Source: Nitrospinaceae bacterium (lineage in GTDB: Bacteria; Nitrospinota; Nitrospinia; Nitrospinales; Nitrospinaceae). From it: DNA of 64,000 bases. The translations under genes were made by a program, and so were the position numbers. Location of the stretch: positions 3,360,001-3,424,000 of the forward strand of contig OZ245011.1 in the NCBI GenBank assembly GCA_965223665.1, read 5' to 3'. Positions 1 to 64,000 of the stretch are shown here, one piece after another (within the stretch, counting starts at the first letter, position 1; every line of letters starts with the position of its first letter). A model generated the notes under the pieces. It saw only the letters and a list, made by a program, of their open reading frames with translations. It was not told the DNA's origin and made no database searches.

Positions 1-653
1 AAATAAAAGAGGGACTGGACGGGCACATATGGTTTTTAGAGTTTGAAACAAATAAAGTTGGCCGATTCAATCCTCAATCCGAATCATTCAAAGAGTTTCC
101 AATATCAAAAGGCCATCCTCATGGATTGGCTTTAGATGGAAACAAAGTATGGTATACACAAGGGGGAAAATTTTGGGCACAGATATTTTTTAACAAAGTA
201 GGAGTTCTTGATACTGAAACAGGAAAAGTTGAAGAATTTACAATCCCACCTGAAAAATCTGTTCCCCATGGAATCACTCTTAGTACTAATGGTGTTCTAT
301 GGTTTACCCAGATGTTTGAAAGTAAATTGGCCAATTTAACTTTTCCAAAGGGCCAGCCTCCCAAAATAACAGAATATTGGCTTGGAAAACGAAAAGGACC
401 ACATGATTTAATTGTCGATGATGAACGTAAATGGGTTTGGTTTACTGCAAATCGTCCGGCCAGCATTGGTAGATTAGATTTAGCTAAAGCTACACCAGGT
501 ACAAATAATGGTGTAGAGTTTTTCCCCACTCCTACTCCCAAAAGTCACCCCAGCCAATTGGTAATAGATAAAGAGGGAAATATCTGGTTTACAGAAATGG
601 GATTGTATTTCCGCGGAAAATATTTAAACCAGATTGGAAAGCTTATTCCTTAA
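1..653 (+). CDS. Virginiamycin B lyase (Vgb)-like beta-propeller protein, 5' truncated by window edge
   Basis: The frame is open from position 3 (IKEGLDGHIWFLEFETNKVGRF...). Repeated PHG/PHD/PSQ-...-WFT/WYT blades (PHGITLSTNGVLWFTQ, PHDLIVDDERKWVWFT, PSQLVIDKEGNIWFTE). Confidence 0.75.
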   Translation, partial: IKEGLDGHIWFLEFETNKVGRFNPQSESFKEFPISKGHPHGLALDGNKVWYTQGGKFWAQIFFNKVGVLDTETGKVEEFTIPPEKSVPHGITLSTNGVLWFTQMFESKLANLTFPKGQPPKITEYWLGKRKGPHDLIVDDERKWVWFTANRPASIGRLDLAKATPGTNNGVEFFPTPTPKSHPSQLVIDKEGNIWFTEMGLYFRGKYLNQIGKLIP

Positions 654-877
654 ATTTGTTTTGCCTTCCAAATAATTTTCCTCACTTTTCCCCATCTAAA
701 AAATTAAGACACACAATTTTTTTGTTTCTATGGTTAAGTTTTTTCTAATTCTTTTTGATTGAGAAAAGGATCATTAAATAAAAACCCATCTTTAGGCGCT
801 AAAACAATTTGGAACCTATTATTGAGGCCATTAAACTTATTGTGTTACCCAAGTCATTTTTTCAAAAGGAGTCATTC

Positions 878-1585
878 ATGAAAAGGTTTTTTAACCTTGT
901 TTTAGTATTTGCTTTTTTGCAATTTAGCCTTTTATTAACCTCCTCTGGATTTGTTTATGGAAAAGAAAATTCTAATTTGCAAAAAGACAAAGCCTTTTTG
1001 AAAAAAATTATGCAGGACGAAAAAATTTTAAAAAAAGATCCCAATAATCCGCGATTGAATTATGAAATGGGAATGAACTATTTTTTAATGGAAGAATATA
1101 ATTCGGCAAAGTCTTATTTTAAAAAAACCCTGAGGTTAAAACCCCAAGATGATATTCTTCGTTATCGTTTGGGGCTGAAATTTGCCCAAGCCAGTCGAAT
1201 AAAGGATGCATTAAACTTTTTTAAGGAAGCACTTGATTTGGATCCCAACAATAGCCTTGTGCATATTGAAATGGGGCAACTCTATTTTAAAATGAGGAAA
1301 TATAACAAGGCTAGAAAACATTATAAATTGGCCGCCGAACTGGATCCATTGTATGAAGAAGATTATCGTGACATTGAAAAACAAATTCGACAAAAAATGG
1401 TGATCGAAAAGTATCAAAGGATCTTAAGAAAAAACCCCCAAGATGCTTTGACCCACGGGAAATTGGCTGATATTTATCGAACATTGGGAAGGGAAAAAGA
1501 AGCTGTTTTTCATTACAAAGAAGCTGTTAGGGTGGACCCAAATTTTAAGAATTTTGTTCCAGCGGATATAGAAATTTTAAATTAA
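878..1585 (+). CDS. Exported tetratricopeptide repeat protein
   Basis: AAGGAG RBS before ATG at 878. Hydrophobic N-terminal signal, then several TPR motifs (ALDLDPNNSLVHIEMGQLY, NPQDALTHGKLADIY). Confidence 0.85.
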   Translation: MKRFFNLVLVFAFLQFSLLLTSSGFVYGKENSNLQKDKAFLKKIMQDEKILKKDPNNPRLNYEMGMNYFLMEEYNSAKSYFKKTLRLKPQDDILRYRLGLKFAQASRIKDALNFFKEALDLDPNNSLVHIEMGQLYFKMRKYNKARKHYKLAAELDPLYEEDYRDIEKQIRQKMVIEKYQRILRKNPQDALTHGKLADIYRTLGREKEAVFHYKEAVRVDPNFKNFVPADIEILN

Positions 1586-1753
1586 ATTTTATGGTAAGAT
1601 TTGGGAAAAATTTTCGCAGGTTTTTTTAATTAGGAACTTAATTAAAAAAATAAAAAGCCCCCCTTGATATTCTAGTACTCTTAAGAAAAACCTAGTACAG
1701 AATTTCTAAAGAAAAAGCCGAGGAAACGACATAATGGTTTGGGAAAAGTAGGT

Positions 1754-1954
1754 CTATTTTGGTACTACTTTTGCGGCTTGCGGGCCTTTTTGCCCTTCGG
1801 TCACTTCATACTCAACATCTTGTCCTTGCTTTAAGGTTTTATAACCATCGATCTGAATTTCAGAAAAATGTACAAAGACATCTTTTCCTTCTTCAGATTC
1901 AATGAAACCATACCCCTTGGAATTGCTAAACCATTTAACTTTTCCCACAGCCAT
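1754..1954 (-). CDS. cspA: Cold-shock protein (CspA family)
   Basis: 66 aa, GKVKWF..KGYGFI (RNP1), DVFVHFS (RNP2), KGPQA. Confidence 0.95.
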
Positions 1955-2303
1955 AAATCCCCCTTTTTTAAGAACATTAAGAGCGCATATACTACCACAG
2001 GTAGATAAAGAAACCCAAGAAACTCTACTCTATTTTTGTAAAAAAATGGGGGTAAAAAATCCCCCTCTTGAAGGTTTTTTTTGGGCAAGATTTTGAAATT
2101 TAAGGATTTTACTTTTTGAAGGTTAAAAGAAGCAAAATTGATCCTTTTTCCGTAAATTTTAAATTAGAATTGAATCAAACTATATAAAATCTAAATAGGT
2201 TCCTTGCCGCCACCAATAGTACTTATAAATTTTCTTTTATTTAGTCAATTTGCTGAAACCATCTTAGCCAAAAAATAAAAAACGAGATATTGAAAGAAGA
2301 ACT

Positions 2304-2471
2304 TTATTTGTTAATTTTATTTTCTCTTAAAAAATTTGGTCCATAAACTTCTTCCATAGTTCGATATTTTTTAGCCTGACGCAATTTTTGTCTTTCCTCA
2401 AATGATTTGGGATATTGTGGAGTGGGGGGAAATTTTACGTTACTTAATTCTCTTTCTTGAGTCGTCTGCAT
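2304..2471 (-). CDS. Small hypothetical protein (55 aa), not in the ORF track
   Basis: AAGGAGG RBS 7 nt before ATG. Manual translation: MQTTQERELSNVKFPPTPQYPKSFEERQKLRQAKKYRTMEEVYGPNFLRENKINK*. Sits in an otherwise empty intergenic gap. Confidence 0.6.
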   Translation of the reverse strand: MQTTQERELSNVKFPPTPQYPKSFEERQKLRQAKKYRTMEEVYGPNFLRENKINK

Positions 2472-2501
2472 GTTCATTCCTCCTTGAATGACTTTTTCTA
2501 T

Positions 2502-2529
2502 TTATCGGTATCAATAAAAAATCTCATTA
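2502..2529 (-). promoter_or_regulatory. Putative sigma28 (FliA)-type promoter upstream of the 55-aa ORF
   Basis: Minus strand reads TAAT-N16-ACCGATAA, resembling TAAA-N15/16-GCCGATAA. Confidence 0.4.
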
Positions 2530-2832
2530 AATATTTTTTGGGAGTTAAAAATGCTAATTGTTAATTGATGAATATTTTGGGAAAAATTATAGAAAAAGTA
2601 TTGCTCGAATGATTCTTTGGGAGGCTTAAAGAAATATGGGTAAGTGGATACTCCCTAACCCTTCAAAAAATAGGCGATTACATGTGAATTTTGTATTGCC
2701 TTAATATCACAAAAATTTTAATGATTCTTTGCTTGTTTTGACGATTTTTTCATTGATATACTGACCCCAAATTTGGGAATCTTGAGTCTTTTTGGACTTA
2801 AAGATGTTTCTTTACAGGAGGCAAAGAACATC

Positions 2833-3441
2833 ATGAATAAAATTGTATCAATAGTCGTAACATTATTTTTATTAGTTGTTTGGTCTCAAGTCACGTGGGC
2901 AGGACCCCGAGGAAAGTTTAATAATGGAAGAAGTGGATTTAATCACCGTATAGGGAAAACACCTTCACATAAACTCACCATCCGGGGAAATAGATTTTCT
3001 AATCAAATTCGTACAAGAAAAAATTCAGTTTTTCATTCTCATAAATTAAATACTCGAAAATCTAGATCCATTAATAGAAATAGAGGTTTTAGATCTTCGT
3101 CCAGATTCAATAGGAGGAATAATCTTAGAGGATCTGCAAGGAATTTTCGTAGTTTTGGGAGACAGCAACAAAACCGAAATGGTTTGATAAGAAATAATTT
3201 GAGAAATAAATCAGTAGCCTTGAGACCTCGCTATAAATATCGAAATAAATACCGTCAACCCTCTCGTCGTCCTTATGTCAATCCGCATCGTGGAGCGTAT
3301 TACCCGAATAGAGGATACTATCAATACGGAAATTATTACTCTGACTACCCACCCAATTATAATATTTTTGTTTTTCCAGGCGTGGTCGGGGTCGGACCGT
3401 ATGTAGTATTGCCGCCTGTTAGAGGCTTCATCGGCTATTAA
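2833..3441 (+). CDS. Exported Arg/Asn-rich low-complexity hypothetical protein
   Basis: CAGGAGG RBS before ATG at 2833. Signal peptide ending TWA, basic R/N/S-rich middle and Tyr/Pro-rich tail. Confidence 0.65.
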   Translation: MNKIVSIVVTLFLLVVWSQVTWAGPRGKFNNGRSGFNHRIGKTPSHKLTIRGNRFSNQIRTRKNSVFHSHKLNTRKSRSINRNRGFRSSSRFNRRNNLRGSARNFRSFGRQQQNRNGLIRNNLRNKSVALRPRYKYRNKYRQPSRRPYVNPHRGAYYPNRGYYQYGNYYSDYPPNYNIFVFPGVVGVGPYVVLPPVRGFIGY

Positions 3442-3552
3442 TCTTTTAGTTTTTTTCATCTGGTAATTAAACTAAGGTGCTATTCTTTAGGCTCCTTTTG
3501 GAGACTCTACAAGGCCCCAATTTTTTTTAAACCTGTTGAGAAAGGCATTGCG

Positions 3553-4425
3553 TTGGAAAATTATAATTGCCTGAAAAAAGGTTTAAATAATTTAAAACTA
3601 TTGGTTTTAGCATTTTTATTTCTTATTTTGGGCTTGGGATGTAGTCAAACTCAAATTGTCTATAATCTTTCGGATTGGTTCCTATTAAAACGAATCGATA
3701 AATATTTTAATCTCACCTCTAAACAAGAAGAGTTTTTAGAAAAAAAAATTGAGGGTTTGCAACAATGGCATCGACAAAATGAAATTCCCAAATTGGTCGA
3801 GGTTCTTGAAAACCTACAGGACCGCTATAGAGACGGGCTGAATTTGGAAGATGTTCTTTGGATTCAAAAAACCCATTGGGGGTTTTGGGAAAGATTGTTT
3901 AAAAAAGGTTTGTGTGATTTTTCTGGGTTTTTAAGTATGGTGAATGATGATCAAATTTTACACTTGGAATCTCAATTCCAAATTAACAACCAATATTTGA
4001 TTGATCAAACTAAACTGGCACCTCCAGAATTGCGGGCAGAAACATTAGATTGGTTGTTCAAATTTTTAGAAGACTGGTATGGTTATTTGACCCCTGAGCA
4101 AAAAGCTAATATGGAAAAACTGGTGACCGAAGATCCGGAATGGATCAAAATAAAGCTCGAAAAGCGCCAAACATTTCAAAAAAACTTTGTTCGGATTTTA
4201 AAGAAACACCAAAGTTCATCGAAAATTTGTAAAGAACTTAGCCCTATGATAATTGATGCAAAGGCTACATGGCCAGCCAATTTTAGGACACGCTTCGAGC
4301 AAAAAGAACAGAAATGGCAACAGATATTTTTGCAAATAGATGCAACTATGCAACCTAATCAAAGAAAAAATGTCTTACAGCGGATTGAAAATTATCGCTT
4401 GGACTTCAAGGAATTATTGGGATAG
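3553..4425 (+). CDS. Putative lipoprotein (DUF6279-like)
   Basis: Lipobox LGLGC followed by YN..DW....IDKYF.L...Q.......WHR..E.P pattern. Confidence 0.7.
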   Translation: MENYNCLKKGLNNLKLLVLAFLFLILGLGCSQTQIVYNLSDWFLLKRIDKYFNLTSKQEEFLEKKIEGLQQWHRQNEIPKLVEVLENLQDRYRDGLNLEDVLWIQKTHWGFWERLFKKGLCDFSGFLSMVNDDQILHLESQFQINNQYLIDQTKLAPPELRAETLDWLFKFLEDWYGYLTPEQKANMEKLVTEDPEWIKIKLEKRQTFQKNFVRILKKHQSSSKICKELSPMIIDAKATWPANFRTRFEQKEQKWQQIFLQIDATMQPNQRKNVLQRIENYRLDFKELLG

Positions 4426-4494
4426 GTTAAATTCTATTTTAAATGTGGCTATTTAATTTATGGGATTGGAGACTCTGGGATTACCTGAAAGAGA

Positions 4495-5007
4495 TTAAAG
4501 CCCTCTGAGGTTTTTCAAGATCTGCTGCGCGGCTTTTTCATAAAGTTTATCAGGAGATCCTCCGGTCATTCCTCCAGACACCCAACTTTGAACTTCCCAG
4601 GCGCCCAGCATGCCTTCTTGACTCAGGAGGGCGACTTTTACATTCATCAATGCGCGTGATCCATCATCAATTCCAAAGGTAACAAATCGTTTAAATCTAT
4701 TACCGTGATCAAACATCGTGACTTGAAATTTCAAATGGTATTTGGCTTTAACGTTGTTAGGAACCACCTGGAACATAGAATCCGTCATTTCTGTTTCCAG
4801 GGCGCTCCTTAGTCCGGAACTTGCCCCTTGTAAGGAAAACTTTTTAGTTAAATCTTTAAGGATAATAGTGTTTTGATGAGTTTCCCATCGTTTCCGAGTA
4901 ATGGATTCCACACCGGAACAAGCAGTCAAAGCAAAAACCAGTAATAGTGCTAAAATACTGATTTTATTAAACCTTACTGGTCTGATTTCAATGGTTTTCC
5001 TGTTCAT
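4495..5007 (-). CDS. Putative lipoprotein (DUF4410-like)
   Basis: Lipobox LTAC; FDHGNRFKRFVTFG motif. Confidence 0.6.
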   Translation of the reverse strand: MNRKTIEIRPVRFNKISILALLLVFALTACSGVESITRKRWETHQNTIILKDLTKKFSLQGASSGLRSALETEMTDSMFQVVPNNVKAKYHLKFQVTMFDHGNRFKRFVTFGIDDGSRALMNVKVALLSQEGMLGAWEVQSWVSGGMTGGSPDKLYEKAAQQILKNLRGL

Positions 5008-5057
5008 GATGGGAGTATTCTAGCAGGCAAAATAAGTTTTGCAAAGAGGAAATTAGG

Positions 5058-6881
5058 CTACGAAAACCAGTGGACCACAGCTTCCTCCAATCCACTAAAC
5101 CAAGTTTGGAGTTCAATGGGGATTAAACTATTAATATAGGTTAATTTCCCGGTTGCCAATGCCCAGCCTAGAAAAATTAAAAGGACTCCGCTCAACACAT
5201 TTGTAGAATGCAAAAGTATAGAACGTCCACCCAAATTTAAAGTCCAACCCCGACCCCTTAAAACTTTCCAGAACCAACTGTCTTTTCCCATGTTGCTAAA
5301 AAGTGAGGCTAACAATATGAGAGGCAAGCCCAAGCCTATTGCAAAGAAAAATAAGAGAGCCATTCCTTCATAGATAGTTTTTTCAGAAGCCGCAAGAACT
5401 AAAATTCCGGATAAAATGGGTCCTACACATGGAGTCCAACCCATAGCAAAAGTAGCACCAAACAGGAAGTACCCAATGAATGTAGATGTGGGAGCACTCT
5501 TGAAACTGGCGCCGGAAAATCCTTTACCAAAAACGGTCATAATCCCAAAAATTAATACTAGAATTCCCCCCCAGGTGGTCAGGGAAAATAAATAGTCTCT
5601 TAAAAGACTTCCAAGAAAGCTTGCAGACGCTCCCATCAATACAAATAAAGAAGCCAAACCACAGAAGAATGCAAAAGAATTCATAGTCATCTTAGTTCGA
5701 CTGGCTTGGGCAGTAACTGCAAAATAAGCTGGTAATATGGGTAATGTGCATGGAGAAAGAAAACTAAACATTCCGGCCATAAAGGAAAGGATAATGAGTA
5801 AAAAAATACTTGCCTTGGGTAAAGGTGATTCAGGCTCAAATGGACTGAACCCTGACTTTGTTGGGGTCACATCGTTTGATGTTGAAGGGGAAGAATTTGA
5901 AGAAGGGCTGGCTGAACCAAAAGACAAAGGTTCGTTTGAATTGGTTTTTAATGCTTCCTGAGTTGAGGGTGGGGGATTTAAAATTTTTGGTTTTGTGGAT
6001 GTCACACAGCGAAATCCAACATCGGGTGCTCCCTGGCTTGGGTCAGCATACTGACGGTAACCGGCACGTGCGAATTCTTTTAGAACTTGTAAGTACGATT
6101 CTCCAGGAAAATGCCCGATGTTTGAAGACGATATTCCTCTTAATACCTTGTAGCCTGCGTTAAAGGAGTCATCTTGATAAATATTTCCCGGATAAGCCGA
6201 GTAGTCTTCAGCAATCCATTCCCATACATTGCCGACAAGGTCATGAACTCCCTGTGGAGTGGCCCCTTGTGGATGCACTCCAACTTTAGTGAGCAAGGTT
6301 TTGGATCGTGCCTGTTTAGGTAAATTAGAATTTTCTAACTTAAAATCATTACCCCAGGGATATTCTCTTCCATCCGTCCCTCGGGCTGCGCGTTCCCATT
6401 CCTTTTCCGTAGGCAATCTTTTTCCTGCCCATTCACAAAAATTGGAGGCATCATACCAAGTGACCCAAGTCACTGGAAAATCTTCTTTCCCCAGTGGAAT
6501 TTCCCCCTTTTCCCAATTTTTTGGAGGAGCATATTTCCCAATATTTTTAATGATTGGTTTAAACCGGGGATCGTTTGGAATATCTTCCAAAAAGTTTTTG
6601 TATCGCCTGTTAGTCACTTCGTAGCGATCTATATAAAACCCTTTTAGGAAAGGCTTTTGTTCTGGGTGCTCATCTTTATAAAGCGCTTTGGGTACTCCTA
6701 ATGCCAGAAGTTCGCCACTTTCATCCTCTTTGTTAGTACCGAATATAAATTGTCCTGCAGAAATAAATGCCATGTCTCCTTCTAGAGTATTTTCCCCCTC
6801 AGTATCCTGTGCCCAACTGTATACTGCGGTGGTCAGTAGGAGTAAAGTGCAAACAATAAATTTGTATAGAGAAAATTTCAT
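5058..6881 (-). CDS. Fusion of an FGE/SUMF1-like domain and a CcdA (DsbD-beta) cytochrome c biogenesis membrane domain
   Basis: N-terminal half: FYIDRYEVTN, RLPTEKEWERAARG, YPWGN, DLVGNVWEW, GFRC. Ser/Pro linker. C-terminal half: SFLSPCTLPILP and GWTPCVGP with multiple TM helices. Confidence 0.85.
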   Translation of the reverse strand: MKFSLYKFIVCTLLLLTTAVYSWAQDTEGENTLEGDMAFISAGQFIFGTNKEDESGELLALGVPKALYKDEHPEQKPFLKGFYIDRYEVTNRRYKNFLEDIPNDPRFKPIIKNIGKYAPPKNWEKGEIPLGKEDFPVTWVTWYDASNFCEWAGKRLPTEKEWERAARGTDGREYPWGNDFKLENSNLPKQARSKTLLTKVGVHPQGATPQGVHDLVGNVWEWIAEDYSAYPGNIYQDDSFNAGYKVLRGISSSNIGHFPGESYLQVLKEFARAGYRQYADPSQGAPDVGFRCVTSTKPKILNPPPSTQEALKTNSNEPLSFGSASPSSNSSPSTSNDVTPTKSGFSPFEPESPLPKASIFLLIILSFMAGMFSFLSPCTLPILPAYFAVTAQASRTKMTMNSFAFFCGLASLFVLMGASASFLGSLLRDYLFSLTTWGGILVLIFGIMTVFGKGFSGASFKSAPTSTFIGYFLFGATFAMGWTPCVGPILSGILVLAASEKTIYEGMALLFFFAIGLGLPLILLASLFSNMGKDSWFWKVLRGRGWTLNLGGRSILLHSTNVLSGVLLIFLGWALATGKLTYINSLIPIELQTWFSGLEEAVVHWFS

Positions 6882-6968
6882 GTAATAAGATTGAAATCTA
6901 AAGATATTTTTAAAATAAAAAAAGCGAGTTAAAAAATTTTAAGTGATAAAGGTTTTGTTGAGGGTCCT

Positions 6969-7541
6969 TTACTTTTTTTGGGACAATAATTCTTCAAAAT
7001 ACATAATAGTATCTGGCGCAGCCCAATTCTCAGCCCCATGCAGAATACCAACAATTATCCCCTTTGGGTCAATCAAAAAAGTAGTTGGTAAACTGGTAAT
7101 TCCATAGTCTTTACTTATGTCCATTTGCGGATCAAGCAAGATGGGAAAAGTTATTTTATTCGCCTTTACATAGGGCTCGACTACTCTGGTCCCAAACATG
7201 TCATTGGAAATACCGATGACTTTTAATGATTTACCTTTAAACTTTTCATGAAGATAATTTAAGGATGGCATTTCAATTTTACATGGTCCACACCAGGTAG
7301 CCCAGAAATTGAGAAGAATGTAATGTCCCCGTTGATCAGATAAATTAAAGTTTGACCCATTTAGTGTAGAAAGTGAAAAACCAGGGGCAATTTGGTTCTC
7401 CTTTAAGGCAACCGCTGACTGGACACTAATCACAAATCCCAGGAATAATCCAATCATGATCATAGCCATAAACTTAAAAGTTTTTCTGAAAAAATAAAAA
7501 CCCGGCAATGTTCCCCGCCGGGTTTGATATATGGTCTTCAT
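6969..7541 (-). CDS. TlpA/ResA-family thiol-disulfide oxidoreductase
   Basis: LLNFWATWCGPCKIEMP, SLPTTFLID, N-terminal TM anchor. Confidence 0.9.
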   Translation of the reverse strand: MKTIYQTRRGTLPGFYFFRKTFKFMAMIMIGLFLGFVISVQSAVALKENQIAPGFSLSTLNGSNFNLSDQRGHYILLNFWATWCGPCKIEMPSLNYLHEKFKGKSLKVIGISNDMFGTRVVEPYVKANKITFPILLDPQMDISKDYGITSLPTTFLIDPKGIIVGILHGAENWAAPDTIMYFEELLSQKK

Positions 7542-7588
7542 AATGATTTTATTTATCCAAAGTTCCTGGATCTCAAATTTGGATGATT

Positions 7589-7819
7589 TTATTCCACGGC
7601 TTCAATACAGCGTACCATAGGAATTGCCTTTTTTAGAGCCCTTTCAATTCCCATTTTTAGAGTCATAGTTGAACTGGAGCACGAACTACAGGACCCAACC
7701 AAGCGTACCTTTACAATACCGTCATCGATATCCACCAATTCTACATTGCCCCCGTCCTTCATAAGTTCCGGACGAATGGTGTCTAAAACGGACTCCACTT
7801 CCTCTTTCATTTCATCCAC
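7589..7819 (-). CDS. NifU C-terminal (Nfu) Fe-S carrier protein
   Basis: IRPELMKDGGNVELV...GSCSSC...TLKMGIE. Confidence 0.9.
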   Translation of the reverse strand: MDEMKEEVESVLDTIRPELMKDGGNVELVDIDDGIVKVRLVGSCSSCSSSTMTLKMGIERALKKAIPMVRCIEAVE

Positions 7820-7859
7820 AATAAAGATCCTTACGTTATTGGTGCAGAAAAATTTAGAA

Positions 7860-8111
<252 letters not shown>

Positions 8112-8160
8112 TTATTATCTCCTTCAATAAAGCAGTACACTGCTTTATGCTGTGAAAAAA

Positions 8161-8619
8161 TTAATTCAATTGCTTTTCAAAAGCCTTTGTCTCCTGACTC
8201 CATTTGAAAAAGGCCTCATCTTTGATTTCCTTATTATACACTGAAATTACCAAATACTGTGCTCCAGGATAGGTGGGTTCCCCATCAAATAAAGCCATCC
8301 GTTTATCTTCCTCTGAAAAATAGGCATCGTGATCCGGATGGGAATGGTAGAACAACTTCACCGCTAATCCTTTTTCATTGGCACTCTTAAAAATTTCCAT
8401 CAATTCTTTCGGATCAATGAAAAAAGCGGTTCTGGCGTCCCTTACATAAGTTTTAGGGTCCTTTTCATGTAATTGATTTTGGATATTGGTGCATCTGAAA
8501 TGGATATCCTCTTGATCATTTTCTGGGTTTCCTATAATAATTCCGCAACATTCATAGGGGTATTCTTCCAGAGCATGATTTCGCGCTTGCTCAAGATTGT
8601 CTTTTGCCAATAAAATCAT
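8161..8619 (-). CDS. JAB/MPN+ (Mov34, M67/Mec-like) metallopeptidase
   Basis: YPYECCG and JAMM motif YHSHPDHDAYFSEED. Confidence 0.9.
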   Translation of the reverse strand: MILLAKDNLEQARNHALEEYPYECCGIIIGNPENDQEDIHFRCTNIQNQLHEKDPKTYVRDARTAFFIDPKELMEIFKSANEKGLAVKLFYHSHPDHDAYFSEEDKRMALFDGEPTYPGAQYLVISVYNKEIKDEAFFKWSQETKAFEKQLN

Positions 8620-8689
8620 ATACTTAAGATCGTTGGTTTTAAATTGAAAAATTCTAGCTCAATATAACCAACCTAAATAAACTTGGGGT

Positions 8690-8989
8690 TTAAATATGTG
8701 ACCGTACTACTAAATTATCTTCCACAGTTATTTGACACGCGAGTCTTAAATTTGGATTTTTATTTAATTGTTTTTTTAAATTATTAGATTCAGTTTCATT
8801 TAGGGGGGCCACTTTCCCGGACACTATTTCCACTTTACAAGACGAGCAAAGTCCTCTTCCTCTACAGTTTAATAATTTAAAAATGTGGGCATAAATTCCA
8901 ACTTTGTTGGCAATTGCTGCTTCCCGAAGATTTTCCCCTGGTTCGACCTTAATAGTGCGATTTTGTTTTTCAAAAGTAACTTCTAGCAT
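8690..8989 (-). CDS. [2Fe-2S] ferredoxin
   Basis: CRGRGLCSSC...RLACQ. Confidence 0.88.
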   Translation of the reverse strand: MLEVTFEKQNRTIKVEPGENLREAAIANKVGIYAHIFKLLNCRGRGLCSSCKVEIVSGKVAPLNETESNNLKKQLNKNPNLRLACQITVEDNLVVRSHI

Positions 8990-9336
8990 GCTTCCACCTG
9001 AACATATTCTCCCAGTTTACCCTTACCCCAATATCCATAGAAGGCGTTACCCGCTGTGGAACAAAAGGATCTTAAATGAACATATTCTATGGCTCCATGA
9101 TCCGCCTTTAATACGCCCACCTGAGAGTATGGTGGGATTTTTTTACCACAATTCGCGCAATCCACAGAATAATTTTTGCATTGTTTAAGCAAACAGGCTC
9201 GACAAAGAACGGGATGAAACAAGTGAATTTCCTGGCCTTCAAACTCAATATAGGTAGGTTGCTCCTCTACGGACAATTGGCAATCGCTGCACTTTAGGAT
9301 ACCTGGGTTTTGGCTTTCTACAGAGGATGAAACCAT
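8983..9336 (-). CDS. Cys-rich hypothetical protein (probable metal-binding)
   Basis: CSDC, CRAC, CANC and a C-terminal Cys; overlaps the ferredoxin start codon. Confidence 0.6.
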   Translation of the reverse strand: MVSSSVESQNPGILKCSDCQLSVEEQPTYIEFEGQEIHLFHPVLCRACLLKQCKNYSVDCANCGKKIPPYSQVGVLKADHGAIEYVHLRSFCSTAGNAFYGYWGKGKLGEYVQVEAC

Positions 9337-9394
9337 TTTCTAAAAAATGACTGTTTGCTTTAATTAAAAGAATCCATTCTATACCAAAAGGGAC

Positions 9395-10438
9395 TCAATT
9401 TATGCAAACTTTTCTCATTTCGAGGAAGTTGTCTAAAACGGCACCAGCTCCTTTGACTATACTGGTAAGTGGCTCGGTAGGAACAAATGTTTTTAGGCAG
9501 GTAGTTTCTTCAACAAGTTTATCTAATCCGGGAATTAAAGCCCCTCCACCGGTAATATAAATTCCATTAGAAAAAATATCCGCAGAGAGTTCGGGGGGTG
9601 TTTTTTCCAGAGCTCTATGGACAACGGTTTGGATGGCGGTAATGGGTTCTTTCATGGCTTCACGGATTTCTTCATCATTAACTGTAATTGAGGTAGGAAC
9701 ACCAGTTTTAATGTTGAGACCTTTTACGTCAATATACTTTCTATCCATTAAGGGGTAAGCACTTCCTACTGCAATCTTAATGCGTTCAGCCTCAAAAATT
9801 CCAATACTTAATTGGTGCTCAATTCTCATATATCTAAGAATGGCCTCGTCCATTTCATCTCCTGCAACCCGAATTGATTCTCCATAAGCAATTGCAGACA
9901 AGGAAGTGATGGCCACATCAGTAGTTCCCCCACCGATATCAATAACCATATTACCTTCCGGCTTATGGACAGGAATTCCTACGCCAATGGCAGCGGCCAT
10001 AGGCTCCTCAACCAAATAAACCTCACGAACTCCAGAAAGAATGGCCGCATCGATTACAGCTTTCTTTTCAACTTGGGTAATACAAGTTGGAATTCCAACA
10101 ACCATCCTCGGCTTTATGACTCGAAATCGTTTTAAAACTTTTTCAATAAAATAACTGATCATTTTATTAGTAATTTCGAAGTCTGCAATTACTCCATCTT
10201 TCATTGGTCGAATGGTTTGTAAACGCGCATGGGTTCGACCAAACATTTTCTTTGCTTCAAGTCCAACAGCTTCCACATTACTGTTACCATTTCCGTTAGT
10301 GGATATAGCAACAATAGATGGTTCGTTTAATAAGATACCGTGATTTTTTACATAGATTAAAGTATTCGCCGTTCCAAGATCCATTGCGACATCTGCAGAA
10401 AATTTATCTAAAAGATTGGAAAAAAATTTTGGTATCAT
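9395..10438 (-). CDS. mreB: MreB-family actin-like rod shape-determining protein (probable paralog)
   Basis: DLGTANT, RPMKDGVIADF, EEPMAAAIG, DIGGGTTD, ITGGGALI. Confidence 0.93.
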   Translation of the reverse strand: MIPKFFSNLLDKFSADVAMDLGTANTLIYVKNHGILLNEPSIVAISTNGNGNSNVEAVGLEAKKMFGRTHARLQTIRPMKDGVIADFEITNKMISYFIEKVLKRFRVIKPRMVVGIPTCITQVEKKAVIDAAILSGVREVYLVEEPMAAAIGVGIPVHKPEGNMVIDIGGGTTDVAITSLSAIAYGESIRVAGDEMDEAILRYMRIEHQLSIGIFEAERIKIAVGSAYPLMDRKYIDVKGLNIKTGVPTSITVNDEEIREAMKEPITAIQTVVHRALEKTPPELSADIFSNGIYITGGGALIPGLDKLVEETTCLKTFVPTEPLTSIVKGAGAVLDNFLEMRKVCIN

Positions 10439-11850
10439 TCGGTTTCTTCCTTTGTATCAAATGCTCTCGACCTGGAAGCACTTATAAGCCCCTCTAGGTG
10501 TTTCCCGTCCTTAGGGTATCTGGCCAATCCCAATCGAATTTCTGGTTGAATAAGCTTGTCTCTTCCTAATAGGTTAGGGTTTTGGATGCCATCTTGCAAT
10601 AGAGTGTTTTGTATATCTAAAGATTCTTTGTCTTTTCCTGCTAATAAAATAATTAGTGTGTCTTCTGAAAATTTAAATATAAACTTGGGAAGGGCTAAGG
10701 ACTCGGAGGCTTGTGATACGATTTGATTGATTAAGCGATCACCCTGTTCAATACCATCAGCTTCATATATAGAATTTAAATTTTTGATATGAATTGTAAT
10801 TACGCAGATTGCATTATCCTTGAAGGCCTCTTTCTCAATGATATTGAGATGTTTTAATAGAAAACGGTAATTAGGAAGCCCAGAAATTTGACAATGATTT
10901 TTATCATTTTCCCACTGTTGAGTTATTTCTGAATAATCCAGCGCTTGGGCGCCTAAAGTGGTTAATAACATTAGTTTTTGCAGATCAGAATAATTCATTC
11001 CATCGGCTGACTTATGAGCACAAACCACTAAACCTTGTAATCCTTTTTTCCCAATCAGAGGTGATATGATTACGGATTCGAAAGGTTCTGGTTTTTCGTC
11101 TTTTACAAAGATGAATCGACCCGTTGACCAAGGATGATGTATTAGTTTGGCTTCTGAATTCTGTTGAAAAGACCCGCAAATGGATTCTCCCGATATAATG
11201 CAAAAAGATTTAACGGGTTGTTTCCAACCTTTGGCCTGGGTCACTCTTCCTGTACCATCACTTTTAAACCAAACCACTGCTAAGGCGTCAAAAGGGATGT
11301 GATTTTGAGAAGTTTGAAGAAATCTTTCAGCTAATGTTTTTCGATTGGGTGATTCGGCCAGATATTGACCCCATTCGATTAAAGATATCGGAGAAATTTC
11401 TTTTTGAAGATCTTGGTTAGGAAATTCATTTTCCTTTGTAAGGTGCCAAGCCATTTGCTCGGCTAATCCAGTCACCAGTTTTTGCATTTTTGTTGAAAAA
11501 CTATAACCCTCCTTGGAATCAACCACCAGAACCCCAATCAATCCATCGCGATTAATTGGAACAGCTAGAAAACATTTAAGATTCTCTTTATTCCCATATA
11601 TTTCTAAGGTGGGTGATGTTTCTAATGAAAAATCGAGTAATTTGGATTGTTTCTCCTCAGCAACTTGTCCAATGAGACCTTGTCCTAAATCTATAGCGAC
11701 ATCGGGTTTAAAGTTGGGGCTTAGGGATAGGTAATCTACAACCTTTAGTTGTTGTGAATGGGAATCGAGTTGAAATAAGGCCGTGGTATAGGCATCCGCA
11801 ATATTACTCGTAATTTCTATTAAATTTTTTAGCAGAGGATTTGAGGCCAT
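10435..11850 (-). CDS. Tandem GAF domains plus degenerate GGDEF domain
   Basis: GQGLIGQVAE...LAVPI....IGVLVVDS (GAF). C-terminal ISGLPNYR, GIEQGD, and KFSEDTL where RYGGDEF is expected. Confidence 0.8.
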   Translation of the reverse strand: MASNPLLKNLIEITSNIADAYTTALFQLDSHSQQLKVVDYLSLSPNFKPDVAIDLGQGLIGQVAEEKQSKLLDFSLETSPTLEIYGNKENLKCFLAVPINRDGLIGVLVVDSKEGYSFSTKMQKLVTGLAEQMAWHLTKENEFPNQDLQKEISPISLIEWGQYLAESPNRKTLAERFLQTSQNHIPFDALAVVWFKSDGTGRVTQAKGWKQPVKSFCIISGESICGSFQQNSEAKLIHHPWSTGRFIFVKDEKPEPFESVIISPLIGKKGLQGLVVCAHKSADGMNYSDLQKLMLLTTLGAQALDYSEITQQWENDKNHCQISGLPNYRFLLKHLNIIEKEAFKDNAICVITIHIKNLNSIYEADGIEQGDRLINQIVSQASESLALPKFIFKFSEDTLIILLAGKDKESLDIQNTLLQDGIQNPNLLGRDKLIQPEIRLGLARYPKDGKHLEGLISASRSRAFDTKEETE

Positions 11851-12130
11851 TCGTTAGAGGTTTTAATATAGTTGATTTTGGTAATTCATTAAGAAATAGT
11901 TGGGTGGGCCAAACCATCAAATTTGTATCAAGTAAAAAGGCAAGAATAGTAATTGGTTAAGCCAGGGTTAACTAAGAAACATAAGTCACCCAATGGACTT
12001 TTTATTTAAACTATGGGAAGTCTCCTTTCAATCTAATTATTTTAAAATCAGCAAGTTGTGGTGTCAATTTTATAAAATGAGTCAATTAATGTGATTTGAT
12101 TTAAACAACGATTTATTAATTGAAAACAGC

Positions 12131-12159
12131 TTGACAGAGAAGATTTCGATTTATATACT
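12131..12159 (+). promoter_or_regulatory. Sigma70 promoter for the tRNA pair
   Basis: TTGACA-N17-TATACT, about 40 nt upstream of tRNA-Val. Confidence 0.8.
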
Positions 12160-12200
12160 CCCTGATCTTTGATATAAGGGAACCAGCGGAAATTAAAGAT

Positions 12201-12276
12201 GGGCTGATAGCTCAGCTGGGAGAGCATCGGCCTTACAAGCCGAGGGTCACAGGTTCGAGCCCTGTTCAGCCCACCA
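12201..12276 (+). tRNA. tRNA-Val(TAC)
   Basis: Cloverleaf; anticodon arm TCGGC-CTTACAA-GCCGA, GGTTCGAG T-loop, encoded CCA. Confidence 0.97.
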
Positions 12277-12391
12277 TTTTTCCGAGAAACTTTTTTACCA
12301 AAGCATTTATTTTTACAAAGTAACTTTTACTAGTAAAATTTTTGCAGTTCATTTTTTTTAATTAGTAATTCCTGATTAGATTGAAACCAAC

Positions 12392-12468
<77 letters not shown>

Positions 12469-12473
12469 TTTAT

Positions 12474-12518
12474 AAACAAGCACCTAAAGGCAATTTCCTT
12501 TAGGTGCTTGTTTTTTTT
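12474..12518 (+). terminator. Rho-independent terminator of the tRNA operon
   Basis: Perfect 17-bp stem AAACAAGCACCTAAAGG / CCTTTAGGTGCTTGTTT, 6-nt loop, T-run. Confidence 0.9.
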
Positions 12519-12579
12519 GAATCTTTATTTCTAATTCCGAAAAATAAAGCTCCCGATCTCCCTCAAATATTTTTAATCC

Positions 12580-12606
12580 TGTCACGATTTTCCTTTCTGA
12601 TTCGTC
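12580..12606 (+). promoter_or_regulatory. ECF41 sigma factor target promoter
   Basis: TGTCACG-N16-CGTC against the known ECF41 motif TGTCACA-N16-CGTC, directly upstream of the AhpD-like/ECF41 pair. Confidence 0.75.
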
Positions 12607-12634
12607 TTAGATATATAATTTAAAGGAGGTTGAT

Positions 12635-13159
12635 ATGTTAAAGAAAATTGTGAAATGGTCTATTAGTAATTTTGAGAAAAAAACAAGATACAATGCAACT
12701 TATATGAAGGTAATGGCTGAATCTTCTTTATCTTTAGCCAGGCAGTTTTCAAAGTTTATTAAGTTAAATGGATATAAAAAGCATACCCCAGACGATATTA
12801 TGCAGATTGCTAAGATTACCGCTCTAAAAACAGAAGACTGCGGAACATGCTTACAGCTAAATATTGATTACGCACTTAAATCGGGAATGGCCAGGAAACA
12901 TATTATAAATACAATCCAAAGCCCAGAAAAATTACCTGCAAGCTTAAAACTTATTTATGATTTTTCTTATAAAACTTCCACCAATGCGCCGGATTTGGAA
13001 AATTATCGAAGCCAGGTTGAAAAAGAATATGGCATCGATATTTTAATTGAACTGGCAATGGCCATTGCGACTTCCAGGGTCTACCCTGCAATTAAAAGAG
13101 CAATGGGGTACTCAACTTCTTGTTCAGTAATGCAATTTAATTTTGGAGAAGGGCAGTAA
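12635..13159 (+). CDS. Carboxymuconolactone decarboxylase/AhpD-like protein
   Basis: EDCGTC CxxC motif; AAAGGAGG RBS; typical ECF41 partner position. Confidence 0.7.
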   Translation: MLKKIVKWSISNFEKKTRYNATYMKVMAESSLSLARQFSKFIKLNGYKKHTPDDIMQIAKITALKTEDCGTCLQLNIDYALKSGMARKHIINTIQSPEKLPASLKLIYDFSYKTSTNAPDLENYRSQVEKEYGIDILIELAMAIATSRVYPAIKRAMGYSTSCSVMQFNFGEGQ

Positions 13160-14053
13160 ATGCAAAATGATAGTTTGAATATTTTTTTGCAATATAAAAA
13201 TCCAATGATGGCTCTAGCATATAGAATGCTTGGATCCATATGTGAGGCTGAAGAAATAGTTCAAGATGCTTATATTAAGTGGCATGACCATGCAAAAGAA
13301 AATATTCATAATCCCAAAAGTTGGCTTTTAAAAGTTTGTAGCAATCTAGCATTGGACCGTTTAAAAAAATCGTATAAGAAAAGGGAGGAATATGTTGGCC
13401 CTTGGTTACCAGAACCCGTAGTTAATAAATTAGGTTATTGGGAAGAAGATCATTTAGAAAAGTCTGAAAGTCTTTCAATGGCTTTTTTACTTATATTGGA
13501 GAATCTAAATCCGATGGAAAGAGTGGTTTATCTTCTGCACGATATTTTTGGATACTCTTTCAAAGAAATAGGATCTATTGTTGATAGAAGTGATAGTCAT
13601 TGCAGAAAAATAGCGGAAAGGGCTCGAAAGTATATTCAAACCAACAAGCCTAAATTTGATACTCCTTCAAATCAAGATTTTAAAATTCTAGAAAAATTTT
13701 TTGAGAATGTTAAAAACGGAAAAATTAACAGGATTAAAGAATTATTTAGTGAGAACCTTGAGTTTTGGTCTGATGGAGGTGGTAAAGCCATTGCGCTGCC
13801 AAAAGTTATGGTAGATCCAGAGAAAATTGGCAAATTCTTTATTGGAATTCTTAAGCAGGGGTTTAGTAAAGAAGTCGAATTCAAAAATGAATTTACAACT
13901 ATAAATAATCGACCTGGTTTAATTTTTTCCAGTAAAACTAGAAAGACAGATTGGAAACTTGAGACAGTTTTTTCATTTGAGTTTGAAGAAGGAAAAATTT
14001 CAAGAATTTTCGCCGTGAGAAATCCAGATAAATTGAGTCTGAATAAAGTTTGA
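13160..14053 (+). CDS. ECF41 (SigJ-like) RNA polymerase sigma factor with SnoaL-like C-terminal extension
   Basis: AYRMLGS..EAEEIVQDA, YVGPWLPEP, SDGGGK, RNPDKL. Confidence 0.92.
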   Translation: MQNDSLNIFLQYKNPMMALAYRMLGSICEAEEIVQDAYIKWHDHAKENIHNPKSWLLKVCSNLALDRLKKSYKKREEYVGPWLPEPVVNKLGYWEEDHLEKSESLSMAFLLILENLNPMERVVYLLHDIFGYSFKEIGSIVDRSDSHCRKIAERARKYIQTNKPKFDTPSNQDFKILEKFFENVKNGKINRIKELFSENLEFWSDGGGKAIALPKVMVDPEKIGKFFIGILKQGFSKEVEFKNEFTTINNRPGLIFSSKTRKTDWKLETVFSFEFEEGKISRIFAVRNPDKLSLNKV

Positions 14054-14409
14054 TTCCCTTTGTATGCTAGAAAAAATGTAGCAAATAAATTAAAAAACCC
14101 CCTTTTATAACCCTTCCATAAATTTTAAATTTAGTGTATTTTACGTCAATAATTATAGATAGAGCCGATACGGGAGGGCAGTGTGCAACATCGTGGGGAT
14201 TTGTATGCTGGTTATCGGCCCTAAGTTTATTTTGAATTCCTCTACAAAAAAATATTATCTCACCCTTTATTACCTCTAATTCCTTTCTGCGGCATCTAAA
14301 TAAAAAATATTTTAATTTGAGCAGCAAACTTTTTCTTACCAGAATAAAAAATTAAGGGCGTTTAAGAATAATTAAAAATCGAGATTGATTTTGCTAGCCT
14401 ATCCAGCAC

Positions 14410-14976
14410 TTATAATCGATATTTTTGAATTAAGATTTTTGCGGCATTTTGTGCTTGTCTCGCAAATTTAGAAGAACCATTTATTTGAGACATAGTAATG
14501 GCTCCCTCTAGCAACAAAAGCAACTGTTCGGCAAGTTGTTTTGGTTTGCCAATTTTTGCCTGGGTTGCTAATCCAATAATATAATCCAGGACTAAACTTT
14601 TAAACTCTTTGCAAATATTTCGAATGGCGGTTCCTTGTTCTGGAAATTCACCCGCAGCGCCTACAAACAAGCAACCAAAATAATCTTTTTGATTGAACCA
14701 TTTTTCAGCCACCTCGAAAATAGCTATCAGTCTTTGTTGCGGAGATGTTGTTATTTTTTCCACTTCGCGCATAAAATTATTGCGAAACTCTTGGTCATAA
14801 TATCGAAGTACAGCTAAAATGAGTTCATCCTTAGATTTAAAATGATTGTAAAGCGTTCTTTTGGCAATCCCTGATTCCTTTAAAATTAAATCAATTCCTA
14901 CCGCATGAAAACCATACTGTGAAAATAGTTTGTGAGCAGTTTTAATTAGTTTTTCACGTTTTGAAGCTATAGCCAA
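14410..14976 (-). CDS. TetR-family transcriptional regulator (NemR-like)
   Basis: GFHAVGIDLILKESGIAKRTLYNHFKSKDELI; FGCLF motif in the ligand domain. Confidence 0.92.
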   Translation of the reverse strand: MAIASKREKLIKTAHKLFSQYGFHAVGIDLILKESGIAKRTLYNHFKSKDELILAVLRYYDQEFRNNFMREVEKITTSPQQRLIAIFEVAEKWFNQKDYFGCLFVGAAGEFPEQGTAIRNICKEFKSLVLDYIIGLATQAKIGKPKQLAEQLLLLLEGAITMSQINGSSKFARQAQNAAKILIQKYRL

Positions 14977-14995
14977 GATTTATGCCTCTCATTTC

Positions 14996-15129
14996 TATAC
15001 TAATCTGTTTTAAGTAAATTTAAAATAAATATAAATTTAGACCTTTATTTTAAATGAATTTTGAGACTTAACAAAAAAAACTTAAAAAAATCTGTAATGA
15101 AATCAAAATTTTTAATACTAATTTGTCTA
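14996..15129. promoter_or_regulatory. Two putative TetR operators in the divergent TetR/YHS intergenic region
   Basis: TATACTAATCTGTTTT (14996-15011) and AATACTAATTTGTCTA (15114-15129), related imperfect TAGAC-N6-GTCTA palindromes, one near each gene start. Confidence 0.45.
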
Positions 15130-15178
15130 CCTCGTTGCGAGAGACTTTTAAATTTATTTTAACGATAAGGAGTAGACA

Positions 15179-15697
15179 ATGAATTTTTCAACATTAAAAA
15201 CCAAATTAGTACCAATAATTACACTGATGATCGCTCTTATTTCCAATTTTGCTTTTGCCGGGCAAGGTGGAATGATGAATGGCGGAGCTATGACAAAAAT
15301 GGATTCTACTTCCATTTTGGAAACCAATATTGTGGGGGTTCAAGGTTATGATCTGGTTTCTTACCATAAAAATGAAAAGCCTCTTAAAGGTAATGGGAAC
15401 CACGTAGTTGAGCATCATGGAGTTACCTATTTGTTTATTAATAAAACTAATCAAGAAGAGTTTGCCAAAAACCCTCATAAATATTTACCTGCCTTTGGTG
15501 GTTATTGTGCTTATGGAGTGGCAGTAGGTAAAAAATTTGTGGGAGACCCAGACGTTTGGAGGATTGTGGACAATAAACTGTATTTAAATTTGGACAACAA
15601 AATACAAGGGATCTGGAATAAAGATATTTCCGGCAACATTCAAAAAGCAGAAGTAAATTGGACAAAAATTAAAAATAAAAAAGCTGCCGATCTTTGA
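15179..15697 (+). CDS. Exported YHS-domain protein
   Basis: Signal peptide (AFA), GYDLVSY, YLF....N...F..NP.KYLPAFGGYCAYG, W.IVDNKLYLN. Confidence 0.88.
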   Translation: MNFSTLKTKLVPIITLMIALISNFAFAGQGGMMNGGAMTKMDSTSILETNIVGVQGYDLVSYHKNEKPLKGNGNHVVEHHGVTYLFINKTNQEEFAKNPHKYLPAFGGYCAYGVAVGKKFVGDPDVWRIVDNKLYLNLDNKIQGIWNKDISGNIQKAEVNWTKIKNKKAADL

Positions 15698-15736
15698 TTT
15701 TTTATAATCCGTTGACCTTTGGTCTATAGGAAAAAA

Positions 15737-15785
15737 GGAGCTATAAGGTTAGAAATTGTAAATCTGTAGCTCCCTTTTCTTTTTT
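15737..15785 (+). terminator. Possible terminator between the YHS and P460 genes
   Basis: GGAGCTATA / TGTAGCTCC stem followed by a T-rich run; the loop is unusually large. Confidence 0.4.
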
Positions 15786-15833
15786 AATACAATTGGTTCG
15801 CATTCTAACACTCCGTTCATAAAGGGATCTAAA

Positions 15834-16448
15834 GTGAAATACTTTTCAAAGCTAATATTCATATCAGTTTTTTTCTGTTTGTACTTCAGTGTGATAGTTT
15901 CAGCCCAAAATAATACTCATACATCATTCGCACCCAATGTAAATTTAAAAACCGGGACAATTTCTGTTCCAAAGGATTATAACTTTTGGCCTGTTTTGGG
16001 GACTTGGTCCCATGCAATTGGGAAAGAAAAACCCGGGACGAAAGAATTTCATATCGTATACACTCAGCCTGAAACTATTGCTTATTATAAAAAGCACAGA
16101 AAGTTTCCAGATGGTGCTGTATTAGTTAAGGAACTTATTAATACTAAAACAATGTCCATGACTACCGGTCCATTTGTGAGTCATGCAACTACAATAAAAG
16201 GATGGTTTGTTTTAGTTCGAGATACTCAAAATCGGTTTCCAAATTCAAAGTTATGGGGCGAGGGCTGGGGATGGTCCTTCTTTAAGGGAGAAAATTCTGT
16301 TGAAACAGTTTCAAAGAATTATAAAGAAGATTGTCTTGGATGCCATTTACCTGCAAGGGATTTAGCTCCGGCTCAAGCAAATGATTCTGATAAATGGATT
16401 TACACCTTTGGGTATCCTTTTCTGAATAAAGAAAATGATAGCCCTTAA
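15834..16448 (+). CDS. Cytochrome P460-family periplasmic heme c protein
   Basis: Signal peptide, P.DY..W..LGT, FPDGAVLVKEL, GWGWSFF, C-terminal CLGCH, Y..GYPFL. Confidence 0.88.
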   Translation: MKYFSKLIFISVFFCLYFSVIVSAQNNTHTSFAPNVNLKTGTISVPKDYNFWPVLGTWSHAIGKEKPGTKEFHIVYTQPETIAYYKKHRKFPDGAVLVKELINTKTMSMTTGPFVSHATTIKGWFVLVRDTQNRFPNSKLWGEGWGWSFFKGENSVETVSKNYKEDCLGCHLPARDLAPAQANDSDKWIYTFGYPFLNKENDSP

Positions 16449-16511
16449 AAGCTTAAAAATGTATGAAGGGGGTTTGATAATTGGCCAGGTCAAACTTCCT
16501 TCAGCTTTTAT

Positions 16512-17531
16512 TTATTCTTGTTGATTTGCCAGGTCAAAAATTACTTTACTTAAACCTTGAACCACCAAGGCTAACTTTTCAAAGTCTACTTCGCCAATGG
16601 TATCGTCATAAGTGTGGTAATGTGGATAACGAAAGGGTGCTGTATCTGTTACCATAATTGCCGGATACCCTTCTTGCCAGAAAGACCAATGATCAGACCA
16701 GCCAACTCCTGGAATCCACCCAGGAATTATTCCGCCTTCTGAAGGAAATTGAGTATGTTTTCTAAAAAGTTCAACGGATAAAGTTACCAAATCTCTAGAG
16801 GAATGGTCGCCCACGAACGCTATAAAGTTCCCAGTGTCGGGGTAAAAATACTTTAAAGGAAAAGGATATTCCTGGCTGCCTTTTTCATCCGAATAATAAC
16901 CCATTGTTTCTAATGAAATCATCCCAACAATTTTTTCATTTTTTTCTTTCAATTTTTTGGAATAGACACGACTTCCCATTTCATCCGTTTGGAAAAAAGG
17001 AGGTTCCTCATTCACAAAGGCAACAAACCTTACACTTCTGGATGGAGGATTAGTTTTTAATACCCGGGCTAATTCTAATAGTGCGGCGACACCGGACCCA
17101 TTATCATTTGCTCCTAAAGAACCGTCTACGCTGTCATAATGTGCGCCAATAATTAATATTTCATCCGGCTTTGTGGTGCCAAGCAGGCGAGCTTCAATAT
17201 TTCTAAAAGGTTTTTCTCGGATTAGATATTCCTGAGTGGTTACAGAATAACCTAGAGATTGAAACTCTTCTGCAATGTATTTTTCTGAATTTTCCAGGTT
17301 TTTGTAATTCCAAAAATTTCTTTCTCCTATTACTTCAGTTAATTGTTCAACATGACGGGTGAGTCTATCCATTAATTTTTTTTCGATTGTTGTGAGATTA
17401 GGAAGGGTACCTGTATAGGATTCGCCCGGCATGTTTGTTTTGAATATCAATCCACAGGATTGTAAAGTAATGGCTATCCCACCGAGTAAACTAACGGTCA
17501 GGGTTTTTTTTAAGTTTTCACTCATACTCAT
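16512..17531 (-). CDS. M28-family metallo-aminopeptidase
   Basis: IGAHYDS, GANDNGSG, NEEP, ISLET, SDHWSF, YHT..D. Confidence 0.9.
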   Translation of the reverse strand: MSMSENLKKTLTVSLLGGIAITLQSCGLIFKTNMPGESYTGTLPNLTTIEKKLMDRLTRHVEQLTEVIGERNFWNYKNLENSEKYIAEEFQSLGYSVTTQEYLIREKPFRNIEARLLGTTKPDEILIIGAHYDSVDGSLGANDNGSGVAALLELARVLKTNPPSRSVRFVAFVNEEPPFFQTDEMGSRVYSKKLKEKNEKIVGMISLETMGYYSDEKGSQEYPFPLKYFYPDTGNFIAFVGDHSSRDLVTLSVELFRKHTQFPSEGGIIPGWIPGVGWSDHWSFWQEGYPAIMVTDTAPFRYPHYHTYDDTIGEVDFEKLALVVQGLSKVIFDLANQQE

Positions 17532-17621
17532 TTATTTCCAGGATCGAAAATTTATTAAATTCAACAAAGATTGAAGTGAAAAGTTAAAATTAATTTAGAT
17601 TAATCATTAAAAAGTTGTAAG

Positions 17622-18023
17622 TTACCAAAGCCCAAAAGATTCATCAGGAATAGTTGTTTCCTGGAATTCACCCTTAGCATTAATGGTTACTTTAATAACT
17701 CCTTCATCATATTTTGCTTCTGCAGTGGCCAGGAACTGTTCCTGAGTACCATTTAGGATGCTGTAATCCCATTTATTTGAAAGAGGAGCAGTCGCTAATT
17801 TTTTAGCAATTTTTAGGTTGCAAATTTCTTCAGAGGCTTTGTCATTGTTCCAATGGCCTTGGCAGCTATGGAAAATTTCTGTCAATGATTCACGTGCTTC
17901 AGAATTTGACGGAGGATTAATAGGGGTTTTAAATTTTTCATAAACTGGAATCCATAAAGCTCCAATGACCAATACTAAAATAAAGATTTTAAGGGGTTTT
18001 GAAAAATACAATGGTTCGCTCAA
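17622..18023 (-). CDS. Membrane-anchored hypothetical protein with pilin-like features
   Basis: TM helix ending IP.Y, amphipathic helix NSEARESL..I...C...W, two Cys, FLATA strand. Start codon uncertain (TTG). Confidence 0.5.
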   Translation of the reverse strand: MSEPLYFSKPLKIFILVLVIGALWIPVYEKFKTPINPPSNSEARESLTEIFHSCQGHWNNDKASEEICNLKIAKKLATAPLSNKWDYSILNGTQEQFLATAEAKYDEGVIKVTINAKGEFQETTIPDESFGLW

Positions 18024-18169
18024 TTGGAGGAAAAAGAAATTGATAGCGCTGAAAGCATAGAATAATTCAACTGAATTATAAACTCCTTTCCTTATATTAA
18101 CCCATAATTTGTTTTTTTATGTTCTCTTTGCTCCCAAGAAAATGAAAAATTGCTATTATTAAAACTATA

Positions 18170-18871
18170 TTATTTTTCATTTCCTCCAAAAAGTGTTTTA
18201 TAGGTTACTCCAGCAATTACTGCCCCGGCAATAGGTGCTACCCAAAACACCCACAATTGAGAAATTGCCCAATCACCTGCATAAAGAGCCGTTCCTGTAC
18301 TTCGGGCTGGGTTTACGGAGGTATTAGTCACAGGAATGCTAATTAAGTGTATTAAAGTTAAGCCAAGCCCAATAGCAATTGGAGCAAATCCGGAAGGTGC
18401 ACGAGAATCTGTTGCTCCAAGTATTATCAATAAAAACATAAATGTCATGACAAATTCGCAAACCAAAGCTGCAGTGAGAGTGTATCCTCCGGGAGAATGG
18501 TTTCCAAAGCCATTCGATGCAAAACCGCTGCTGACATCAAATCCAGTTTTTCCAGTAGCAATAAAATATAGGACTCCGGCTCCTATTAAAGCTCCCACGA
18601 CTTGAGCGAAAATATAAGGAAGTAAACGATTTGCAGGAAATCGTCCTCCCATAAACAATCCAATAGAAACCGCTGGGTTTAAGTGACAACCTGAAATGTG
18701 ACCAATGGCATATGCCATTGTTAAAACTGTCAATCCGAATGCAAAGGAAACTCCAACTAATCCAATCCCTACTTCGGGAAAAGCGGCTGCCAGAATTGCG
18801 CTTCCACAGCCCCCCAAGACTAACCAAAATGTGCCAATGCATTCGGCAGTTACGCATTTAGCTAATGACAT
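18170..18871 (-). CDS. aqpZ: Aquaporin Z
   Basis: [12 protein letters not shown] and NTSVNPARS motifs. Confidence 0.96.
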
Positions 18872-19119
18872 GGTTCGGCTCCTTAAGTTAATTATGTGGT
18901 TAGGGTTAGGCTACAATTTTTAAAACCAATTAAAGAATTTCATAATTAATTTCGATTATATATTAAATGGTTAGATATGGCTACATTGAAATGGCTTTTG
19001 TGGGGTCGGACTGGCGTGGGATATTGAATTATGTTTTTTTGTATTTTTGATTAAAAGTAAAATTTTTGACGAATTGCCCTTGAAAAAGTCTGGACAGATT
19101 ATTGTGTGATTAAAAATTT

Positions 19120-20784
19120 TTATTTTAGGAGAGGATGTTTTCTGTTTAATATTTCCCTGAGTTTTGTTTGCAGTGTTATTTTGTCCCCAGAGAATCGTTT
19201 GCCATCAAAGTATAAAATCACTGGATAAAAAGGATCGGAGTTCTCATCCGCATTTAAGGCTACTTGGTCTGGATTAATAGAATGTTTTCCAATCGCTTTA
19301 GAGGTGGCAAAGTCAATATTAAAAAAAGTTCTATAGGCTAACTCTGAGCAGACGATTTTTTTTTCTGTGTTTACGTCAAAGTTGAAATCATAATCCTTTC
19401 CAATTTGCTTAAAGGCTTCCAGTAGATACTTTTGTTTATTATTTCTAGTTAAGCAGAATTTAATTGAATTATTTCCGGATGGGCAATCTTTTGGTCTTAA
19501 TATGGCGAGATCATCAATATTTAAAAAATTTCGAAGTGAGTTTATTTCCACTCCTGGTCGTAGAGCTTCAATAATACTTTGCCCTTTGCGAATGGATTCC
19601 TGAAATGAAGGCCCCTTGTAAGCGTAGTGTATTTTAGCCAGGTTATAATAATGTGGAAGTTTTTCCCAAACTCCTAATTCTTTTAGTTCTTTTTCCGTCC
19701 CTACCCAAATTGCAACATGACCATAGTGACCTGGAATAAATCTGTCAGTGAGGCGAAAAGGAGTCTTTTCCAAAAGAATATCCAAGGGCCTCATCTCTTT
19801 CTGTAAAGTTTTTAATTCTTGTTTAGGTAAATCCCAGAGTTTTCCTTTTCGGGTTTGAATGACTCCAATGCTGTTTCCAAAAACCATGCTTAGGGCATGC
19901 GTAGTATGATTGTTTGTTAAAAATATATTGTCATTGTTTTGTTTAATAAACCATTGGAACCTATTTATTAAACGTGAAATAAGGTTTTTTTCTTCCAAAT
20001 TCCTACTGAGTTCTTTAAAAGTAAAACTTTCATTTATCAAATGGTTCAATTCTGTTGGATAAGGTTTGGATCTATTATTTTTATAGCGAAATGGTTCAGT
20101 CTTTTTATAAAACTTAAACGCCTGGATTAGACGATTAGAATATTTGAATGTTCCGTTGTAATTATTCCAGATTTGTTGAATAGATTTTGAAATTTTTTTT
20201 TGTGAATCTGGAAAATCGAAAAAAAGACTTCTCCGCATTACCTGTTTTTTTAAATAAGGATCCAAACTGAGAATGTAGTTATCAATTAGAATTAGAGATC
20301 CGGCAAAGGCAATCTCAAAGTTTCTCAAAAAAGCTTCACCAAAAGGATCGTTTGGATTGATTTGAATAGGGTCGTTGTGTAAATCAGAAACTTTTTCTGG
20401 AGTTATATTAATTTGGTCATAATCAAATTTAAGAAAGTCAGGGTTAATTAAGTTTATAACAGGCTTTCTAACCTGCAATATATAATATGCAAATGAATCA
20501 TGTAATTTGCGAGTATTTAAAGAAGATAGGCGGTCGTCGTGTGTATTAAAAAACTCCGATATTTCATGATAATAAGTATTCGCCTCTTTTCTCCATTCGA
20601 TAGATTTCTCCCAATATGTTAATAAAGCCAATATTTTCTTTTCAGCTTTTAAGTACTGATAAGTCTGGTTTGAGCTTTCCTTGGGAGAATGAATTCCTGG
20701 TGGTAAGCCGGAATAGTTGTTAAATGCGCATCCTGTCAAAAAGTAAAGAAGGATGATATTCCAATATAAATATTTTTTAAACAC
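19120..20784 (-). CDS. Lipoprotein with C-terminal permuted papain-like NlpC/P60 (YiiX/YebB-like) domain
   Basis: Lipobox LTGC, AAAGGAG RBS, GHYGHVAIW (His) preceding YDFNFD...IVCSEL (Cys). Confidence 0.82.
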   Translation of the reverse strand: MFKKYLYWNIILLYFLTGCAFNNYSGLPPGIHSPKESSNQTYQYLKAEKKILALLTYWEKSIEWRKEANTYYHEISEFFNTHDDRLSSLNTRKLHDSFAYYILQVRKPVINLINPDFLKFDYDQINITPEKVSDLHNDPIQINPNDPFGEAFLRNFEIAFAGSLILIDNYILSLDPYLKKQVMRRSLFFDFPDSQKKISKSIQQIWNNYNGTFKYSNRLIQAFKFYKKTEPFRYKNNRSKPYPTELNHLINESFTFKELSRNLEEKNLISRLINRFQWFIKQNNDNIFLTNNHTTHALSMVFGNSIGVIQTRKGKLWDLPKQELKTLQKEMRPLDILLEKTPFRLTDRFIPGHYGHVAIWVGTEKELKELGVWEKLPHYYNLAKIHYAYKGPSFQESIRKGQSIIEALRPGVEINSLRNFLNIDDLAILRPKDCPSGNNSIKFCLTRNNKQKYLLEAFKQIGKDYDFNFDVNTEKKIVCSELAYRTFFNIDFATSKAIGKHSINPDQVALNADENSDPFYPVILYFDGKRFSGDKITLQTKLREILNRKHPLLK

Positions 20785-21117
20785 AGCACTCCTTTATCGG
20801 ATCCTCAATTAAATAGAGATGATTGTAACTGAATTTAGTATTTTCTTTTGTTGCAACCTCCCCTTTTTATGTTAGGCAGGTTATATTTATTAGTCTAAGA
20901 AATTTATCAATAAGCCAAAAATTTTTATTCCTTCTTAAAGTGTTAAAAATTAAAAATTAATTAACTTCCCCCTTTAAATCAATAAGTTTATGTGCAATAA
21001 TCCGCATCGAAATCACCAAAAATATATTCGGATATTAGAAAACTAATTTACTGAAAACTGTTTTAAAAATTTAGCTCGTGTTTCAAAAGTAATGTAGGCC
21101 AACTTTAACCTTATTAA

Positions 21118-21603
21118 ATGGAATATGGATCGATGGAAAATCTAAAAATTGCCCAAAGAAATAGAAATGATTGGCATAGAATCGCCGCCGTTTTACTTTT
21201 TCTCATAGCTTTGGTAATCCAAACGGGTTGTGCGGTCAAATTTGTTTCATCTTATGACGAGCAAACAGATAAAGCTGTTACAGCTTTACAAAGGAAAGTT
21301 GAAACATTTCTAGTACTTTCACAATTTAAAGCAGGAAGTCCAGATTGGACATATGATAAAACCAAGAATTTTTATAATGATATAGCAGTCGATCTAAGTG
21401 CAATTCGAGTAAGAGCACAAGCAATCGATAAAAATGAATTGACCATTAAACAATTAGCGCTGGTCCAGGATAATTTTAACAAGATGGAGCAATTGCAAAA
21501 ATCAGGTCAGTTCTCAGGACCAGTAATTGAAAATCTTAGAAATTCATTAAATTCTCAATTTACGGCTATTTTAAAACTTGAACTAGCAAAAAAACGTCAA
21601 TAA
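21118..21603 (+). CDS. Hypothetical lipoprotein
   Basis: Hydrophobic stretch ending QTGC, then a helical domain. Confidence 0.7.
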   Translation: MEYGSMENLKIAQRNRNDWHRIAAVLLFLIALVIQTGCAVKFVSSYDEQTDKAVTALQRKVETFLVLSQFKAGSPDWTYDKTKNFYNDIAVDLSAIRVRAQAIDKNELTIKQLALVQDNFNKMEQLQKSGQFSGPVIENLRNSLNSQFTAILKLELAKKRQ

Positions 21604-21641
21604 AAATACTGATTCCCAAATTATAAATACAGGAGTTTGTT

Positions 21642-21971
21642 ATGGGATTAAAAATTTCTAGTTTATCTAAAAGTATGTTATCCGCTGCCAAAGGGACTTT
21701 TAAAGAAAAGTGGCCAGAGATAAAAGATTATGCTGAATTAGAATCCAAAAAGTTGGCCCAAAGTTTAATATCAATTGAGAAAATGTTTGTAAAAGGGACA
21801 ATTGATAAACAAACTGCAAAGCTATTACTGGACATAAATAAAAATACAACAAAAACAGTATTGCTTACAGTAGAAGGAATGGGATTAATTGCTGCCGAGC
21901 AGGCTATTAATGCTGCCTTAAAGGTGGTCAAGGATAGTGTGAATAGTGCAATCGGTTTTGCTCTTATTTAA
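21642..21971 (+). CDS. Small helical hypothetical protein
   Basis: CAGGAG RBS; 109-aa ORF co-oriented 38 nt after the lipoprotein gene. Confidence 0.7.
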   Translation: MGLKISSLSKSMLSAAKGTFKEKWPEIKDYAELESKKLAQSLISIEKMFVKGTIDKQTAKLLLDINKNTTKTVLLTVEGMGLIAAEQAINAALKVVKDSVNSAIGFALI

Positions 21972-22017
21972 AAGAACTTTAAAAAAAGAGCGTTTGAAAT
22001 TTAAAATTGGCTGGGTT

Positions 22018-22812
22018 TTAACGTAAAATTGTGTTGAATCTAAGGCTTTCTTTGTATTTAAACCAAACCCATAAAAGCCAAGCCCAAGTGGATAATATTC
22101 CGAACCAACCAAAGGCGGTTACCACAGAGGCAAGGGCAGTATCTTTTTCTAGTAAACCAAAATGGGAAAAGATATTTTTCCAATCATGAGCTTCTTCGCC
22201 TAAACCCCCGATCAAGGGCAGGGCCAGAGCTCGGGCATCTGCCATATAAACTGCAACGTCGAGGCAATTTTCAAAAAACCAAAATAAGCCAAAAGCAAAT
22301 CCTACAGCATCTCTCCTCGTCCAAAAGGAAGCGGTGACTATTAATGGAATTAGCAACTGGTTCATACTTCCTCCCAAAATTGTCAAAATACTAATTCCAA
22401 AAACTCCAAAGATCCAATGGCCAGCTTCATGAAACACTAAGTTCACATTATGAGTTAAATACAGTAATTTTGAATCTGAACCCATCATGTCCTTGGTAGC
22501 CAATAAATAAACCATAAACACCCACCCAATAGAAAATGATAGAACCGTCACTTTTGAAATTGGTTTCCAGGGAATTGATGCTGTTTCTTCCAGGTAAGCA
22601 AAGTATCTTTTAAATTGTGTACTTAATCCTAAGGATTCTTCTTCAGGAGAATTTATTGATTCATCATTTATTGAATTTTGGATTTCTGAGTCAAATTCAG
22701 GGGGTGGGACTGATTTTCTTTGTTGGATCTCAATATATTTGGAAATAACTATCCCGCAATAAGGACAAGATTCAGAGGATGGAAAGTTATTGCTGCATTT
22801 GGGGCATTTCAT
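22018..22812 (-). CDS. Zinc-ribbon membrane protein with HExxH (peptidase M50B-like)
   Basis: CPKC...CPYCG N-terminus, FHEAGH, HDW, multiple TM helices. Confidence 0.7.
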   Translation of the reverse strand: MKCPKCSNNFPSSESCPYCGIVISKYIEIQQRKSVPPPEFDSEIQNSINDESINSPEEESLGLSTQFKRYFAYLEETASIPWKPISKVTVLSFSIGWVFMVYLLATKDMMGSDSKLLYLTHNVNLVFHEAGHWIFGVFGISILTILGGSMNQLLIPLIVTASFWTRRDAVGFAFGLFWFFENCLDVAVYMADARALALPLIGGLGEEAHDWKNIFSHFGLLEKDTALASVVTAFGWFGILSTWAWLLWVWFKYKESLRFNTILR

Positions 22813-23073
22813 TGCTAATTCATTTTAGTTTTTCCTTTAGATTAATGGCAATGTTTTTCAAATTCAATGAGTGGAAAATTGAATCGCTATTGCTCGTTAA
22901 TATTAAGATAGGCAATCCCTTCAAATCCTTATTATATTAAAGCCGCAAAATTCAAAGAAAAATGTATAAAAAATTAGAGGGAGTGGTTAATTTTTTAAAC
23001 GTCATTTAATTAAAAATAAAATTGTGTGTTTGAAAACTATTGAAAAATAGCTAGTTATGATTTGAATAATTTT

Positions 23074-23090
23074 TGGCCTCCTTTTTGCTA
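23074..23090 (+). promoter_or_regulatory. Sigma54 (-24/-12) promoter
   Basis: TGGCCTCCTTTTTGCTA, i.e. GG-N10-GC. Confidence 0.6.
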
Positions 23091-23206
23091 TAAAAATATC
23101 GATGTAAGAATATCAACCTTCTGAATTGTTGCTCACCTTCAAGATAGATTATTCAATTTTTCTTATTTAGGTTTTACAAACTAATGAGTATCTATAAGGA
23201 GTAAAT

Positions 23207-23620
23207 GTGCAGATCCTTACCATTGATAAAAATAAGAAGATATGTAAATTCATTGAGGGAAACTTGTTGAATATTGGGTATTCTAACAAACCCCTGGTGC
23301 ATCATGCTTTTAATATTGATGAGGCTTTAGAATGGCTCCAAAAATTACAGTTTGATTTAATTATTATTGATCCCCTGGTCTCCAATCAATATAGTTTACC
23401 ACTTATAAGTATGGCAAAAACCTTATTTCCTTTTACGAAAATAATTACCTTTAGTTACTTTTCTCAAAACCCTTCTTTTTTCGAAAGTAAAAAAGAGTGT
23501 ATTACTTGGGGAGCTGATTACTGTTTAGACAAGACAATGCAATGGCAAGAATTTCCAATTGTATTTAAGAAAATATTGTTTCCTTGTATACGAGGAACCT
23601 TTAGTTATGAAAATAATTAA
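23207..23620 (+). CDS. Stand-alone response regulator receiver domain (atypical)
   Basis: ILTID, FDLIIID, IITFS, GADYCLDK; TAAGGAG RBS before GTG. Confidence 0.7.
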   Translation: MQILTIDKNKKICKFIEGNLLNIGYSNKPLVHHAFNIDEALEWLQKLQFDLIIIDPLVSNQYSLPLISMAKTLFPFTKIITFSYFSQNPSFFESKKECITWGADYCLDKTMQWQEFPIVFKKILFPCIRGTFSYENN

Positions 23621-23806
23621 AAAAAAATACAATCTGGTATTTTCGGTATTGGATTTAAATATTAAAGTTGCCTTTCCCGTCCCTATTTAATCATTTTTCC
23701 AATTTATCTTTAATTTGGTTTTCTATTGCCTTATATTTTTATATATAGGGTAAATAAATCAAATATGTAAGAAATTTTTGCTATATATTTATAGGGGCTA
23801 TTTTCT

Positions 23807-25045
23807 GTGTCAAACCAAACAATTCTCGTAGTTGATGATGATTTAAAAGCATGTTCTAACATTAAACGCTATATGACCAACCAGGATTTTGAAGTGGAAT
23901 CGGTGCCCGATGGGGAAGAAGGTTTAGCCAAAGTGGATGAGTTGGACCCTAGTTGCGTTCTTTTAGATATTCGTATTCCAAAAATTAATGGCGTGGAGTG
24001 TTTGAAGAAACTGCGAAAAACTCACCCTAAACTTCCAATATTTATGATCACTGGGATAGATCATGATGAATTAAAGGAAGGGTGCTTAAAGGCAGGGGCA
24101 AAAGGTTACTTTAAAAAACCAATTGATTTCGAAAGTCTTTTGGCAGAAATAAATAGTGCAATATCTATAGATCAGAATGGACATGGACATGCCTCCTCAA
24201 AAGAGGGCGGTGGGCTCAATGCTATAGATATTGTTGACGATGTTGTTGCTTCTCCTCCAACGATTTACCATCAACTACAACAAGCGATAGATGATCCAGA
24301 AAGCGGGTTCAATGATTTTGAAAAGATTATCAGTAATGATCCGGCTTTGTCAGCTCGCCTGTTAAAAGTTGTAAACAGCCCATTTTATGGTTTGGGATCA
24401 AAGGTTTCGACAATTACGCATGCATTGAATATTGTGGGAACGGACCAGTTAGCTGATTTAGCGTTAGCAACGGGAGTTTTGACCCAATTCAAAGGAATTC
24501 CAAAAGATGTGATCAATATGGATTCTTTTTGGAAGCATAGTATTGCGGTTGGTTTAGGAGCTCGCATTATGGCTAAACATCTTCAGGTAAAGGATGTAGA
24601 GAAGTTCTATTTAGCCGGAATGTTGCACGATTTAGGAAGTTTGATTTTGTTTAAAGAAGCTCCAGAAAAAATGAAAAAAATATTAGATTCTGCTATAGAG
24701 CGAAAAACACATTTGTTTGAAGAAGAAGATCAATTTTTAAATTTTACGCATGCGGAAGTGGGACAAAATTTATTAAAGAAATGGGACCTCCCGAAAAGTT
24801 TAATTGAAGGAGTTGCATTTCATCATAACCCATTAGAAGCCACAAAACACAAGACCCAAGCCCTGATTGTGCATATTGCCGATTCTATGGCGTATAAGCT
24901 TGAATTAGGAGCTAGTGGAGAACCTCAAGTACCACAACTGTCCGCAGAGGTCTTAGAGGAAATTGGATTAACTGAAGATGACTTAAATGGTTTTGAAGAG
25001 ACATTGACCAGTGAATTCAATGAGGTCAGTGGAATGTTTGTTTGA
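23807..25045 (+). CDS. Response regulator receiver plus HDOD domain protein
   Basis: ILVVDDD, LLDIRIP, KP; DPALSARLLKVVNS, FWKHS, GMLHDLG, HAEVG. Confidence 0.9.
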   Translation: MSNQTILVVDDDLKACSNIKRYMTNQDFEVESVPDGEEGLAKVDELDPSCVLLDIRIPKINGVECLKKLRKTHPKLPIFMITGIDHDELKEGCLKAGAKGYFKKPIDFESLLAEINSAISIDQNGHGHASSKEGGGLNAIDIVDDVVASPPTIYHQLQQAIDDPESGFNDFEKIISNDPALSARLLKVVNSPFYGLGSKVSTITHALNIVGTDQLADLALATGVLTQFKGIPKDVINMDSFWKHSIAVGLGARIMAKHLQVKDVEKFYLAGMLHDLGSLILFKEAPEKMKKILDSAIERKTHLFEEEDQFLNFTHAEVGQNLLKKWDLPKSLIEGVAFHHNPLEATKHKTQALIVHIADSMAYKLELGASGEPQVPQLSAEVLEEIGLTEDDLNGFEETLTSEFNEVSGMFV

Positions 25046-25145
25046 TTTTTATAAATAAACTTTCCTTTAAATATCTTTATTTCATATCAATTTCAAATAC
25101 AAATATAATCTTGCCTTAATATTTTTATAATAAAATTAGGAAATC

Positions 25146-26042
25146 CTACCCGAAGGCTGATTCTAAAGCCGGATAACTAAATCCCAATATATGAAATGTG
25201 TTAAGTAGAAAATGGAATAAAACGCTACTTTCAATACGGTTGGTTTTTTGATAAACCCAACCGTAGAAGAAACCGGCAATAAATGCGAGAAAAATATATT
25301 TAGGTCCACCGGCGAAGTGGTCTAACCCAAATAAAAAGGAAGATATTGTAAGAGAAGCTAAAGGACCCCATGAAAAATTTTTCCAATATGAAGAAAGTTC
25401 TCTTTGAATGAATCCCCGAAAAATAAGTTCCTCAGGCAAGCACGTAAAGAAAAACATTTTTAAGGCCCAGATCACAAAAAAGTCGGGGAACTTTGGATCC
25501 CATTTAATATATCCTAATAAAAAGGAAAGTATTAAAACTAAAAATGACCCAATAAGAAATATGGGGGAAATAGTGGTCACCATAGATTTTAATTCTTTTG
25601 TTTTATGAATTAAATTGGGAATGATTAGCAGAAGAAAAAGCCCCACAATGCCTTTATCAAAATTTAGATAAAAACTATAGGGTATGCTGTCAGGGGACAA
25701 TTTAGTCTCTGAAACTATTTTCCAATTGAAAAAACCCGGACTAAAATGGTGTGAAAGAATAAGTCCCCAGAGAACGATTACAAATGCTAGGAAGGTTTTT
25801 ATTAAGCTTTTATAGTTTCTGGAATAATAAAAAAAGATGAGGGCTCCGAATCCCACTATATTTAAAAGACCTAAAAGAGCTATTCTTCCAGAAACTAATC
25901 CGATTATTGTAGAAAGCAAAAAAAATACAATCCACCATTTTCGATAATTAATGAACCAGAGAAAAATGATGGATATAGTTAATAGAGAATAGGTTGCGAT
26001 TGATAAGATATAGGCAGAATTCATAAAAATTTTATTAGTCAT
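25146..26042 (-). CDS. CPBP (Abi/CAAX) intramembrane metalloprotease
   Basis: EELIFRG, FGLDH, H...N motifs; many TM helices. Confidence 0.88.
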   Translation of the reverse strand: MTNKIFMNSAYILSIATYSLLTISIIFLWFINYRKWWIVFFLLSTIIGLVSGRIALLGLLNIVGFGALIFFYYSRNYKSLIKTFLAFVIVLWGLILSHHFSPGFFNWKIVSETKLSPDSIPYSFYLNFDKGIVGLFLLLIIPNLIHKTKELKSMVTTISPIFLIGSFLVLILSFLLGYIKWDPKFPDFFVIWALKMFFFTCLPEELIFRGFIQRELSSYWKNFSWGPLASLTISSFLFGLDHFAGGPKYIFLAFIAGFFYGWVYQKTNRIESSVLFHFLLNTFHILGFSYPALESAFG

Positions 26043-26094
26043 TAATATTTTAAAAATAAATTATTCTAAAACCATTTAATGGATGGAAAATTAA

Positions 26095-26805
26095 ATGAAA
26101 TTGATTAAAAAAGCATTAACAATTTTAATCTTGATTAGTTTGGGGGTATCGGTAGGGTGTTCACAACCTACACAATTCAATTCCAACTTAGCCCGTGGGC
26201 TGGTTTACAAAAATGCATATACCATTAAAGGAGAAAAAAATTTTTGGAAAGGATACCCTGCAAAAACCTTTAATGGAATGACAAATGCGGTAATTGAAAT
26301 TCCAACAGGTACAAACGCCAAATGGGAAGTTAATGAGCACGATGGAACCCTTCAATGGGAACATAAAAAGGGAATTCCAAGAATGGTTCGTTATATCAGC
26401 TATGTGGGCAATTATGGAATGATTCCTCAAACTCTCCTACCCAAAGAAGAAGGTGGGGATGGGGATCCTTTGGATATTTTAATATTAGGACCTGCTTTAC
26501 CTCGTGGATTGGTTGTGCCTGTGAAAGTAATTGGAATGCTAAAATTGTTAGACCGCGGAGAGCAGGATGATAAATTAATTGGCGTACCTGCTTCAAATTC
26601 GATTTTGGATATAAATTCTCTAAAAGACCTTAAAGAAAAATATCCTGGAACCCTGGAAATCATCCAGCTTTGGTTCCAAAATTATAAGGGACCAGGAAAA
26701 ATGGAAACCAAGGGATTCGCTGGGTTGGATGAGGCACAAAAAAGACTTCTAACTGCCATTGAAGGCTATAAAAGATTACAAAATCCTACGACAGCACTGA
26801 ATTAA
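26095..26805 (+). CDS. ppa: Family I inorganic pyrophosphatase with lipoprotein signal
   Basis: VIEIP.G...KWE, YVGNYGMIPQT, DGDPLD, DRGEQDDK, WFQNYK; N-terminal SVGC lipobox. Confidence 0.88.
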   Translation: MKLIKKALTILILISLGVSVGCSQPTQFNSNLARGLVYKNAYTIKGEKNFWKGYPAKTFNGMTNAVIEIPTGTNAKWEVNEHDGTLQWEHKKGIPRMVRYISYVGNYGMIPQTLLPKEEGGDGDPLDILILGPALPRGLVVPVKVIGMLKLLDRGEQDDKLIGVPASNSILDINSLKDLKEKYPGTLEIIQLWFQNYKGPGKMETKGFAGLDEAQKRLLTAIEGYKRLQNPTTALN

Positions 26806-26826
26806 ATAATTTGATAATATGAAACC

Positions 26827-27444
26827 ATGAGTTTCTATTCCGAGAATATTTTACCTTACGGAGTCGAATGGTGCATGCGGGGAAAGCCTTTCCAAGAGAT
26901 TCGAGGTAAATACTTAAAAGATGTTCAAGGTGTTGTATTAGAGGTTGGTTTCGGTTCTGGTTTGAATCTTCCTCATTTAAAAAATGAAATAAAAGAATTT
27001 TTTGCTTTAGATCCTTCCCTCATTGGTCGGCGGTTGGCTAAGAAAAGAATTTCTAAATTCCCCTCTAAAATAAAGTTTGTAAATTGGATCCAGGATTCCA
27101 TTGATATGCCGGATAATTCTATTGACTCTCTTGTTACTACCTGGACCTTGTGTACTATTCCTTATCCAATTCAGGCTTTAAAGGAATTTAAAAGGGTGTT
27201 AAAACCAGACGGTGTTTATTATTTTATTGAGCATGGTCAATCCCCGGATAAATCCGTTGCACGTTTACAAAATTTGTGGAACCCAATTCAAAAGAAATTT
27301 GCAGGGGGTTGTCACGTAAATCGCAATATGGAAAGTTTAATTCTTGATTCCGGATTTCATCTGGAACAACTGGACAAGTTTTACATGGAAGGACCAAAAA
27401 TATTCACTTATTTATATTGTGGAAGAGCTAATCCAAAGGGTTGA
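26827..27444 (+). CDS. Class I SAM-dependent methyltransferase
   Basis: VLEVGFGSG, TLCTI, RVLKPDG, IEHG, GGC. Confidence 0.88.
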   Translation: MSFYSENILPYGVEWCMRGKPFQEIRGKYLKDVQGVVLEVGFGSGLNLPHLKNEIKEFFALDPSLIGRRLAKKRISKFPSKIKFVNWIQDSIDMPDNSIDSLVTTWTLCTIPYPIQALKEFKRVLKPDGVYYFIEHGQSPDKSVARLQNLWNPIQKKFAGGCHVNRNMESLILDSGFHLEQLDKFYMEGPKIFTYLYCGRANPKG

Positions 27445-27477
27445 CCTATGGCTTATTGGATAAAAGTTTTTTAGAAT

Positions 27478-28287
27478 TCAAGCCACGGCGTTTAATAAGC
27501 TTCCGATTTCTTTTCCGGTGTTAGGCTGAGAAAAGTTTTGAATAATTTTTTCCCTATTAGATGGTGGTCCCCCCCGAACTGAGTTGACCTCCGAAATATT
27601 TTCAGAATTATTATTTGATCTTTCTTCTGAAACTTTAGAAGGTTTCGAATTGAAGTCCAAGGCAGGAGAGCTTTCTTCTTTTTCTGAAGTCTTTTCAATT
27701 TTCTCTTGGGCAAGCTCCTGGCGAGCTTGGGCTTCCATTTTGGAAGCGGCTGCTGCAACGCTACGATCTTGGGCCGAAGGTTCTGCAGGGGCTGTTGCAG
27801 CTCGTCGAATGGTTTGAGCTTTACGAATAGTGGCTTCAGGATTGTCAGGGACAGGTGAAGTATCTATCTGAACCTCTCCTCCAACAGCATATCGTTTCCC
27901 ATCAGGTCCAGTGGTATAAGTATAAGAAGGACCTCCTCGAGCTAATCCTCCGGCGGCGGCTTGGTGCGCGCGCTCATGGGCTTTTACTTCCCTATCACGT
28001 GCTTTCAACTGCTCTACTATTTTTTGCTCTTCTTGGGTAAGCTCCTCTTCACAATCCTCACAATCTGAATTATTGTTTATAACTGTTGTTTTTTCATTTT
28101 CTTCGGTTGTTAAAGAAGAGGGAGATCTTTCAGAATTTTTACCACTTAACACGACCTTATCTTGAACAGCAGCGGCAATTGAATTGGCAGGGTTATCTTT
28201 TGTAAATTTAGGGGTGCTGGAGGAATTTCTCAGGTCCAATCCTGTATATGTTGAAGAAATTATTTTTTCGCTAACTCCAATTTCCAT
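27478..28287 (-). CDS. SprA-related putative metalloprotease-family protein
   Basis: LKARDREVKAHERAH, GPDGKRYAVGGEVQID, AATAPAEPSAQD. Confidence 0.8.
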   Translation of the reverse strand: MEIGVSEKIISSTYTGLDLRNSSSTPKFTKDNPANSIAAAVQDKVVLSGKNSERSPSSLTTEENEKTTVINNNSDCEDCEEELTQEEQKIVEQLKARDREVKAHERAHQAAAGGLARGGPSYTYTTGPDGKRYAVGGEVQIDTSPVPDNPEATIRKAQTIRRAATAPAEPSAQDRSVAAAASKMEAQARQELAQEKIEKTSEKEESSPALDFNSKPSKVSEERSNNNSENISEVNSVRGGPPSNREKIIQNFSQPNTGKEIGSLLNAVA

Positions 28288-28334
28288 TAGCTATCCAAAA
28301 ATTAAAGATTCAAATGAAATTTTCCCTTATCTTT

Positions 28335-28362
28335 TTTTCGGAAAGTTTTCTTAAAAACTTTA
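28335..28362 (-). promoter_or_regulatory. Putative sigma28 (FliA)-type promoter
   Basis: Minus strand reads TAAAGTTT start, TAAA-N16-TCCGAAAA, about 48 nt upstream of the SprA-like gene. Confidence 0.45.
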
Positions 28363-28410
28363 GAAAAAAATAAAATTTTGAGAAAATATATAATGGCGGA
28401 AATCAATGCT

Positions 28411-28457
28411 TTTACAAAAAACTAACAGAAAATTTTTGGGTTCACATCAAATTCTTA
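28411..28457 (+). promoter_or_regulatory. Putative Pho boxes upstream of phoB
   Basis: TTTACA/CTAACA at 11-nt spacing (28411, 28422) and TTCACA/TTCTTA (28441, 28452). Confidence 0.4.
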
Positions 28458-28528
28458 TGCAAATGCTACTAAATTCAAACAAAATTTCCATTCAATGGTA
28501 AGCTCATATAAGACAAACCGGAGGAAAT

Positions 28529-29224
28529 ATGTCTAGAGAACAAATTTTAGTAGTAGAAGATGAAGAGGATATCCTGGAACTGATACAGTATAATTTGGCA
28601 AGAGAAGGCTATAAGGTAGCCTGTGTGGAAACTGGAGAGCAGGGTCTCCAAACCGCTAAAAATGAGAATCCGCAATTAATCGTACTAGATCTTATGTTAC
28701 CAGGAATTGATGGACTTGAAGTTTGCCGGAACCTAAAAAGTAATTCTAAGACACGTCATATTCCCATAATTATGGTTACGGCGAAAGGAGAGGAATCTGA
28801 TGTAGTTGCTGGTTTAGAGTTGGGAGCCGATGATTATATTACCAAGCCTTTTAGCCCACGAGTGTTTATTAGCAGAATTAAAGCGGTTCTCCGTCGACAA
28901 AAAGACCCTAAAGCCCCCAATGATGAAGTTATTCAGATAGGAGATCTGCTAATTCATCCTGGAAGACATGAGGTAAGAGTTCAAAATAAGCCAGTGAATC
29001 TAACGTTTACAGAATTTAAAATTCTACATATTTTAGCAATGCGGCCTGGGTGGGTATTTACTCGAGGTCAGATTGTAGATGCCATCCGAGGAGAAGATCA
29101 CGCTGTGACAGATCGTTCGGTGGATTTTCAAATTGTGGGTTTACGAAAAAAACTAGAATCTTGTGCCCAATATATTGAGACGGTTCGTGGCGTAGGATAC
29201 CGGTTTCAAGAAGAAATATGTTAA
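28529..29224 (+). CDS. phoB: Phosphate regulon response regulator (OmpR family)
   Basis: VVEDE, LDLMLP, GADDYITKPF, ETVRGVGYR; heads the pho/pst cluster. Confidence 0.88.
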   Translation: MSREQILVVEDEEDILELIQYNLAREGYKVACVETGEQGLQTAKNENPQLIVLDLMLPGIDGLEVCRNLKSNSKTRHIPIIMVTAKGEESDVVAGLELGADDYITKPFSPRVFISRIKAVLRRQKDPKAPNDEVIQIGDLLIHPGRHEVRVQNKPVNLTFTEFKILHILAMRPGWVFTRGQIVDAIRGEDHAVTDRSVDFQIVGLRKKLESCAQYIETVRGVGYRFQEEIC

Positions 29225-31014
29225 GAAGAAACCTTTTTCAACAATTATACCCTTCCTATTTACTTCTAATTATTATCTCTTTGAGCGCTATTGGGTGGTA
29301 TACCGTCAGTTCCCTGAAGGATTTTTATTACCAACAAACCATTAAAAACCTGGAATCTCATGCCGAGTTTTTAAAACAAGAGATTCCCCCTCTGTTGGAA
29401 AGCTCACAAAAAGAACTTCAGAAAATTTGTGAAACCTTTGGTCATTCAAGAGAAATCCGAGTGACCTTAATTTCAATCGACGGAAAGGTATTGGGAGATT
29501 CTGAAGAGGATCCGCTGCGTATGGATAATCATTCGGATCGACCAGAATTTGTTAAGGCCTTGTCAGGGGAAATGGGATCTTCTATTCGTCCAAGCAAAAC
29601 ATTAAAAACGGATCTTTTGTATGTTGCAGTTCCAATAGATAATAATGGTCAGGTTGCGGGGGTAGTTCGGACATCTATTCCTCTTACAATTTTGGATGAA
29701 GCCTTAAAAGATTTGATATGGAAAATTATTTTGGCCGGAGTATTAATCGCACTTGTAGCTACTCCCATAAGTTTGTATATATCTCGCAAAATCAGTCAAC
29801 CTCTCTCCATAATGAGAAAAAATGCGGTTCGTTTTGCAGGGGGAGATTTTGGTTCGCGCATTCAAGTGCAGGGTACAGAGGATGTTATGAGCTTGGCAAA
29901 AACTCTTAACCAAATGGCGGCCCAGTTAAATGAACGGATTCAGATGATCACTTCTCAAAGGAATGAACAGGAAGCGATATTAACCAGTATGGTAGAAGGG
30001 GTTATTGCTGTAGACTCTGAGGAAAATGTAATTAGTATTAACCAAGCCGCAGCGCATCTTATAGGAACCCCTCCTGAACAAGCCCAGGGACGAAGTGTGC
30101 AAACCGTAATCAGGAATATTCAATTACAGGAATTTGTTCAGCGAATCTTAAAAAGTGAGCAAACTTTAGAAGAAGATATTGTATTCCATAATATTGAAGC
30201 TGAACGTAATTTGCAGGCCGTAGGTAACGTTTTACGGGATTCACAGAATCAAGCTGTAGGTGCCGTTATTGTTTTAAATGATGTAACACGGTTGCGTCGT
30301 TTAGAAACGGTCCGGCGGGATTTTGTTGCCAATGTTTCTCACGAATTAAAAACTCCCATTACTTCTATTAAGGGTTTTGTTGAAACTTTGTTAAATGGCG
30401 CAAAAGAAAACCCTGATGATACGGTTCGTTTTTTGAGAATAGTGGCTAAACAAGCAGACCGTTTGAATTCGATTATTGAGGATCTATTAAGTTTATCCAG
30501 AATAGAGCAAGATGCAGAAAAAGAAGGAATAAAAGTGGAAAATAGTCAGTTAAAACCTATTTTTGAATCCGCTATTTTAGATAGTAATGCAAAGGCAACT
30601 GATAAAAATATTCAAGTGAAATTAGAATGCGATCCCAATCTACGTCTGATGATTAATTCTGCACTTATGGAACAAGCTGTTTCTAATTTGGTTGATAATG
30701 CCATTAAATACAGTGATGATTCCAGTACGGTTGAAGGGGGTGCTCGAATTGAAAATAAAAGCATTATTATTTATGTAAAGGATCAGGGGCAAGGAATAGC
30801 TAAAGAGCATTTACCTCGCTTATTTGAGCGGTTTTATAGAGTCGATAAAGCCCGTAGCCGAAAATTGGGTGGCACTGGCTTGGGCCTTGCAATTGTCAAA
30901 CATATTGCCCAGGCACATGGTGGTGAAGTCAGCGTCGAGAGCAACTTAGGACAGGGCAGTACATTCAAAATCCTCCTTCCGGACCACAAACTCTCTGAAA
31001 TTTCGAAAGTTTAA
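29218..31014 (+). CDS. phoR: Phosphate regulon sensor histidine kinase (HAMP-PAS-HisKA-HATPase)
   Basis: NH..RPE, RRDFVANVSHELKTP, NLVDNAIKY, FERFYRVDKARSR, GTGLGLAIVKH. Confidence 0.92.
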   Translation: MLRRNLFQQLYPSYLLLIIISLSAIGWYTVSSLKDFYYQQTIKNLESHAEFLKQEIPPLLESSQKELQKICETFGHSREIRVTLISIDGKVLGDSEEDPLRMDNHSDRPEFVKALSGEMGSSIRPSKTLKTDLLYVAVPIDNNGQVAGVVRTSIPLTILDEALKDLIWKIILAGVLIALVATPISLYISRKISQPLSIMRKNAVRFAGGDFGSRIQVQGTEDVMSLAKTLNQMAAQLNERIQMITSQRNEQEAILTSMVEGVIAVDSEENVISINQAAAHLIGTPPEQAQGRSVQTVIRNIQLQEFVQRILKSEQTLEEDIVFHNIEAERNLQAVGNVLRDSQNQAVGAVIVLNDVTRLRRLETVRRDFVANVSHELKTPITSIKGFVETLLNGAKENPDDTVRFLRIVAKQADRLNSIIEDLLSLSRIEQDAEKEGIKVENSQLKPIFESAILDSNAKATDKNIQVKLECDPNLRLMINSALMEQAVSNLVDNAIKYSDDSSTVEGGARIENKSIIIYVKDQGQGIAKEHLPRLFERFYRVDKARSRKLGGTGLGLAIVKHIAQAHGGEVSVESNLGQGSTFKILLPDHKLSEISKV

Positions 31015-31117
31015 AATTTGGTGGGTTTTTAATCAAACCAAATTCAAATCTTCTTCTCATTTCAAAATAATCTCCAATTCATATTATTTGGGTGTTAGGG
31101 CGTGGTGTGATTGAAAT

Positions 31118-31146
31118 TTAACCTTTCCCTAATGAAAATCTAATAA
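31118..31146 (+). promoter_or_regulatory. Putative Pho boxes upstream of pstS
   Basis: TTAAC, CTAAT, CTAAT units at exact 11-nt period (31118, 31129, 31140). Confidence 0.5.
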
Positions 31147-31189
31147 ATAATTATTAGGCTGAATGAAATAAAATTAGGAGAATTTGAAA

Positions 31190-32188
31190 ATGAAGAAACC
31201 AAACCTTTTTGTGACCCTATTGAGCATTTGTTTTATAGGCACATCCCTTGTAAATTCGGCATGGAGTGGAACGGTCCAAGTGGATCCTTCAATTGCCGGT
31301 TACAAAAAAGTACAGGGTATCAGTGGAAATCTTTCCAGCGTAGGTTCTGACACACTTAACAACCTCATGACATTTTGGACGGAAAAGTTTCGTGAATTTT
31401 ATCCAAATGTAAATATTCAGGTAGAAGGAAAAGGATCTTCAACGGCTCCACCAGCCTTAATTTCAGCGGTTTCCCAATTAGGACCCATGTCACGGCAAAT
31501 GAAATCCTCTGAAATGGATAAATTTGAAAAGAAGTTTGGTTATAAACCTACAAAAGTTCGTGTTGCTATAGATTCTTTGGCGGTTTTTGTTAATAAAGAT
31601 AATCCAATCAAGGGGCTTTCTTTAGAACAGGTCGATTCAATTTTTTCTAAAACTCTCAAACGTGGCGGAAAAGATGCGATGACATGGGGAGATGTAGGTT
31701 TAACTGGATCTTGGGCCTCTCAACCGATTAGTTTATATGGACGAAACTCTGCTTCAGGAACCTACGGGTTTTTTAAGAAAAAAGCTCTTAAAAAAGGGGA
31801 CTACAAAAGCACAGTTAAAGAACAACCTGGCTCTGCCTCAGTGGTTTTAAGTGTAAGTGTTGATCCTTATTCCATTGGTTATAGTGGCATAGGTTATAAA
31901 ACTGCAGGCGTTCGTGCTTTACCATTGAGTGAAAAATCAGGTGAACCTTTTGTTGAAGCAAAGGCAGAAAACGCCTTGTCAGGAGATTATCCTTTAGCTC
32001 GTTTCCTTTATATTTATGTGAATAAGGCTCCAGGAAAACCTTTAGATCCATTAACACTTGAATTCTTAAAAATGGTTCTTTCTAAAGAAGGTCAAGAAGT
32101 TGTTGTTAAAGGAGGATATTATCCATTGCCTAATGCTGCAACTCAAGAAGATATAAGTGCACTTACCGGCTCTTCTTTAACAAATTAA
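31190..32188 (+). CDS. pstS: Phosphate ABC transporter substrate-binding protein
   Basis: [39 protein letters not shown] before ATG at 31190. Confidence 0.93.
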
Positions 32189-32189
32189 G

Positions 32190-34454
32190 ATGAGCAAGAG
32201 CCTATCAGGAAATACTGAATCATTATCGCAATTTGAGGGAAAAGGAATTTCCCAGATTTTGCGATGGCGTCTATCAAAAGACCGTATGGCGACCCGTGTA
32301 GTGGTTGTCAGCGGTCTTTCAATTATTTTTGTGATTCTTGCGATCTTTTTTGTTATAGCCGCTGAAGTATTTCCTTTATTTAAAGCTCCGAAGCTAACTC
32401 CACTCACGGATATGGACTTACAAATTTCCTCTTCCCCTTTAGCATTCGGTGTAGATGAATATCAAGAAGTTGTTTACGTTGTAACAAAATCAGAAGTAAA
32501 ATTTTTTTCTATAAAAAAAAATCAAAGCTATAGCCCGGTGTCATTGCCGGGTTTAGGGGATTCTAAAATTGTTGCTGCTTCTTCTCCTTTCTATAACTCT
32601 ATTGTTCTTAGTTTGTCTGATGGTAGAGTCCTTCCCGTTCAAATTGATTTTCGCGTTAGTTACGCAAATGACCAACGTGAAGTAATTGGAAGTTTTAAAT
32701 CGAATTCTCCCCTAAATTTAAGTTCAAGTGAAAAGCCAATTACGCTTTTATCTCATATAAAAAATGAGGATGGATTTTGGATTGCAGGGGTTACTGGAAA
32801 TCATAATCTTTCAGTAGTTGAAATTACGCAAAAGAAAACTTTGATGGGAACCATCAAACAAAAAGAGAGTCGAAGTGAATTTGTAATTCCCAACAAGGGA
32901 AAAATTACAGCGCTCGCTATGGGTCAGAACCCTGACCGTGTATATATTGGAACCGAATCCGGTCAAATAATTGCAGTCAATCTCAACCCTCGTGAAGGAG
33001 TCGATGAAATTGAAACACTTGGAGCAGTTTCTGACAGTACCAGTGGGGTTGCGGGATTTGGGTTTTTAAAGGGAGGAATGACCCTGGTTGCAATGGATAA
33101 TTCTGGTGGATTATCGAGCTTTCATTTTCAAAGAGGTGAAGATAATAGATATCGAATGGAAAGAGTGTATCAGTTTGAACCTCATTCCGCTTCACCCACA
33201 ATTTTTGCTGCCTCTCAAAGGAATAAAGGTTTTATCACTGGAGACGCAACGGGGACAATAAAATATCATTACGGAACATCCGGAGAAACGCAATATGCAA
33301 TTGAAATAGGGGATGATCTGTCTCTTCAGAAAGCTTTATTGGCTCCTAAAGATAACGGAATATTGGCAATTAATGAAAAGGGGCAACTTAAAAGATGGAT
33401 GGTAGAAAATCATCACCCTGACATCACTTTGAATACTCTTTTCAATGAAGTGAAGTATGAAGGATATCCTGAGCCCGATTATGTTTGGCAATCCACCGGG
33501 GGTACAGATGATTTTGAATCAAAAATTAGTTTAACCCCGCTTATCTTTGGAACTTTAAAAGGAACATTCTATGCCATGTTAGTTGCGATTCCGATTGCAT
33601 TGTTTGGTGCTTTTTATGCTTCGCAATTTATGAATCCGTCTCTAATGGGTGTGGTGAAACCAACCGTGGAATTTATGGCAGCCATTCCCAGTGTGGTTTT
33701 AGGATTTTTTGGGGCATTGTGGCTTTCTCCAAGGGTTGAGACTTTATTGCCTTCCATAATAATTTTTCCTTTTGTTACAGCAGGCTTAGTTTATTTGTAC
33801 CAATGGGCCGGAGATCGATTCACCTGGCGCTCATCTTCGGAAAAAAATTCCATAAAAGATTTTTGGATTTTGATTTTTATAGTTTTGATTGGAAGTCTAA
33901 TTGCTTATATGGCAGGACCAATTTTTGAATCTAATTTTTTTGATGGAAATTATAAAACCTGGTTGCGGGAAACCTTGGGTTTGGGCTTCGACCAAAGGAA
34001 TTCTTTGATCGTCGGATTAGCGATGGGTTTTGCGGTGATTCCAATTATTTTTACCATTGCGGAAGATTCTTTATCTAACGTTCCCAGACATCTCACTGCT
34101 GCTTCTTTAGCCGTAGGGGCAACTCCTTGGCAAACGGCTATGCAAGTTGTGTTGCCAGCAGCAATTCCGGGAATTTTTTCTGCAGTGATGATTGGTTTGG
34201 GTCGGGCAGTTGGGGAAACAATGATTGTGTTAATGGCGACTGGAAATACTCCTATTTTGGATTGGAATATTTTTAACGGATTTCGGGCCATGTCAGCAAA
34301 CATTGCTGTGGAACTACCCGAAGCCCCTGAAGGGGAAACTTTGTTTCGGGTATTATTTTTGACCGCATTAATTTTATATTTCATCACTTTTATTTTTAAT
34401 TCCTTGGCCGAATGGGTTCGATTGCGACTTAGAAAGAAATATCAATTGTTATGA
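32190..34454 (+). CDS. pstC: Phosphate ABC transporter permease PstC with large periplasmic domain
   Basis: LIFGTLK, AAIPSVV, GLGRAVGETMIV; about 400-aa insertion after the first TM helix. Confidence 0.9.
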   Translation: MSKSLSGNTESLSQFEGKGISQILRWRLSKDRMATRVVVVSGLSIIFVILAIFFVIAAEVFPLFKAPKLTPLTDMDLQISSSPLAFGVDEYQEVVYVVTKSEVKFFSIKKNQSYSPVSLPGLGDSKIVAASSPFYNSIVLSLSDGRVLPVQIDFRVSYANDQREVIGSFKSNSPLNLSSSEKPITLLSHIKNEDGFWIAGVTGNHNLSVVEITQKKTLMGTIKQKESRSEFVIPNKGKITALAMGQNPDRVYIGTESGQIIAVNLNPREGVDEIETLGAVSDSTSGVAGFGFLKGGMTLVAMDNSGGLSSFHFQRGEDNRYRMERVYQFEPHSASPTIFAASQRNKGFITGDATGTIKYHYGTSGETQYAIEIGDDLSLQKALLAPKDNGILAINEKGQLKRWMVENHHPDITLNTLFNEVKYEGYPEPDYVWQSTGGTDDFESKISLTPLIFGTLKGTFYAMLVAIPIALFGAFYASQFMNPSLMGVVKPTVEFMAAIPSVVLGFFGALWLSPRVETLLPSIIIFPFVTAGLVYLYQWAGDRFTWRSSSEKNSIKDFWILIFIVLIGSLIAYMAGPIFESNFFDGNYKTWLRETLGLGFDQRNSLIVGLAMGFAVIPIIFTIAEDSLSNVPRHLTAASLAVGATPWQTAMQVVLPAAIPGIFSAVMIGLGRAVGETMIVLMATGNTPILDWNIFNGFRAMSANIAVELPEAPEGETLFRVLFLTALILYFITFIFNSLAEWVRLRLRKKYQLL

Positions 34455-36070
34455 ATAAATTTTGGACACGCGGTGAATTTTTAATTTTGTTCACAGGGTC
34501 AGTATTGGCTTTGTCAATGGTCCTTTTGTGTGGTTTGATCATAGTGTTATTTGCGAACGGATTGAGCCATTTTGTTCCAAGTGATATTGCTTTATTTAAA
34601 TTAAATGATGGAAAAGTCGTGATGGGGGAATTGACGGATCGAGAAAAAGTATTTAATTCCACCGGGGACGAATCTAAAGAAAATTTATATCGAATACAAA
34701 TTAAAAGAGCGAATCGAGATGTTTATGGTCAGGATTTTACCTGGATTGATGAATCTCAGGTGAAAGAAAAATCATTTCCTGATGATGTAACTGTTTTTGA
34801 AAGGACTGAATGGGGAAACTTTTTTGGATGGGCGAAAGAAATTTGGGACGGGAATAAGCTTTTGTCGAAGGAACCCACTAAAGTGTTAAGCCTTATAGAA
34901 GAGAAATTACCGGAAGTGAAATCGGTTGTTGATCAAATCCATCATATTCAAAAAAACGAAATTGGAAGAGTGAACTATTATTTAGAAAAAAGCCGCCTTA
35001 AAATTAAAAAACTTTCTCTTAAGGGAATTAATACGGGTGATGATATTGATGAATTGAATAAGGAAATTAAAGATTGGAGCAGACAATATCAGGCCTATGA
35101 AAAAGAGTTATTGAAATTACGTACCTCATTAACCGAGCGTGCGGTGGTGGAAACTGTTGAAGGACAAAAGATAAGTTTACCTTTAAGTTCGATACTAAAA
35201 GTATATCAGCCGAATACCTATGGTATTTTTTCTAAGATAAGTTTTGGTTTTGAAAAAGCCTGGAATTTTATATCTATGGATCCCCGAGAATCCAATACTG
35301 AGGGAGGTGTATTCCCCGCATTATTTGGAACGGTGTTTATGGTTTTGATCATGAGCATGGTGGTCACTCCATTTGGTGTGCTTGCAGCTATTTTCTTAAG
35401 AGAATATGCGAAACAAGGGACCATGATTAGTATGGTACGGATTGCAGTAAATAATTTAGCCGGCGTTCCTTCGATTGTTTTCGGTGTTTTTGGAGTTGGT
35501 TTTTTTATTTACTTTGTCGGTGGAACAATCGACCAAGTATTTTTTCCTGAAGCTTTGCCCACTCCAACATATGGAACGGGTGGGATTCTTTGGGCTTCTT
35601 TGACCTTAGCTTTATTGACGGTTCCTGTAGTTATTGTAACAACAGAGGAGGGGCTTTCTGCCGTTTCCCAAGGAATTCGAGAGGCAAGTTTAGCAGTAGG
35701 TTCTACAAAATTTGAAACTTTGAAAAATGTAGTGCTGCCGGCCGTAATGCCTTCGGTTTTGACTGGGCTAATTTTGGCGATGGCACGTGCGGCAGGGGAA
35801 GTGGCTCCATTAATGATAACTGGAGTTGTAAAAATGGCACCTTCGCTACCGATGGATTCCTTTTTTCCTTTCATTCATTTAGACCGAAAGTTTATGCATT
35901 TAGGATTTCATATTTTTGATGTTGGTTTTCAGTCACCTAATATAGATGCAGCAAAACCTATGGTATATACGACTACATTATTACTCTTGGGTCTTATACT
36001 AATACTAAACAGTTTAGCCATTGCTCTTAGGACTCGTCTGAGAAGAAAGTTGCGGGTTTCCAATATTTAA
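34451..36070 (+). CDS. pstA: Phosphate ABC transporter permease PstA with periplasmic extension
   Basis: [34 protein letters not shown]. Confidence 0.92.
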
Positions 36071-36084
36071 TAGAGGGATATATA

Positions 36085-36957
36085 ATGGACTTAGCCAAAA
36101 AAAAACAGATTCCGTTACCTAATTTTGTTGAATTGGACGGTCCGGAAACAAAAGAAGCGGATTTTAATACGAGAAATTTTCCAATGTATCAACCAGAAGA
36201 AATGAATATTATCGTAAATATAAAGAACTTGGATTTGTTTTACGATACCAAGCAAGCCTTATACAAAGTGAATATGGACATTCCAAGTAAAAAAATAACG
36301 GCTTTTATTGGTCCATCAGGATGTGGAAAGTCAACTTTGTTGCGTTGTGTGAATCGTATGAATGATTTAGTTGATTCTGCAAGTTTAAGTGGACAAGTCC
36401 TAATTAACGGAAAAGATATATATGAGCCAAATTTAGAGGTGAGTGAATTGAGAAGGCGGGTTGGAATGGTTTTTCAAAAGTCGAACCCTTTTCCTAAATC
36501 TATCTATGATAATATTGCTTATGGTCCCCGAATTCATGGGATAAAAAACAAAAATGAATTAGACGAAATAGTTGAAAGAAGTCTTAAAGGCGCTGCTCTT
36601 TGGGATGAGGTTAAAGATCGTTTAAAAGATAATGCTTTAGGTTTGTCAGGAGGTCAGCAACAAAGGCTTTGCATAGCCAGGGCAATTGCAGTAGAACCGG
36701 AAATTCTTTTAATGGACGAACCTTGTTCGGCTTTGGATCCCTTGGCAACGGCTAAAATTGAGGAATTAATGGTTAATTTAAAAGAAGATTTCACTATTGT
36801 GTTGGTGACCCATAATATGCAGCAGGCTGCCCGGGTTTCTGATTATACCGGATTTATGTTGATGGGAAAGCTAATTGAGTTTGGGAAAACGGATGAGATT
36901 TTCACTAAACCGGAGAAAAAAGAAACTGAAGATTATATTACTGGACGATTTGGCTAA
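36085..36957 (+). CDS. pstB: Phosphate ABC transporter ATP-binding protein
   Basis: [35 protein letters not shown]. Confidence 0.96.
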
Positions 36958-36970
36958 AAGAGAGTGAATC

Positions 36971-37702
36971 ATGGCTAGACATACAAAACATTTTGAACGT
37001 TCCATGGAAAAATTAAAAAAATTGATCCATTCCCTGGGTGCTCAGGTTGAGGAATCTGTTGAAAGAAGTATCCGATCTCTCACCCAAAGGGACGTACGAC
37101 TGGGTAAACAGGTAATAAACGGTGATGATAAAATTGACCAAAGCGAAGTAGAACTTGAAGAAGAATGTTTGAAAGTAATGGCGCTTTATCAGCCGGTTGC
37201 AAATGACTTACGTTGGGTGGTTTCTATTTTAAAAATTAATAATGACCTGGAGCGAATTGGGGATTTAGCGGTCAATATTGCCGAGCGCGCTATTCACTTG
37301 GCCAAACAAGAAGAAATCCCTATTACCCTGGAGTTTACAGAAATGAGTCAGACTGTTTTAGATATGCTTCGTTACAGTCTTGATGCATTGATCAATTTAG
37401 ATGATGATTGGGCTCGTAAAGTTTGTGTTATGGATGACCGTGTGGATGAACTCAATCGAAAAATGTATGATCATTTCGAATCCTGGTTGAGAGAAAATCC
37501 TTTAGCTGTCAATAACCATATAAATTTATTATCGGCTTCGCGTTACTTGGAACGCATTGCAGATCATGCTACAAATATATGCGAAGATATCATATATATG
37601 GTGAGTGGAAAAATTGTACGGCATCGCAAAGAAGCTATGTACTATCCTGAAAACGGTAACAACGGTGAAAATAAAAAAACCAAGAAAATAAAGGAAAGCT
37701 AA
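36971..37702 (+). CDS. phoU: Phosphate signalling protein PhoU
   Basis: QPVANDLR, DLERIGDLAVNIA, LERIADHATNICE. Confidence 0.95.
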   Translation: MARHTKHFERSMEKLKKLIHSLGAQVEESVERSIRSLTQRDVRLGKQVINGDDKIDQSEVELEEECLKVMALYQPVANDLRWVVSILKINNDLERIGDLAVNIAERAIHLAKQEEIPITLEFTEMSQTVLDMLRYSLDALINLDDDWARKVCVMDDRVDELNRKMYDHFESWLRENPLAVNNHINLLSASRYLERIADHATNICEDIIYMVSGKIVRHRKEAMYYPENGNNGENKKTKKIKES

Positions 37703-38307
37703 CGGACGTTTCTCACTGCACGAACCCCACCATTTGTACAACTGCTTAGACGGCGAACATTGGAAAATCCTTTAACAAAATAATAAGAATAAGCACAACA
37801 ATCGGTAAGATCCGTTTCTGCCCTTTCTCCTGTCCAATACCAGTAGGCTGACCCTTTTGCAAATAGTTTTGACAGATGTAAAGGATTGTCAGGGTCCTGA
37901 TCCCAGGCTAATACATTTTCAATCGTGTCATCATAAATGCCGTATAGTTCTAAAACTGTTGGCATTCTCCAATCTGTATACCCTCCAGTTTTTAAATCTT
38001 TTACATACTTCTCTGATTGATGCCAATTTAAGCATATACCTAATTCCGCATAGCTGTCCTTTTGTGTCCACATGAGTCCGTGGTTATCTGTGATCGTGCC
38101 ATCATGGTTGTTAGTTAAAATTACCCTTGGAGGGGGTGGAGGTGGGGGAACATACTGGGGGGCTTCAAAGGGGGTTCGAGATTTATAAGGTGTAAAGTCA
38201 TTAGCTAAAGATAAAGAAATAAAAATTAACTGAATAAATGCAAAATAAATAGCCAGAAAAAAAGATTTATGAAGCTTTACTTTTGATGATTTAAATAAAA
38301 AAATCAT
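37699..38307 (-). CDS. Exported DUF1566 (Lcl-C-like) domain protein
   Basis: NHDGTITD..GLMW, GGYTDWRMPT..EL, VRAVR; polyproline linker. Confidence 0.85.
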   Translation of the reverse strand: MIFLFKSSKVKLHKSFFLAIYFAFIQLIFISLSLANDFTPYKSRTPFEAPQYVPPPPPPPRVILTNNHDGTITDNHGLMWTQKDSYAELGICLNWHQSEKYVKDLKTGGYTDWRMPTVLELYGIYDDTIENVLAWDQDPDNPLHLSKLFAKGSAYWYWTGERAETDLTDCCAYSYYFVKGFSNVRRLSSCTNGGVRAVRNVR

Positions 38308-38394
38308 TTCTACCTTTATCTATTTATTTGGTGCATTGTATACTTTCAAAATTGGAAAGACAACTCTACCCAGTATATTCAGAATAATTTATTA

Positions 38395-38709
38395 ATGTCT
38401 AAAATCTTTGTTTGTAAAACTAAAGAGTTATCCCTTGACGGTGGAATAACTATTGATATGGAAGATAGAACCATTGCTTTATTCAGTTTAGATGGCAAGA
38501 TATATGCGATTGATGATTTTTGCCGACACCGTGGTGGGCATTTAGGAGAAGGAACGTTGCGGGAAGAAATTGTTGCATGCCCATTACATGGATGGCGTTA
38601 TAATATCACTAATGGCGAATGTCTTTCTCATCCCAAAGGAGATGTTCAAAGTTATCCAGTAATAGTAGAAAACGAAAATGTGTACTTGTTATTAAAAGAA
38701 ATTATCTAA
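38395..38709 (+). CDS. Rieske [2Fe-2S] ferredoxin (NirD-like)
   Basis: CRHRGG and CPLHGW. Confidence 0.88.
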   Translation: MSKIFVCKTKELSLDGGITIDMEDRTIALFSLDGKIYAIDDFCRHRGGHLGEGTLREEIVACPLHGWRYNITNGECLSHPKGDVQSYPVIVENENVYLLLKEII

Positions 38710-38720
38710 AATTTAAACGG

Positions 38721-41300
38721 TTAGATATCAACTTTTCTAAGAGTATAGATTGGTTTATTTTTAAGAACATCCCAGCTGCTAAGAATCCCAGTAAGAGTAG
38801 TTAAAATTACGGCGGCCAAAAATGCCCAACCCAGGGGAGTAAACCGGAAGTGCCATTCCGATTTAACAACGTATTCCATAATTCCCCAGGACAATCCTAA
38901 AGATAAAAATACTCCAATTCCGGCTGCAATAATTCCCAAAACCGCATATTCATAACCTAGAATAGAAGCTACTGCTTGTCGTTTAGCTCCCAAGGTTTTT
39001 AATATTGCTGATTCTTTTAATCGCCGAAACTTTGTTGAGGCGATCGCACCTGACAAAATAAATAAACCTGAAAAAATAGCAAAACCAGACATGAAATCTA
39101 CCAGGGTTAAGAGTTTATTGACTACCGATTCAACAGTCTCAACGATATCTCGTGTTCCTAATGCAGTAATGTTTGGCAAGGCTTGAACAACCGCTTGTTG
39201 TAATGGAAGTTCTTTATCTTTATCAACATTGACTGTGCTTACAAAGGTAACCGGTGCTCCCTCTAATGCACCCGGAGAAAAAATCATATAAAAATTAGTT
39301 CGCATATTTCGCCAATTTACTTTTCGAATGCTGGTAACGGTAGCAGATACTTTTATACCCTGAATATCCATAATAAGTTTAGAACCTATTCCAGCACCTA
39401 ATCTTTTGGCCCCATCTTCTTCAAGTGAAACTAATGACTGTGAAGCCTCCTCTTGGGACCACCACTTTCCTTTAACCAAAGTATTGTCTCGGTCGGGTGG
39501 GTCCGTCATATAAGTTGTCACAAATTCACGTGTGATAAACCATTCTTCTTCATGGCGTTTATTGTATTTCCAAGAATCTGCCAGACGTCCATCTATACTG
39601 TGAAATCGTGAACGAACTAGTGGGGTTAAAGTTTTTTCTGCACTGGGAGCAATTGAATCGACTACTTTCTCAAAAGTTTGTGTTTGGTCTCTTTGAATAT
39701 CAATAAAAAAGAAATTAGGGGGTCGGGCCTCTGTATTCCCATTCAACATGGAAACCATATCCATTTGTACAAGCCGAATTGTAAGCACTAACATGATTCC
39801 TATTCCCAACGCAGTTATAATTGAAGCCGCTTGGTTATTAGGTCGATATATATTAGCTAACCCGTAACGACGAGTCATGCGTTTTGAAGGAGGTAGCTTT
39901 CGAATCAATTTCAAAATTATTAAAGAAATTCCGCTAAGTAGAAAAGCGGAAATTATTAAGGCTAATAAAAAAACCAAACCCCGTTTAATTGATTCAGCTT
40001 GCCAAAAAATCATTCCTGCTAAACCGATGGAAAAGATGATTCCCATTAACCACCTTTGTCGACGGGAACCTTTAGAAAGTTCCTCTTCTTCTGCAATGTG
40101 ACGAAACAAGCGAAGAGGTCTTGTTCGAACTGCACGGATAAGCGGCCAAAGTGTAAATAGTAAAGTGGTGATGACTCCCAGGAGTAGCGATTGTATTGCA
40201 GGTTCCCACATGAACTCGGGTTCAACTTTTAAGGTTAACAAACCACTGAGTTTTGCGGGTAAAAAATGCTGTAGCGCATAACCAATACTAACTCCTAAAA
40301 CGCTTCCAGTTAGACCCAATAAAAGCGATTGTATTAGATATATTTTAAAAATTGTTTTGGAAGTTGCCCCAAGGCAATTGAGAATAGCGATTGTATCTAA
40401 TTTTTGTGCCATGAAAGTTTTTATGATCATGGCAATACCGATTCCACCCATTAATAAAGCTATAACCCCTACAGAACCTAAATATTTGCCTATCCGATCG
40501 ATTGAGTTAGTTAGCGAGGATTCTTTATCTTTATAAGTCCGCATAGAAGTCCCTTTGTCATTTAATCCCTTTTGTAATAAGGAAGCGGCTTTTTCAACAT
40601 CAAGATTCTTTGGGAGATGAATAAAGGTTTTATGTTTTACCCGACTTCCGGGTGCTATTAATTTTGCTTTGTCAAGTGTCCCTTGAGAAATCATGACGCG
40701 TGGGCCAATACTGAAGGCTCGTGAAATTCTGTCGGGTTCAGCTTCAATGATTCCGGTTATTTTTACCTGGGTGGCTCCTAATTGAAATGTGCTCCCCAGT
40801 TTTAAGTTAGTTTTGATTAGAAAGTTTAGTTCTACAAGGGCACTATTTCCTGCGATTAACTGGGATAAGGGAAGAGAAGGACGAGTTTTTAATTCTCCGT
40901 AAAAGGGATATAACGGTGGTTCTAGCGGTACAGATTTGATCTCGGTTAAAATGTTAGCAATTTTATTTTTTGTGGAAGAGGGAAATCGAGCCATTGCATT
41001 CAATTCTTTGATAAATGCAAAATCTGTTTGGGGAGGAAGGATTTTCTTTTGAAAACTTTTATCTTCAGGACTTTGTTCCCAACTACTTGATATAACTATA
41101 TCTGCGGCGAGAAGCCCTTTGGATTCTTTCTGAATGGCTTGTTCCAAAATTTTTGAAAAACTTTGGATGGTCATCACTGCTCCCACTCCTATAGCAAGGC
41201 AGATGATAAAGAACATAAACCGTCTTCCCGCGCCCCGGCATTCGTTCCAGGCCAAGGCAAAAATTTTTTTTATAGAAAGCCGACGATTAGAAGTAATCAT
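38721..41300 (-). CDS. ybbP: YbbP-like FtsX/MacB-family ABC transporter permease
   Basis: GLLAADI, PFYG, PNFFFIDIQ, RKVNW...TNFY.IFSP, SAILKTLGA. Confidence 0.85.
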   Translation of the reverse strand: MITSNRRLSIKKIFALAWNECRGAGRRFMFFIICLAIGVGAVMTIQSFSKILEQAIQKESKGLLAADIVISSSWEQSPEDKSFQKKILPPQTDFAFIKELNAMARFPSSTKNKIANILTEIKSVPLEPPLYPFYGELKTRPSLPLSQLIAGNSALVELNFLIKTNLKLGSTFQLGATQVKITGIIEAEPDRISRAFSIGPRVMISQGTLDKAKLIAPGSRVKHKTFIHLPKNLDVEKAASLLQKGLNDKGTSMRTYKDKESSLTNSIDRIGKYLGSVGVIALLMGGIGIAMIIKTFMAQKLDTIAILNCLGATSKTIFKIYLIQSLLLGLTGSVLGVSIGYALQHFLPAKLSGLLTLKVEPEFMWEPAIQSLLLGVITTLLFTLWPLIRAVRTRPLRLFRHIAEEEELSKGSRRQRWLMGIIFSIGLAGMIFWQAESIKRGLVFLLALIISAFLLSGISLIILKLIRKLPPSKRMTRRYGLANIYRPNNQAASIITALGIGIMLVLTIRLVQMDMVSMLNGNTEARPPNFFFIDIQRDQTQTFEKVVDSIAPSAEKTLTPLVRSRFHSIDGRLADSWKYNKRHEEEWFITREFVTTYMTDPPDRDNTLVKGKWWSQEEASQSLVSLEEDGAKRLGAGIGSKLIMDIQGIKVSATVTSIRKVNWRNMRTNFYMIFSPGALEGAPVTFVSTVNVDKDKELPLQQAVVQALPNITALGTRDIVETVESVVNKLLTLVDFMSGFAIFSGLFILSGAIASTKFRRLKESAILKTLGAKRQAVASILGYEYAVLGIIAAGIGVFLSLGLSWGIMEYVVKSEWHFRFTPLGWAFLAAVILTTLTGILSSWDVLKNKPIYTLRKVDI

Positions 41301-41977
41301 GCCTTTGTGTTTAGTATGTCGTTAATAATTTTCCCGTCTTCCATTGTTAGTATCCGTTGGGTTTTTTCGGCAATATGACGTTCATGGGTTACTAGAAGAA
41401 TGGTGGCTTGTTTGACTCTATGTAATTCTGATATAAGTTCTAAAATACGGTCGCTATTTTTGCTGTCTAAATTTCCCGTGGGTTCATCCGCCAGCACTAT
41501 ATCCGGTTCATTTATAAAAGCGCGAGCTAAAGATAACCGTTGTTGTTCCCCGCCTGATAGTTGAGAAGGATAATGATGATAACGTTCCCCTAAACCTACG
41601 GTTCCTAAAAGGTCTTGGGATTTTTTGTAAGCACTACTGGTACCATTTAATTCTGCAGAAAGAATCACATTTTCTAAAGCGGTTAAAGTGGGAATTAGAT
41701 GAAAATTTTGAAAAACAAAACCAAATCTTTCTCCTCTCAGTTGAGCTAATTCATCCTCGTTAAATTTTGTGATATCCTCGCCATCCACCATAATTGAACC
41801 GGTGGAAGGTATATCCAGTCCCGCTAATAGGCTAAGTAATGTTGTCTTGCCACTTCCTGAGGGGCCAGTAATGGCAACGAATTGTCCCCTGGGCACCATT
41901 AGATTGATACCTTTTAATATATCAACCCGGTGGCCGCCCCCATGTAATGATTTTGTTAAGTCAATGGTTTGGATCAT
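41297..41977 (-). CDS. ybbA: YbbA/LolD-like ABC transporter ATP-binding protein
   Basis: GPSGSGKT, LSGGEQQR, ADEPTGNLD; divergent from tesA as in the known locus layout. Confidence 0.88.
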   Translation of the reverse strand: MIQTIDLTKSLHGGGHRVDILKGINLMVPRGQFVAITGPSGSGKTTLLSLLAGLDIPSTGSIMVDGEDITKFNEDELAQLRGERFGFVFQNFHLIPTLTALENVILSAELNGTSSAYKKSQDLLGTVGLGERYHHYPSQLSGGEQQRLSLARAFINEPDIVLADEPTGNLDSKNSDRILELISELHRVKQATILLVTHERHIAEKTQRILTMEDGKIINDILNTKA

Positions 41978-42057
41978 TTGATAAACTATATTTGTTAAAA
42001 TGTTAAAAGCAATCCATCAACAATTATGTAAATACTCAAACATAATAGATAGGGCTT

Positions 42058-42696
42058 ATGAATTATTTTTACAAAGTCAGGCGGTTGATTCCAGTTGTTT
42101 TTTTATTAGTCCTTATTTGGGGTTTAACTATGCATGAGGGGGAGGCAAATTCCGAACCGGTAATTCTAGCTTTTGGGGATAGCCTTACCGCAGGGTATAT
42201 GGTGGCGGAGAGCGAGAGCTATCCTCAGAGATTGCAAAAACTTCTCAAAGAGAAGGGCTATTCGCATAAAGTTATCAATGCTGGCGTAACTGGGGATACC
42301 ACTGCTGGAGGTGTCCGACGGATCAATTGGTTACTCAAGCATAAACCGGAAATCGTAATTTTAGAACTTGGCGCTAATGATGGGCTTCGAGGTTTGTCTT
42401 TAGAGGAAATGCGTATAAACTTATCAAAGATTATTGAAGCTTGTTTAAATAATGGGGCAAAAGTACTTTTGGCGGGAATGAAAATTCCACACAATTATGG
42501 TCTCGAATATACCAATGAATTTGAAGAAAGCTTTTCTAAATTAGCTAAAAAATATAACTTGCCCTTTATTCCTTTCTTCTTAGAGGATGTTGCTGCTCAT
42601 CGTGAACTTACCCAGCCAGATGGTATCCACCCGGTAGGGAAAGGCTATAACCATGTTACCCAAACTGTGTGGAAGCACCTAAAACCAATGCTATAA
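42058..42696 (+). CDS. tesA: Arylesterase/acyl-CoA thioesterase I (SGNH/GDSL)
   Basis: GDSLTAG, GDTTAGG, ELGANDGLRG, DGIHP. Confidence 0.92.
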   Translation: MNYFYKVRRLIPVVFLLVLIWGLTMHEGEANSEPVILAFGDSLTAGYMVAESESYPQRLQKLLKEKGYSHKVINAGVTGDTTAGGVRRINWLLKHKPEIVILELGANDGLRGLSLEEMRINLSKIIEACLNNGAKVLLAGMKIPHNYGLEYTNEFEESFSKLAKKYNLPFIPFFLEDVAAHRELTQPDGIHPVGKGYNHVTQTVWKHLKPML

Positions 42697-42709
42697 ATCA
42701 AAGTCAGTT

Positions 42710-43807
42710 TTACTGCATTTCCTCAATTAAGCTCATCAATTTCTCAAAACATTTTCCTTCTTTCTGGAGCCGAATTGCTAAATCAAAGGTGTTTTGTAGG
42801 TTAGTTTGCTTATGAAAATGAGATTTTAAGGTTGCAGCCTGATGTGCAATCATGACAGTAGCGGGACTGGAACCATTTTTAAGAGCTTGTTCGCCAAGTT
42901 GGGCAAGATTGGTCCGGGTTGCGGAGATTTCTTTTAGTTCCTCAAAGGCATTTTTGATTTTTCGCACCGTGGTTTCATTATAAACGGACTCAAAATATAT
43001 ACTAATATCTTTTGGCTCTTCCTCTTGGGAATGTATAAATAGCTTAGCCTTTTTATGAATCCCATAAAGAGTAGTTCCTTCCATTCCATTACCAATAATA
43101 ACTCTATTAAAGTCACTTAATTGAGCCACAGCCAACATGGGTTCTTCATAACCGGGATGAAAATAGTTTGTGGCTAAAAAATTCGTTTTTGCTTTTAAGG
43201 GCATTAACATTTTTTCAAAAGTGGCTAGCATAGGACGTTTTACAATTTCTTTACGTAAGTCTTGAAGTGAGTCCAGTTTGGGATGGCTTTGCTGAGTGCT
43301 CAAATAACCAAATCCATTCTGTTCAATAAGAATTTTCCTTTGTTCAAATGACGTGTTTTTGGGAACTCCATAATGATTGATCAGTAAATCTTCAAAAGTA
43401 ATTCCAAACTTTGGAGGTAAGGGTAAGCAAGAATGACCATAGGCCGGAAGTCCCATTTCAGCCAACACGGGCAAAGTGTAAAAGCCAAAGTATGGAATTC
43501 GCTGAAATCCATCAAACGCATCCGCAACCTGAAGGAGGCAATCTAGTTCTATGGATTGAATATGAGTGCTGGAATTTAAGGCTTTCCAGAAACCAATATT
43601 TTCTTCCAATGTTTCGCGTTTCATTCTAAGTGCAATGAGAAATAATCCGGATCTAACAACTGAAACTTTACCATCCAAAACTAAGGTTAATCCGTCCTGA
43701 GCTTCTTGCTCTGTTAGGTTTTTGCTCATGTTAGGGCCGGTGGCAACCTTTAAAAGATAACCCTTCATTCTTTCTTCTGGAGTTAAGTTAAATATTGAAT
43801 CATTCAT
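42710..43807 (-). CDS. Glycosyltransferase family 3 / TrpD-like (YbiB-type) protein
   Basis: KVATGP..SKNL, LRMKRET..E, R......R....T.EK, FHPGY, GMEG; canonical TrpD GTGGD motif absent. Confidence 0.7.
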   Translation of the reverse strand: MNDSIFNLTPEERMKGYLLKVATGPNMSKNLTEQEAQDGLTLVLDGKVSVVRSGLFLIALRMKRETLEENIGFWKALNSSTHIQSIELDCLLQVADAFDGFQRIPYFGFYTLPVLAEMGLPAYGHSCLPLPPKFGITFEDLLINHYGVPKNTSFEQRKILIEQNGFGYLSTQQSHPKLDSLQDLRKEIVKRPMLATFEKMLMPLKAKTNFLATNYFHPGYEEPMLAVAQLSDFNRVIIGNGMEGTTLYGIHKKAKLFIHSQEEEPKDISIYFESVYNETTVRKIKNAFEELKEISATRTNLAQLGEQALKNGSSPATVMIAHQAATLKSHFHKQTNLQNTFDLAIRLQKEGKCFEKLMSLIEEMQ

Positions 43808-43879
43808 AAATTCACAGATAACTGGTCTTAGGACTTTATTTCGAGTAAGATTATAGGTTTAATCCTTAAAATAAATTCA

Positions 43880-45595
43880 GTGGATACTAAAGCTATAAAT
43901 TCATTTCATTTCCAACACCCAAAGGAGCGGGAAGCTAAGGTATTATTGGTTTACCCAAGTACCCAGGATGTTGCGCTGGCCAATTTAGGCTTTCAAAGGG
44001 TGTATACCATTCTAAACAATTTAGATGGAGTCATTTGCGATCGATTTAGTCTCCCTCAGGGTTGGACCCCCGATCAGTCTACCTTAAAAGCTGATCAAAT
44101 GCGCTCTCATGATTTGGGTTTGTCCCCTCAAGAATTTGACATCATTGCTTTTTCTATTTCTTTTGAACCGGATTATCTCCATGTTGTAACTATTCTTAAG
44201 TATTTTAACATTCCAATAGATAGTAAGGAACGGGGATTAGAATTTCCGCTAATTGTTGCGGGTGGTTCTGCATTATTTATTAACCCCGAACCCCTTGCAG
44301 AAATAATGGACTTATGTTTTGTAGGAGAGGGAGAGGGATTGGCCAATGCATTTTTTAAGGAATTCACTGAAGGTTTTTGGAAAAGTAGAGATGAGTTATT
44401 AAGGAATTCAGAAAAAATTCCCGGGATTTACATCCCCAGGTTTTTCCAACCTGTTTACGAAGGAGAATATCAAGTAGACTTAAAACCCAAGGGTAGTTTT
44501 TCAGATAGGATAATTCGTCATTGGGTTCCGGAAAACTCTAAAGATCTTTGCACACATTCTGAGTTACATGATACCAGTTCGACTTTCAAAGATATGGCAT
44601 TGATGGAAGTGACTCGTGGTTGTATTTGGGCTTGCCGCTTTTGCACGGCAGGTTTTATTTACCGTCCACCTCGGGAACCGAACCTTGAAGACACATATAA
44701 TTCACTTTCGGAAGCTTTACATAATCAGGGCAAAGAAATGTCAACCATTGGTTTGGTGGGACCTTCAGTGACCGATCATCCAGAATTAATTCCATTAGCT
44801 CAACGGCTGGTTGAAGAGGGAAAGAAACTTTCTTTTTCTTCCCTACGAATGGAAACCTTGACAGAAGAGTTAGTGGATTTAATTTTACAAAGCGGTCAAA
44901 AAACTATCACAGTAGCTGTGGATGCACCCTCTGAACGAATGCGTGATGTCATAAATAAATCGGCTAGTGATGACTTTATTGTAGATAAATGTCGATTCCT
45001 TACTGAAAAAGGGATTTTGCATTTGAAGATTTATTCCATCATTGGCCTACCTTTGGAGCAGGAAGAAGATATTGACCAATTTATTGATCTTGTGAAATCT
45101 ATCCAGGGGGCATATGTGGATGCAAGTCGGTCTCGAGGAAAGATCGGAAGTATTACAATCAGTTTAAGCCCATTAGTTCCTAAACCAGGAACTCCATTTC
45201 AATGGCACCCTATGGAATCAGTTTCAGTTTTGAAAAAAAGATTTATGAAAGTACGTAAAGCTCTCAGTCGAATTCCAAATATTAATTTGTCTTTTGGTTC
45301 TCCTAATGAGGCTTATTTACAGACATTTTTATCTCGAGGTGACCGGAGGGCTTTAAATTTTTTTAAAGAATATTTATTGAATAATCATGATGCAAAACGC
45401 GCCTTGCAAAAAATGAATCCCCATCCAGACCATGTGGTTTATAGGCAATTCAATAAGGATGACTTTTTACCTTGGGACGTTATTGACCATGGTTATAGCC
45501 CAAATTTTTTATGGCAGGATTATCAAAGAGGATTGCGTGCAAAGCATACTCCTGTATGTGATACGGCTACTTGTAAAATTTGCGGAATTTGCTAG
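43880..45595 (+). CDS. B12-binding-like domain radical SAM protein
   Basis: LANLGF, FSISFE.D, EVTRGCIWACRFC (CxxxCxxC), VPKPGTPFQ, C-terminal C...C.ICGIC. Confidence 0.85.
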   Translation: MDTKAINSFHFQHPKEREAKVLLVYPSTQDVALANLGFQRVYTILNNLDGVICDRFSLPQGWTPDQSTLKADQMRSHDLGLSPQEFDIIAFSISFEPDYLHVVTILKYFNIPIDSKERGLEFPLIVAGGSALFINPEPLAEIMDLCFVGEGEGLANAFFKEFTEGFWKSRDELLRNSEKIPGIYIPRFFQPVYEGEYQVDLKPKGSFSDRIIRHWVPENSKDLCTHSELHDTSSTFKDMALMEVTRGCIWACRFCTAGFIYRPPREPNLEDTYNSLSEALHNQGKEMSTIGLVGPSVTDHPELIPLAQRLVEEGKKLSFSSLRMETLTEELVDLILQSGQKTITVAVDAPSERMRDVINKSASDDFIVDKCRFLTEKGILHLKIYSIIGLPLEQEEDIDQFIDLVKSIQGAYVDASRSRGKIGSITISLSPLVPKPGTPFQWHPMESVSVLKKRFMKVRKALSRIPNINLSFGSPNEAYLQTFLSRGDRRALNFFKEYLLNNHDAKRALQKMNPHPDHVVYRQFNKDDFLPWDVIDHGYSPNFLWQDYQRGLRAKHTPVCDTATCKICGIC

Positions 45596-45600
45596 TAAGT

Positions 45601-46515
45601 ATGGAAACGATAGACACTTTAGAAAAAATGAACAAGCTTCCAGCGGATCGCCGTTTTTTTGATATTAATGATTTGTGGTATTTCCCCAAACGGTGGGCCG
45701 TCCAATTTTTTTATCCTCTTCCAATTTCAGCGAATCAGATAACATTCCTTGCCTTAATCATGGGATTAATTTCTGCAGGAATATATTTTTGGGGAGGGAA
45801 TACTGCTCTCATATGGGGAGCTATCTTTTTATATCTGAAATCATTTTTGGATAATGTAGATGGTAACTTAGCAAGAGTTCGTGAAGAAGAATCCCGGTTA
45901 GGCCGATTTTTAGATTCCTTTTCGGATTTTGTAGTTGCTGTTCTTGTTTATGCAGCGGTAACTTGGAATTTATCCTTATTATCTTTGCAGCCAGGATACT
46001 ACTGGGCTTTAGGTGGGATGGCCTTGCTCAGCACTTTGATTCAGTGCAGTTATTGGGTTTATTATTACGTAAATTATACACAGTGGGTGGGAACTTATGG
46101 ATTAAATCGAGTCGATGAGTCTGTTACCGCTCAGGATAAAGAAAAATTAGAAACTGGAGAAATTTCCAGTATTACATTTTTCTTGCAGAGGTTTCATCAA
46201 TGGGTTTATGGGTGGCAAGATCGTTTAATCCAACAGTTTGATTTAATTTGTCGCCGTATTGCAGGTTATCAAGAGATAGAAAGGGAAAGAGAAATTTGGT
46301 TTGCTGATCAGAAATTTCTCAAGCTAATAGGACCCCTGTGTGTTTGTACGAATTCAATGGGGTTTGTGGTTTTTTCTTTGTTGGGAAAAATTGAGTTATT
46401 TTTTTTAGTTGTGGTAGTACTTGGAAACATCTATATGATTGGACTTTCAATCTTAAAAATTAGATGGTTTCGACGAAGTAAATTTAAATGGAAGGCAAAG
46501 GATCCTTCTTTTTAA
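45601..46515 (+). CDS. CDP-alcohol phosphatidyltransferase family protein
   Basis: ANQIT and DNVDGNLAR......GRFLDSFSD signature; ATG at 45601. Confidence 0.88.
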   Translation: METIDTLEKMNKLPADRRFFDINDLWYFPKRWAVQFFYPLPISANQITFLALIMGLISAGIYFWGGNTALIWGAIFLYLKSFLDNVDGNLARVREEESRLGRFLDSFSDFVVAVLVYAAVTWNLSLLSLQPGYYWALGGMALLSTLIQCSYWVYYYVNYTQWVGTYGLNRVDESVTAQDKEKLETGEISSITFFLQRFHQWVYGWQDRLIQQFDLICRRIAGYQEIEREREIWFADQKFLKLIGPLCVCTNSMGFVVFSLLGKIELFFLVVVVLGNIYMIGLSILKIRWFRRSKFKWKAKDPSF

Positions 46516-46535
46516 GCCCTCTTAAGATTTTGGTA

Positions 46536-47195
46536 CTAATTTCTTCTGTAATCAAAATTAGTTTCTTTAAATTTTTTGGATTGGAAAACCAGTTTAATTT
46601 TTAGCCTAAGATATTCCATTAAAAATTCGTGACGTTTTAATACATCTATTTCTTCCAGAAAAAACTTTTTTTGATCCAAAGACATATCGAATAGATAAGA
46701 AATGCGGTCTACAGCTTGGCTTAGGGTTTTACAATCTGATAAATCTGGTTTCACTTTTTGTGAGTTTTTTTCAGGTAGGGAATCGATAAATTGTCTAAAA
46801 GTGCCCATTAAACTATTCAATAAAGTATTATGGGGTTCCAATGGTTGATCGTTTACAGGATTTAGCCACTCTACTTCTGCTTGACGGTAAGAAGTGTCTC
46901 CAAATTCATTAATTATTTTGAATCTCTTTTGCCCCTTCAAAACTATATCAAATTTACCATCATTTAAACGGTTCCATTTTTCTAAATTTCCTGCACATCC
47001 TATAGGCTGAACTTCGGGTTTATTATAATATTCATTTTCCCATCCAGGCTTAAGGAGAACCATTCCTATCCACTGATTGCTTTTAATAGAATCTTCAACC
47101 ATGTCACGGTATCTAGGTTCAAAAATGTGAAGGGGTAGCGGAGTGTCCGGAAAAAAAACTGAAGAAGGTAAAGGAAAAATGGAAATTCGATTCAT
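46536..47195 (-). CDS. LON peptidase N-terminal (substrate-binding) domain protein
   Basis: IFPL..VFFP...LPLHIFEPRYRDMV, IGCAG, DG.FDI...G..RF. Confidence 0.88.
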   Translation of the reverse strand: MNRISIFPLPSSVFFPDTPLPLHIFEPRYRDMVEDSIKSNQWIGMVLLKPGWENEYYNKPEVQPIGCAGNLEKWNRLNDGKFDIVLKGQKRFKIINEFGDTSYRQAEVEWLNPVNDQPLEPHNTLLNSLMGTFRQFIDSLPEKNSQKVKPDLSDCKTLSQAVDRISYLFDMSLDQKKFFLEEIDVLKRHEFLMEYLRLKIKLVFQSKKFKETNFDYRRN

Positions 47196-47427
47196 TTTTT
47201 TCTTTTTATTAAGTCGGAAAAGCTATTTTTAATAAATTTGGTTGTATAGGGATTTTAACATCCTTAAAATTAAGGAAAAAGGGTTTCCTTATAAATTAGA
47301 ATAAACCATAAATACCCTTTTTAGGGTATTTTGTTAAATGAAATAAATCCTTCTGCGATTTAATGAATCCACATTATGTTACAAAAAGCATTTTTTCGGC
47401 CCTTTTTAATCTTAAAACCGTATAGCT

Positions 47428-48828
47428 ATGATCGTTGTACCTGAAAATATTTGTGCAGAAATACAGGGATCTCTTATTCAATCAGGCCTCTATTCGTTAG
47501 AGCATAATGATCCTGTAAAAAATTGGAGAATAGCGGCAGAGCCCTATAAAGTTTCCTCTCAAGATTTAGACTTTTTCAAAAAATTAGGGGGAATTTTATT
47601 AGAGTTTTATTCGGCTCTAAATAGCTTATACCTGGAAAGCTATAAGGGGAAAGCTCCTGAATGGGTAGCAGATTATTTGGATCGTGGCAAGCCTTCCGAC
47701 TTAGTAGAATATTCTAGAATGAAAAAATTTAAGAATATTCTACCTGGAATAATTCGGCCGGATATCATGGTAAAGGAAAAGGGGTTTGCGGTTACAGAGT
47801 TGGATTCAGTCCCAGGAGGGTTTGGATTAACGGCCCATTTAATGAAAGCATATTCCAATCATGGATGGGAAATTTGTGGTAGTGAGAATGATATTACAGA
47901 ATCATTTTTTAAAATGTTAGGAAATTCTTCAAATGTAACCAATCCAACTGTTGCCATTATTGTTTCTGATGAGGCTGTGGATTACCTTGCAGAAATGGAA
48001 TTTTTAAGTAAGGAGTTAAGAAAAAAAGAACGCAAGGTTTATGTATTGCAACCGAGACAGGTAATATTTTCTGAAGAGGGATTGTTTTTTGAAAATGAAG
48101 GTAAAAAAGTTTGCATTGATATTGTTTATCGATTTTTTGAATTATTTGATTTGAAAAATATTCCTAAGTCTGAATTATTTATGTATAGCAACAAAAAAGG
48201 AAAAATTAATACCACGCCACCCTATAAGCCGTATTTGGAAGAAAAGTTGAATTTTGCCTTGTTTCATCATCCTGCTCTCAGCGTTTGGTGGGAAAAACAC
48301 CTTAAATCTGAAACTTTTGAGACTTTAAATCATCTAATTCCAAAAAGTTGGATTCTGGATAACCGGCCTTTACCTCCTCAAGGAGTGATTCCTAACTTGA
48401 AATTAAGGAATAAGGCAGTCCAGGATTGGGCAGAGTTAAGTTCCCTATCTCAAAAGGAACGTGAACTGGTTATTAAGCCCTCAGGATTTTCCCCAGAGGC
48501 TTGGGGAAGTCGGGGTGTAACCATAGGCCATGATGTTTCAAGTGAAATTTGGCAGGAAACATTAAGTGAAAGTTTAGATCGATTTGAAAGCCAACCTTAT
48601 ATTTTGCAGGAATTTCATAAGGGAAAAAGAATTCAAATGAGTTATTGGGATCCACAAACAGATACAATGGAAGAAATGCAGGGTAGAGTTAGGCTCACTC
48701 CTTATTATTTTATTGTTAACCAAGAGGCCCAATTAGGCGGTATATTGGCGACCATTTGTCCTCAGGATAAAAAGAAAATCCATGGAATGGTTGATGCGAT
48801 TATGGTGCCTTGCGCGGTCGAAAATTAA
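47428..48828 (+). CDS. Putative circularly permuted ATP-grasp amide ligase (GspS/eukaryotic GSH synthetase-like fold)
   Basis: IRPD...TELDSVPGG, VYRFFE, EEK, LVIKPSG...WGSRGV, YILQEF, in the order seen in permuted ATP-grasp enzymes. Confidence 0.65.
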   Translation: MIVVPENICAEIQGSLIQSGLYSLEHNDPVKNWRIAAEPYKVSSQDLDFFKKLGGILLEFYSALNSLYLESYKGKAPEWVADYLDRGKPSDLVEYSRMKKFKNILPGIIRPDIMVKEKGFAVTELDSVPGGFGLTAHLMKAYSNHGWEICGSENDITESFFKMLGNSSNVTNPTVAIIVSDEAVDYLAEMEFLSKELRKKERKVYVLQPRQVIFSEEGLFFENEGKKVCIDIVYRFFELFDLKNIPKSELFMYSNKKGKINTTPPYKPYLEEKLNFALFHHPALSVWWEKHLKSETFETLNHLIPKSWILDNRPLPPQGVIPNLKLRNKAVQDWAELSSLSQKERELVIKPSGFSPEAWGSRGVTIGHDVSSEIWQETLSESLDRFESQPYILQEFHKGKRIQMSYWDPQTDTMEEMQGRVRLTPYYFIVNQEAQLGGILATICPQDKKKIHGMVDAIMVPCAVEN

Positions 48829-48844
48829 ATAACAATTATTAATT

Positions 48845-49084
48845 ATGATACGACTATATAATATTGATGGTTGCGGTTATTGTAGTTTAGTTCGTAACAC
48901 TTTAAAAAATTTGGAAATTGAGTACGAAAAAATTGATGTTCCCTGGCCACACCATTTACGAAAAGAAGTGCAAGAAGTTTCAGGACAAACTACAGTGCCG
49001 GTATTGGTTGATGGGGATGTTGTTTTGGCTGATGAATATGAAATAATTGATTACCTGAAAACAACCTATTCTAAGAAAATTTAA
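48845..49084 (+). CDS. Glutaredoxin/GST-N-like thioredoxin-fold protein
   Basis: CGYC, SGQTTVPVLVDG, I..YL. Confidence 0.88.
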   Translation: MIRLYNIDGCGYCSLVRNTLKNLEIEYEKIDVPWPHHLRKEVQEVSGQTTVPVLVDGDVVLADEYEIIDYLKTTYSKKI

Positions 49085-49106
49085 TCTCCCAAACAAAAGG
49101 ATATCC

Positions 49107-50240
49107 ATGGAGCTTTGGCAAAAGCAATTAAGCGGCAGCGTAGTTAAAGTACAGGACTTGCCATTTATATCCCGTTCTCCAGAGTACTTAGAGAAATTGA
49201 AAAAGGTATCTGAGGTTTTTCCTATAAGGATTAATTCATATTTTATGGATCAGATTAAACAGGAAAATGATCCTCTTTGGAAACAGGTTGTTCCCACTTT
49301 AGAAGAGTTAGACGATTATTTAGCAATGGAGGAGTCATTGGAAGCCGATCCATTGAATGAAGAAAAAGATATGCCTGTTCCCGAGTTGGTGCATAGATAT
49401 CCTGATCGGGTTTTATTAATGCTAAATAACCAATGTCCAATTATTTGCCGCTTTTGTACTCGAAAAAGAAAAATTGGTTTTCCTGGTATTGTGACTAGAG
49501 AGACTTTACGTCAAGGAATTGAGTATATCGCAGATCATCCCGAAATTCGGGATGTAATTATGTCCGGGGGGGATCCCTTATTAGTGCCTGATAAGGAATT
49601 AGAACGAATATTGCGATCATTACGAGAAATCCCCCATCTGGAAATAATTAGAATAGGGACCAGGGTTCCTGGGACGTTGCCAGATCGTGTTACACCTGAA
49701 CTCTGTGATATGTTAAAGAAGTACCATCCCATATACTCCAACTTACATTTTAACCACCCGGATGAAATTACACCGCAAGTGGAGCTAGCTTGTAATCGAA
49801 TGGCGGATGCGGGCATTCCATTGGGAAGCCAAACGGTTTTGTTAAAGGGGGTGAATGATGATGTGGAGATAATGAAACAACTGGTTCAAAAGTTGTTAAA
49901 AATTCGAGTTAAACCATATTATCTATACCAAGCGGATATGACTATGGGAACCGACCATTTTCGAACTCAGGTTGAGAAAGGGTTAGAGATCATTCGTGGA
50001 TTGCAGGGGCATACTTCTGGAATGGCAGTACCTTATTTCGTAATTGATACGCCAGGCGGTGGTGGTAAGGTACGTTTGTTACCCGACTCGATTGTAGAGT
50101 TTAGTGAAGAAGAAATTATTGTGAAAAATTACGAAGGCAAGATTTTCAAGTATCCCCAACCTGCAAAACAAACTCCCACTAAAAAAACGATTTCATCCCC
50201 TGTTTCATCCTCGCAAAGTAAGATTTGTGAGATGGCTTAA
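49107..50240 (+). CDS. kamA: KamA-family radical SAM lysine 2,3-aminomutase
   Basis: LVHRYPDRVL, CPIICRFCTRKR, SGGDP, HFNHP, QTVLLKGVND, YYLYQAD, VIDTPGGGGK. Confidence 0.9.
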   Translation: MELWQKQLSGSVVKVQDLPFISRSPEYLEKLKKVSEVFPIRINSYFMDQIKQENDPLWKQVVPTLEELDDYLAMEESLEADPLNEEKDMPVPELVHRYPDRVLLMLNNQCPIICRFCTRKRKIGFPGIVTRETLRQGIEYIADHPEIRDVIMSGGDPLLVPDKELERILRSLREIPHLEIIRIGTRVPGTLPDRVTPELCDMLKKYHPIYSNLHFNHPDEITPQVELACNRMADAGIPLGSQTVLLKGVNDDVEIMKQLVQKLLKIRVKPYYLYQADMTMGTDHFRTQVEKGLEIIRGLQGHTSGMAVPYFVIDTPGGGGKVRLLPDSIVEFSEEEIIVKNYEGKIFKYPQPAKQTPTKKTISSPVSSSQSKICEMA

Positions 50241-50323
50241 ATATAAATTTCATTCCCCTTTGACATTGGATAGAGAATTCTAATATATTAAATAATTACA
50301 ATGATTATTAGAGGCTTCTCTTT

Positions 50324-50947
50324 GTGAGTTTCATCAAAAACAATTTGATTGCGGGATTGTTAATAACAATTCCAATTGTCTTGACGTATATTCTCTTTTC
50401 TTTTGTAATTAATGCTTTAGACAGGTGGATGGCTCCCCTGATTTCAACCGTAATTATAAAGTTGCACTTACCTTTACCCGAAGACTTTTATTTACCGGGG
50501 CTTGGTGTTGTAATAGTGATTTTCTTCATTTTTCTTATGGGTTTATTGGGGACCAATTATTTTGGAGAAAAGTTAGTTCAAACAGGTGAGGCGTTGTTGA
50601 ATAAGACTCCCTTTGTTCGGGGTATATACAATACCATTAAGCAGGTTATAGAGACTATTTCTAAAACTAAATCGAATTCCTTTAAAGAATTAGTGTTGGT
50701 GAAATACCCTCACCAATCTCTTAGCATGATTGGCTTGGTTGCTGGCACAACTAAAGGGGAAGTGGCTACTAAATCAGAAGATGAATTAATTAATGTGTTT
50801 CTGCCCTTATTGCCAAATGTAACATTAGGATTTTACGTTGTGATCCCCAAAAAGGATGTGACTCCCTTAGAAATGGGTTTGGAGGAAGGAATGAAATATT
50901 TAATGTCATTTGGGATAGTTGATAAGGATCAATCCAGGGCAAAATAG
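50324..50947 (+). CDS. DUF502-family membrane protein
   Basis: AGLL..IP..LT, P.VR.IY..IKQ, VLV.YP, VFLP..PN...GF. Confidence 0.85.
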   Translation: MSFIKNNLIAGLLITIPIVLTYILFSFVINALDRWMAPLISTVIIKLHLPLPEDFYLPGLGVVIVIFFIFLMGLLGTNYFGEKLVQTGEALLNKTPFVRGIYNTIKQVIETISKTKSNSFKELVLVKYPHQSLSMIGLVAGTTKGEVATKSEDELINVFLPLLPNVTLGFYVVIPKKDVTPLEMGLEEGMKYLMSFGIVDKDQSRAK

Positions 50948-50967
50948 ATTTCCAATTTGAAGATTTG

Positions 50968-51570
50968 TTATTGTCTTACTTTTCGGCTGTCCCGTTTTCC
51001 GGCAATTTTTTCACTGATATTTTTGGCTGATCTGGTCTTCATTTTTGCAAGTACTTTTCCGGCAATTTTACTCTTCATTTTAGAAATTATTTGAATTGCC
51101 ACGCCTTGGTCCATTGCCTCTAAAAGAGTTGCAGCTTCGGTTGGTTTCATAGCGGAGTATACTTTTACAAGAGATTTTACATTTTTTTCAATTAAATCTC
51201 TTTTGATTCCTACTTGCTCTTCACTTCTTGCCAGGGCTTCTTCAATTTTTTTTAAGTCCTTTAAAACTTTTTCTTCAAGGATTTTTAAATTACTTTCCCT
51301 GAGTAATAATTCCTCCTCACGTTTTTTAAGGTCTTCATTTTTCTTTGCAATCATTTCAAGCATTCGCAGGGTTTCAGGATTTAACGATGAAGGATTTTGA
51401 GGAAGTTTAGGTTTTTCTTTCAGGGGTTCTTTAATTGGAGATTCAGTGGTTGATTCAAGTTCCGCATTATTTGGGTTTTTCCCCTGTTCTGTTGATATAT
51501 CAGAATCTTGTGTAAAGCCTGGTGTAGACAGCCCAAATAAAACAAGGAATAAAAATATAATAATTCTCAT
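50968..51570 (-). CDS. MotE/FlbB-like flagellar protein (MgtE-N-like C-terminus)
   Basis: Signal/TM, coiled coil, LVKVYSAMKP.EAA.LL..MD; follows fliJ. Confidence 0.75.
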   Translation of the reverse strand: MRIIIFLFLVLFGLSTPGFTQDSDISTEQGKNPNNAELESTTESPIKEPLKEKPKLPQNPSSLNPETLRMLEMIAKKNEDLKKREEELLLRESNLKILEEKVLKDLKKIEEALARSEEQVGIKRDLIEKNVKSLVKVYSAMKPTEAATLLEAMDQGVAIQIISKMKSKIAGKVLAKMKTRSAKNISEKIAGKRDSRKVRQ

Positions 51571-52004
51571 AGGGACCTCTTATGCCATCGAGAGGATGCA
51601 ACCTCATCAAAAAAAGCTGTTTCTTGTTTCCTTTTTTTTTGTTGAAATTGAATTAAAGCCTGATCTTTTAGAATTTCCAATGTTTTGCGTTTTCGCATTG
51701 CTTCAATCAACTCATCTCTTTTTTCTGAAGCTTTTTTTTCTATTTCAGATATTATTTGACCTTGAGTTTGTTCCTTGCTTTTGATGGCTTGAAAATAATT
51801 TCCATAAAGCATTAATGTGTTCGATTCTGTGGGTGCTTCGAGCATTTTTACAAATTGTTTTTTATTATGATTTTCTTCATTTTCCATATCAGATAATGCA
51901 TTCTGTTGTTGGACCAAATGGGATCTGACCACTCCAAAATCTTTTTGAATCAATTCTTCCTGATTTTTCCTTAATCTTAATAAAGTTTCGAAGCGAAATT
52001 TCAT
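51567..52004 (-). CDS. fliJ: Flagellar export chaperone FliJ
   Basis: FRFETLLRLR, coiled coil, RKTLEILK...E...FDE; directly after fliI. Confidence 0.88.
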   Translation of the reverse strand: MKFRFETLLRLRKNQEELIQKDFGVVRSHLVQQQNALSDMENEENHNKKQFVKMLEAPTESNTLMLYGNYFQAIKSKEQTQGQIISEIEKKASEKRDELIEAMRKRKTLEILKDQALIQFQQKKRKQETAFFDEVASSRWHKRSL

Positions 52005-52007
52005 TAT

Positions 52008-53330
52008 TTAATTCTTAATTAAATGATTCAGTTGTTGAACACTTTCTTCCAAGGAAATCGACTCCTGAATTCCTTGTCTTAGATATTCATTAAATTTTTC
52101 AACTTTATTGATTGCCAGGTCAATTTTGGGATTACTTCCTGGGGTATAAGCTCCAATATTGATTAAATCTTCAGCTTCCCTGTAAGTGGCTAATATGTCT
52201 TTGAACTTCATGGAAACTTCATGATGTTCAGGTTTAATAACATCTATCATTAAACGACTAATACTTTCTAATATGTCAATTGCTGGATAGTGGTTGTGGG
52301 AAGCTAAACGACGAGATAATACAATGTGGCCATCAAGTATGGCGCGAACTGCATCAGATATCGGTTCATTGAGGTCGTCTCCTTCTACTAAAACCGTATA
52401 AAGACCTGTAATGGTTCCATTACCCTTCGAAGTCCCTGCCCGTTCCAGCAATTTGGGAAGTAGGGAAAACACAGAAGGTGTATAGCCCCGGGTAGTTGGA
52501 GGTTCACCGACAGAAAGACCAATTTCTCTCTGAGCTAATGCAAACCGGGTAACCGAATCCATCATTAAAATTACGTTTTTTCCCATATCTCTAAAATATT
52601 CTGCGATGGTTGTGGCAATGAAAGCTCCTCGCAACCGAACCAGGGGAGGCTGGTCAGAAGCAGCTGCCACAACTACTGACTTTTTTAAACCATCAGGACC
52701 CAAGTTTTCATCAATAAATTCTTTTACTTCTCGTCCCCGCTCTCCAATTAGTGCAATTACATTTATTTCCGCCTCTGTATTCCGTGCAATCATTCCCATT
52801 AATACAGATTTTCCCACACCGGTACCTGCCATTATTCCTATTCGCTGTCCACGAGCGCATGTGATTAATCCATTCAATGCGCGAATACCTACATCGAGAG
52901 GGCGTGATATTGGTGATCTTTCTAAGGGATTTAGGGGGGTGCCTATTATGGAATACTCCTTTCCCATTGGGATAGGACCCTTGTTATCCAAGGGGTTTCC
53001 ATTCCCATCAATCACTCTACCCAATAATCCCGGGCTAACATTTAAAGTAGGAGATTCTTCTTTTGCTTCAACGATACTTCCGGGAACCAATCCAGCCATA
53101 TCACCCAAAGCCATAAGCAATATTTTGTTATCACGGAAACCCACGACCTCAGCATCCACTGATTTTTTGTTTTGCGGTGAATGGATGGTACATATACTTC
53201 CAAGAGAAACTGCAGGTCCATCTCCTTCTAATATAAGTCCGGTAACACGATTTATTCGGCCACTTTTTTTTACCAAAGGCAAACTATTTATATAAGAATT
53301 ATATTTTTTTAAATCGATCATGTTTTGCAT
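52008..53330 (-). CDS. fliI: Flagellar export ATPase FliI
   Basis: GQRIGI.AGTGVGKS, GERGREV, MDSVTRFA, GEPPTTRGY, LDGHIVLSR; ATG at 53330 or 53321 more likely than the TTG at 53354. Confidence 0.96.
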   Translation of the reverse strand: MQNMIDLKKYNSYINSLPLVKKSGRINRVTGLILEGDGPAVSLGSICTIHSPQNKKSVDAEVVGFRDNKILLMALGDMAGLVPGSIVEAKEESPTLNVSPGLLGRVIDGNGNPLDNKGPIPMGKEYSIIGTPLNPLERSPISRPLDVGIRALNGLITCARGQRIGIMAGTGVGKSVLMGMIARNTEAEINVIALIGERGREVKEFIDENLGPDGLKKSVVVAAASDQPPLVRLRGAFIATTIAEYFRDMGKNVILMMDSVTRFALAQREIGLSVGEPPTTRGYTPSVFSLLPKLLERAGTSKGNGTITGLYTVLVEGDDLNEPISDAVRAILDGHIVLSRRLASHNHYPAIDILESISRLMIDVIKPEHHEVSMKFKDILATYREAEDLINIGAYTPGSNPKIDLAINKVEKFNEYLRQGIQESISLEESVQQLNHLIKN

Positions 53331-53337
53331 TAAATAA

Positions 53338-54162
53338 CTACTCGTTTGTTTCAAATGAAGTCGATTCTTCAGGAATGGGGGCAGTATTCAGTATTTTTTC
53401 AATTTGATCATGTAGGGTTTCAATTCCAGCGTGAATGGTTCCAAAATTTGAGTCTATTAAGCAATGGCCTTGAGGAACGGAGGTGTGTCCCTCTATTTTT
53501 AAATTATGGACATCCTGAAATTGTTCTTTTAACTCTGGTTTATACTTATCTACATAACCCTTGTCAGTAGGATGGACTTTAATAGTCATTGTTTCTCGGT
53601 CGAGAATGGATTGGACGGCAAGTCGAATGATATCTTGAATACTGTTTTCTTTATTTTCTAGTTCAACCTGTAAAATTTTCTTTGAAATTCCCACAATCAT
53701 TTCTAACATTTCCCGCTCGACTTTAGGAAACATTTGTTTTCTAAACTTACTAAGTTCTTCTATCAAGTTTTGGGTAGTAGTGATAAAGGGCATGAATTCT
53801 TTTGCAGCATTAGATTCTCCTGCTTTAAAACCTTCAGCAAAACCTTCGTCATAGCCATCTTTTTTGGATTGAGACCGGATATTGTCAGCTTGAACTTTTA
53901 TTTTCTCCATCGCGTCTGCAAAAATTTCCTTAACACCTTCTCTGGCTTTTTTTACATTGCTTACCTCAAAATTTCTAGCTTGTTCTGAGTCAAAAGTGAA
54001 CTTCCGTTTTACAGATTGAGTATTGGAAACAAATTCATTTAGTTGAAATGGTGTTGGGTTTTCAGATTGTATATCGGGGTTTTCTTCAATAGGGGTGGTC
54101 TCGTTGAGTGAAGAATTTGAAAAATCATTACTACGTTTAAACAAGCTCTTCCCCTCCGCCAC
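53338..54162 (-). CDS. fliH: Flagellar assembly protein FliH
   Basis: GxxxG repeats (DGYDEGFAEGFKAG), IKVHP.D, G.CLID...G.I.A; between fliG and fliI. Confidence 0.88.
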   Translation of the reverse strand: MAEGKSLFKRSNDFSNSSLNETTPIEENPDIQSENPTPFQLNEFVSNTQSVKRKFTFDSEQARNFEVSNVKKAREGVKEIFADAMEKIKVQADNIRSQSKKDGYDEGFAEGFKAGESNAAKEFMPFITTTQNLIEELSKFRKQMFPKVEREMLEMIVGISKKILQVELENKENSIQDIIRLAVQSILDRETMTIKVHPTDKGYVDKYKPELKEQFQDVHNLKIEGHTSVPQGHCLIDSNFGTIHAGIETLHDQIEKILNTAPIPEESTSFETNE

Positions 54163-55150
54163 CTATTACGAGTTTGCCTTCTTCTTCCAGGCGTTTGCAT
54201 ATAGCAACAATCTTTTGCTGGCATTTTTCAACTTCACTAACTCTTGTGGGTCCAAGAGATTCTAAGTCTTCCCTCAGCATGGTGGCAGCCCTTTCAGACA
54301 TATTAGAGAAAATTTTATTTTGCAAATCTTCGCTTGCAGTTTTAAGGGAAATTAAGAGGTCTTCTTGATTAACTTCCTTAAGGACTAGTTGTAAGCCGTT
54401 GTCGTCGATTTTAAGAATATCTTCAAAAGTAAATCGCAAGTTTCGAATTTCATTTGCCATATCCGGATCTACTTCATCCATGGCCGTTAATATAGAAGTC
54501 TCAGTGGCACGATCCAGGGATCCCATAATTTGTGCCGCTTGAACTACGCCTCCCATTTTGCTTCCAGATACTGCTCCAGAGGAACGAAACTCAGATTGTA
54601 ATGCTTCATCTAATTCTCGTATAACTTGTGGAGAAACTCTTTCTAAAGTTGACAGTCTATGTAAAATTTCCATTCTAGACTCTTCAGGCATTTCTCTTAG
54701 AGTAGCGCTACTAACTTGTGCTTCAAGATGGGCCATGATGATTGCAGCAGTTTGAGGATGTTCATTTTTTAGAAAAGTTGCAATTACTTTAGGTTCTAAC
54801 ATTCGGACCGTTTCTAAACCACCTCCTAAATCTTCTCCTGGGGTTGTAATATTATTGAGTATTTCGGAGGCTTTAACGGGGTCCATAGCCCGCATCAAAG
54901 TGGTCTTCAAAAAATCTAATCCTGGGATACCCAATCCCCCTGTCCCTGTTTCGACGTTTTCGTAAAATTCTTTTGTGACATTATCCATGACAAACATGTC
55001 TACATCCCCAAGGGCAGACATGTAGTTACCAATGGTTTGGATTTCACGTTCTTCCATTTCAGCCAAAATTTTTGCAGCACCTTCCTCACCCAAGGACATC
55101 AGAAATATTGCGGCTTTTTCTGGACCTGTATATTTTCTATCTTGGGCCAT
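54137..55150 (-). CDS. fliG: Flagellar motor switch protein FliG
   Basis: KAAIFLMSLG, EHPQTAA, FTFEDI, NMSERAA. Confidence 0.96.
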   Translation of the reverse strand: MAQDRKYTGPEKAAIFLMSLGEEGAAKILAEMEEREIQTIGNYMSALGDVDMFVMDNVTKEFYENVETGTGGLGIPGLDFLKTTLMRAMDPVKASEILNNITTPGEDLGGGLETVRMLEPKVIATFLKNEHPQTAAIIMAHLEAQVSSATLREMPEESRMEILHRLSTLERVSPQVIRELDEALQSEFRSSGAVSGSKMGGVVQAAQIMGSLDRATETSILTAMDEVDPDMANEIRNLRFTFEDILKIDDNGLQLVLKEVNQEDLLISLKTASEDLQNKIFSNMSERAATMLREDLESLGPTRVSEVEKCQQKIVAICKRLEEEGKLVIGGGGEELV

Positions 55151-55165
55151 AATTTGGGTTCCTTA

Positions 55166-56749
55166 CTAGGATCGATCTTTTAACCATTTTCGGATAATTC
55201 CAGCAGCATATTTAGGATCCGCTTCTACAAATTCATTGACGGATTGACGCATGTCCGTCATTTCTTTATTTGCGCGTTGGATTCGCTTCTTTTCTTCTTC
55301 AGCCTCTAACTCTTCATGGCTGGGTAAAGGTTCTTCTTCAGGGACCACTTCTACACTCGTTGAAACCCATCGAACCATGGGCATTAGAATTTTTAATATG
55401 AATATTAATAATAGTATAACAGCGCCTAGAATTTTTGCACCGGTGATGATCATATCCCAACGCTCTTCAGAGGCCAATTTTTCAGCTCTTTTCAGGTCTT
55501 CAGATTTATCAAACTGTACATTTTCAAGTTGGATTTTATCTCCCCGTTTTTCATTGAATCCAACGGCTGTTTTAATAATTTCTAAAAACTTTGCCATCTC
55601 TTCGCTGGACCGTGGTTTGTATTCGGGGGGATCTCCTTGAAGAAGACCATCTACCAAAACGCTTACGGATAGCCTTTTTATTTCACCTGATGTTTCAGTG
55701 ATATGTTTAATAACTTTATTAATTTCATAATTGAAAGTCTGTTTTTCTTTCGATTTTTGTGCAGGATTGCCACCCGTTGTCTGACCACCCTGTCCACCAG
55801 GGACCAGAGACTGAACTCCAGGAACTCCACCAGCAGGGGAAGAACCAACGGACGATTCATTGGAATTTTGTTCACTGCGAACCACCTGAGAATCAGGATC
55901 AAAGATCTCTTCTGTCCGTTCAACTTTGTCAAAGTTAATTTCTGCTGTAACTTTTGCAATTACTTTCTCCGGGCCTAAGGCTTCTTCAAACATTCCAATA
56001 ATGCTTGCTTCTAATTCTTGTTCGACTTTTCTTTTATACTTGTAATTAGATGCAGTAAAAAGTGCGGATTCGGAGGAAGTTCCCTTTTGTCCTGAAAGTA
56101 AATTCCCGTTAAAGTCTACCAAGACTACGTTATTAGCAGGCAATCCTTCAACACTGCTTGATACTAGATGGACAATCCCTTGAATTTGATGTTCGGTAAG
56201 AGATTTACCTGATCGGATTTTTAACATAACTGAGGCTTTTCCCTCAGGTTTATCTTTTAGAAAAATTTCTCCTTTTGGAATTACTAAATGAACACGCGCT
56301 TGATCAACAGCATCAAGGGATTTAATGGTTCTAGAAAGCTCCCCTTGCAGAGCCCGTTGGAAATTTAATTTTTGAATAAATTCAGTCATTCCTAAAGGGG
56401 TGTCTTCAAATAATTCCAATCCAACTTCATTCCCTTCAGGTAAACCTTTGCTGGCAAGATTGATGCGAGTTTCGTGAACCACTGAAGCAGGGACACGAAT
56501 ATTTTTACCGTTGTTTGAAAGTTCATATTCAATATTTCTTGTTTTTAATTCTTCAACAACTGCAGAAGCATCTTCAGGGGATAAATTTGCAAATAGTAAC
56601 TGGTGGTCAGGAGATTGGATCCAGATCACCATGGTCAATAGAGAAGCAACAAATGCGGCCGCCAAACCTAATGCGATAGCTTTATTCGTAGGAGAGAGGT
56701 CCTTAAATCGGGTAATTAAATTTTGAATGAACTGGAGGAAATTGTCCAT
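55166..56749 (-). CDS. fliF: Flagellar M-ring protein FliF
   Basis: GLP....G.ELF, QRALQGELSRTI, ARVHLVIP, ASV, NYEINK, RLSVSVLVD, GF...RGD. Confidence 0.95.
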   Translation of the reverse strand: MDNFLQFIQNLITRFKDLSPTNKAIALGLAAAFVASLLTMVIWIQSPDHQLLFANLSPEDASAVVEELKTRNIEYELSNNGKNIRVPASVVHETRINLASKGLPEGNEVGLELFEDTPLGMTEFIQKLNFQRALQGELSRTIKSLDAVDQARVHLVIPKGEIFLKDKPEGKASVMLKIRSGKSLTEHQIQGIVHLVSSSVEGLPANNVVLVDFNGNLLSGQKGTSSESALFTASNYKYKRKVEQELEASIIGMFEEALGPEKVIAKVTAEINFDKVERTEEIFDPDSQVVRSEQNSNESSVGSSPAGGVPGVQSLVPGGQGGQTTGGNPAQKSKEKQTFNYEINKVIKHITETSGEIKRLSVSVLVDGLLQGDPPEYKPRSSEEMAKFLEIIKTAVGFNEKRGDKIQLENVQFDKSEDLKRAEKLASEERWDMIITGAKILGAVILLLIFILKILMPMVRWVSTSVEVVPEEEPLPSHEELEAEEEKKRIQRANKEMTDMRQSVNEFVEADPKYAAGIIRKWLKDRS

Positions 56750-56792
56750 TTTTTGAGAGGATTATATTAAGAAATATTGAATGAAAAAGTAA

Positions 56793-57230
56793 TTATCTGC
56801 CTAATTCTATTGCTCGCATTGCCATCGATTTTGCTGCATTTATTGCTTGGATATTGGCTTCAAAGGATCGAGAGGCATTGATTAAGTCAACCATTTCCTG
56901 GACCATATTTATATTTGGAAAAGCTACATAGCCTTCTTCATTTGCATCAGGGTGACTTGGATTGAATACTAATTTGGGTTGCGTTTGGTCCTCGGAGATG
57001 TTTGTGGTGATTACTTGTCTTACCTGGTCAGCAAGTTCTTCGTTTAATTGCGAGGAAAAGTCATCGCTTATTGGAAGGGAAGAGACGACAATATCTTTTC
57101 TTCGATAGGGTCCACCTTCAGGGGTTCGCGTGGTCTCAATATTGGCTAAGTTACTTGAGATGGTTTCCATTCGCTTTCTCTGAACCGTTAGGCCTGAAGA
57201 GCTAATATTTATCGATGTAGAAAATTCCAT
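56793..57230 (-). CDS. flgC: Flagellar basal-body rod protein FlgC
   Basis: SGL..QR.RM..ISSNLAN, PYRRK, PSHPDA...GYV..PN, EMVDLI.ASRSFEAN. Confidence 0.96.
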   Translation of the reverse strand: MEFSTSINISSSGLTVQRKRMETISSNLANIETTRTPEGGPYRRKDIVVSSLPISDDFSSQLNEELADQVRQVITTNISEDQTQPKLVFNPSHPDANEEGYVAFPNINMVQEMVDLINASRSFEANIQAINAAKSMAMRAIELGR

Positions 57231-57303
57231 AAGAGCGTCCTTCCATTGGGCTTAGTTAAAAATCACCAAAATCTAACAATTTCAAATGGTTATAATGATT
57301 TAT

Positions 57304-57320
57304 TAGCAAAACTTATACCA
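57304..57320 (-). promoter_or_regulatory. Sigma54 promoter of the flgC-fliFGHIJ operon
   Basis: Minus strand TGGTATAAGTTTTGCTA (GG-N10-GC), about 75 nt upstream of flgC. Confidence 0.75.
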
Positions 57321-57459
57321 AATTATTCGATGGGTACAAGTTATTGGTAATGGGGAGATCGATCCCAAAATCTCTTGAAAAAAAGGACTTTATAGTGCAA
57401 TTATTTAGATTGGGTCTGAGGATTTCTATTAAGGTAGGGAATTAGGGAAGGAAAATACT

Positions 57460-57491
57460 GTCAGTAGTTTGACAATGAGGCAAATTTTGAC
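57460..57491. promoter_or_regulatory. Putative enhancer-binding-protein (FleQ/FlrA-like) sites
   Basis: GTCAGTAGTTTGAC and GGCAAATTTTGAC palindromes about 140-170 nt upstream of the sigma54 promoter. Confidence 0.55.
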
Positions 57492-57518
57492 TTTAAGAGA
57501 AGGATATAGAGAATGATA

Positions 57519-58895
57519 TTAGGTTTGATGATTTTCAGTTTGGTATTCATTGAGTTTATTTCTTAAAGTTCGAATGCTAATTCCCAATTTTTCCGCAGCG
57601 CGGGTTTTATTCCCGGATTCTTCGTCCAGAGTTTTGTAAATAAGAACCCGTTCCATATCTTGAATGGTTCCTTGAAAGTTTCCTATAACCTTACCTTTTT
57701 GGTTAGAAGGAATCGTATTTTCTTCTAAAAATAAATGAGACGGATTCAGAGTATTTTCTTGGCAAATTAATACCGCTCGTTCCATTATATTTTCCATTTC
57801 ACGGACATTCCCTTTCCAATAATATTTTTTTAAGGTATTAATAGCTTCAGCTGAAAGTTGAGTTAATTGTTTCCTATTTGCCAAACTGTGCTTCTTAAGA
57901 AAATATTCCGCTAAAGCAGGGATGTCTTCAGGCCTTTCCCTTAGAGGGGGTAAATTTATTGGAATCACATTTAAGCGATAATATAAGTCCTCACGAAATT
58001 TGTTCTCTTCGGTAAGTTTTTTAGGATCCCGGTTAGTGGTAGCAATAACTCGGACATCCACGGGGATGGGCTCACGACCACCTACTTTGTCAACCTCATG
58101 TTCTTGCAATACTCTTAAGAGTTTAGCTTGCAGAGCCATACTCATTTCAGTCACTTCATCTAGAAGAATAGTCCCTTTATTTGCAAGTTCAAACTTTCCC
58201 TCCTTTTTATTTATGGCCCCAGTGAACGCACCTTTTTCATGCCCGAATAACTCTGATTCAAGTAAACCTTCTGGAAGGGCAGCACAATTTACTGCTAGAA
58301 AGGGTTGGTCTGAACGCGGGCTGCATTGGTGAATATATCGAGCAAACATTTCTTTTCCAGTTCCTGTTTCGCCAGCAATGAGAACGGTTGATTTACTGTA
58401 TGCAATATTTTCTACAAACTTAAGGAGTTCTAACATTCTGGGATTACATGTAATTATTTCTCCCTTTTTTTCTAAGATTACTGGTTTGGGAGAAGATGTA
58501 GATTTTGAAGAAGAAGTGGTTTTATTTTTTAAAGCGCGTTTTACAGCTGAAATAAGAATGTCTACAGAAAAAGGTTTTAAAAGGTAGTCAAAGGCTCCTT
58601 CCTTCATCAACTCAACTGCATTATCAATGGTTCCAAAGGCGGTCATCATGATTACAGGTGTTTGAGGAGATAATTTTTTGATCTGACTTAAAAGTTCGTG
58701 ACCGGTCATTTGGGGCATTTTGACATCAGAGATCACCAAATCGAAATCATGGTTTTTAAATTGTTCAATTGCTTCTTTTCCATTTTCTGCGGCCTTAGGT
58801 TCTAGACCTTCTCTGATAAGAGCTTCAGTTAAAGCCGCACGCATTTCTGATTCGTCATCAACAATTAAAATTTTATTGGAAATATTTTTTTTCAT
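57519..58895 (-). CDS. Sigma54-dependent response regulator (FleR/FlrC-like)
   Basis: REC (VDDE, DVKMP), GETGTGKE, ESELFGHEKGAFTGA, FREDLYYRL, Fis HTH (LGISIRTLRNKL). Confidence 0.93.
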   Translation of the reverse strand: MKKNISNKILIVDDESEMRAALTEALIREGLEPKAAENGKEAIEQFKNHDFDLVISDVKMPQMTGHELLSQIKKLSPQTPVIMMTAFGTIDNAVELMKEGAFDYLLKPFSVDILISAVKRALKNKTTSSSKSTSSPKPVILEKKGEIITCNPRMLELLKFVENIAYSKSTVLIAGETGTGKEMFARYIHQCSPRSDQPFLAVNCAALPEGLLESELFGHEKGAFTGAINKKEGKFELANKGTILLDEVTEMSMALQAKLLRVLQEHEVDKVGGREPIPVDVRVIATTNRDPKKLTEENKFREDLYYRLNVIPINLPPLRERPEDIPALAEYFLKKHSLANRKQLTQLSAEAINTLKKYYWKGNVREMENIMERAVLICQENTLNPSHLFLEENTIPSNQKGKVIGNFQGTIQDMERVLIYKTLDEESGNKTRAAEKLGISIRTLRNKLNEYQTENHQT

Positions 58896-58899
58896 TAAT

Positions 58900-60195
58900 T
58901 TATTCTTCCCATCCTGGAATTTTTACAGTAAAAGTTGCTCCTTGCCCTTCACAGCTTTCCAAGTCGATTGTGCCTTGATGTGCTTTTACTATGTTATGAG
59001 CAATGGCCAACCCCAAACCGGTACCTTTATCTTTTGTGGTAAAAAAAGGATTAAATATATTTTTTTGATCTTTTGTAGAGATTCCAACTCCTGTATCAGA
59101 AAATGTAACAGCTACATAGTGACGATGATAAATGTTTCTAAGATTAGAATAATTTTTATCTGTTTGAATTTTTAATTCTCCTCCTTTAGGCATGGCTTGA
59201 ATTGCATTTCTTATAAAATTCAAAAATACTTGCTCTAATAATCCTCGATCTCCCGAAGCAATCACATTGCTTTCTTTAAAATTAAAATGAATTTTTATAT
59301 TTTTGGGAATGCTTAATTGAGTGGAAGATTCAAATATGTGTTTTAGCAATTCATTGATATCGCATTGTTGTCTGGAGGGTTCAGGCGATTTTGCAAATAA
59401 AAGCAAGCTCGAAATGATTCGATCCATATTTTTAACGCCTGAAATGATATGTTCAGTTAGAGGTCGTTTGTCTTCATCTTCCAATAAATCTTTTTGGAGC
59501 ATTGATGCAAATAACTCAATGCCCCCTAGAGGATTTCGAATTTCATGAGCAATCCCTGCAGCCATCTCTCCCATTGCCCTTAACCTGTCGTTACGTTGGG
59601 CTTCTTCTTCCAAATGTTTAAGTTGTGTTATGTCTTGGAGAATTAGCACAGTCCCTATGGGATAGCCCTGTGGATTTTTTAGGGGGGATGCTGTGACCTG
59701 AATTTTCTTTTTATTATTATTTGCAACCCATTGGATTTCCTCTGAAATTGCAATGGCTTCCCCATTTTGCATTTGATCGACAATACTGATGATTATTTCA
59801 TTATAAATGGTATCTATTAATTTGCTTGAAACGCACTTATTTGAAGGAAGACTCGTAATTGTTTCTGCTGCTTGATTGAAAGTTGTAATTATCCCGTTAT
59901 GGTCTACGACAATTACCCCGGTTGGCAAACTTTCAAGAATATAATGAAGATAGTTTTTAACTTCTTCTTTTTCATTTAAGTTCTGCTTAAGCTCTAAATT
60001 TTTATTCTCAAGCTCTAAGTTAAGTGTTTCAATTTGTTTTTGAAGTTTTTCATAGGACTCTTGCAAGTGTCGAGTGGTTTCATTAAAAGACTCGAAAGCA
60101 GAGCGGAGTGTATTTAATTCGATTGTCGATAAATTTTTGGGTAAATCTTTTTCCATAATGGTTGGTGTTGAATGAACTTTTTTGTGGCTAATCAT
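58900..60195 (-). CDS. Cytoplasmic PAS sensor histidine kinase (FleS/FlrB-like)
   Basis: AFESFN....L..SY..L coiled coil, PAS, GEMAAGIAHEIRNPL, FNPFFTTK..GTGLGL. Confidence 0.9.
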   Translation of the reverse strand: MISHKKVHSTPTIMEKDLPKNLSTIELNTLRSAFESFNETTRHLQESYEKLQKQIETLNLELENKNLELKQNLNEKEEVKNYLHYILESLPTGVIVVDHNGIITTFNQAAETITSLPSNKCVSSKLIDTIYNEIIISIVDQMQNGEAIAISEEIQWVANNNKKKIQVTASPLKNPQGYPIGTVLILQDITQLKHLEEEAQRNDRLRAMGEMAAGIAHEIRNPLGGIELFASMLQKDLLEDEDKRPLTEHIISGVKNMDRIISSLLLFAKSPEPSRQQCDINELLKHIFESSTQLSIPKNIKIHFNFKESNVIASGDRGLLEQVFLNFIRNAIQAMPKGGELKIQTDKNYSNLRNIYHRHYVAVTFSDTGVGISTKDQKNIFNPFFTTKDKGTGLGLAIAHNIVKAHQGTIDLESCEGQGATFTVKIPGWEE

Positions 60196-60210
60196 TATTT
60201 AATTTGAAGC

Positions 60211-62718
60211 TCAAAGTAATTCTTTTAAACGATTTTCCCAATCAATTACTTTAAGCCGAGTTTCTGCAGCTTTTTGAATTACCTTCTCAGAATTTTTCAC
60301 TTCCACTAAAGATTTTAATTCAGTTTCTGCCTGTTTCTTTTGATTCATTTGCTCTAAATTTTCTACTATGAGGTAATCCCCCCAGGCCCTGAGTCGATGG
60401 TCGGGGAATAAGGTGCGACCTGCTTTTAAGGCATCTAAAGACTTTTCATATTTTTTTTGAATATGATAAACAATTCCCAATTTAAAATAGGCGTTAGGTA
60501 TATAATCCGGAGGATTTCGAATCTTGGAATTGAAAGAATCCAAGGTTCTTCTGTATTCTTTAGCAGCTTCCTTTAACTGTCTAGAGGAAAAATATGTTTC
60601 TGCTAAAAGGTAGTGAATTTCAGCTTTTTTGACATCTCCTCTTTTTAACAATTGATTATAAATATTTATTGCCTGGTTAAATTTATTTTGGCCTTTATAA
60701 GCCGCAGCCTGGATTTTCATTGCATCTGGTATTTGTGAGCTTGATTTGTATCTTGTGGTAAAGGTTTTAGCAACCAGGCTCGCTTCATTATAATTATTTT
60801 CTTCTAAATGAATCTTTCCCAAATTTAAAAAGAGACGGTCTGTAAAAGCATTGTTAAAGTCTTTGAGCTTTACTTTTTCAAAAAACTTTAATGCTTCAGC
60901 ATTCATCCCAACTCCCTTATAGCTTTCGCCAATTTGCAGAAGTGTTTTTATATTTTCCATCTTCCCTATATTTAGGGATACAAAATCACTGTATGCATAC
61001 AAAGTTGGTAGATAACCTTTTTGTTGAGAATATTGATCAATCAGATGGACCAAGGAGAGATAAATTAAATTCTTGGCAGATTGATAATACCGGGATGATG
61101 GATCTAAGGATAACAATTTTTTAAACTCATTAAAGGCTTGTAAAAATCGAAGCTCTTTTAAATATGCTTTTCCCCTGCTTAAAGTTACCTCAGCTAAGAC
61201 ATCCAGGGAGGAGGGATTATTTAACACATCTTCGTAAGTTTCGTAGGGATGGAAAAAGGGGCGTACCTGAAATATTATGTCCCTTACGGGCAGAGAGGGA
61301 TATTGAATACCCACATCAGCCAACCGAATCATCCCATACTGAGATTCCGCACTCCCCGGATTGGTATTTCGCGATTTATTAAAAGTTGAAAGCGCCCCTT
61401 GTCCATTTCCCTCGATAAGATAAGAATCTCCTATTCGGTTTAAACTGAAATGAGCATTTTCATTTTCCGGGTCTAAATTGATTAAATTAAAAAAATATTT
61501 TCTTGCTTTGGCAAATTGATTTTTTGAAAAGTAAATTTGTCCAATATAAAAATTTACTTCTGGGTTTTCGTTGAGTTCTTCTGGCCAACGAAATACGGCG
61601 TCTTCATATATTTTAAGGGCCTTGTCATAATAGTTGTTTTCATAATTCCATTTTGCAATTTCAAAAATGCCTTTACGTGCTTCTTGATTTTTGGGTGTTT
61701 TTTTCAATATTCTTTGAAATGCTGAATAAGCTGGATCATGCCTTCCTTCCCGAAGCATCATATTTGCAAGGCCAATTTCCCGGAAAAAATTATACGGACT
61801 CAACCGATCGCGTCGGATACCATTTAAATATAAAGTGTTAGCTTCTAAGACAAATTGCATTTCTTCATAAATGGAGGCGATTTTGAATAAAGCGTGGTCG
61901 TAAAAATGAGACTGGGGATAATTGCGGATTGCCAATTGATAAGCTTCGAGAGCTTCCTCAAAATGTGGGTTTTCTTCTGCCTTTGCCAAATTATATAAGG
62001 ACTCAGCGGTTAGGTAAGCAACATGTGAAAGGTAAGGGCTTTCAATAAACTTTGAAGTAAAGCTTTTAAACACTTCTAAGGCTTCCGCATATTGTTGGCT
62101 TTGAAATAGGTTTAAACCTTTTTCATATTCTTCCCAACCTCCTTTTAATTTATTTTCTGAATCGGAACTGGTAATTTCCTTTATTTTATTTTTAGGAATT
62201 CCAGGAATATAAGGCTTAATTTTATTACGAGCAGTTTTAAGTGGTTTATTTATGGATTTATCTGATCCTTGAATTAAGGGATTGGGGTTTCCTTTAAGGT
62301 CGACAACTATTTGGGAGGGATTTTGTTTTGAAAAGTGAATAAACCGGGTGTTACTTTCTTTAAAACGCAAGCTGATTTTTACTGAACTACCATTTTGACG
62401 TACATGTATTTGGAAAATATTATCATCTCTTAGAATTTGAGATCGAACATTTGGAGCTAACAATGCATTGGAAATTAGGATACCCAATTTTTTTTTCTGA
62501 AAATCGGGGGACATTTTATAAGATGCATCCTTATTTAATTCAATAATAATTCGCGTGTACTCTGGATGTCCTCCAAGCCTAATATTTTTGACAATTGTTG
62601 ATGGGTTCTTTTTAAAATCTTCCGCAGAGATATCCTCTGGAGAAAGACCATTTGTTAAAAAAAATAAAAAGATTAATAAAATATGTAATAAAGGCAAAAG
62701 ATTAACTTCCTTAAACAA
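60211..62718 (-). CDS. Large exported TPR protein with N-terminal AMIN-like domain
   Basis: Signal peptide, IRLGGHPEYTRIIIE...P.QIVVDL (AMIN-like), numerous TPR motifs. Confidence 0.8.
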   Translation of the reverse strand: MFKEVNLLPLLHILLIFLFFLTNGLSPEDISAEDFKKNPSTIVKNIRLGGHPEYTRIIIELNKDASYKMSPDFQKKKLGILISNALLAPNVRSQILRDDNIFQIHVRQNGSSVKISLRFKESNTRFIHFSKQNPSQIVVDLKGNPNPLIQGSDKSINKPLKTARNKIKPYIPGIPKNKIKEITSSDSENKLKGGWEEYEKGLNLFQSQQYAEALEVFKSFTSKFIESPYLSHVAYLTAESLYNLAKAEENPHFEEALEAYQLAIRNYPQSHFYDHALFKIASIYEEMQFVLEANTLYLNGIRRDRLSPYNFFREIGLANMMLREGRHDPAYSAFQRILKKTPKNQEARKGIFEIAKWNYENNYYDKALKIYEDAVFRWPEELNENPEVNFYIGQIYFSKNQFAKARKYFFNLINLDPENENAHFSLNRIGDSYLIEGNGQGALSTFNKSRNTNPGSAESQYGMIRLADVGIQYPSLPVRDIIFQVRPFFHPYETYEDVLNNPSSLDVLAEVTLSRGKAYLKELRFLQAFNEFKKLLSLDPSSRYYQSAKNLIYLSLVHLIDQYSQQKGYLPTLYAYSDFVSLNIGKMENIKTLLQIGESYKGVGMNAEALKFFEKVKLKDFNNAFTDRLFLNLGKIHLEENNYNEASLVAKTFTTRYKSSSQIPDAMKIQAAAYKGQNKFNQAINIYNQLLKRGDVKKAEIHYLLAETYFSSRQLKEAAKEYRRTLDSFNSKIRNPPDYIPNAYFKLGIVYHIQKKYEKSLDALKAGRTLFPDHRLRAWGDYLIVENLEQMNQKKQAETELKSLVEVKNSEKVIQKAAETRLKVIDWENRLKELL

Positions 62719-62746
62719 TCAATCTGAATTGGAAACGATTTATTTT

Positions 62747-62763
62747 TAGCAATTTAGATGCCA
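62747..62763 (-). promoter_or_regulatory. Sigma54 promoter of the TPR-kinase-regulator operon
   Basis: Minus strand TGGCATCTAAATTGCTA (GG-N10-GC). Confidence 0.75.
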
Positions 62764-62806
62764 AGGGATGAAAACAAAATAAATAAATCCTCCCTATAGA
62801 AGTTTC

Positions 62807-62937
62807 GTCAGAAATTGACTGAAATATTAATATTTATAAGGACAAAAAAAAGTGAATCTGTTTATACTAATTTAATAGCCCCTTATTAAAGGGGAAGTTA
62901 GGGCAAAAAATTCACTTATGAATGTCAATTAATTGGC
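62807..62937. promoter_or_regulatory. Putative enhancer-binding-protein (FleQ/FlrA-like) sites
   Basis: GTCAGAAATTGAC (62807-62819), GGCAAAAAATTCAC (62902-62915), GTCAATTAATTGGC (62924-62937). Confidence 0.5.
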
Positions 62938-62987
62938 GGTTCTCTAGTGGAGATCCTCTGTATTTTTAATTAAATATTGAAAAGCCC

Positions 62988-64000
62988 ATGGGTGAAAATC
63001 AACAGATCATTCTGAATAAATTGCATGATGCAGAGCAAATTAAAACTCTGTTAAAACGGCAAAATGAATTGCTTGGGAAAACTTTACTAAGTTTGGACCA
63101 ATTTCTTTTCCTGCACAAAAGTATTAGTCGATTGAACTTTGAGGATATAAAGGAAATATTAGAGGAAAAACTCCCCTATATTCTGTCGATAAAATATTTT
63201 TCATTATTTCTTTTTGATAAAGTACAAAGAGTTTTGACTTTATCTTGTCATAACCACCCCAAATTCCCGGATGAATTGAGTTTAGACCTTCATGAATCCG
63301 GAATTATGCAAGATGCCTTGTCTCAGGGTCGATATATATTCGAGCCGGACTTTTCAAAATCAAAATATTTCAAAGGTAAATTAAACCCACTTTTCAAGAA
63401 TGATTTTTTAGTTTGTGTTCCTTTAATGATTGAAAACCAGATCATCGGAGTACTTAATATTAATGATAATGAGAAAGGTGCCTTTGGGGTTGGAGATTTA
63501 GACTATACCTTGAATATTGTTGAATTCATTTCTCTCTCAATCAGTAATGCTCTTCTATATGAAAAAACAGAAATGCTATCGGTCACCGACGGATTGACCC
63601 AATTGTATAACCATAGGCAGTTGCAAAATATTCTTAAAAGTGAATTCAATCGGAGTAAACGTTATCAATCGCCCTTATCTTTGATCATGATGGATGTGGA
63701 TCATTTTAAAACCGTAAACGACACTTATGGTCATCAAATGGGAGATGAGATATTGATTGCTTTAGCTTCAGTAATTTCCCGGGTTTGCCGTGCCAATGAC
63801 TCTGCTGCAAGATATGGAGGGGAGGAGTTTTTGCTAGTTCTTCCAGAAACTCCCATAGAGGGAGCTAAGCAATTTGCTGATCGTATTCGAAATGAGTTTG
63901 CTAAAAAGAAATTTAAATGTAAGGAAAAAACCTTTCAGGTAACGCTTAGTTGTGGGGTTGCTGAATTAGATGTTAAGCATATGAAATTTTCCACGGAGTT
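62988..64000 (+). CDS. GAF-GGDEF diguanylate cyclase, 3' truncated by window edge (not in ORF track)
   Basis: Manual translation from ATG 62988: VCVPLMIENQIIGVLNIND (GAF), TDGLTQLYNHR, DVDHFKTVNDTYGHQMGD, RANDSAARYGGEEF. Confidence 0.92.
   Translation, partial: MGENQQIILNKLHDAEQIKTLLKRQNELLGKTLLSLDQFLFLHKSISRLNFEDIKEILEEKLPYILSIKYFSLFLFDKVQRVLTLSCHNHPKFPDELSLDLHESGIMQDALSQGRYIFEPDFSKSKYFKGKLNPLFKNDFLVCVPLMIENQIIGVLNINDNEKGAFGVGDLDYTLNIVEFISLSISNALLYEKTEMLSVTDGLTQLYNHRQLQNILKSEFNRSKRYQSPLSLIMMDVDHFKTVNDTYGHQMGDEILIALASVISRVCRANDSAARYGGEEFLLVLPETPIEGAKQFADRIRNEFAKKKFKCKEKTFQVTLSCGVAELDVKHMKFSTE

Follow-up and report, generated by a model that had tools for sequence, protein, structure and literature searches.

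A conserved gene trio of Nitrospinota that may form a beta-lysine conjugate through a ligase with a glutathione-synthetase-type fold

What do Nitrospinota make with a lysine 2,3-aminomutase-like enzyme that is encoded right behind a hypothetical protein and a glutaredoxin-like protein, in a neighborhood where the known partners of beta-lysine are missing? The locus lies in a 64,000-nt stretch of the genome of a Nitrospinaceae bacterium, referred to here as the window. According to the original prediction, the three genes form an operon whose first product, an ATP-grasp ligase, may join beta-lysine to a thiol peptide or protein. No published description of the gene trio was found in the literature searched, and the words "aminomutase", "glutaredoxin", and "glutathione" are absent from five supplement files of PMC8026999.

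Gene arrangement and linkage

In the ORF listing of the window, all three genes are located on the plus strand and start with ATG. Gene 1 (47428..48828) encodes the ligase candidate of 466 aa, which was classified by means of its AlphaFold model and Foldseek. Gene 2 (48845..49084) encodes a glutaredoxin- or GST-N-terminal-like dithiol protein of 79 aa with a thioredoxin fold according to Pfam, and gene 3 (49107..50240) a KamA-family radical SAM/PLP aminomutase of 377 aa, recognized by TIGR00238 and its match to 2A5H. The gaps between them measure 16 nt (48829-48844) and 22 nt (49085-49106), exactly as originally described for the co-oriented genes. These ORFs are real genes and not chance ORFs, because they have thousands of relatives in the case of gene 1, match 2A5H in the case of gene 3, exceed the cut-off of the Pfam Glutaredoxin model in the case of gene 2, and resemble their surroundings in base composition, the GC content (0.34-0.40) and GC3 (0.24-0.36) of the trio being inside the range of nine neighboring genes. 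A gene coding for a LON-N-domain protein (46536-47195, minus strand) is divergently oriented from the ligase gene. The intergenic region between them (47196..47427, 232 nt, read on the plus strand) contains a perfect palindrome of 20 nt (47311-47330), shares 87% identity with its counterpart in the Nitrospinaceae MAG L001, and probably harbors the operon promoter; no strong sigma-70-like site was found in it. Promoter-like matches inside the genes are weak (9/12), the best promoter-like site (11/12) is situated just past the kamA stop codon and 5' of the next gene, and no terminator-like site was found between the three genes. Co-transcription of the trio is favored by the narrow spacing and by the lack of strong promoter- or terminator-like sites within it, as far as can be judged from the DNA sequence. 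Rfam gave zero matches at E<=1 across positions 46400-51200; a lysine or SAM riboswitch that would connect the leader with lysine was thus not found. A defense system is not indicated, as none of the three proteins matched in PADLOC.

In MAG L001, the ligase is 88% and the gene 2 product 95% identical, the gene order and gaps are the same, and the flanking genes are syntenic. With such a similar ligase and full synteny, this genome does not constitute independent evidence of linkage. It was the one contig encoding a relative among 94 pattern matches in a profile-less scan of genome contigs, which used the single ligase protein as query. Thirteen other Nitrospinota contigs, 8 of them no longer than 7.5 kb, are likely to carry both the ligase and kamA, because the longest contig has exactly the same size and the same source in both sets of matches (119 ligase and 120 KamA matches among those listed were compared). 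Offset controls (n=400) yielded 0.9 such pairs on average and 6 at most, as opposed to the 13 observed. Among 14 matched pairs, the pairwise distances of ligase and KamA correlate with r = 0.87, a value reached by 0 of 5000 shuffled pairings. The matched pairs and the correlated distances thus indicate that the ligase-kamA pairing persists to approximately 54% ligase identity (distance up to 0.46). Hence, this pairing appears to recur across the Nitrospinota, observed directly in L001 and deduced for the 13 contigs. Beta-lysine is tied to the ligase only by adjacency in a single phylum, and shared descent may account for part of this adjacency. Functionally unrelated neighbors that were simply held together by descent would also account for direct linkage evidence that stems entirely from Nitrospinota, and for flanking genes that are as syntenic in L001 as the trio itself. 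However, such neighbors would hardly be expected to retain their pairing on 13 further contigs over the whole range of ligase distances, or to be spaced so tightly with no signals in between, and we consider this explanation very unlikely. A fused ligase-KamA or ligase-Grx protein was not found among 5002 longer candidates, which counts weakly against a shared pathway, and tblastn gave no match on plasmids.

Sequence family and predicted fold of the ligase candidate

The gene 1 protein contains the motifs R110-P111-D112, ELDSVPGG (124-131), IKPSG...WGSRG (349-363), and YILQE (391-395); like the motifs quoted for the other two genes, all of them were recovered from the translations. It matches no Pfam or NCBIfam family at E<=1, and sequence and profile searches against the PDB retrieved nothing at E<=10. 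Among 8000 scored candidates, 6991 are relatives at E<=1e-3, which sets a lower bound of 6991 for the number of 90%-identity clusters in the family. Clustered at 50% identity, it comprises 1030 clusters at E<=1e-3, 634 at E<=1e-10, and 201 at E<=1e-30 in an all-against-all search of representatives. Members are present in both low- and high-GC genomes, Atlas leads point to the Verrucomicrobiota, Nitrospirota, and Myxococcota as further holders of the family, and wherever it is named, it goes by the label hypothetical. Gene 1 represents a new sequence family. Nine members of 492-587 aa have no additional Pfam domain; P0245 and P0267 have N-terminal extensions that are rich in Ala, Gly, and Arg and by eye resemble mis-called starts.

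Nineteen residues are each shared by 78 or more of the 83 family members compared (K88, R110, D112, E124, D126, E182, E189, R235, E238, D241, E271, E272, K273, R345, K350, G353, Q394, R422, and H452). In the motifs, D112 and G353 are found in all 83 sequences, R110, E124, and D126 in 82, K350 and G360 in 81, and W359 in 79. The acidic pair, the lysines, and the glycine-rich loop may be equivalent to catalytic residues of glutathione synthetase (GS) and glutathionylspermidine synthetase (GspS), a comparison whose underlying alignment is non-significant. The hhalign comparison of the family profile with E. coli Gss did not reach significance (probability 0.4%), and its local alignment, which is co-linear with what we take to be the catalytic residues of GspS, serves as a lead only. 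In Pfam searches, 2 of 58 family members weakly match GSP_synth (best E 4.2e-4), 2 of 58 weakly match CP_ATPgrasp_2 (best E 6.5e-3), and the gene 1 protein itself falls outside the families defined by PF03917/PF03199, PF03738, and PF14403. Since the ligase has no significant sequence relation to any characterized enzyme, substrate sites are not transferable to it.

The AlphaFold (AF2) model of gene 1 has a pLDDT of 96.0 and a pTM of 0.94, and Foldseek retrieved 104 PDB matches at E<=1e-3. Those listed are without exception GS, homoglutathione synthetase, a GS-like nematode effector, the fungal ligase Cp1B, putative or real GspS, YgiC, YjfC, and trypanothione synthetase. Eukaryotic-type glutathione and homoglutathione synthetases rank first, with the human, yeast, and plant enzymes at E 6e-17 to 1e-14 and TM 0.62-0.67, followed by Cp1B, GspS, YgiC, and YjfC; for GS, homoglutathione synthetase, Cp1B, 3N6X, Gss, YgiC, and YjfC taken together, the Foldseek probability is 1.00, E reaches down to 5.9e-17, and TM spans 0.55-0.67. 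The three-domain fold of the model superposes over the whole chain on eukaryotic GS and GspS in the same sequential order. We assume that this domain order is circularly permuted relative to classical ATP-grasp enzymes. The ATP-grasp amide-ligase fold, which had been proposed from motifs, was thereby borne out in the model, and gene 1 is predicted with confidence to adopt the ATP-grasp fold of the GS/GspS type. In enzymes of this fold a carboxylate is phosphorylated and then attacked by an amine (PMC12568646). The gene 1 protein is a candidate ATP-dependent amide ligase on the strength of the modeled fold.

Three groups of known enzymes come closest. The eukaryotic glutathione and homoglutathione synthetases (8FBZ/2HGS, 1M0W, 5OES, 3KAJ/3KAL) share the three-domain fold over approximately 510 columns and have a similar size (442-481 aa), but their identity to the ligase is only 12-15%. 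Homoglutathione synthetase demonstrates that this fold is able to take a beta-amino acid as the amine. To our knowledge, a kamA/grx gene context is not on record for glutathione or homoglutathione synthetases. Gss (2IO8), YgiC/YjfC, and trypanothione synthetase are likewise of this fold (E 3.6e-11 to 1.8e-7, TMq 0.50-0.58). These enzymes link the carboxylate of a peptide to a cationic amine, and we propose the same chemistry for beta-lysine. In contrast to these enzymes, the ligase itself has no GSP_synth match, and it lacks the N-terminal amidase domain of Gss, being a single fold unit of 466 aa with no Pfam domain. As YgiC and YjfC are also devoid of the amidase domain, its absence excludes only the bifunctional GspS form. 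The third relative, Cp1B (9CJN; Foldseek E 2.7e-14, TM 0.61), is an ATP-grasp ligase of fungal E-64 biosynthesis. In PMC12568646, it is described as annotated hypothetical, with no detectable identity to characterized ATP-grasp enzymes and a homoglutathione-synthetase-like architecture. Cp1B and the ligase thus have in common the hypothetical label, the GS-like architecture, and a sequence unlike characterized enzymes, but Cp1B is fungal, uses epoxysuccinate and an alpha-amino acid, and occurs in an unrelated gene context.

The structural ranking also suggests a different function, namely that the ligase is a non-orthologous synthetase of glutathione (or gamma-Glu-Cys-X) that serves the glutaredoxin, while KamA is a mere neighbor whose beta-lysine is used elsewhere, as a solute or for EF-P. 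The nearest named Atlas cluster, a bacterial "glutathione synthase" with PF03199/PF03917 (score 0.95), and the likeness of gene 2 to both glutaredoxins and GST N-domains would fit such a role, as would the conserved glutaredoxins of cultured Nitrospinae, which lack catalase and superoxide dismutase (PMC8026999). However, 0 of 58 family members match the Pfam GSH_synthase or GSH_synth_ATP models, a TM of approximately 0.65 at such low identity is no closer than that of Cp1B, whose substrates differ greatly, and the position of kamA 22 nt past the glutaredoxin gene across the Nitrospinota would be left unexplained. On balance, a glutathione synthetase seems unlikely.

The aminomutase, the redoxin, and the missing beta-lysine partners

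Gene 3 is a member of the KamA family (TIGR00238, 304.8 bits, cut-off 199.2) and closely matches the solved lysine 2,3-aminomutase 2A5H (E 3.5e-114). The claim that it carries both lysine-binding Asp residues stood up to this comparison: D277 in the motif YQAD (274-277), D314 in VIDTPGGGGK (312-321), and K321 align with D293, D330, and K337 of 2A5H, and C110, C114, and C117 of the CxxxCxxC motif with C125, C129, and C132. All six residues are conserved without exception in the 20 Nitrospinota sequences compared, and D293 and D330 presumably hold the epsilon-ammonium group of lysine. The name KamA in the strict sense was not confirmed: the best-scoring equivalog model, AblA/KamA (TIGR03820), gave 441.7 bits at a cut-off of 525.4. 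The models for EpmB (247.4, cut-off 369.3), glutamate 2,3-aminomutase (386.7, cut-off 650), and arginine 2,3-aminomutase (334.8, cut-off 600) were not reached either. Hence, "lysine 2,3-aminomutase" is a well-founded deduction and not a family assignment, and with a score below the AblA cut-off another basic amino acid is conceivable as substrate. The protein covers just the first 64 of 127 positions of the LAM_C profile, and its AF2 model, computed from 20 close sequences, is poor (pLDDT 65.6, below 50 in the tail 356-377). Judged by its sequence, gene 3 most probably encodes a lysine 2,3-aminomutase that makes beta-lysine.

The gene 2 product, which had been described as a CGYC glutaredoxin, indeed has this active site (C10-G-Y-C13) and scores above the cut-offs of both Pfam GST_N_3 (3.1e-14, 53.5 bits, cut-off 22) and Glutaredoxin (PF00462; 4.8e-13, 49.5 bits, cut-off 22.9). 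With the latter score and the CxxC motif it belongs to the glutaredoxin family. It stays below every named NCBIfam glutaredoxin cut-off (Uxx-star, 46.7 vs 66; YruB, 43.3 vs 88.55; mycoredoxin, 38.5 vs 89.5; Grx3, 30.8 vs 90; NrdH, 21.1 vs 85.75), and its best PDB matches are the GST N-domain 1e6b (6.3e-6) and the glutaredoxin 2mzc (1.6e-5).

Genes for EpmA, EF-P, GNAT/AblB, or lysine fermentation were not found among the 58 ORFs of the window that were scanned against Pfam, consistent with the view that no known beta-lysine partner adjoins the trio. Within the window, the locus therefore represents neither an AblA/AblB nor an EpmA/EpmB/EF-P cluster, which would have an adjacent GNAT, epmA, or efp gene. 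It resembles the former in that a KamA-type aminomutase adjoins a putative beta-lysine-capping enzyme, the role proposed here for the ligase, but the GNAT acetyltransferase is replaced by an ATP-grasp ligase and a glutaredoxin. Likewise, EpmB/EpmA combines a KamA-family enzyme with an ATP-dependent former of beta-lysyl amides, as proposed for the ligase, but EpmA is a LysRS paralogue whereas the partner encoded here has an ATP-grasp fold and no efp nearby.

These two systems lead to two further readings. The ATP-grasp enzymes RimK and LysX act on proteins, and the ligase might by analogy to EpmA attach beta-lysine to a protein such as the glutaredoxin-like protein or another target. KamA-type enzymes do provide the beta-lysine for EF-P in the EpmA/EpmB system (PMC2821294). 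Yet gene 3 is far nearer to AblA than to EpmB, efp is missing from the window, and the structural relatives listed all act on small molecules, which renders protein modification improbable. The second reading, a sub-case of our preferred one that is kept apart for its different predicted product, invokes a compatible solute that contains no thiol and replaces N-epsilon-acetyl-beta-lysine, with the ligase in the place of AblB and the glutaredoxin merely protecting the radical SAM enzyme. In its favor, the host bacteria live in the sea, gene 3 scores best with AblA among the equivalog models, and AblA and AblB make N-epsilon-acetyl-beta-lysine as a salt-induced solute (PMC3543383). However, passages of PMC8026999 and PMC5029188 attribute osmoprotection of Nitrospinae to glycine betaine, ectoine or hydroxyectoine, and sucrose, with no mention of solutes derived from lysine. 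Moreover, capping an amine by an ATP-consuming ligase would be costly, and the glutaredoxin would be left with no specific role. A solute of this kind is rather doubtful.

A putative beta-lysine conjugate and its meaning for Nitrospinota

The products of the trio probably make an undescribed beta-lysine conjugate. For the full reading, in which the trio is one operon conserved in the Nitrospinota and yields a small beta-lysine amide conjugate by means of a GS-fold ligase, we see an even chance; the trio is a promising starting point for experiments and not an established finding. In the proposed pathway, the KamA-family enzyme would use its [4Fe-4S] cluster, SAM, and PLP to shift the alpha-amino group of L-lysine, forming beta-lysine, a step that is supported by homology. 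The fold of the ligase suggests that it would activate a carboxylate with ATP-Mg to an acyl phosphate, the attack of which by an amine would give an amide, ADP, and phosphate. Beta-lysine from KamA would be one of the two ligase substrates, as the conserved adjacency of the genes suggests, and most probably the amine nucleophile, in the position where related enzymes take glycine, beta-alanine, or spermidine. The ligase product would then be a small amide conjugate of beta-lysine. The role of the CGYC protein is the least certain part of the scheme: it may use a thiol-bearing product as cofactor, or maintain the reduced state of KamA, an oxygen-sensitive enzyme in a microaerophilic host. A more specific version, in which Nitrospinota would make a novel cationic low-molecular-weight thiol by ligating beta-lysine to gamma-Glu-Cys or cysteine, with the gene 2 product as its redoxin, is quite unlikely as it stands. 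With gamma-Glu-Cys, its product would be the beta-lysine counterpart of homoglutathione.

Nitrospinota are marine nitrite oxidizers and are responsible for most of the nitrite oxidation in the oceans. Cultured members lack catalase and superoxide dismutase, yet have highly conserved glutaredoxins, as reported in PMC8026999. If the trio indeed produces a dedicated beta-lysine conjugate, be it a thiol or a solute, this compound would fill a gap in the redox or osmotic physiology of these bacteria; a cationic beta-lysine thiol, if it exists, would serve as the principal thiol buffer in the bacteria that dominate nitrite oxidation in the ocean. Biocatalysis would likewise gain a new ATP-grasp enzyme that forms amide bonds with a beta-amino acid. 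Because the large family of the ligase has no Pfam or NCBIfam model and is named hypothetical throughout, a single biochemical assignment of this enzyme would annotate thousands of genes.

Gene layout and surroundings

Three real, tightly packed genes on the plus strand of the window code for a candidate ATP-grasp ligase (gene 1, 47428-48828, 466 aa), a glutaredoxin-like protein (Grx; gene 2, 48845-49084, 79 aa), and a KamA-family enzyme (gene 3, kamA, 49107-50240, 377 aa). The original prediction of this gene set was confirmed in its ORFs, their common orientation, the gaps of 16 nt between genes 1 and 2 and 22 nt between genes 2 and 3, and the motifs named for each gene, all of which are present in the translations. 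The GC and GC3 values of the three genes resemble those of neighbouring genes, and no Rfam family matched across the region. A consensus scan detected no terminator-like site between the genes and promoter-like matches of 9-of-12 at most within them (13 found versus 17.5 expected in shuffled sequence). With no internal terminator-like site and such weak internal promoter-like matches, the layout would fit a single transcript. The top promoter-like site (11 of 12) is located at 50260-50289, directly after the kamA stop and ahead of a gene for a DUF502 membrane protein (50324-50947), which begins 83 nt after kamA and has this strong promoter-like site to itself. This gene occupies the same position after kamA in L001, a locus of a Nitrospinaceae metagenome-assembled genome (MAG); its product may be part of the unit, perhaps as an exporter.

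On the other side, a 232-nt intergenic region separates gene 1 from a divergent gene with a LON-N domain. It harbours a perfect 20-nt palindrome (47311-47330) with 7-nt arms and a T5/A-rich centre, which is unique in the window (one match at up to 3 mismatches versus 0.03 expected), partly conserved in L001 with both arms altered, and flagged as terminator-like on the minus strand in the consensus scan. This element may serve as an operator or form a hairpin. Further upstream are genes for a GDSL lipase, a Glycos_trans_3N protein, a radical SAM protein, and a CDP-alcohol phosphatidyltransferase. Within the block 42710-46515, which is syntenic in L001, the Glycos_trans_3N-domain protein (minus strand) is followed by the radical SAM protein, which contains a Radical_SAM_N2 domain and whose gene overlaps that of the phosphatidyltransferase by 16 nt; the block may encode an unusual lipid head-group pathway. 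Downstream, DUF502 is followed on the minus strand by a flagellar export and basal-body block (50968-58895; an MgtE_N-like protein, FliJ, a FliI-type ATPase, FliH, FliG, FliF, and a rod protein) and then by genes for a sigma-54 activator and a PAS histidine kinase. Judging by the flagellar block, the organism appears to be motile. Elsewhere in the window, a 607-aa protein in which an FGE-sulfatase domain is fused to a DsbD-type transmembrane domain (5058-7541) adjoins an AhpC/TSA-redoxin family protein, with which it possibly forms an envelope redox pair. A complete phosphate-uptake block (28529-37702) comprises a response regulator, a PAS/HAMP histidine kinase, a PBP_like_2 binding protein, two permeases of unusual length (754 and 539 aa), an ABC ATPase, and PhoU. 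A cytochrome P460 family gene (15834-16448) is worth noting in an organism presumed to oxidise nitrite.

The ligase and the glutaredoxin-like protein

Neither Pfam nor NCBIfam gave a match to the protein encoded by gene 1 at E<=1, and it matched no PDB chain at E<=10, whether searched by sequence or by family profile. Its relatives number at least 6991, from 8000 scored candidates, at E<=1e-3, and an exhaustive search of 50%-identity representatives retrieved 1030 clusters at E<=1e-3, 201 of them at <=1e-30. Among the matches listed, all source names read 'hypothetical protein', and the six with an organism name were Nitrospina, Nitrospinae, or Nitrospinales. An AlphaFold model based on an alignment of 58 family members reached a pLDDT of 96.0 and a pTM of 0.94, and a Foldseek comparison of this model with the PDB gave 104 matches at E<=1e-3. 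They include the glutathione synthetases (GS) of human (8FBZ; E 5.9e-17, TM-score 0.64), yeast (1M0W; 5.5e-15, 0.67), and potato (5OES; 2.5e-15 to 7.7e-15, 0.62-0.63), soybean homoglutathione synthetase (3KAJ/3KAL; 8.3e-16/7.7e-15, 0.55/0.63), Cp1B (9CJN; 2.7e-14, 0.61), a putative glutathionylspermidine synthetase (GspS; 3N6X; 1.4e-13, 0.59), E. coli Gss (2IO8; 3.6e-11, 0.56), YjfC (7UK6; 4.7e-11, 0.57), YgiC (7UK8; 1.9e-10, 0.58), and trypanothione synthetase (2VPM; 1.8e-7, 0.50), at sequence identities of 9-15%. These matches to GS- and GspS-type enzymes therefore support the ATP-grasp fold that had been proposed from motifs.

At the sequence level, membership in the known GS or GspS families is unsupported: GS models matched 0 of 58 family members, GSP_synth and CP_ATPgrasp_2 each matched two of the 58 weakly, and an hhalign comparison of the family with E. 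coli Gss stayed below significance. Leads from Atlas, a protein-cluster resource, agree with a fold that is supported but a family membership that is not. The clusters closest to the ligase are unnamed and stem from Verrucomicrobiota and Nitrospirota, and of the clusters that carry a name, one of bacterial glutathione synthase and one with GSP_synth in 18% of its members come closest. Charged residues near-invariant in 83 family members (K88, R110, D112, E124, D126, E182, E189, R235, E238, D241, E271, E272, K273, R345, K350, Q394, R422, and H452) form a pattern that would be expected from an active ligase. The conserved residues may correspond to those that bind Mg, ATP, and substrate in GS or GspS. 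The distant representatives P0245 and P0267 have Ala/Gly/Arg-rich N-terminal extensions of about 150 aa with no Pfam domain, which by eye look like too-early start calls in high-GC genomes rather than true fusions. The ligase is a new sequence family of known fold. Enzymes with this fold phosphorylate a carboxylate that is then attacked by an amine (PMC12568646). The same paper describes Cp1B as a former 'hypothetical protein' whose sequence has no detectable identity to any characterised ATP-grasp enzyme and which nevertheless proved to be a ligase of this fold type (PMC12568646), and Cp1B is thus a precedent for the gene 1 protein.

Gene 2 matched the Pfam families GST_N_3 (3.1e-14) and Glutaredoxin (4.8e-13) and reached none of the NCBIfam cut-offs for named glutaredoxin subfamilies. 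Its closest PDB matches are the N-domain of a zeta-class GST (1E6B) and a bacterial glutaredoxin (2MZC), and the closest Atlas clusters are from Nitrospinota and Nitrospirota.

The KamA-family enzyme and its linkage to the ligase

In gene 3, Pfam detects Radical_SAM together with LAM_C, the latter over the first half of its profile. The KamA assignment made earlier holds at the family level (304.8 versus an NCBIfam cut-off of 199.2) and for both lysine-binding Asp positions, but every cut-off of the function-specific equivalog models was missed (AblA, 441.7 versus 525.4; EpmB, 247.4 versus 369.3; glutamate 2,3-aminomutase, 386.7 versus 650; arginine, 334.8 versus 600). In the alignment with the solved Clostridium lysine 2,3-aminomutase (2A5H; E 3.5e-114), the active-site surroundings are free of gaps, and C110/C114/C117, D277, D314, and K321 correspond to C125/C129/C132, D293, D330, and K337. 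None of these gene 3 residues varies among the 20 Nitrospinota KamA sequences compared. D293 and D330 presumably hold the epsilon-ammonium group of lysine; in glutamate 2,3-aminomutase, the residues at these positions are replaced. With the active-site residues kept, the substrate is most likely lysine and less probably a different basic amino acid. D252 is aligned to C268 of 2A5H, a residue that binds zinc in the clostridial enzyme. The other zinc ligands come from a C-terminal region, which gene 3 lacks. Its tail (356-377) is Ser/Lys-rich, of low confidence in the AlphaFold model of KamA, and holds at its end C374, a cysteine shared by all 20 Nitrospinota sequences. Conserved next to a dithiol Grx gene, C374 might mark a redox contact between KamA and Grx.

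In L001, whose ligase is 88% identical, the trio, its gaps, and its flanks are all the same as in the window, so this locus adds little evidence of linkage. As a proxy, the length of the longest contig and the source were compared between the 119 ligase and 120 KamA matches listed. Among these, 13 coincided exactly, from the same sources, versus a mean of 0.9 and a maximum of 6 when one list was offset by 1-200 bases. Eight of the 13 contigs measure only 3.8-7.5 kb, so that both genes fit only if close together, and one is the Nitrospina watsonii chromosome. Across 14 Nitrospinota pairs (the 13 and that of the window), the distances between ligases correlate with those between KamA proteins at r = 0.87, a value reached by 0 of 5000 shuffled pairings. 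Therefore, matched ligases and KamA proteins share genomes, and the pairing thus persists to ligase distances of 0.46. All 18 organism-named KamA matches among those listed are Nitrospinota. Ligase and kamA are linked across Nitrospinota; the alternative that the trio genes are mere neighbours has to be weighed against this persistence.

Possible products of the pathway

The proposal of a beta-lysine conjugation or thiol pathway was borne out in part, namely in the ATP-grasp fold of gene 1 and the lysine-type active site of gene 3. Going by family knowledge, KamA would produce beta-lysine, and the ligase would spend ATP to form an amide. Gene adjacency gives roughly an even chance that beta-lysine is a substrate of the ligase. 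That the conjugate is a thiol is improbable; this reading is favoured by the resemblance of the ligase to GS and homoglutathione synthetase, by the precedent for a beta-amino acid acceptor, and by the position of a Grx with GST-N-like features between ligase and kamA. Alternatively, the conjugate may be a non-thiol solute, or the ligase may be a plain glutathione synthetase analogue. The ligase might also serve protein beta-lysylation. No GNAT, EpmA, EF-P, gamma-Glu-Cys ligase, or lysine-fermentation gene turned up in a Pfam scan of 58 ORFs of the window.

A literature search found no link of an ATP-grasp ligase with a glutaredoxin and a lysine aminomutase, although a 2009 amidoligase survey may already predict one, and no mention of an aminomutase in Nitrospina. 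Passages of the Nitrospinae genome papers cover betaine, ectoine, sucrose, and conserved glutaredoxins, and the words lysine and glutathione are absent from these passages (PMC8026999, PMC5029188). The gene arrangement is undescribed in the literature searched, and the trio represents a concrete, testable lead to function.
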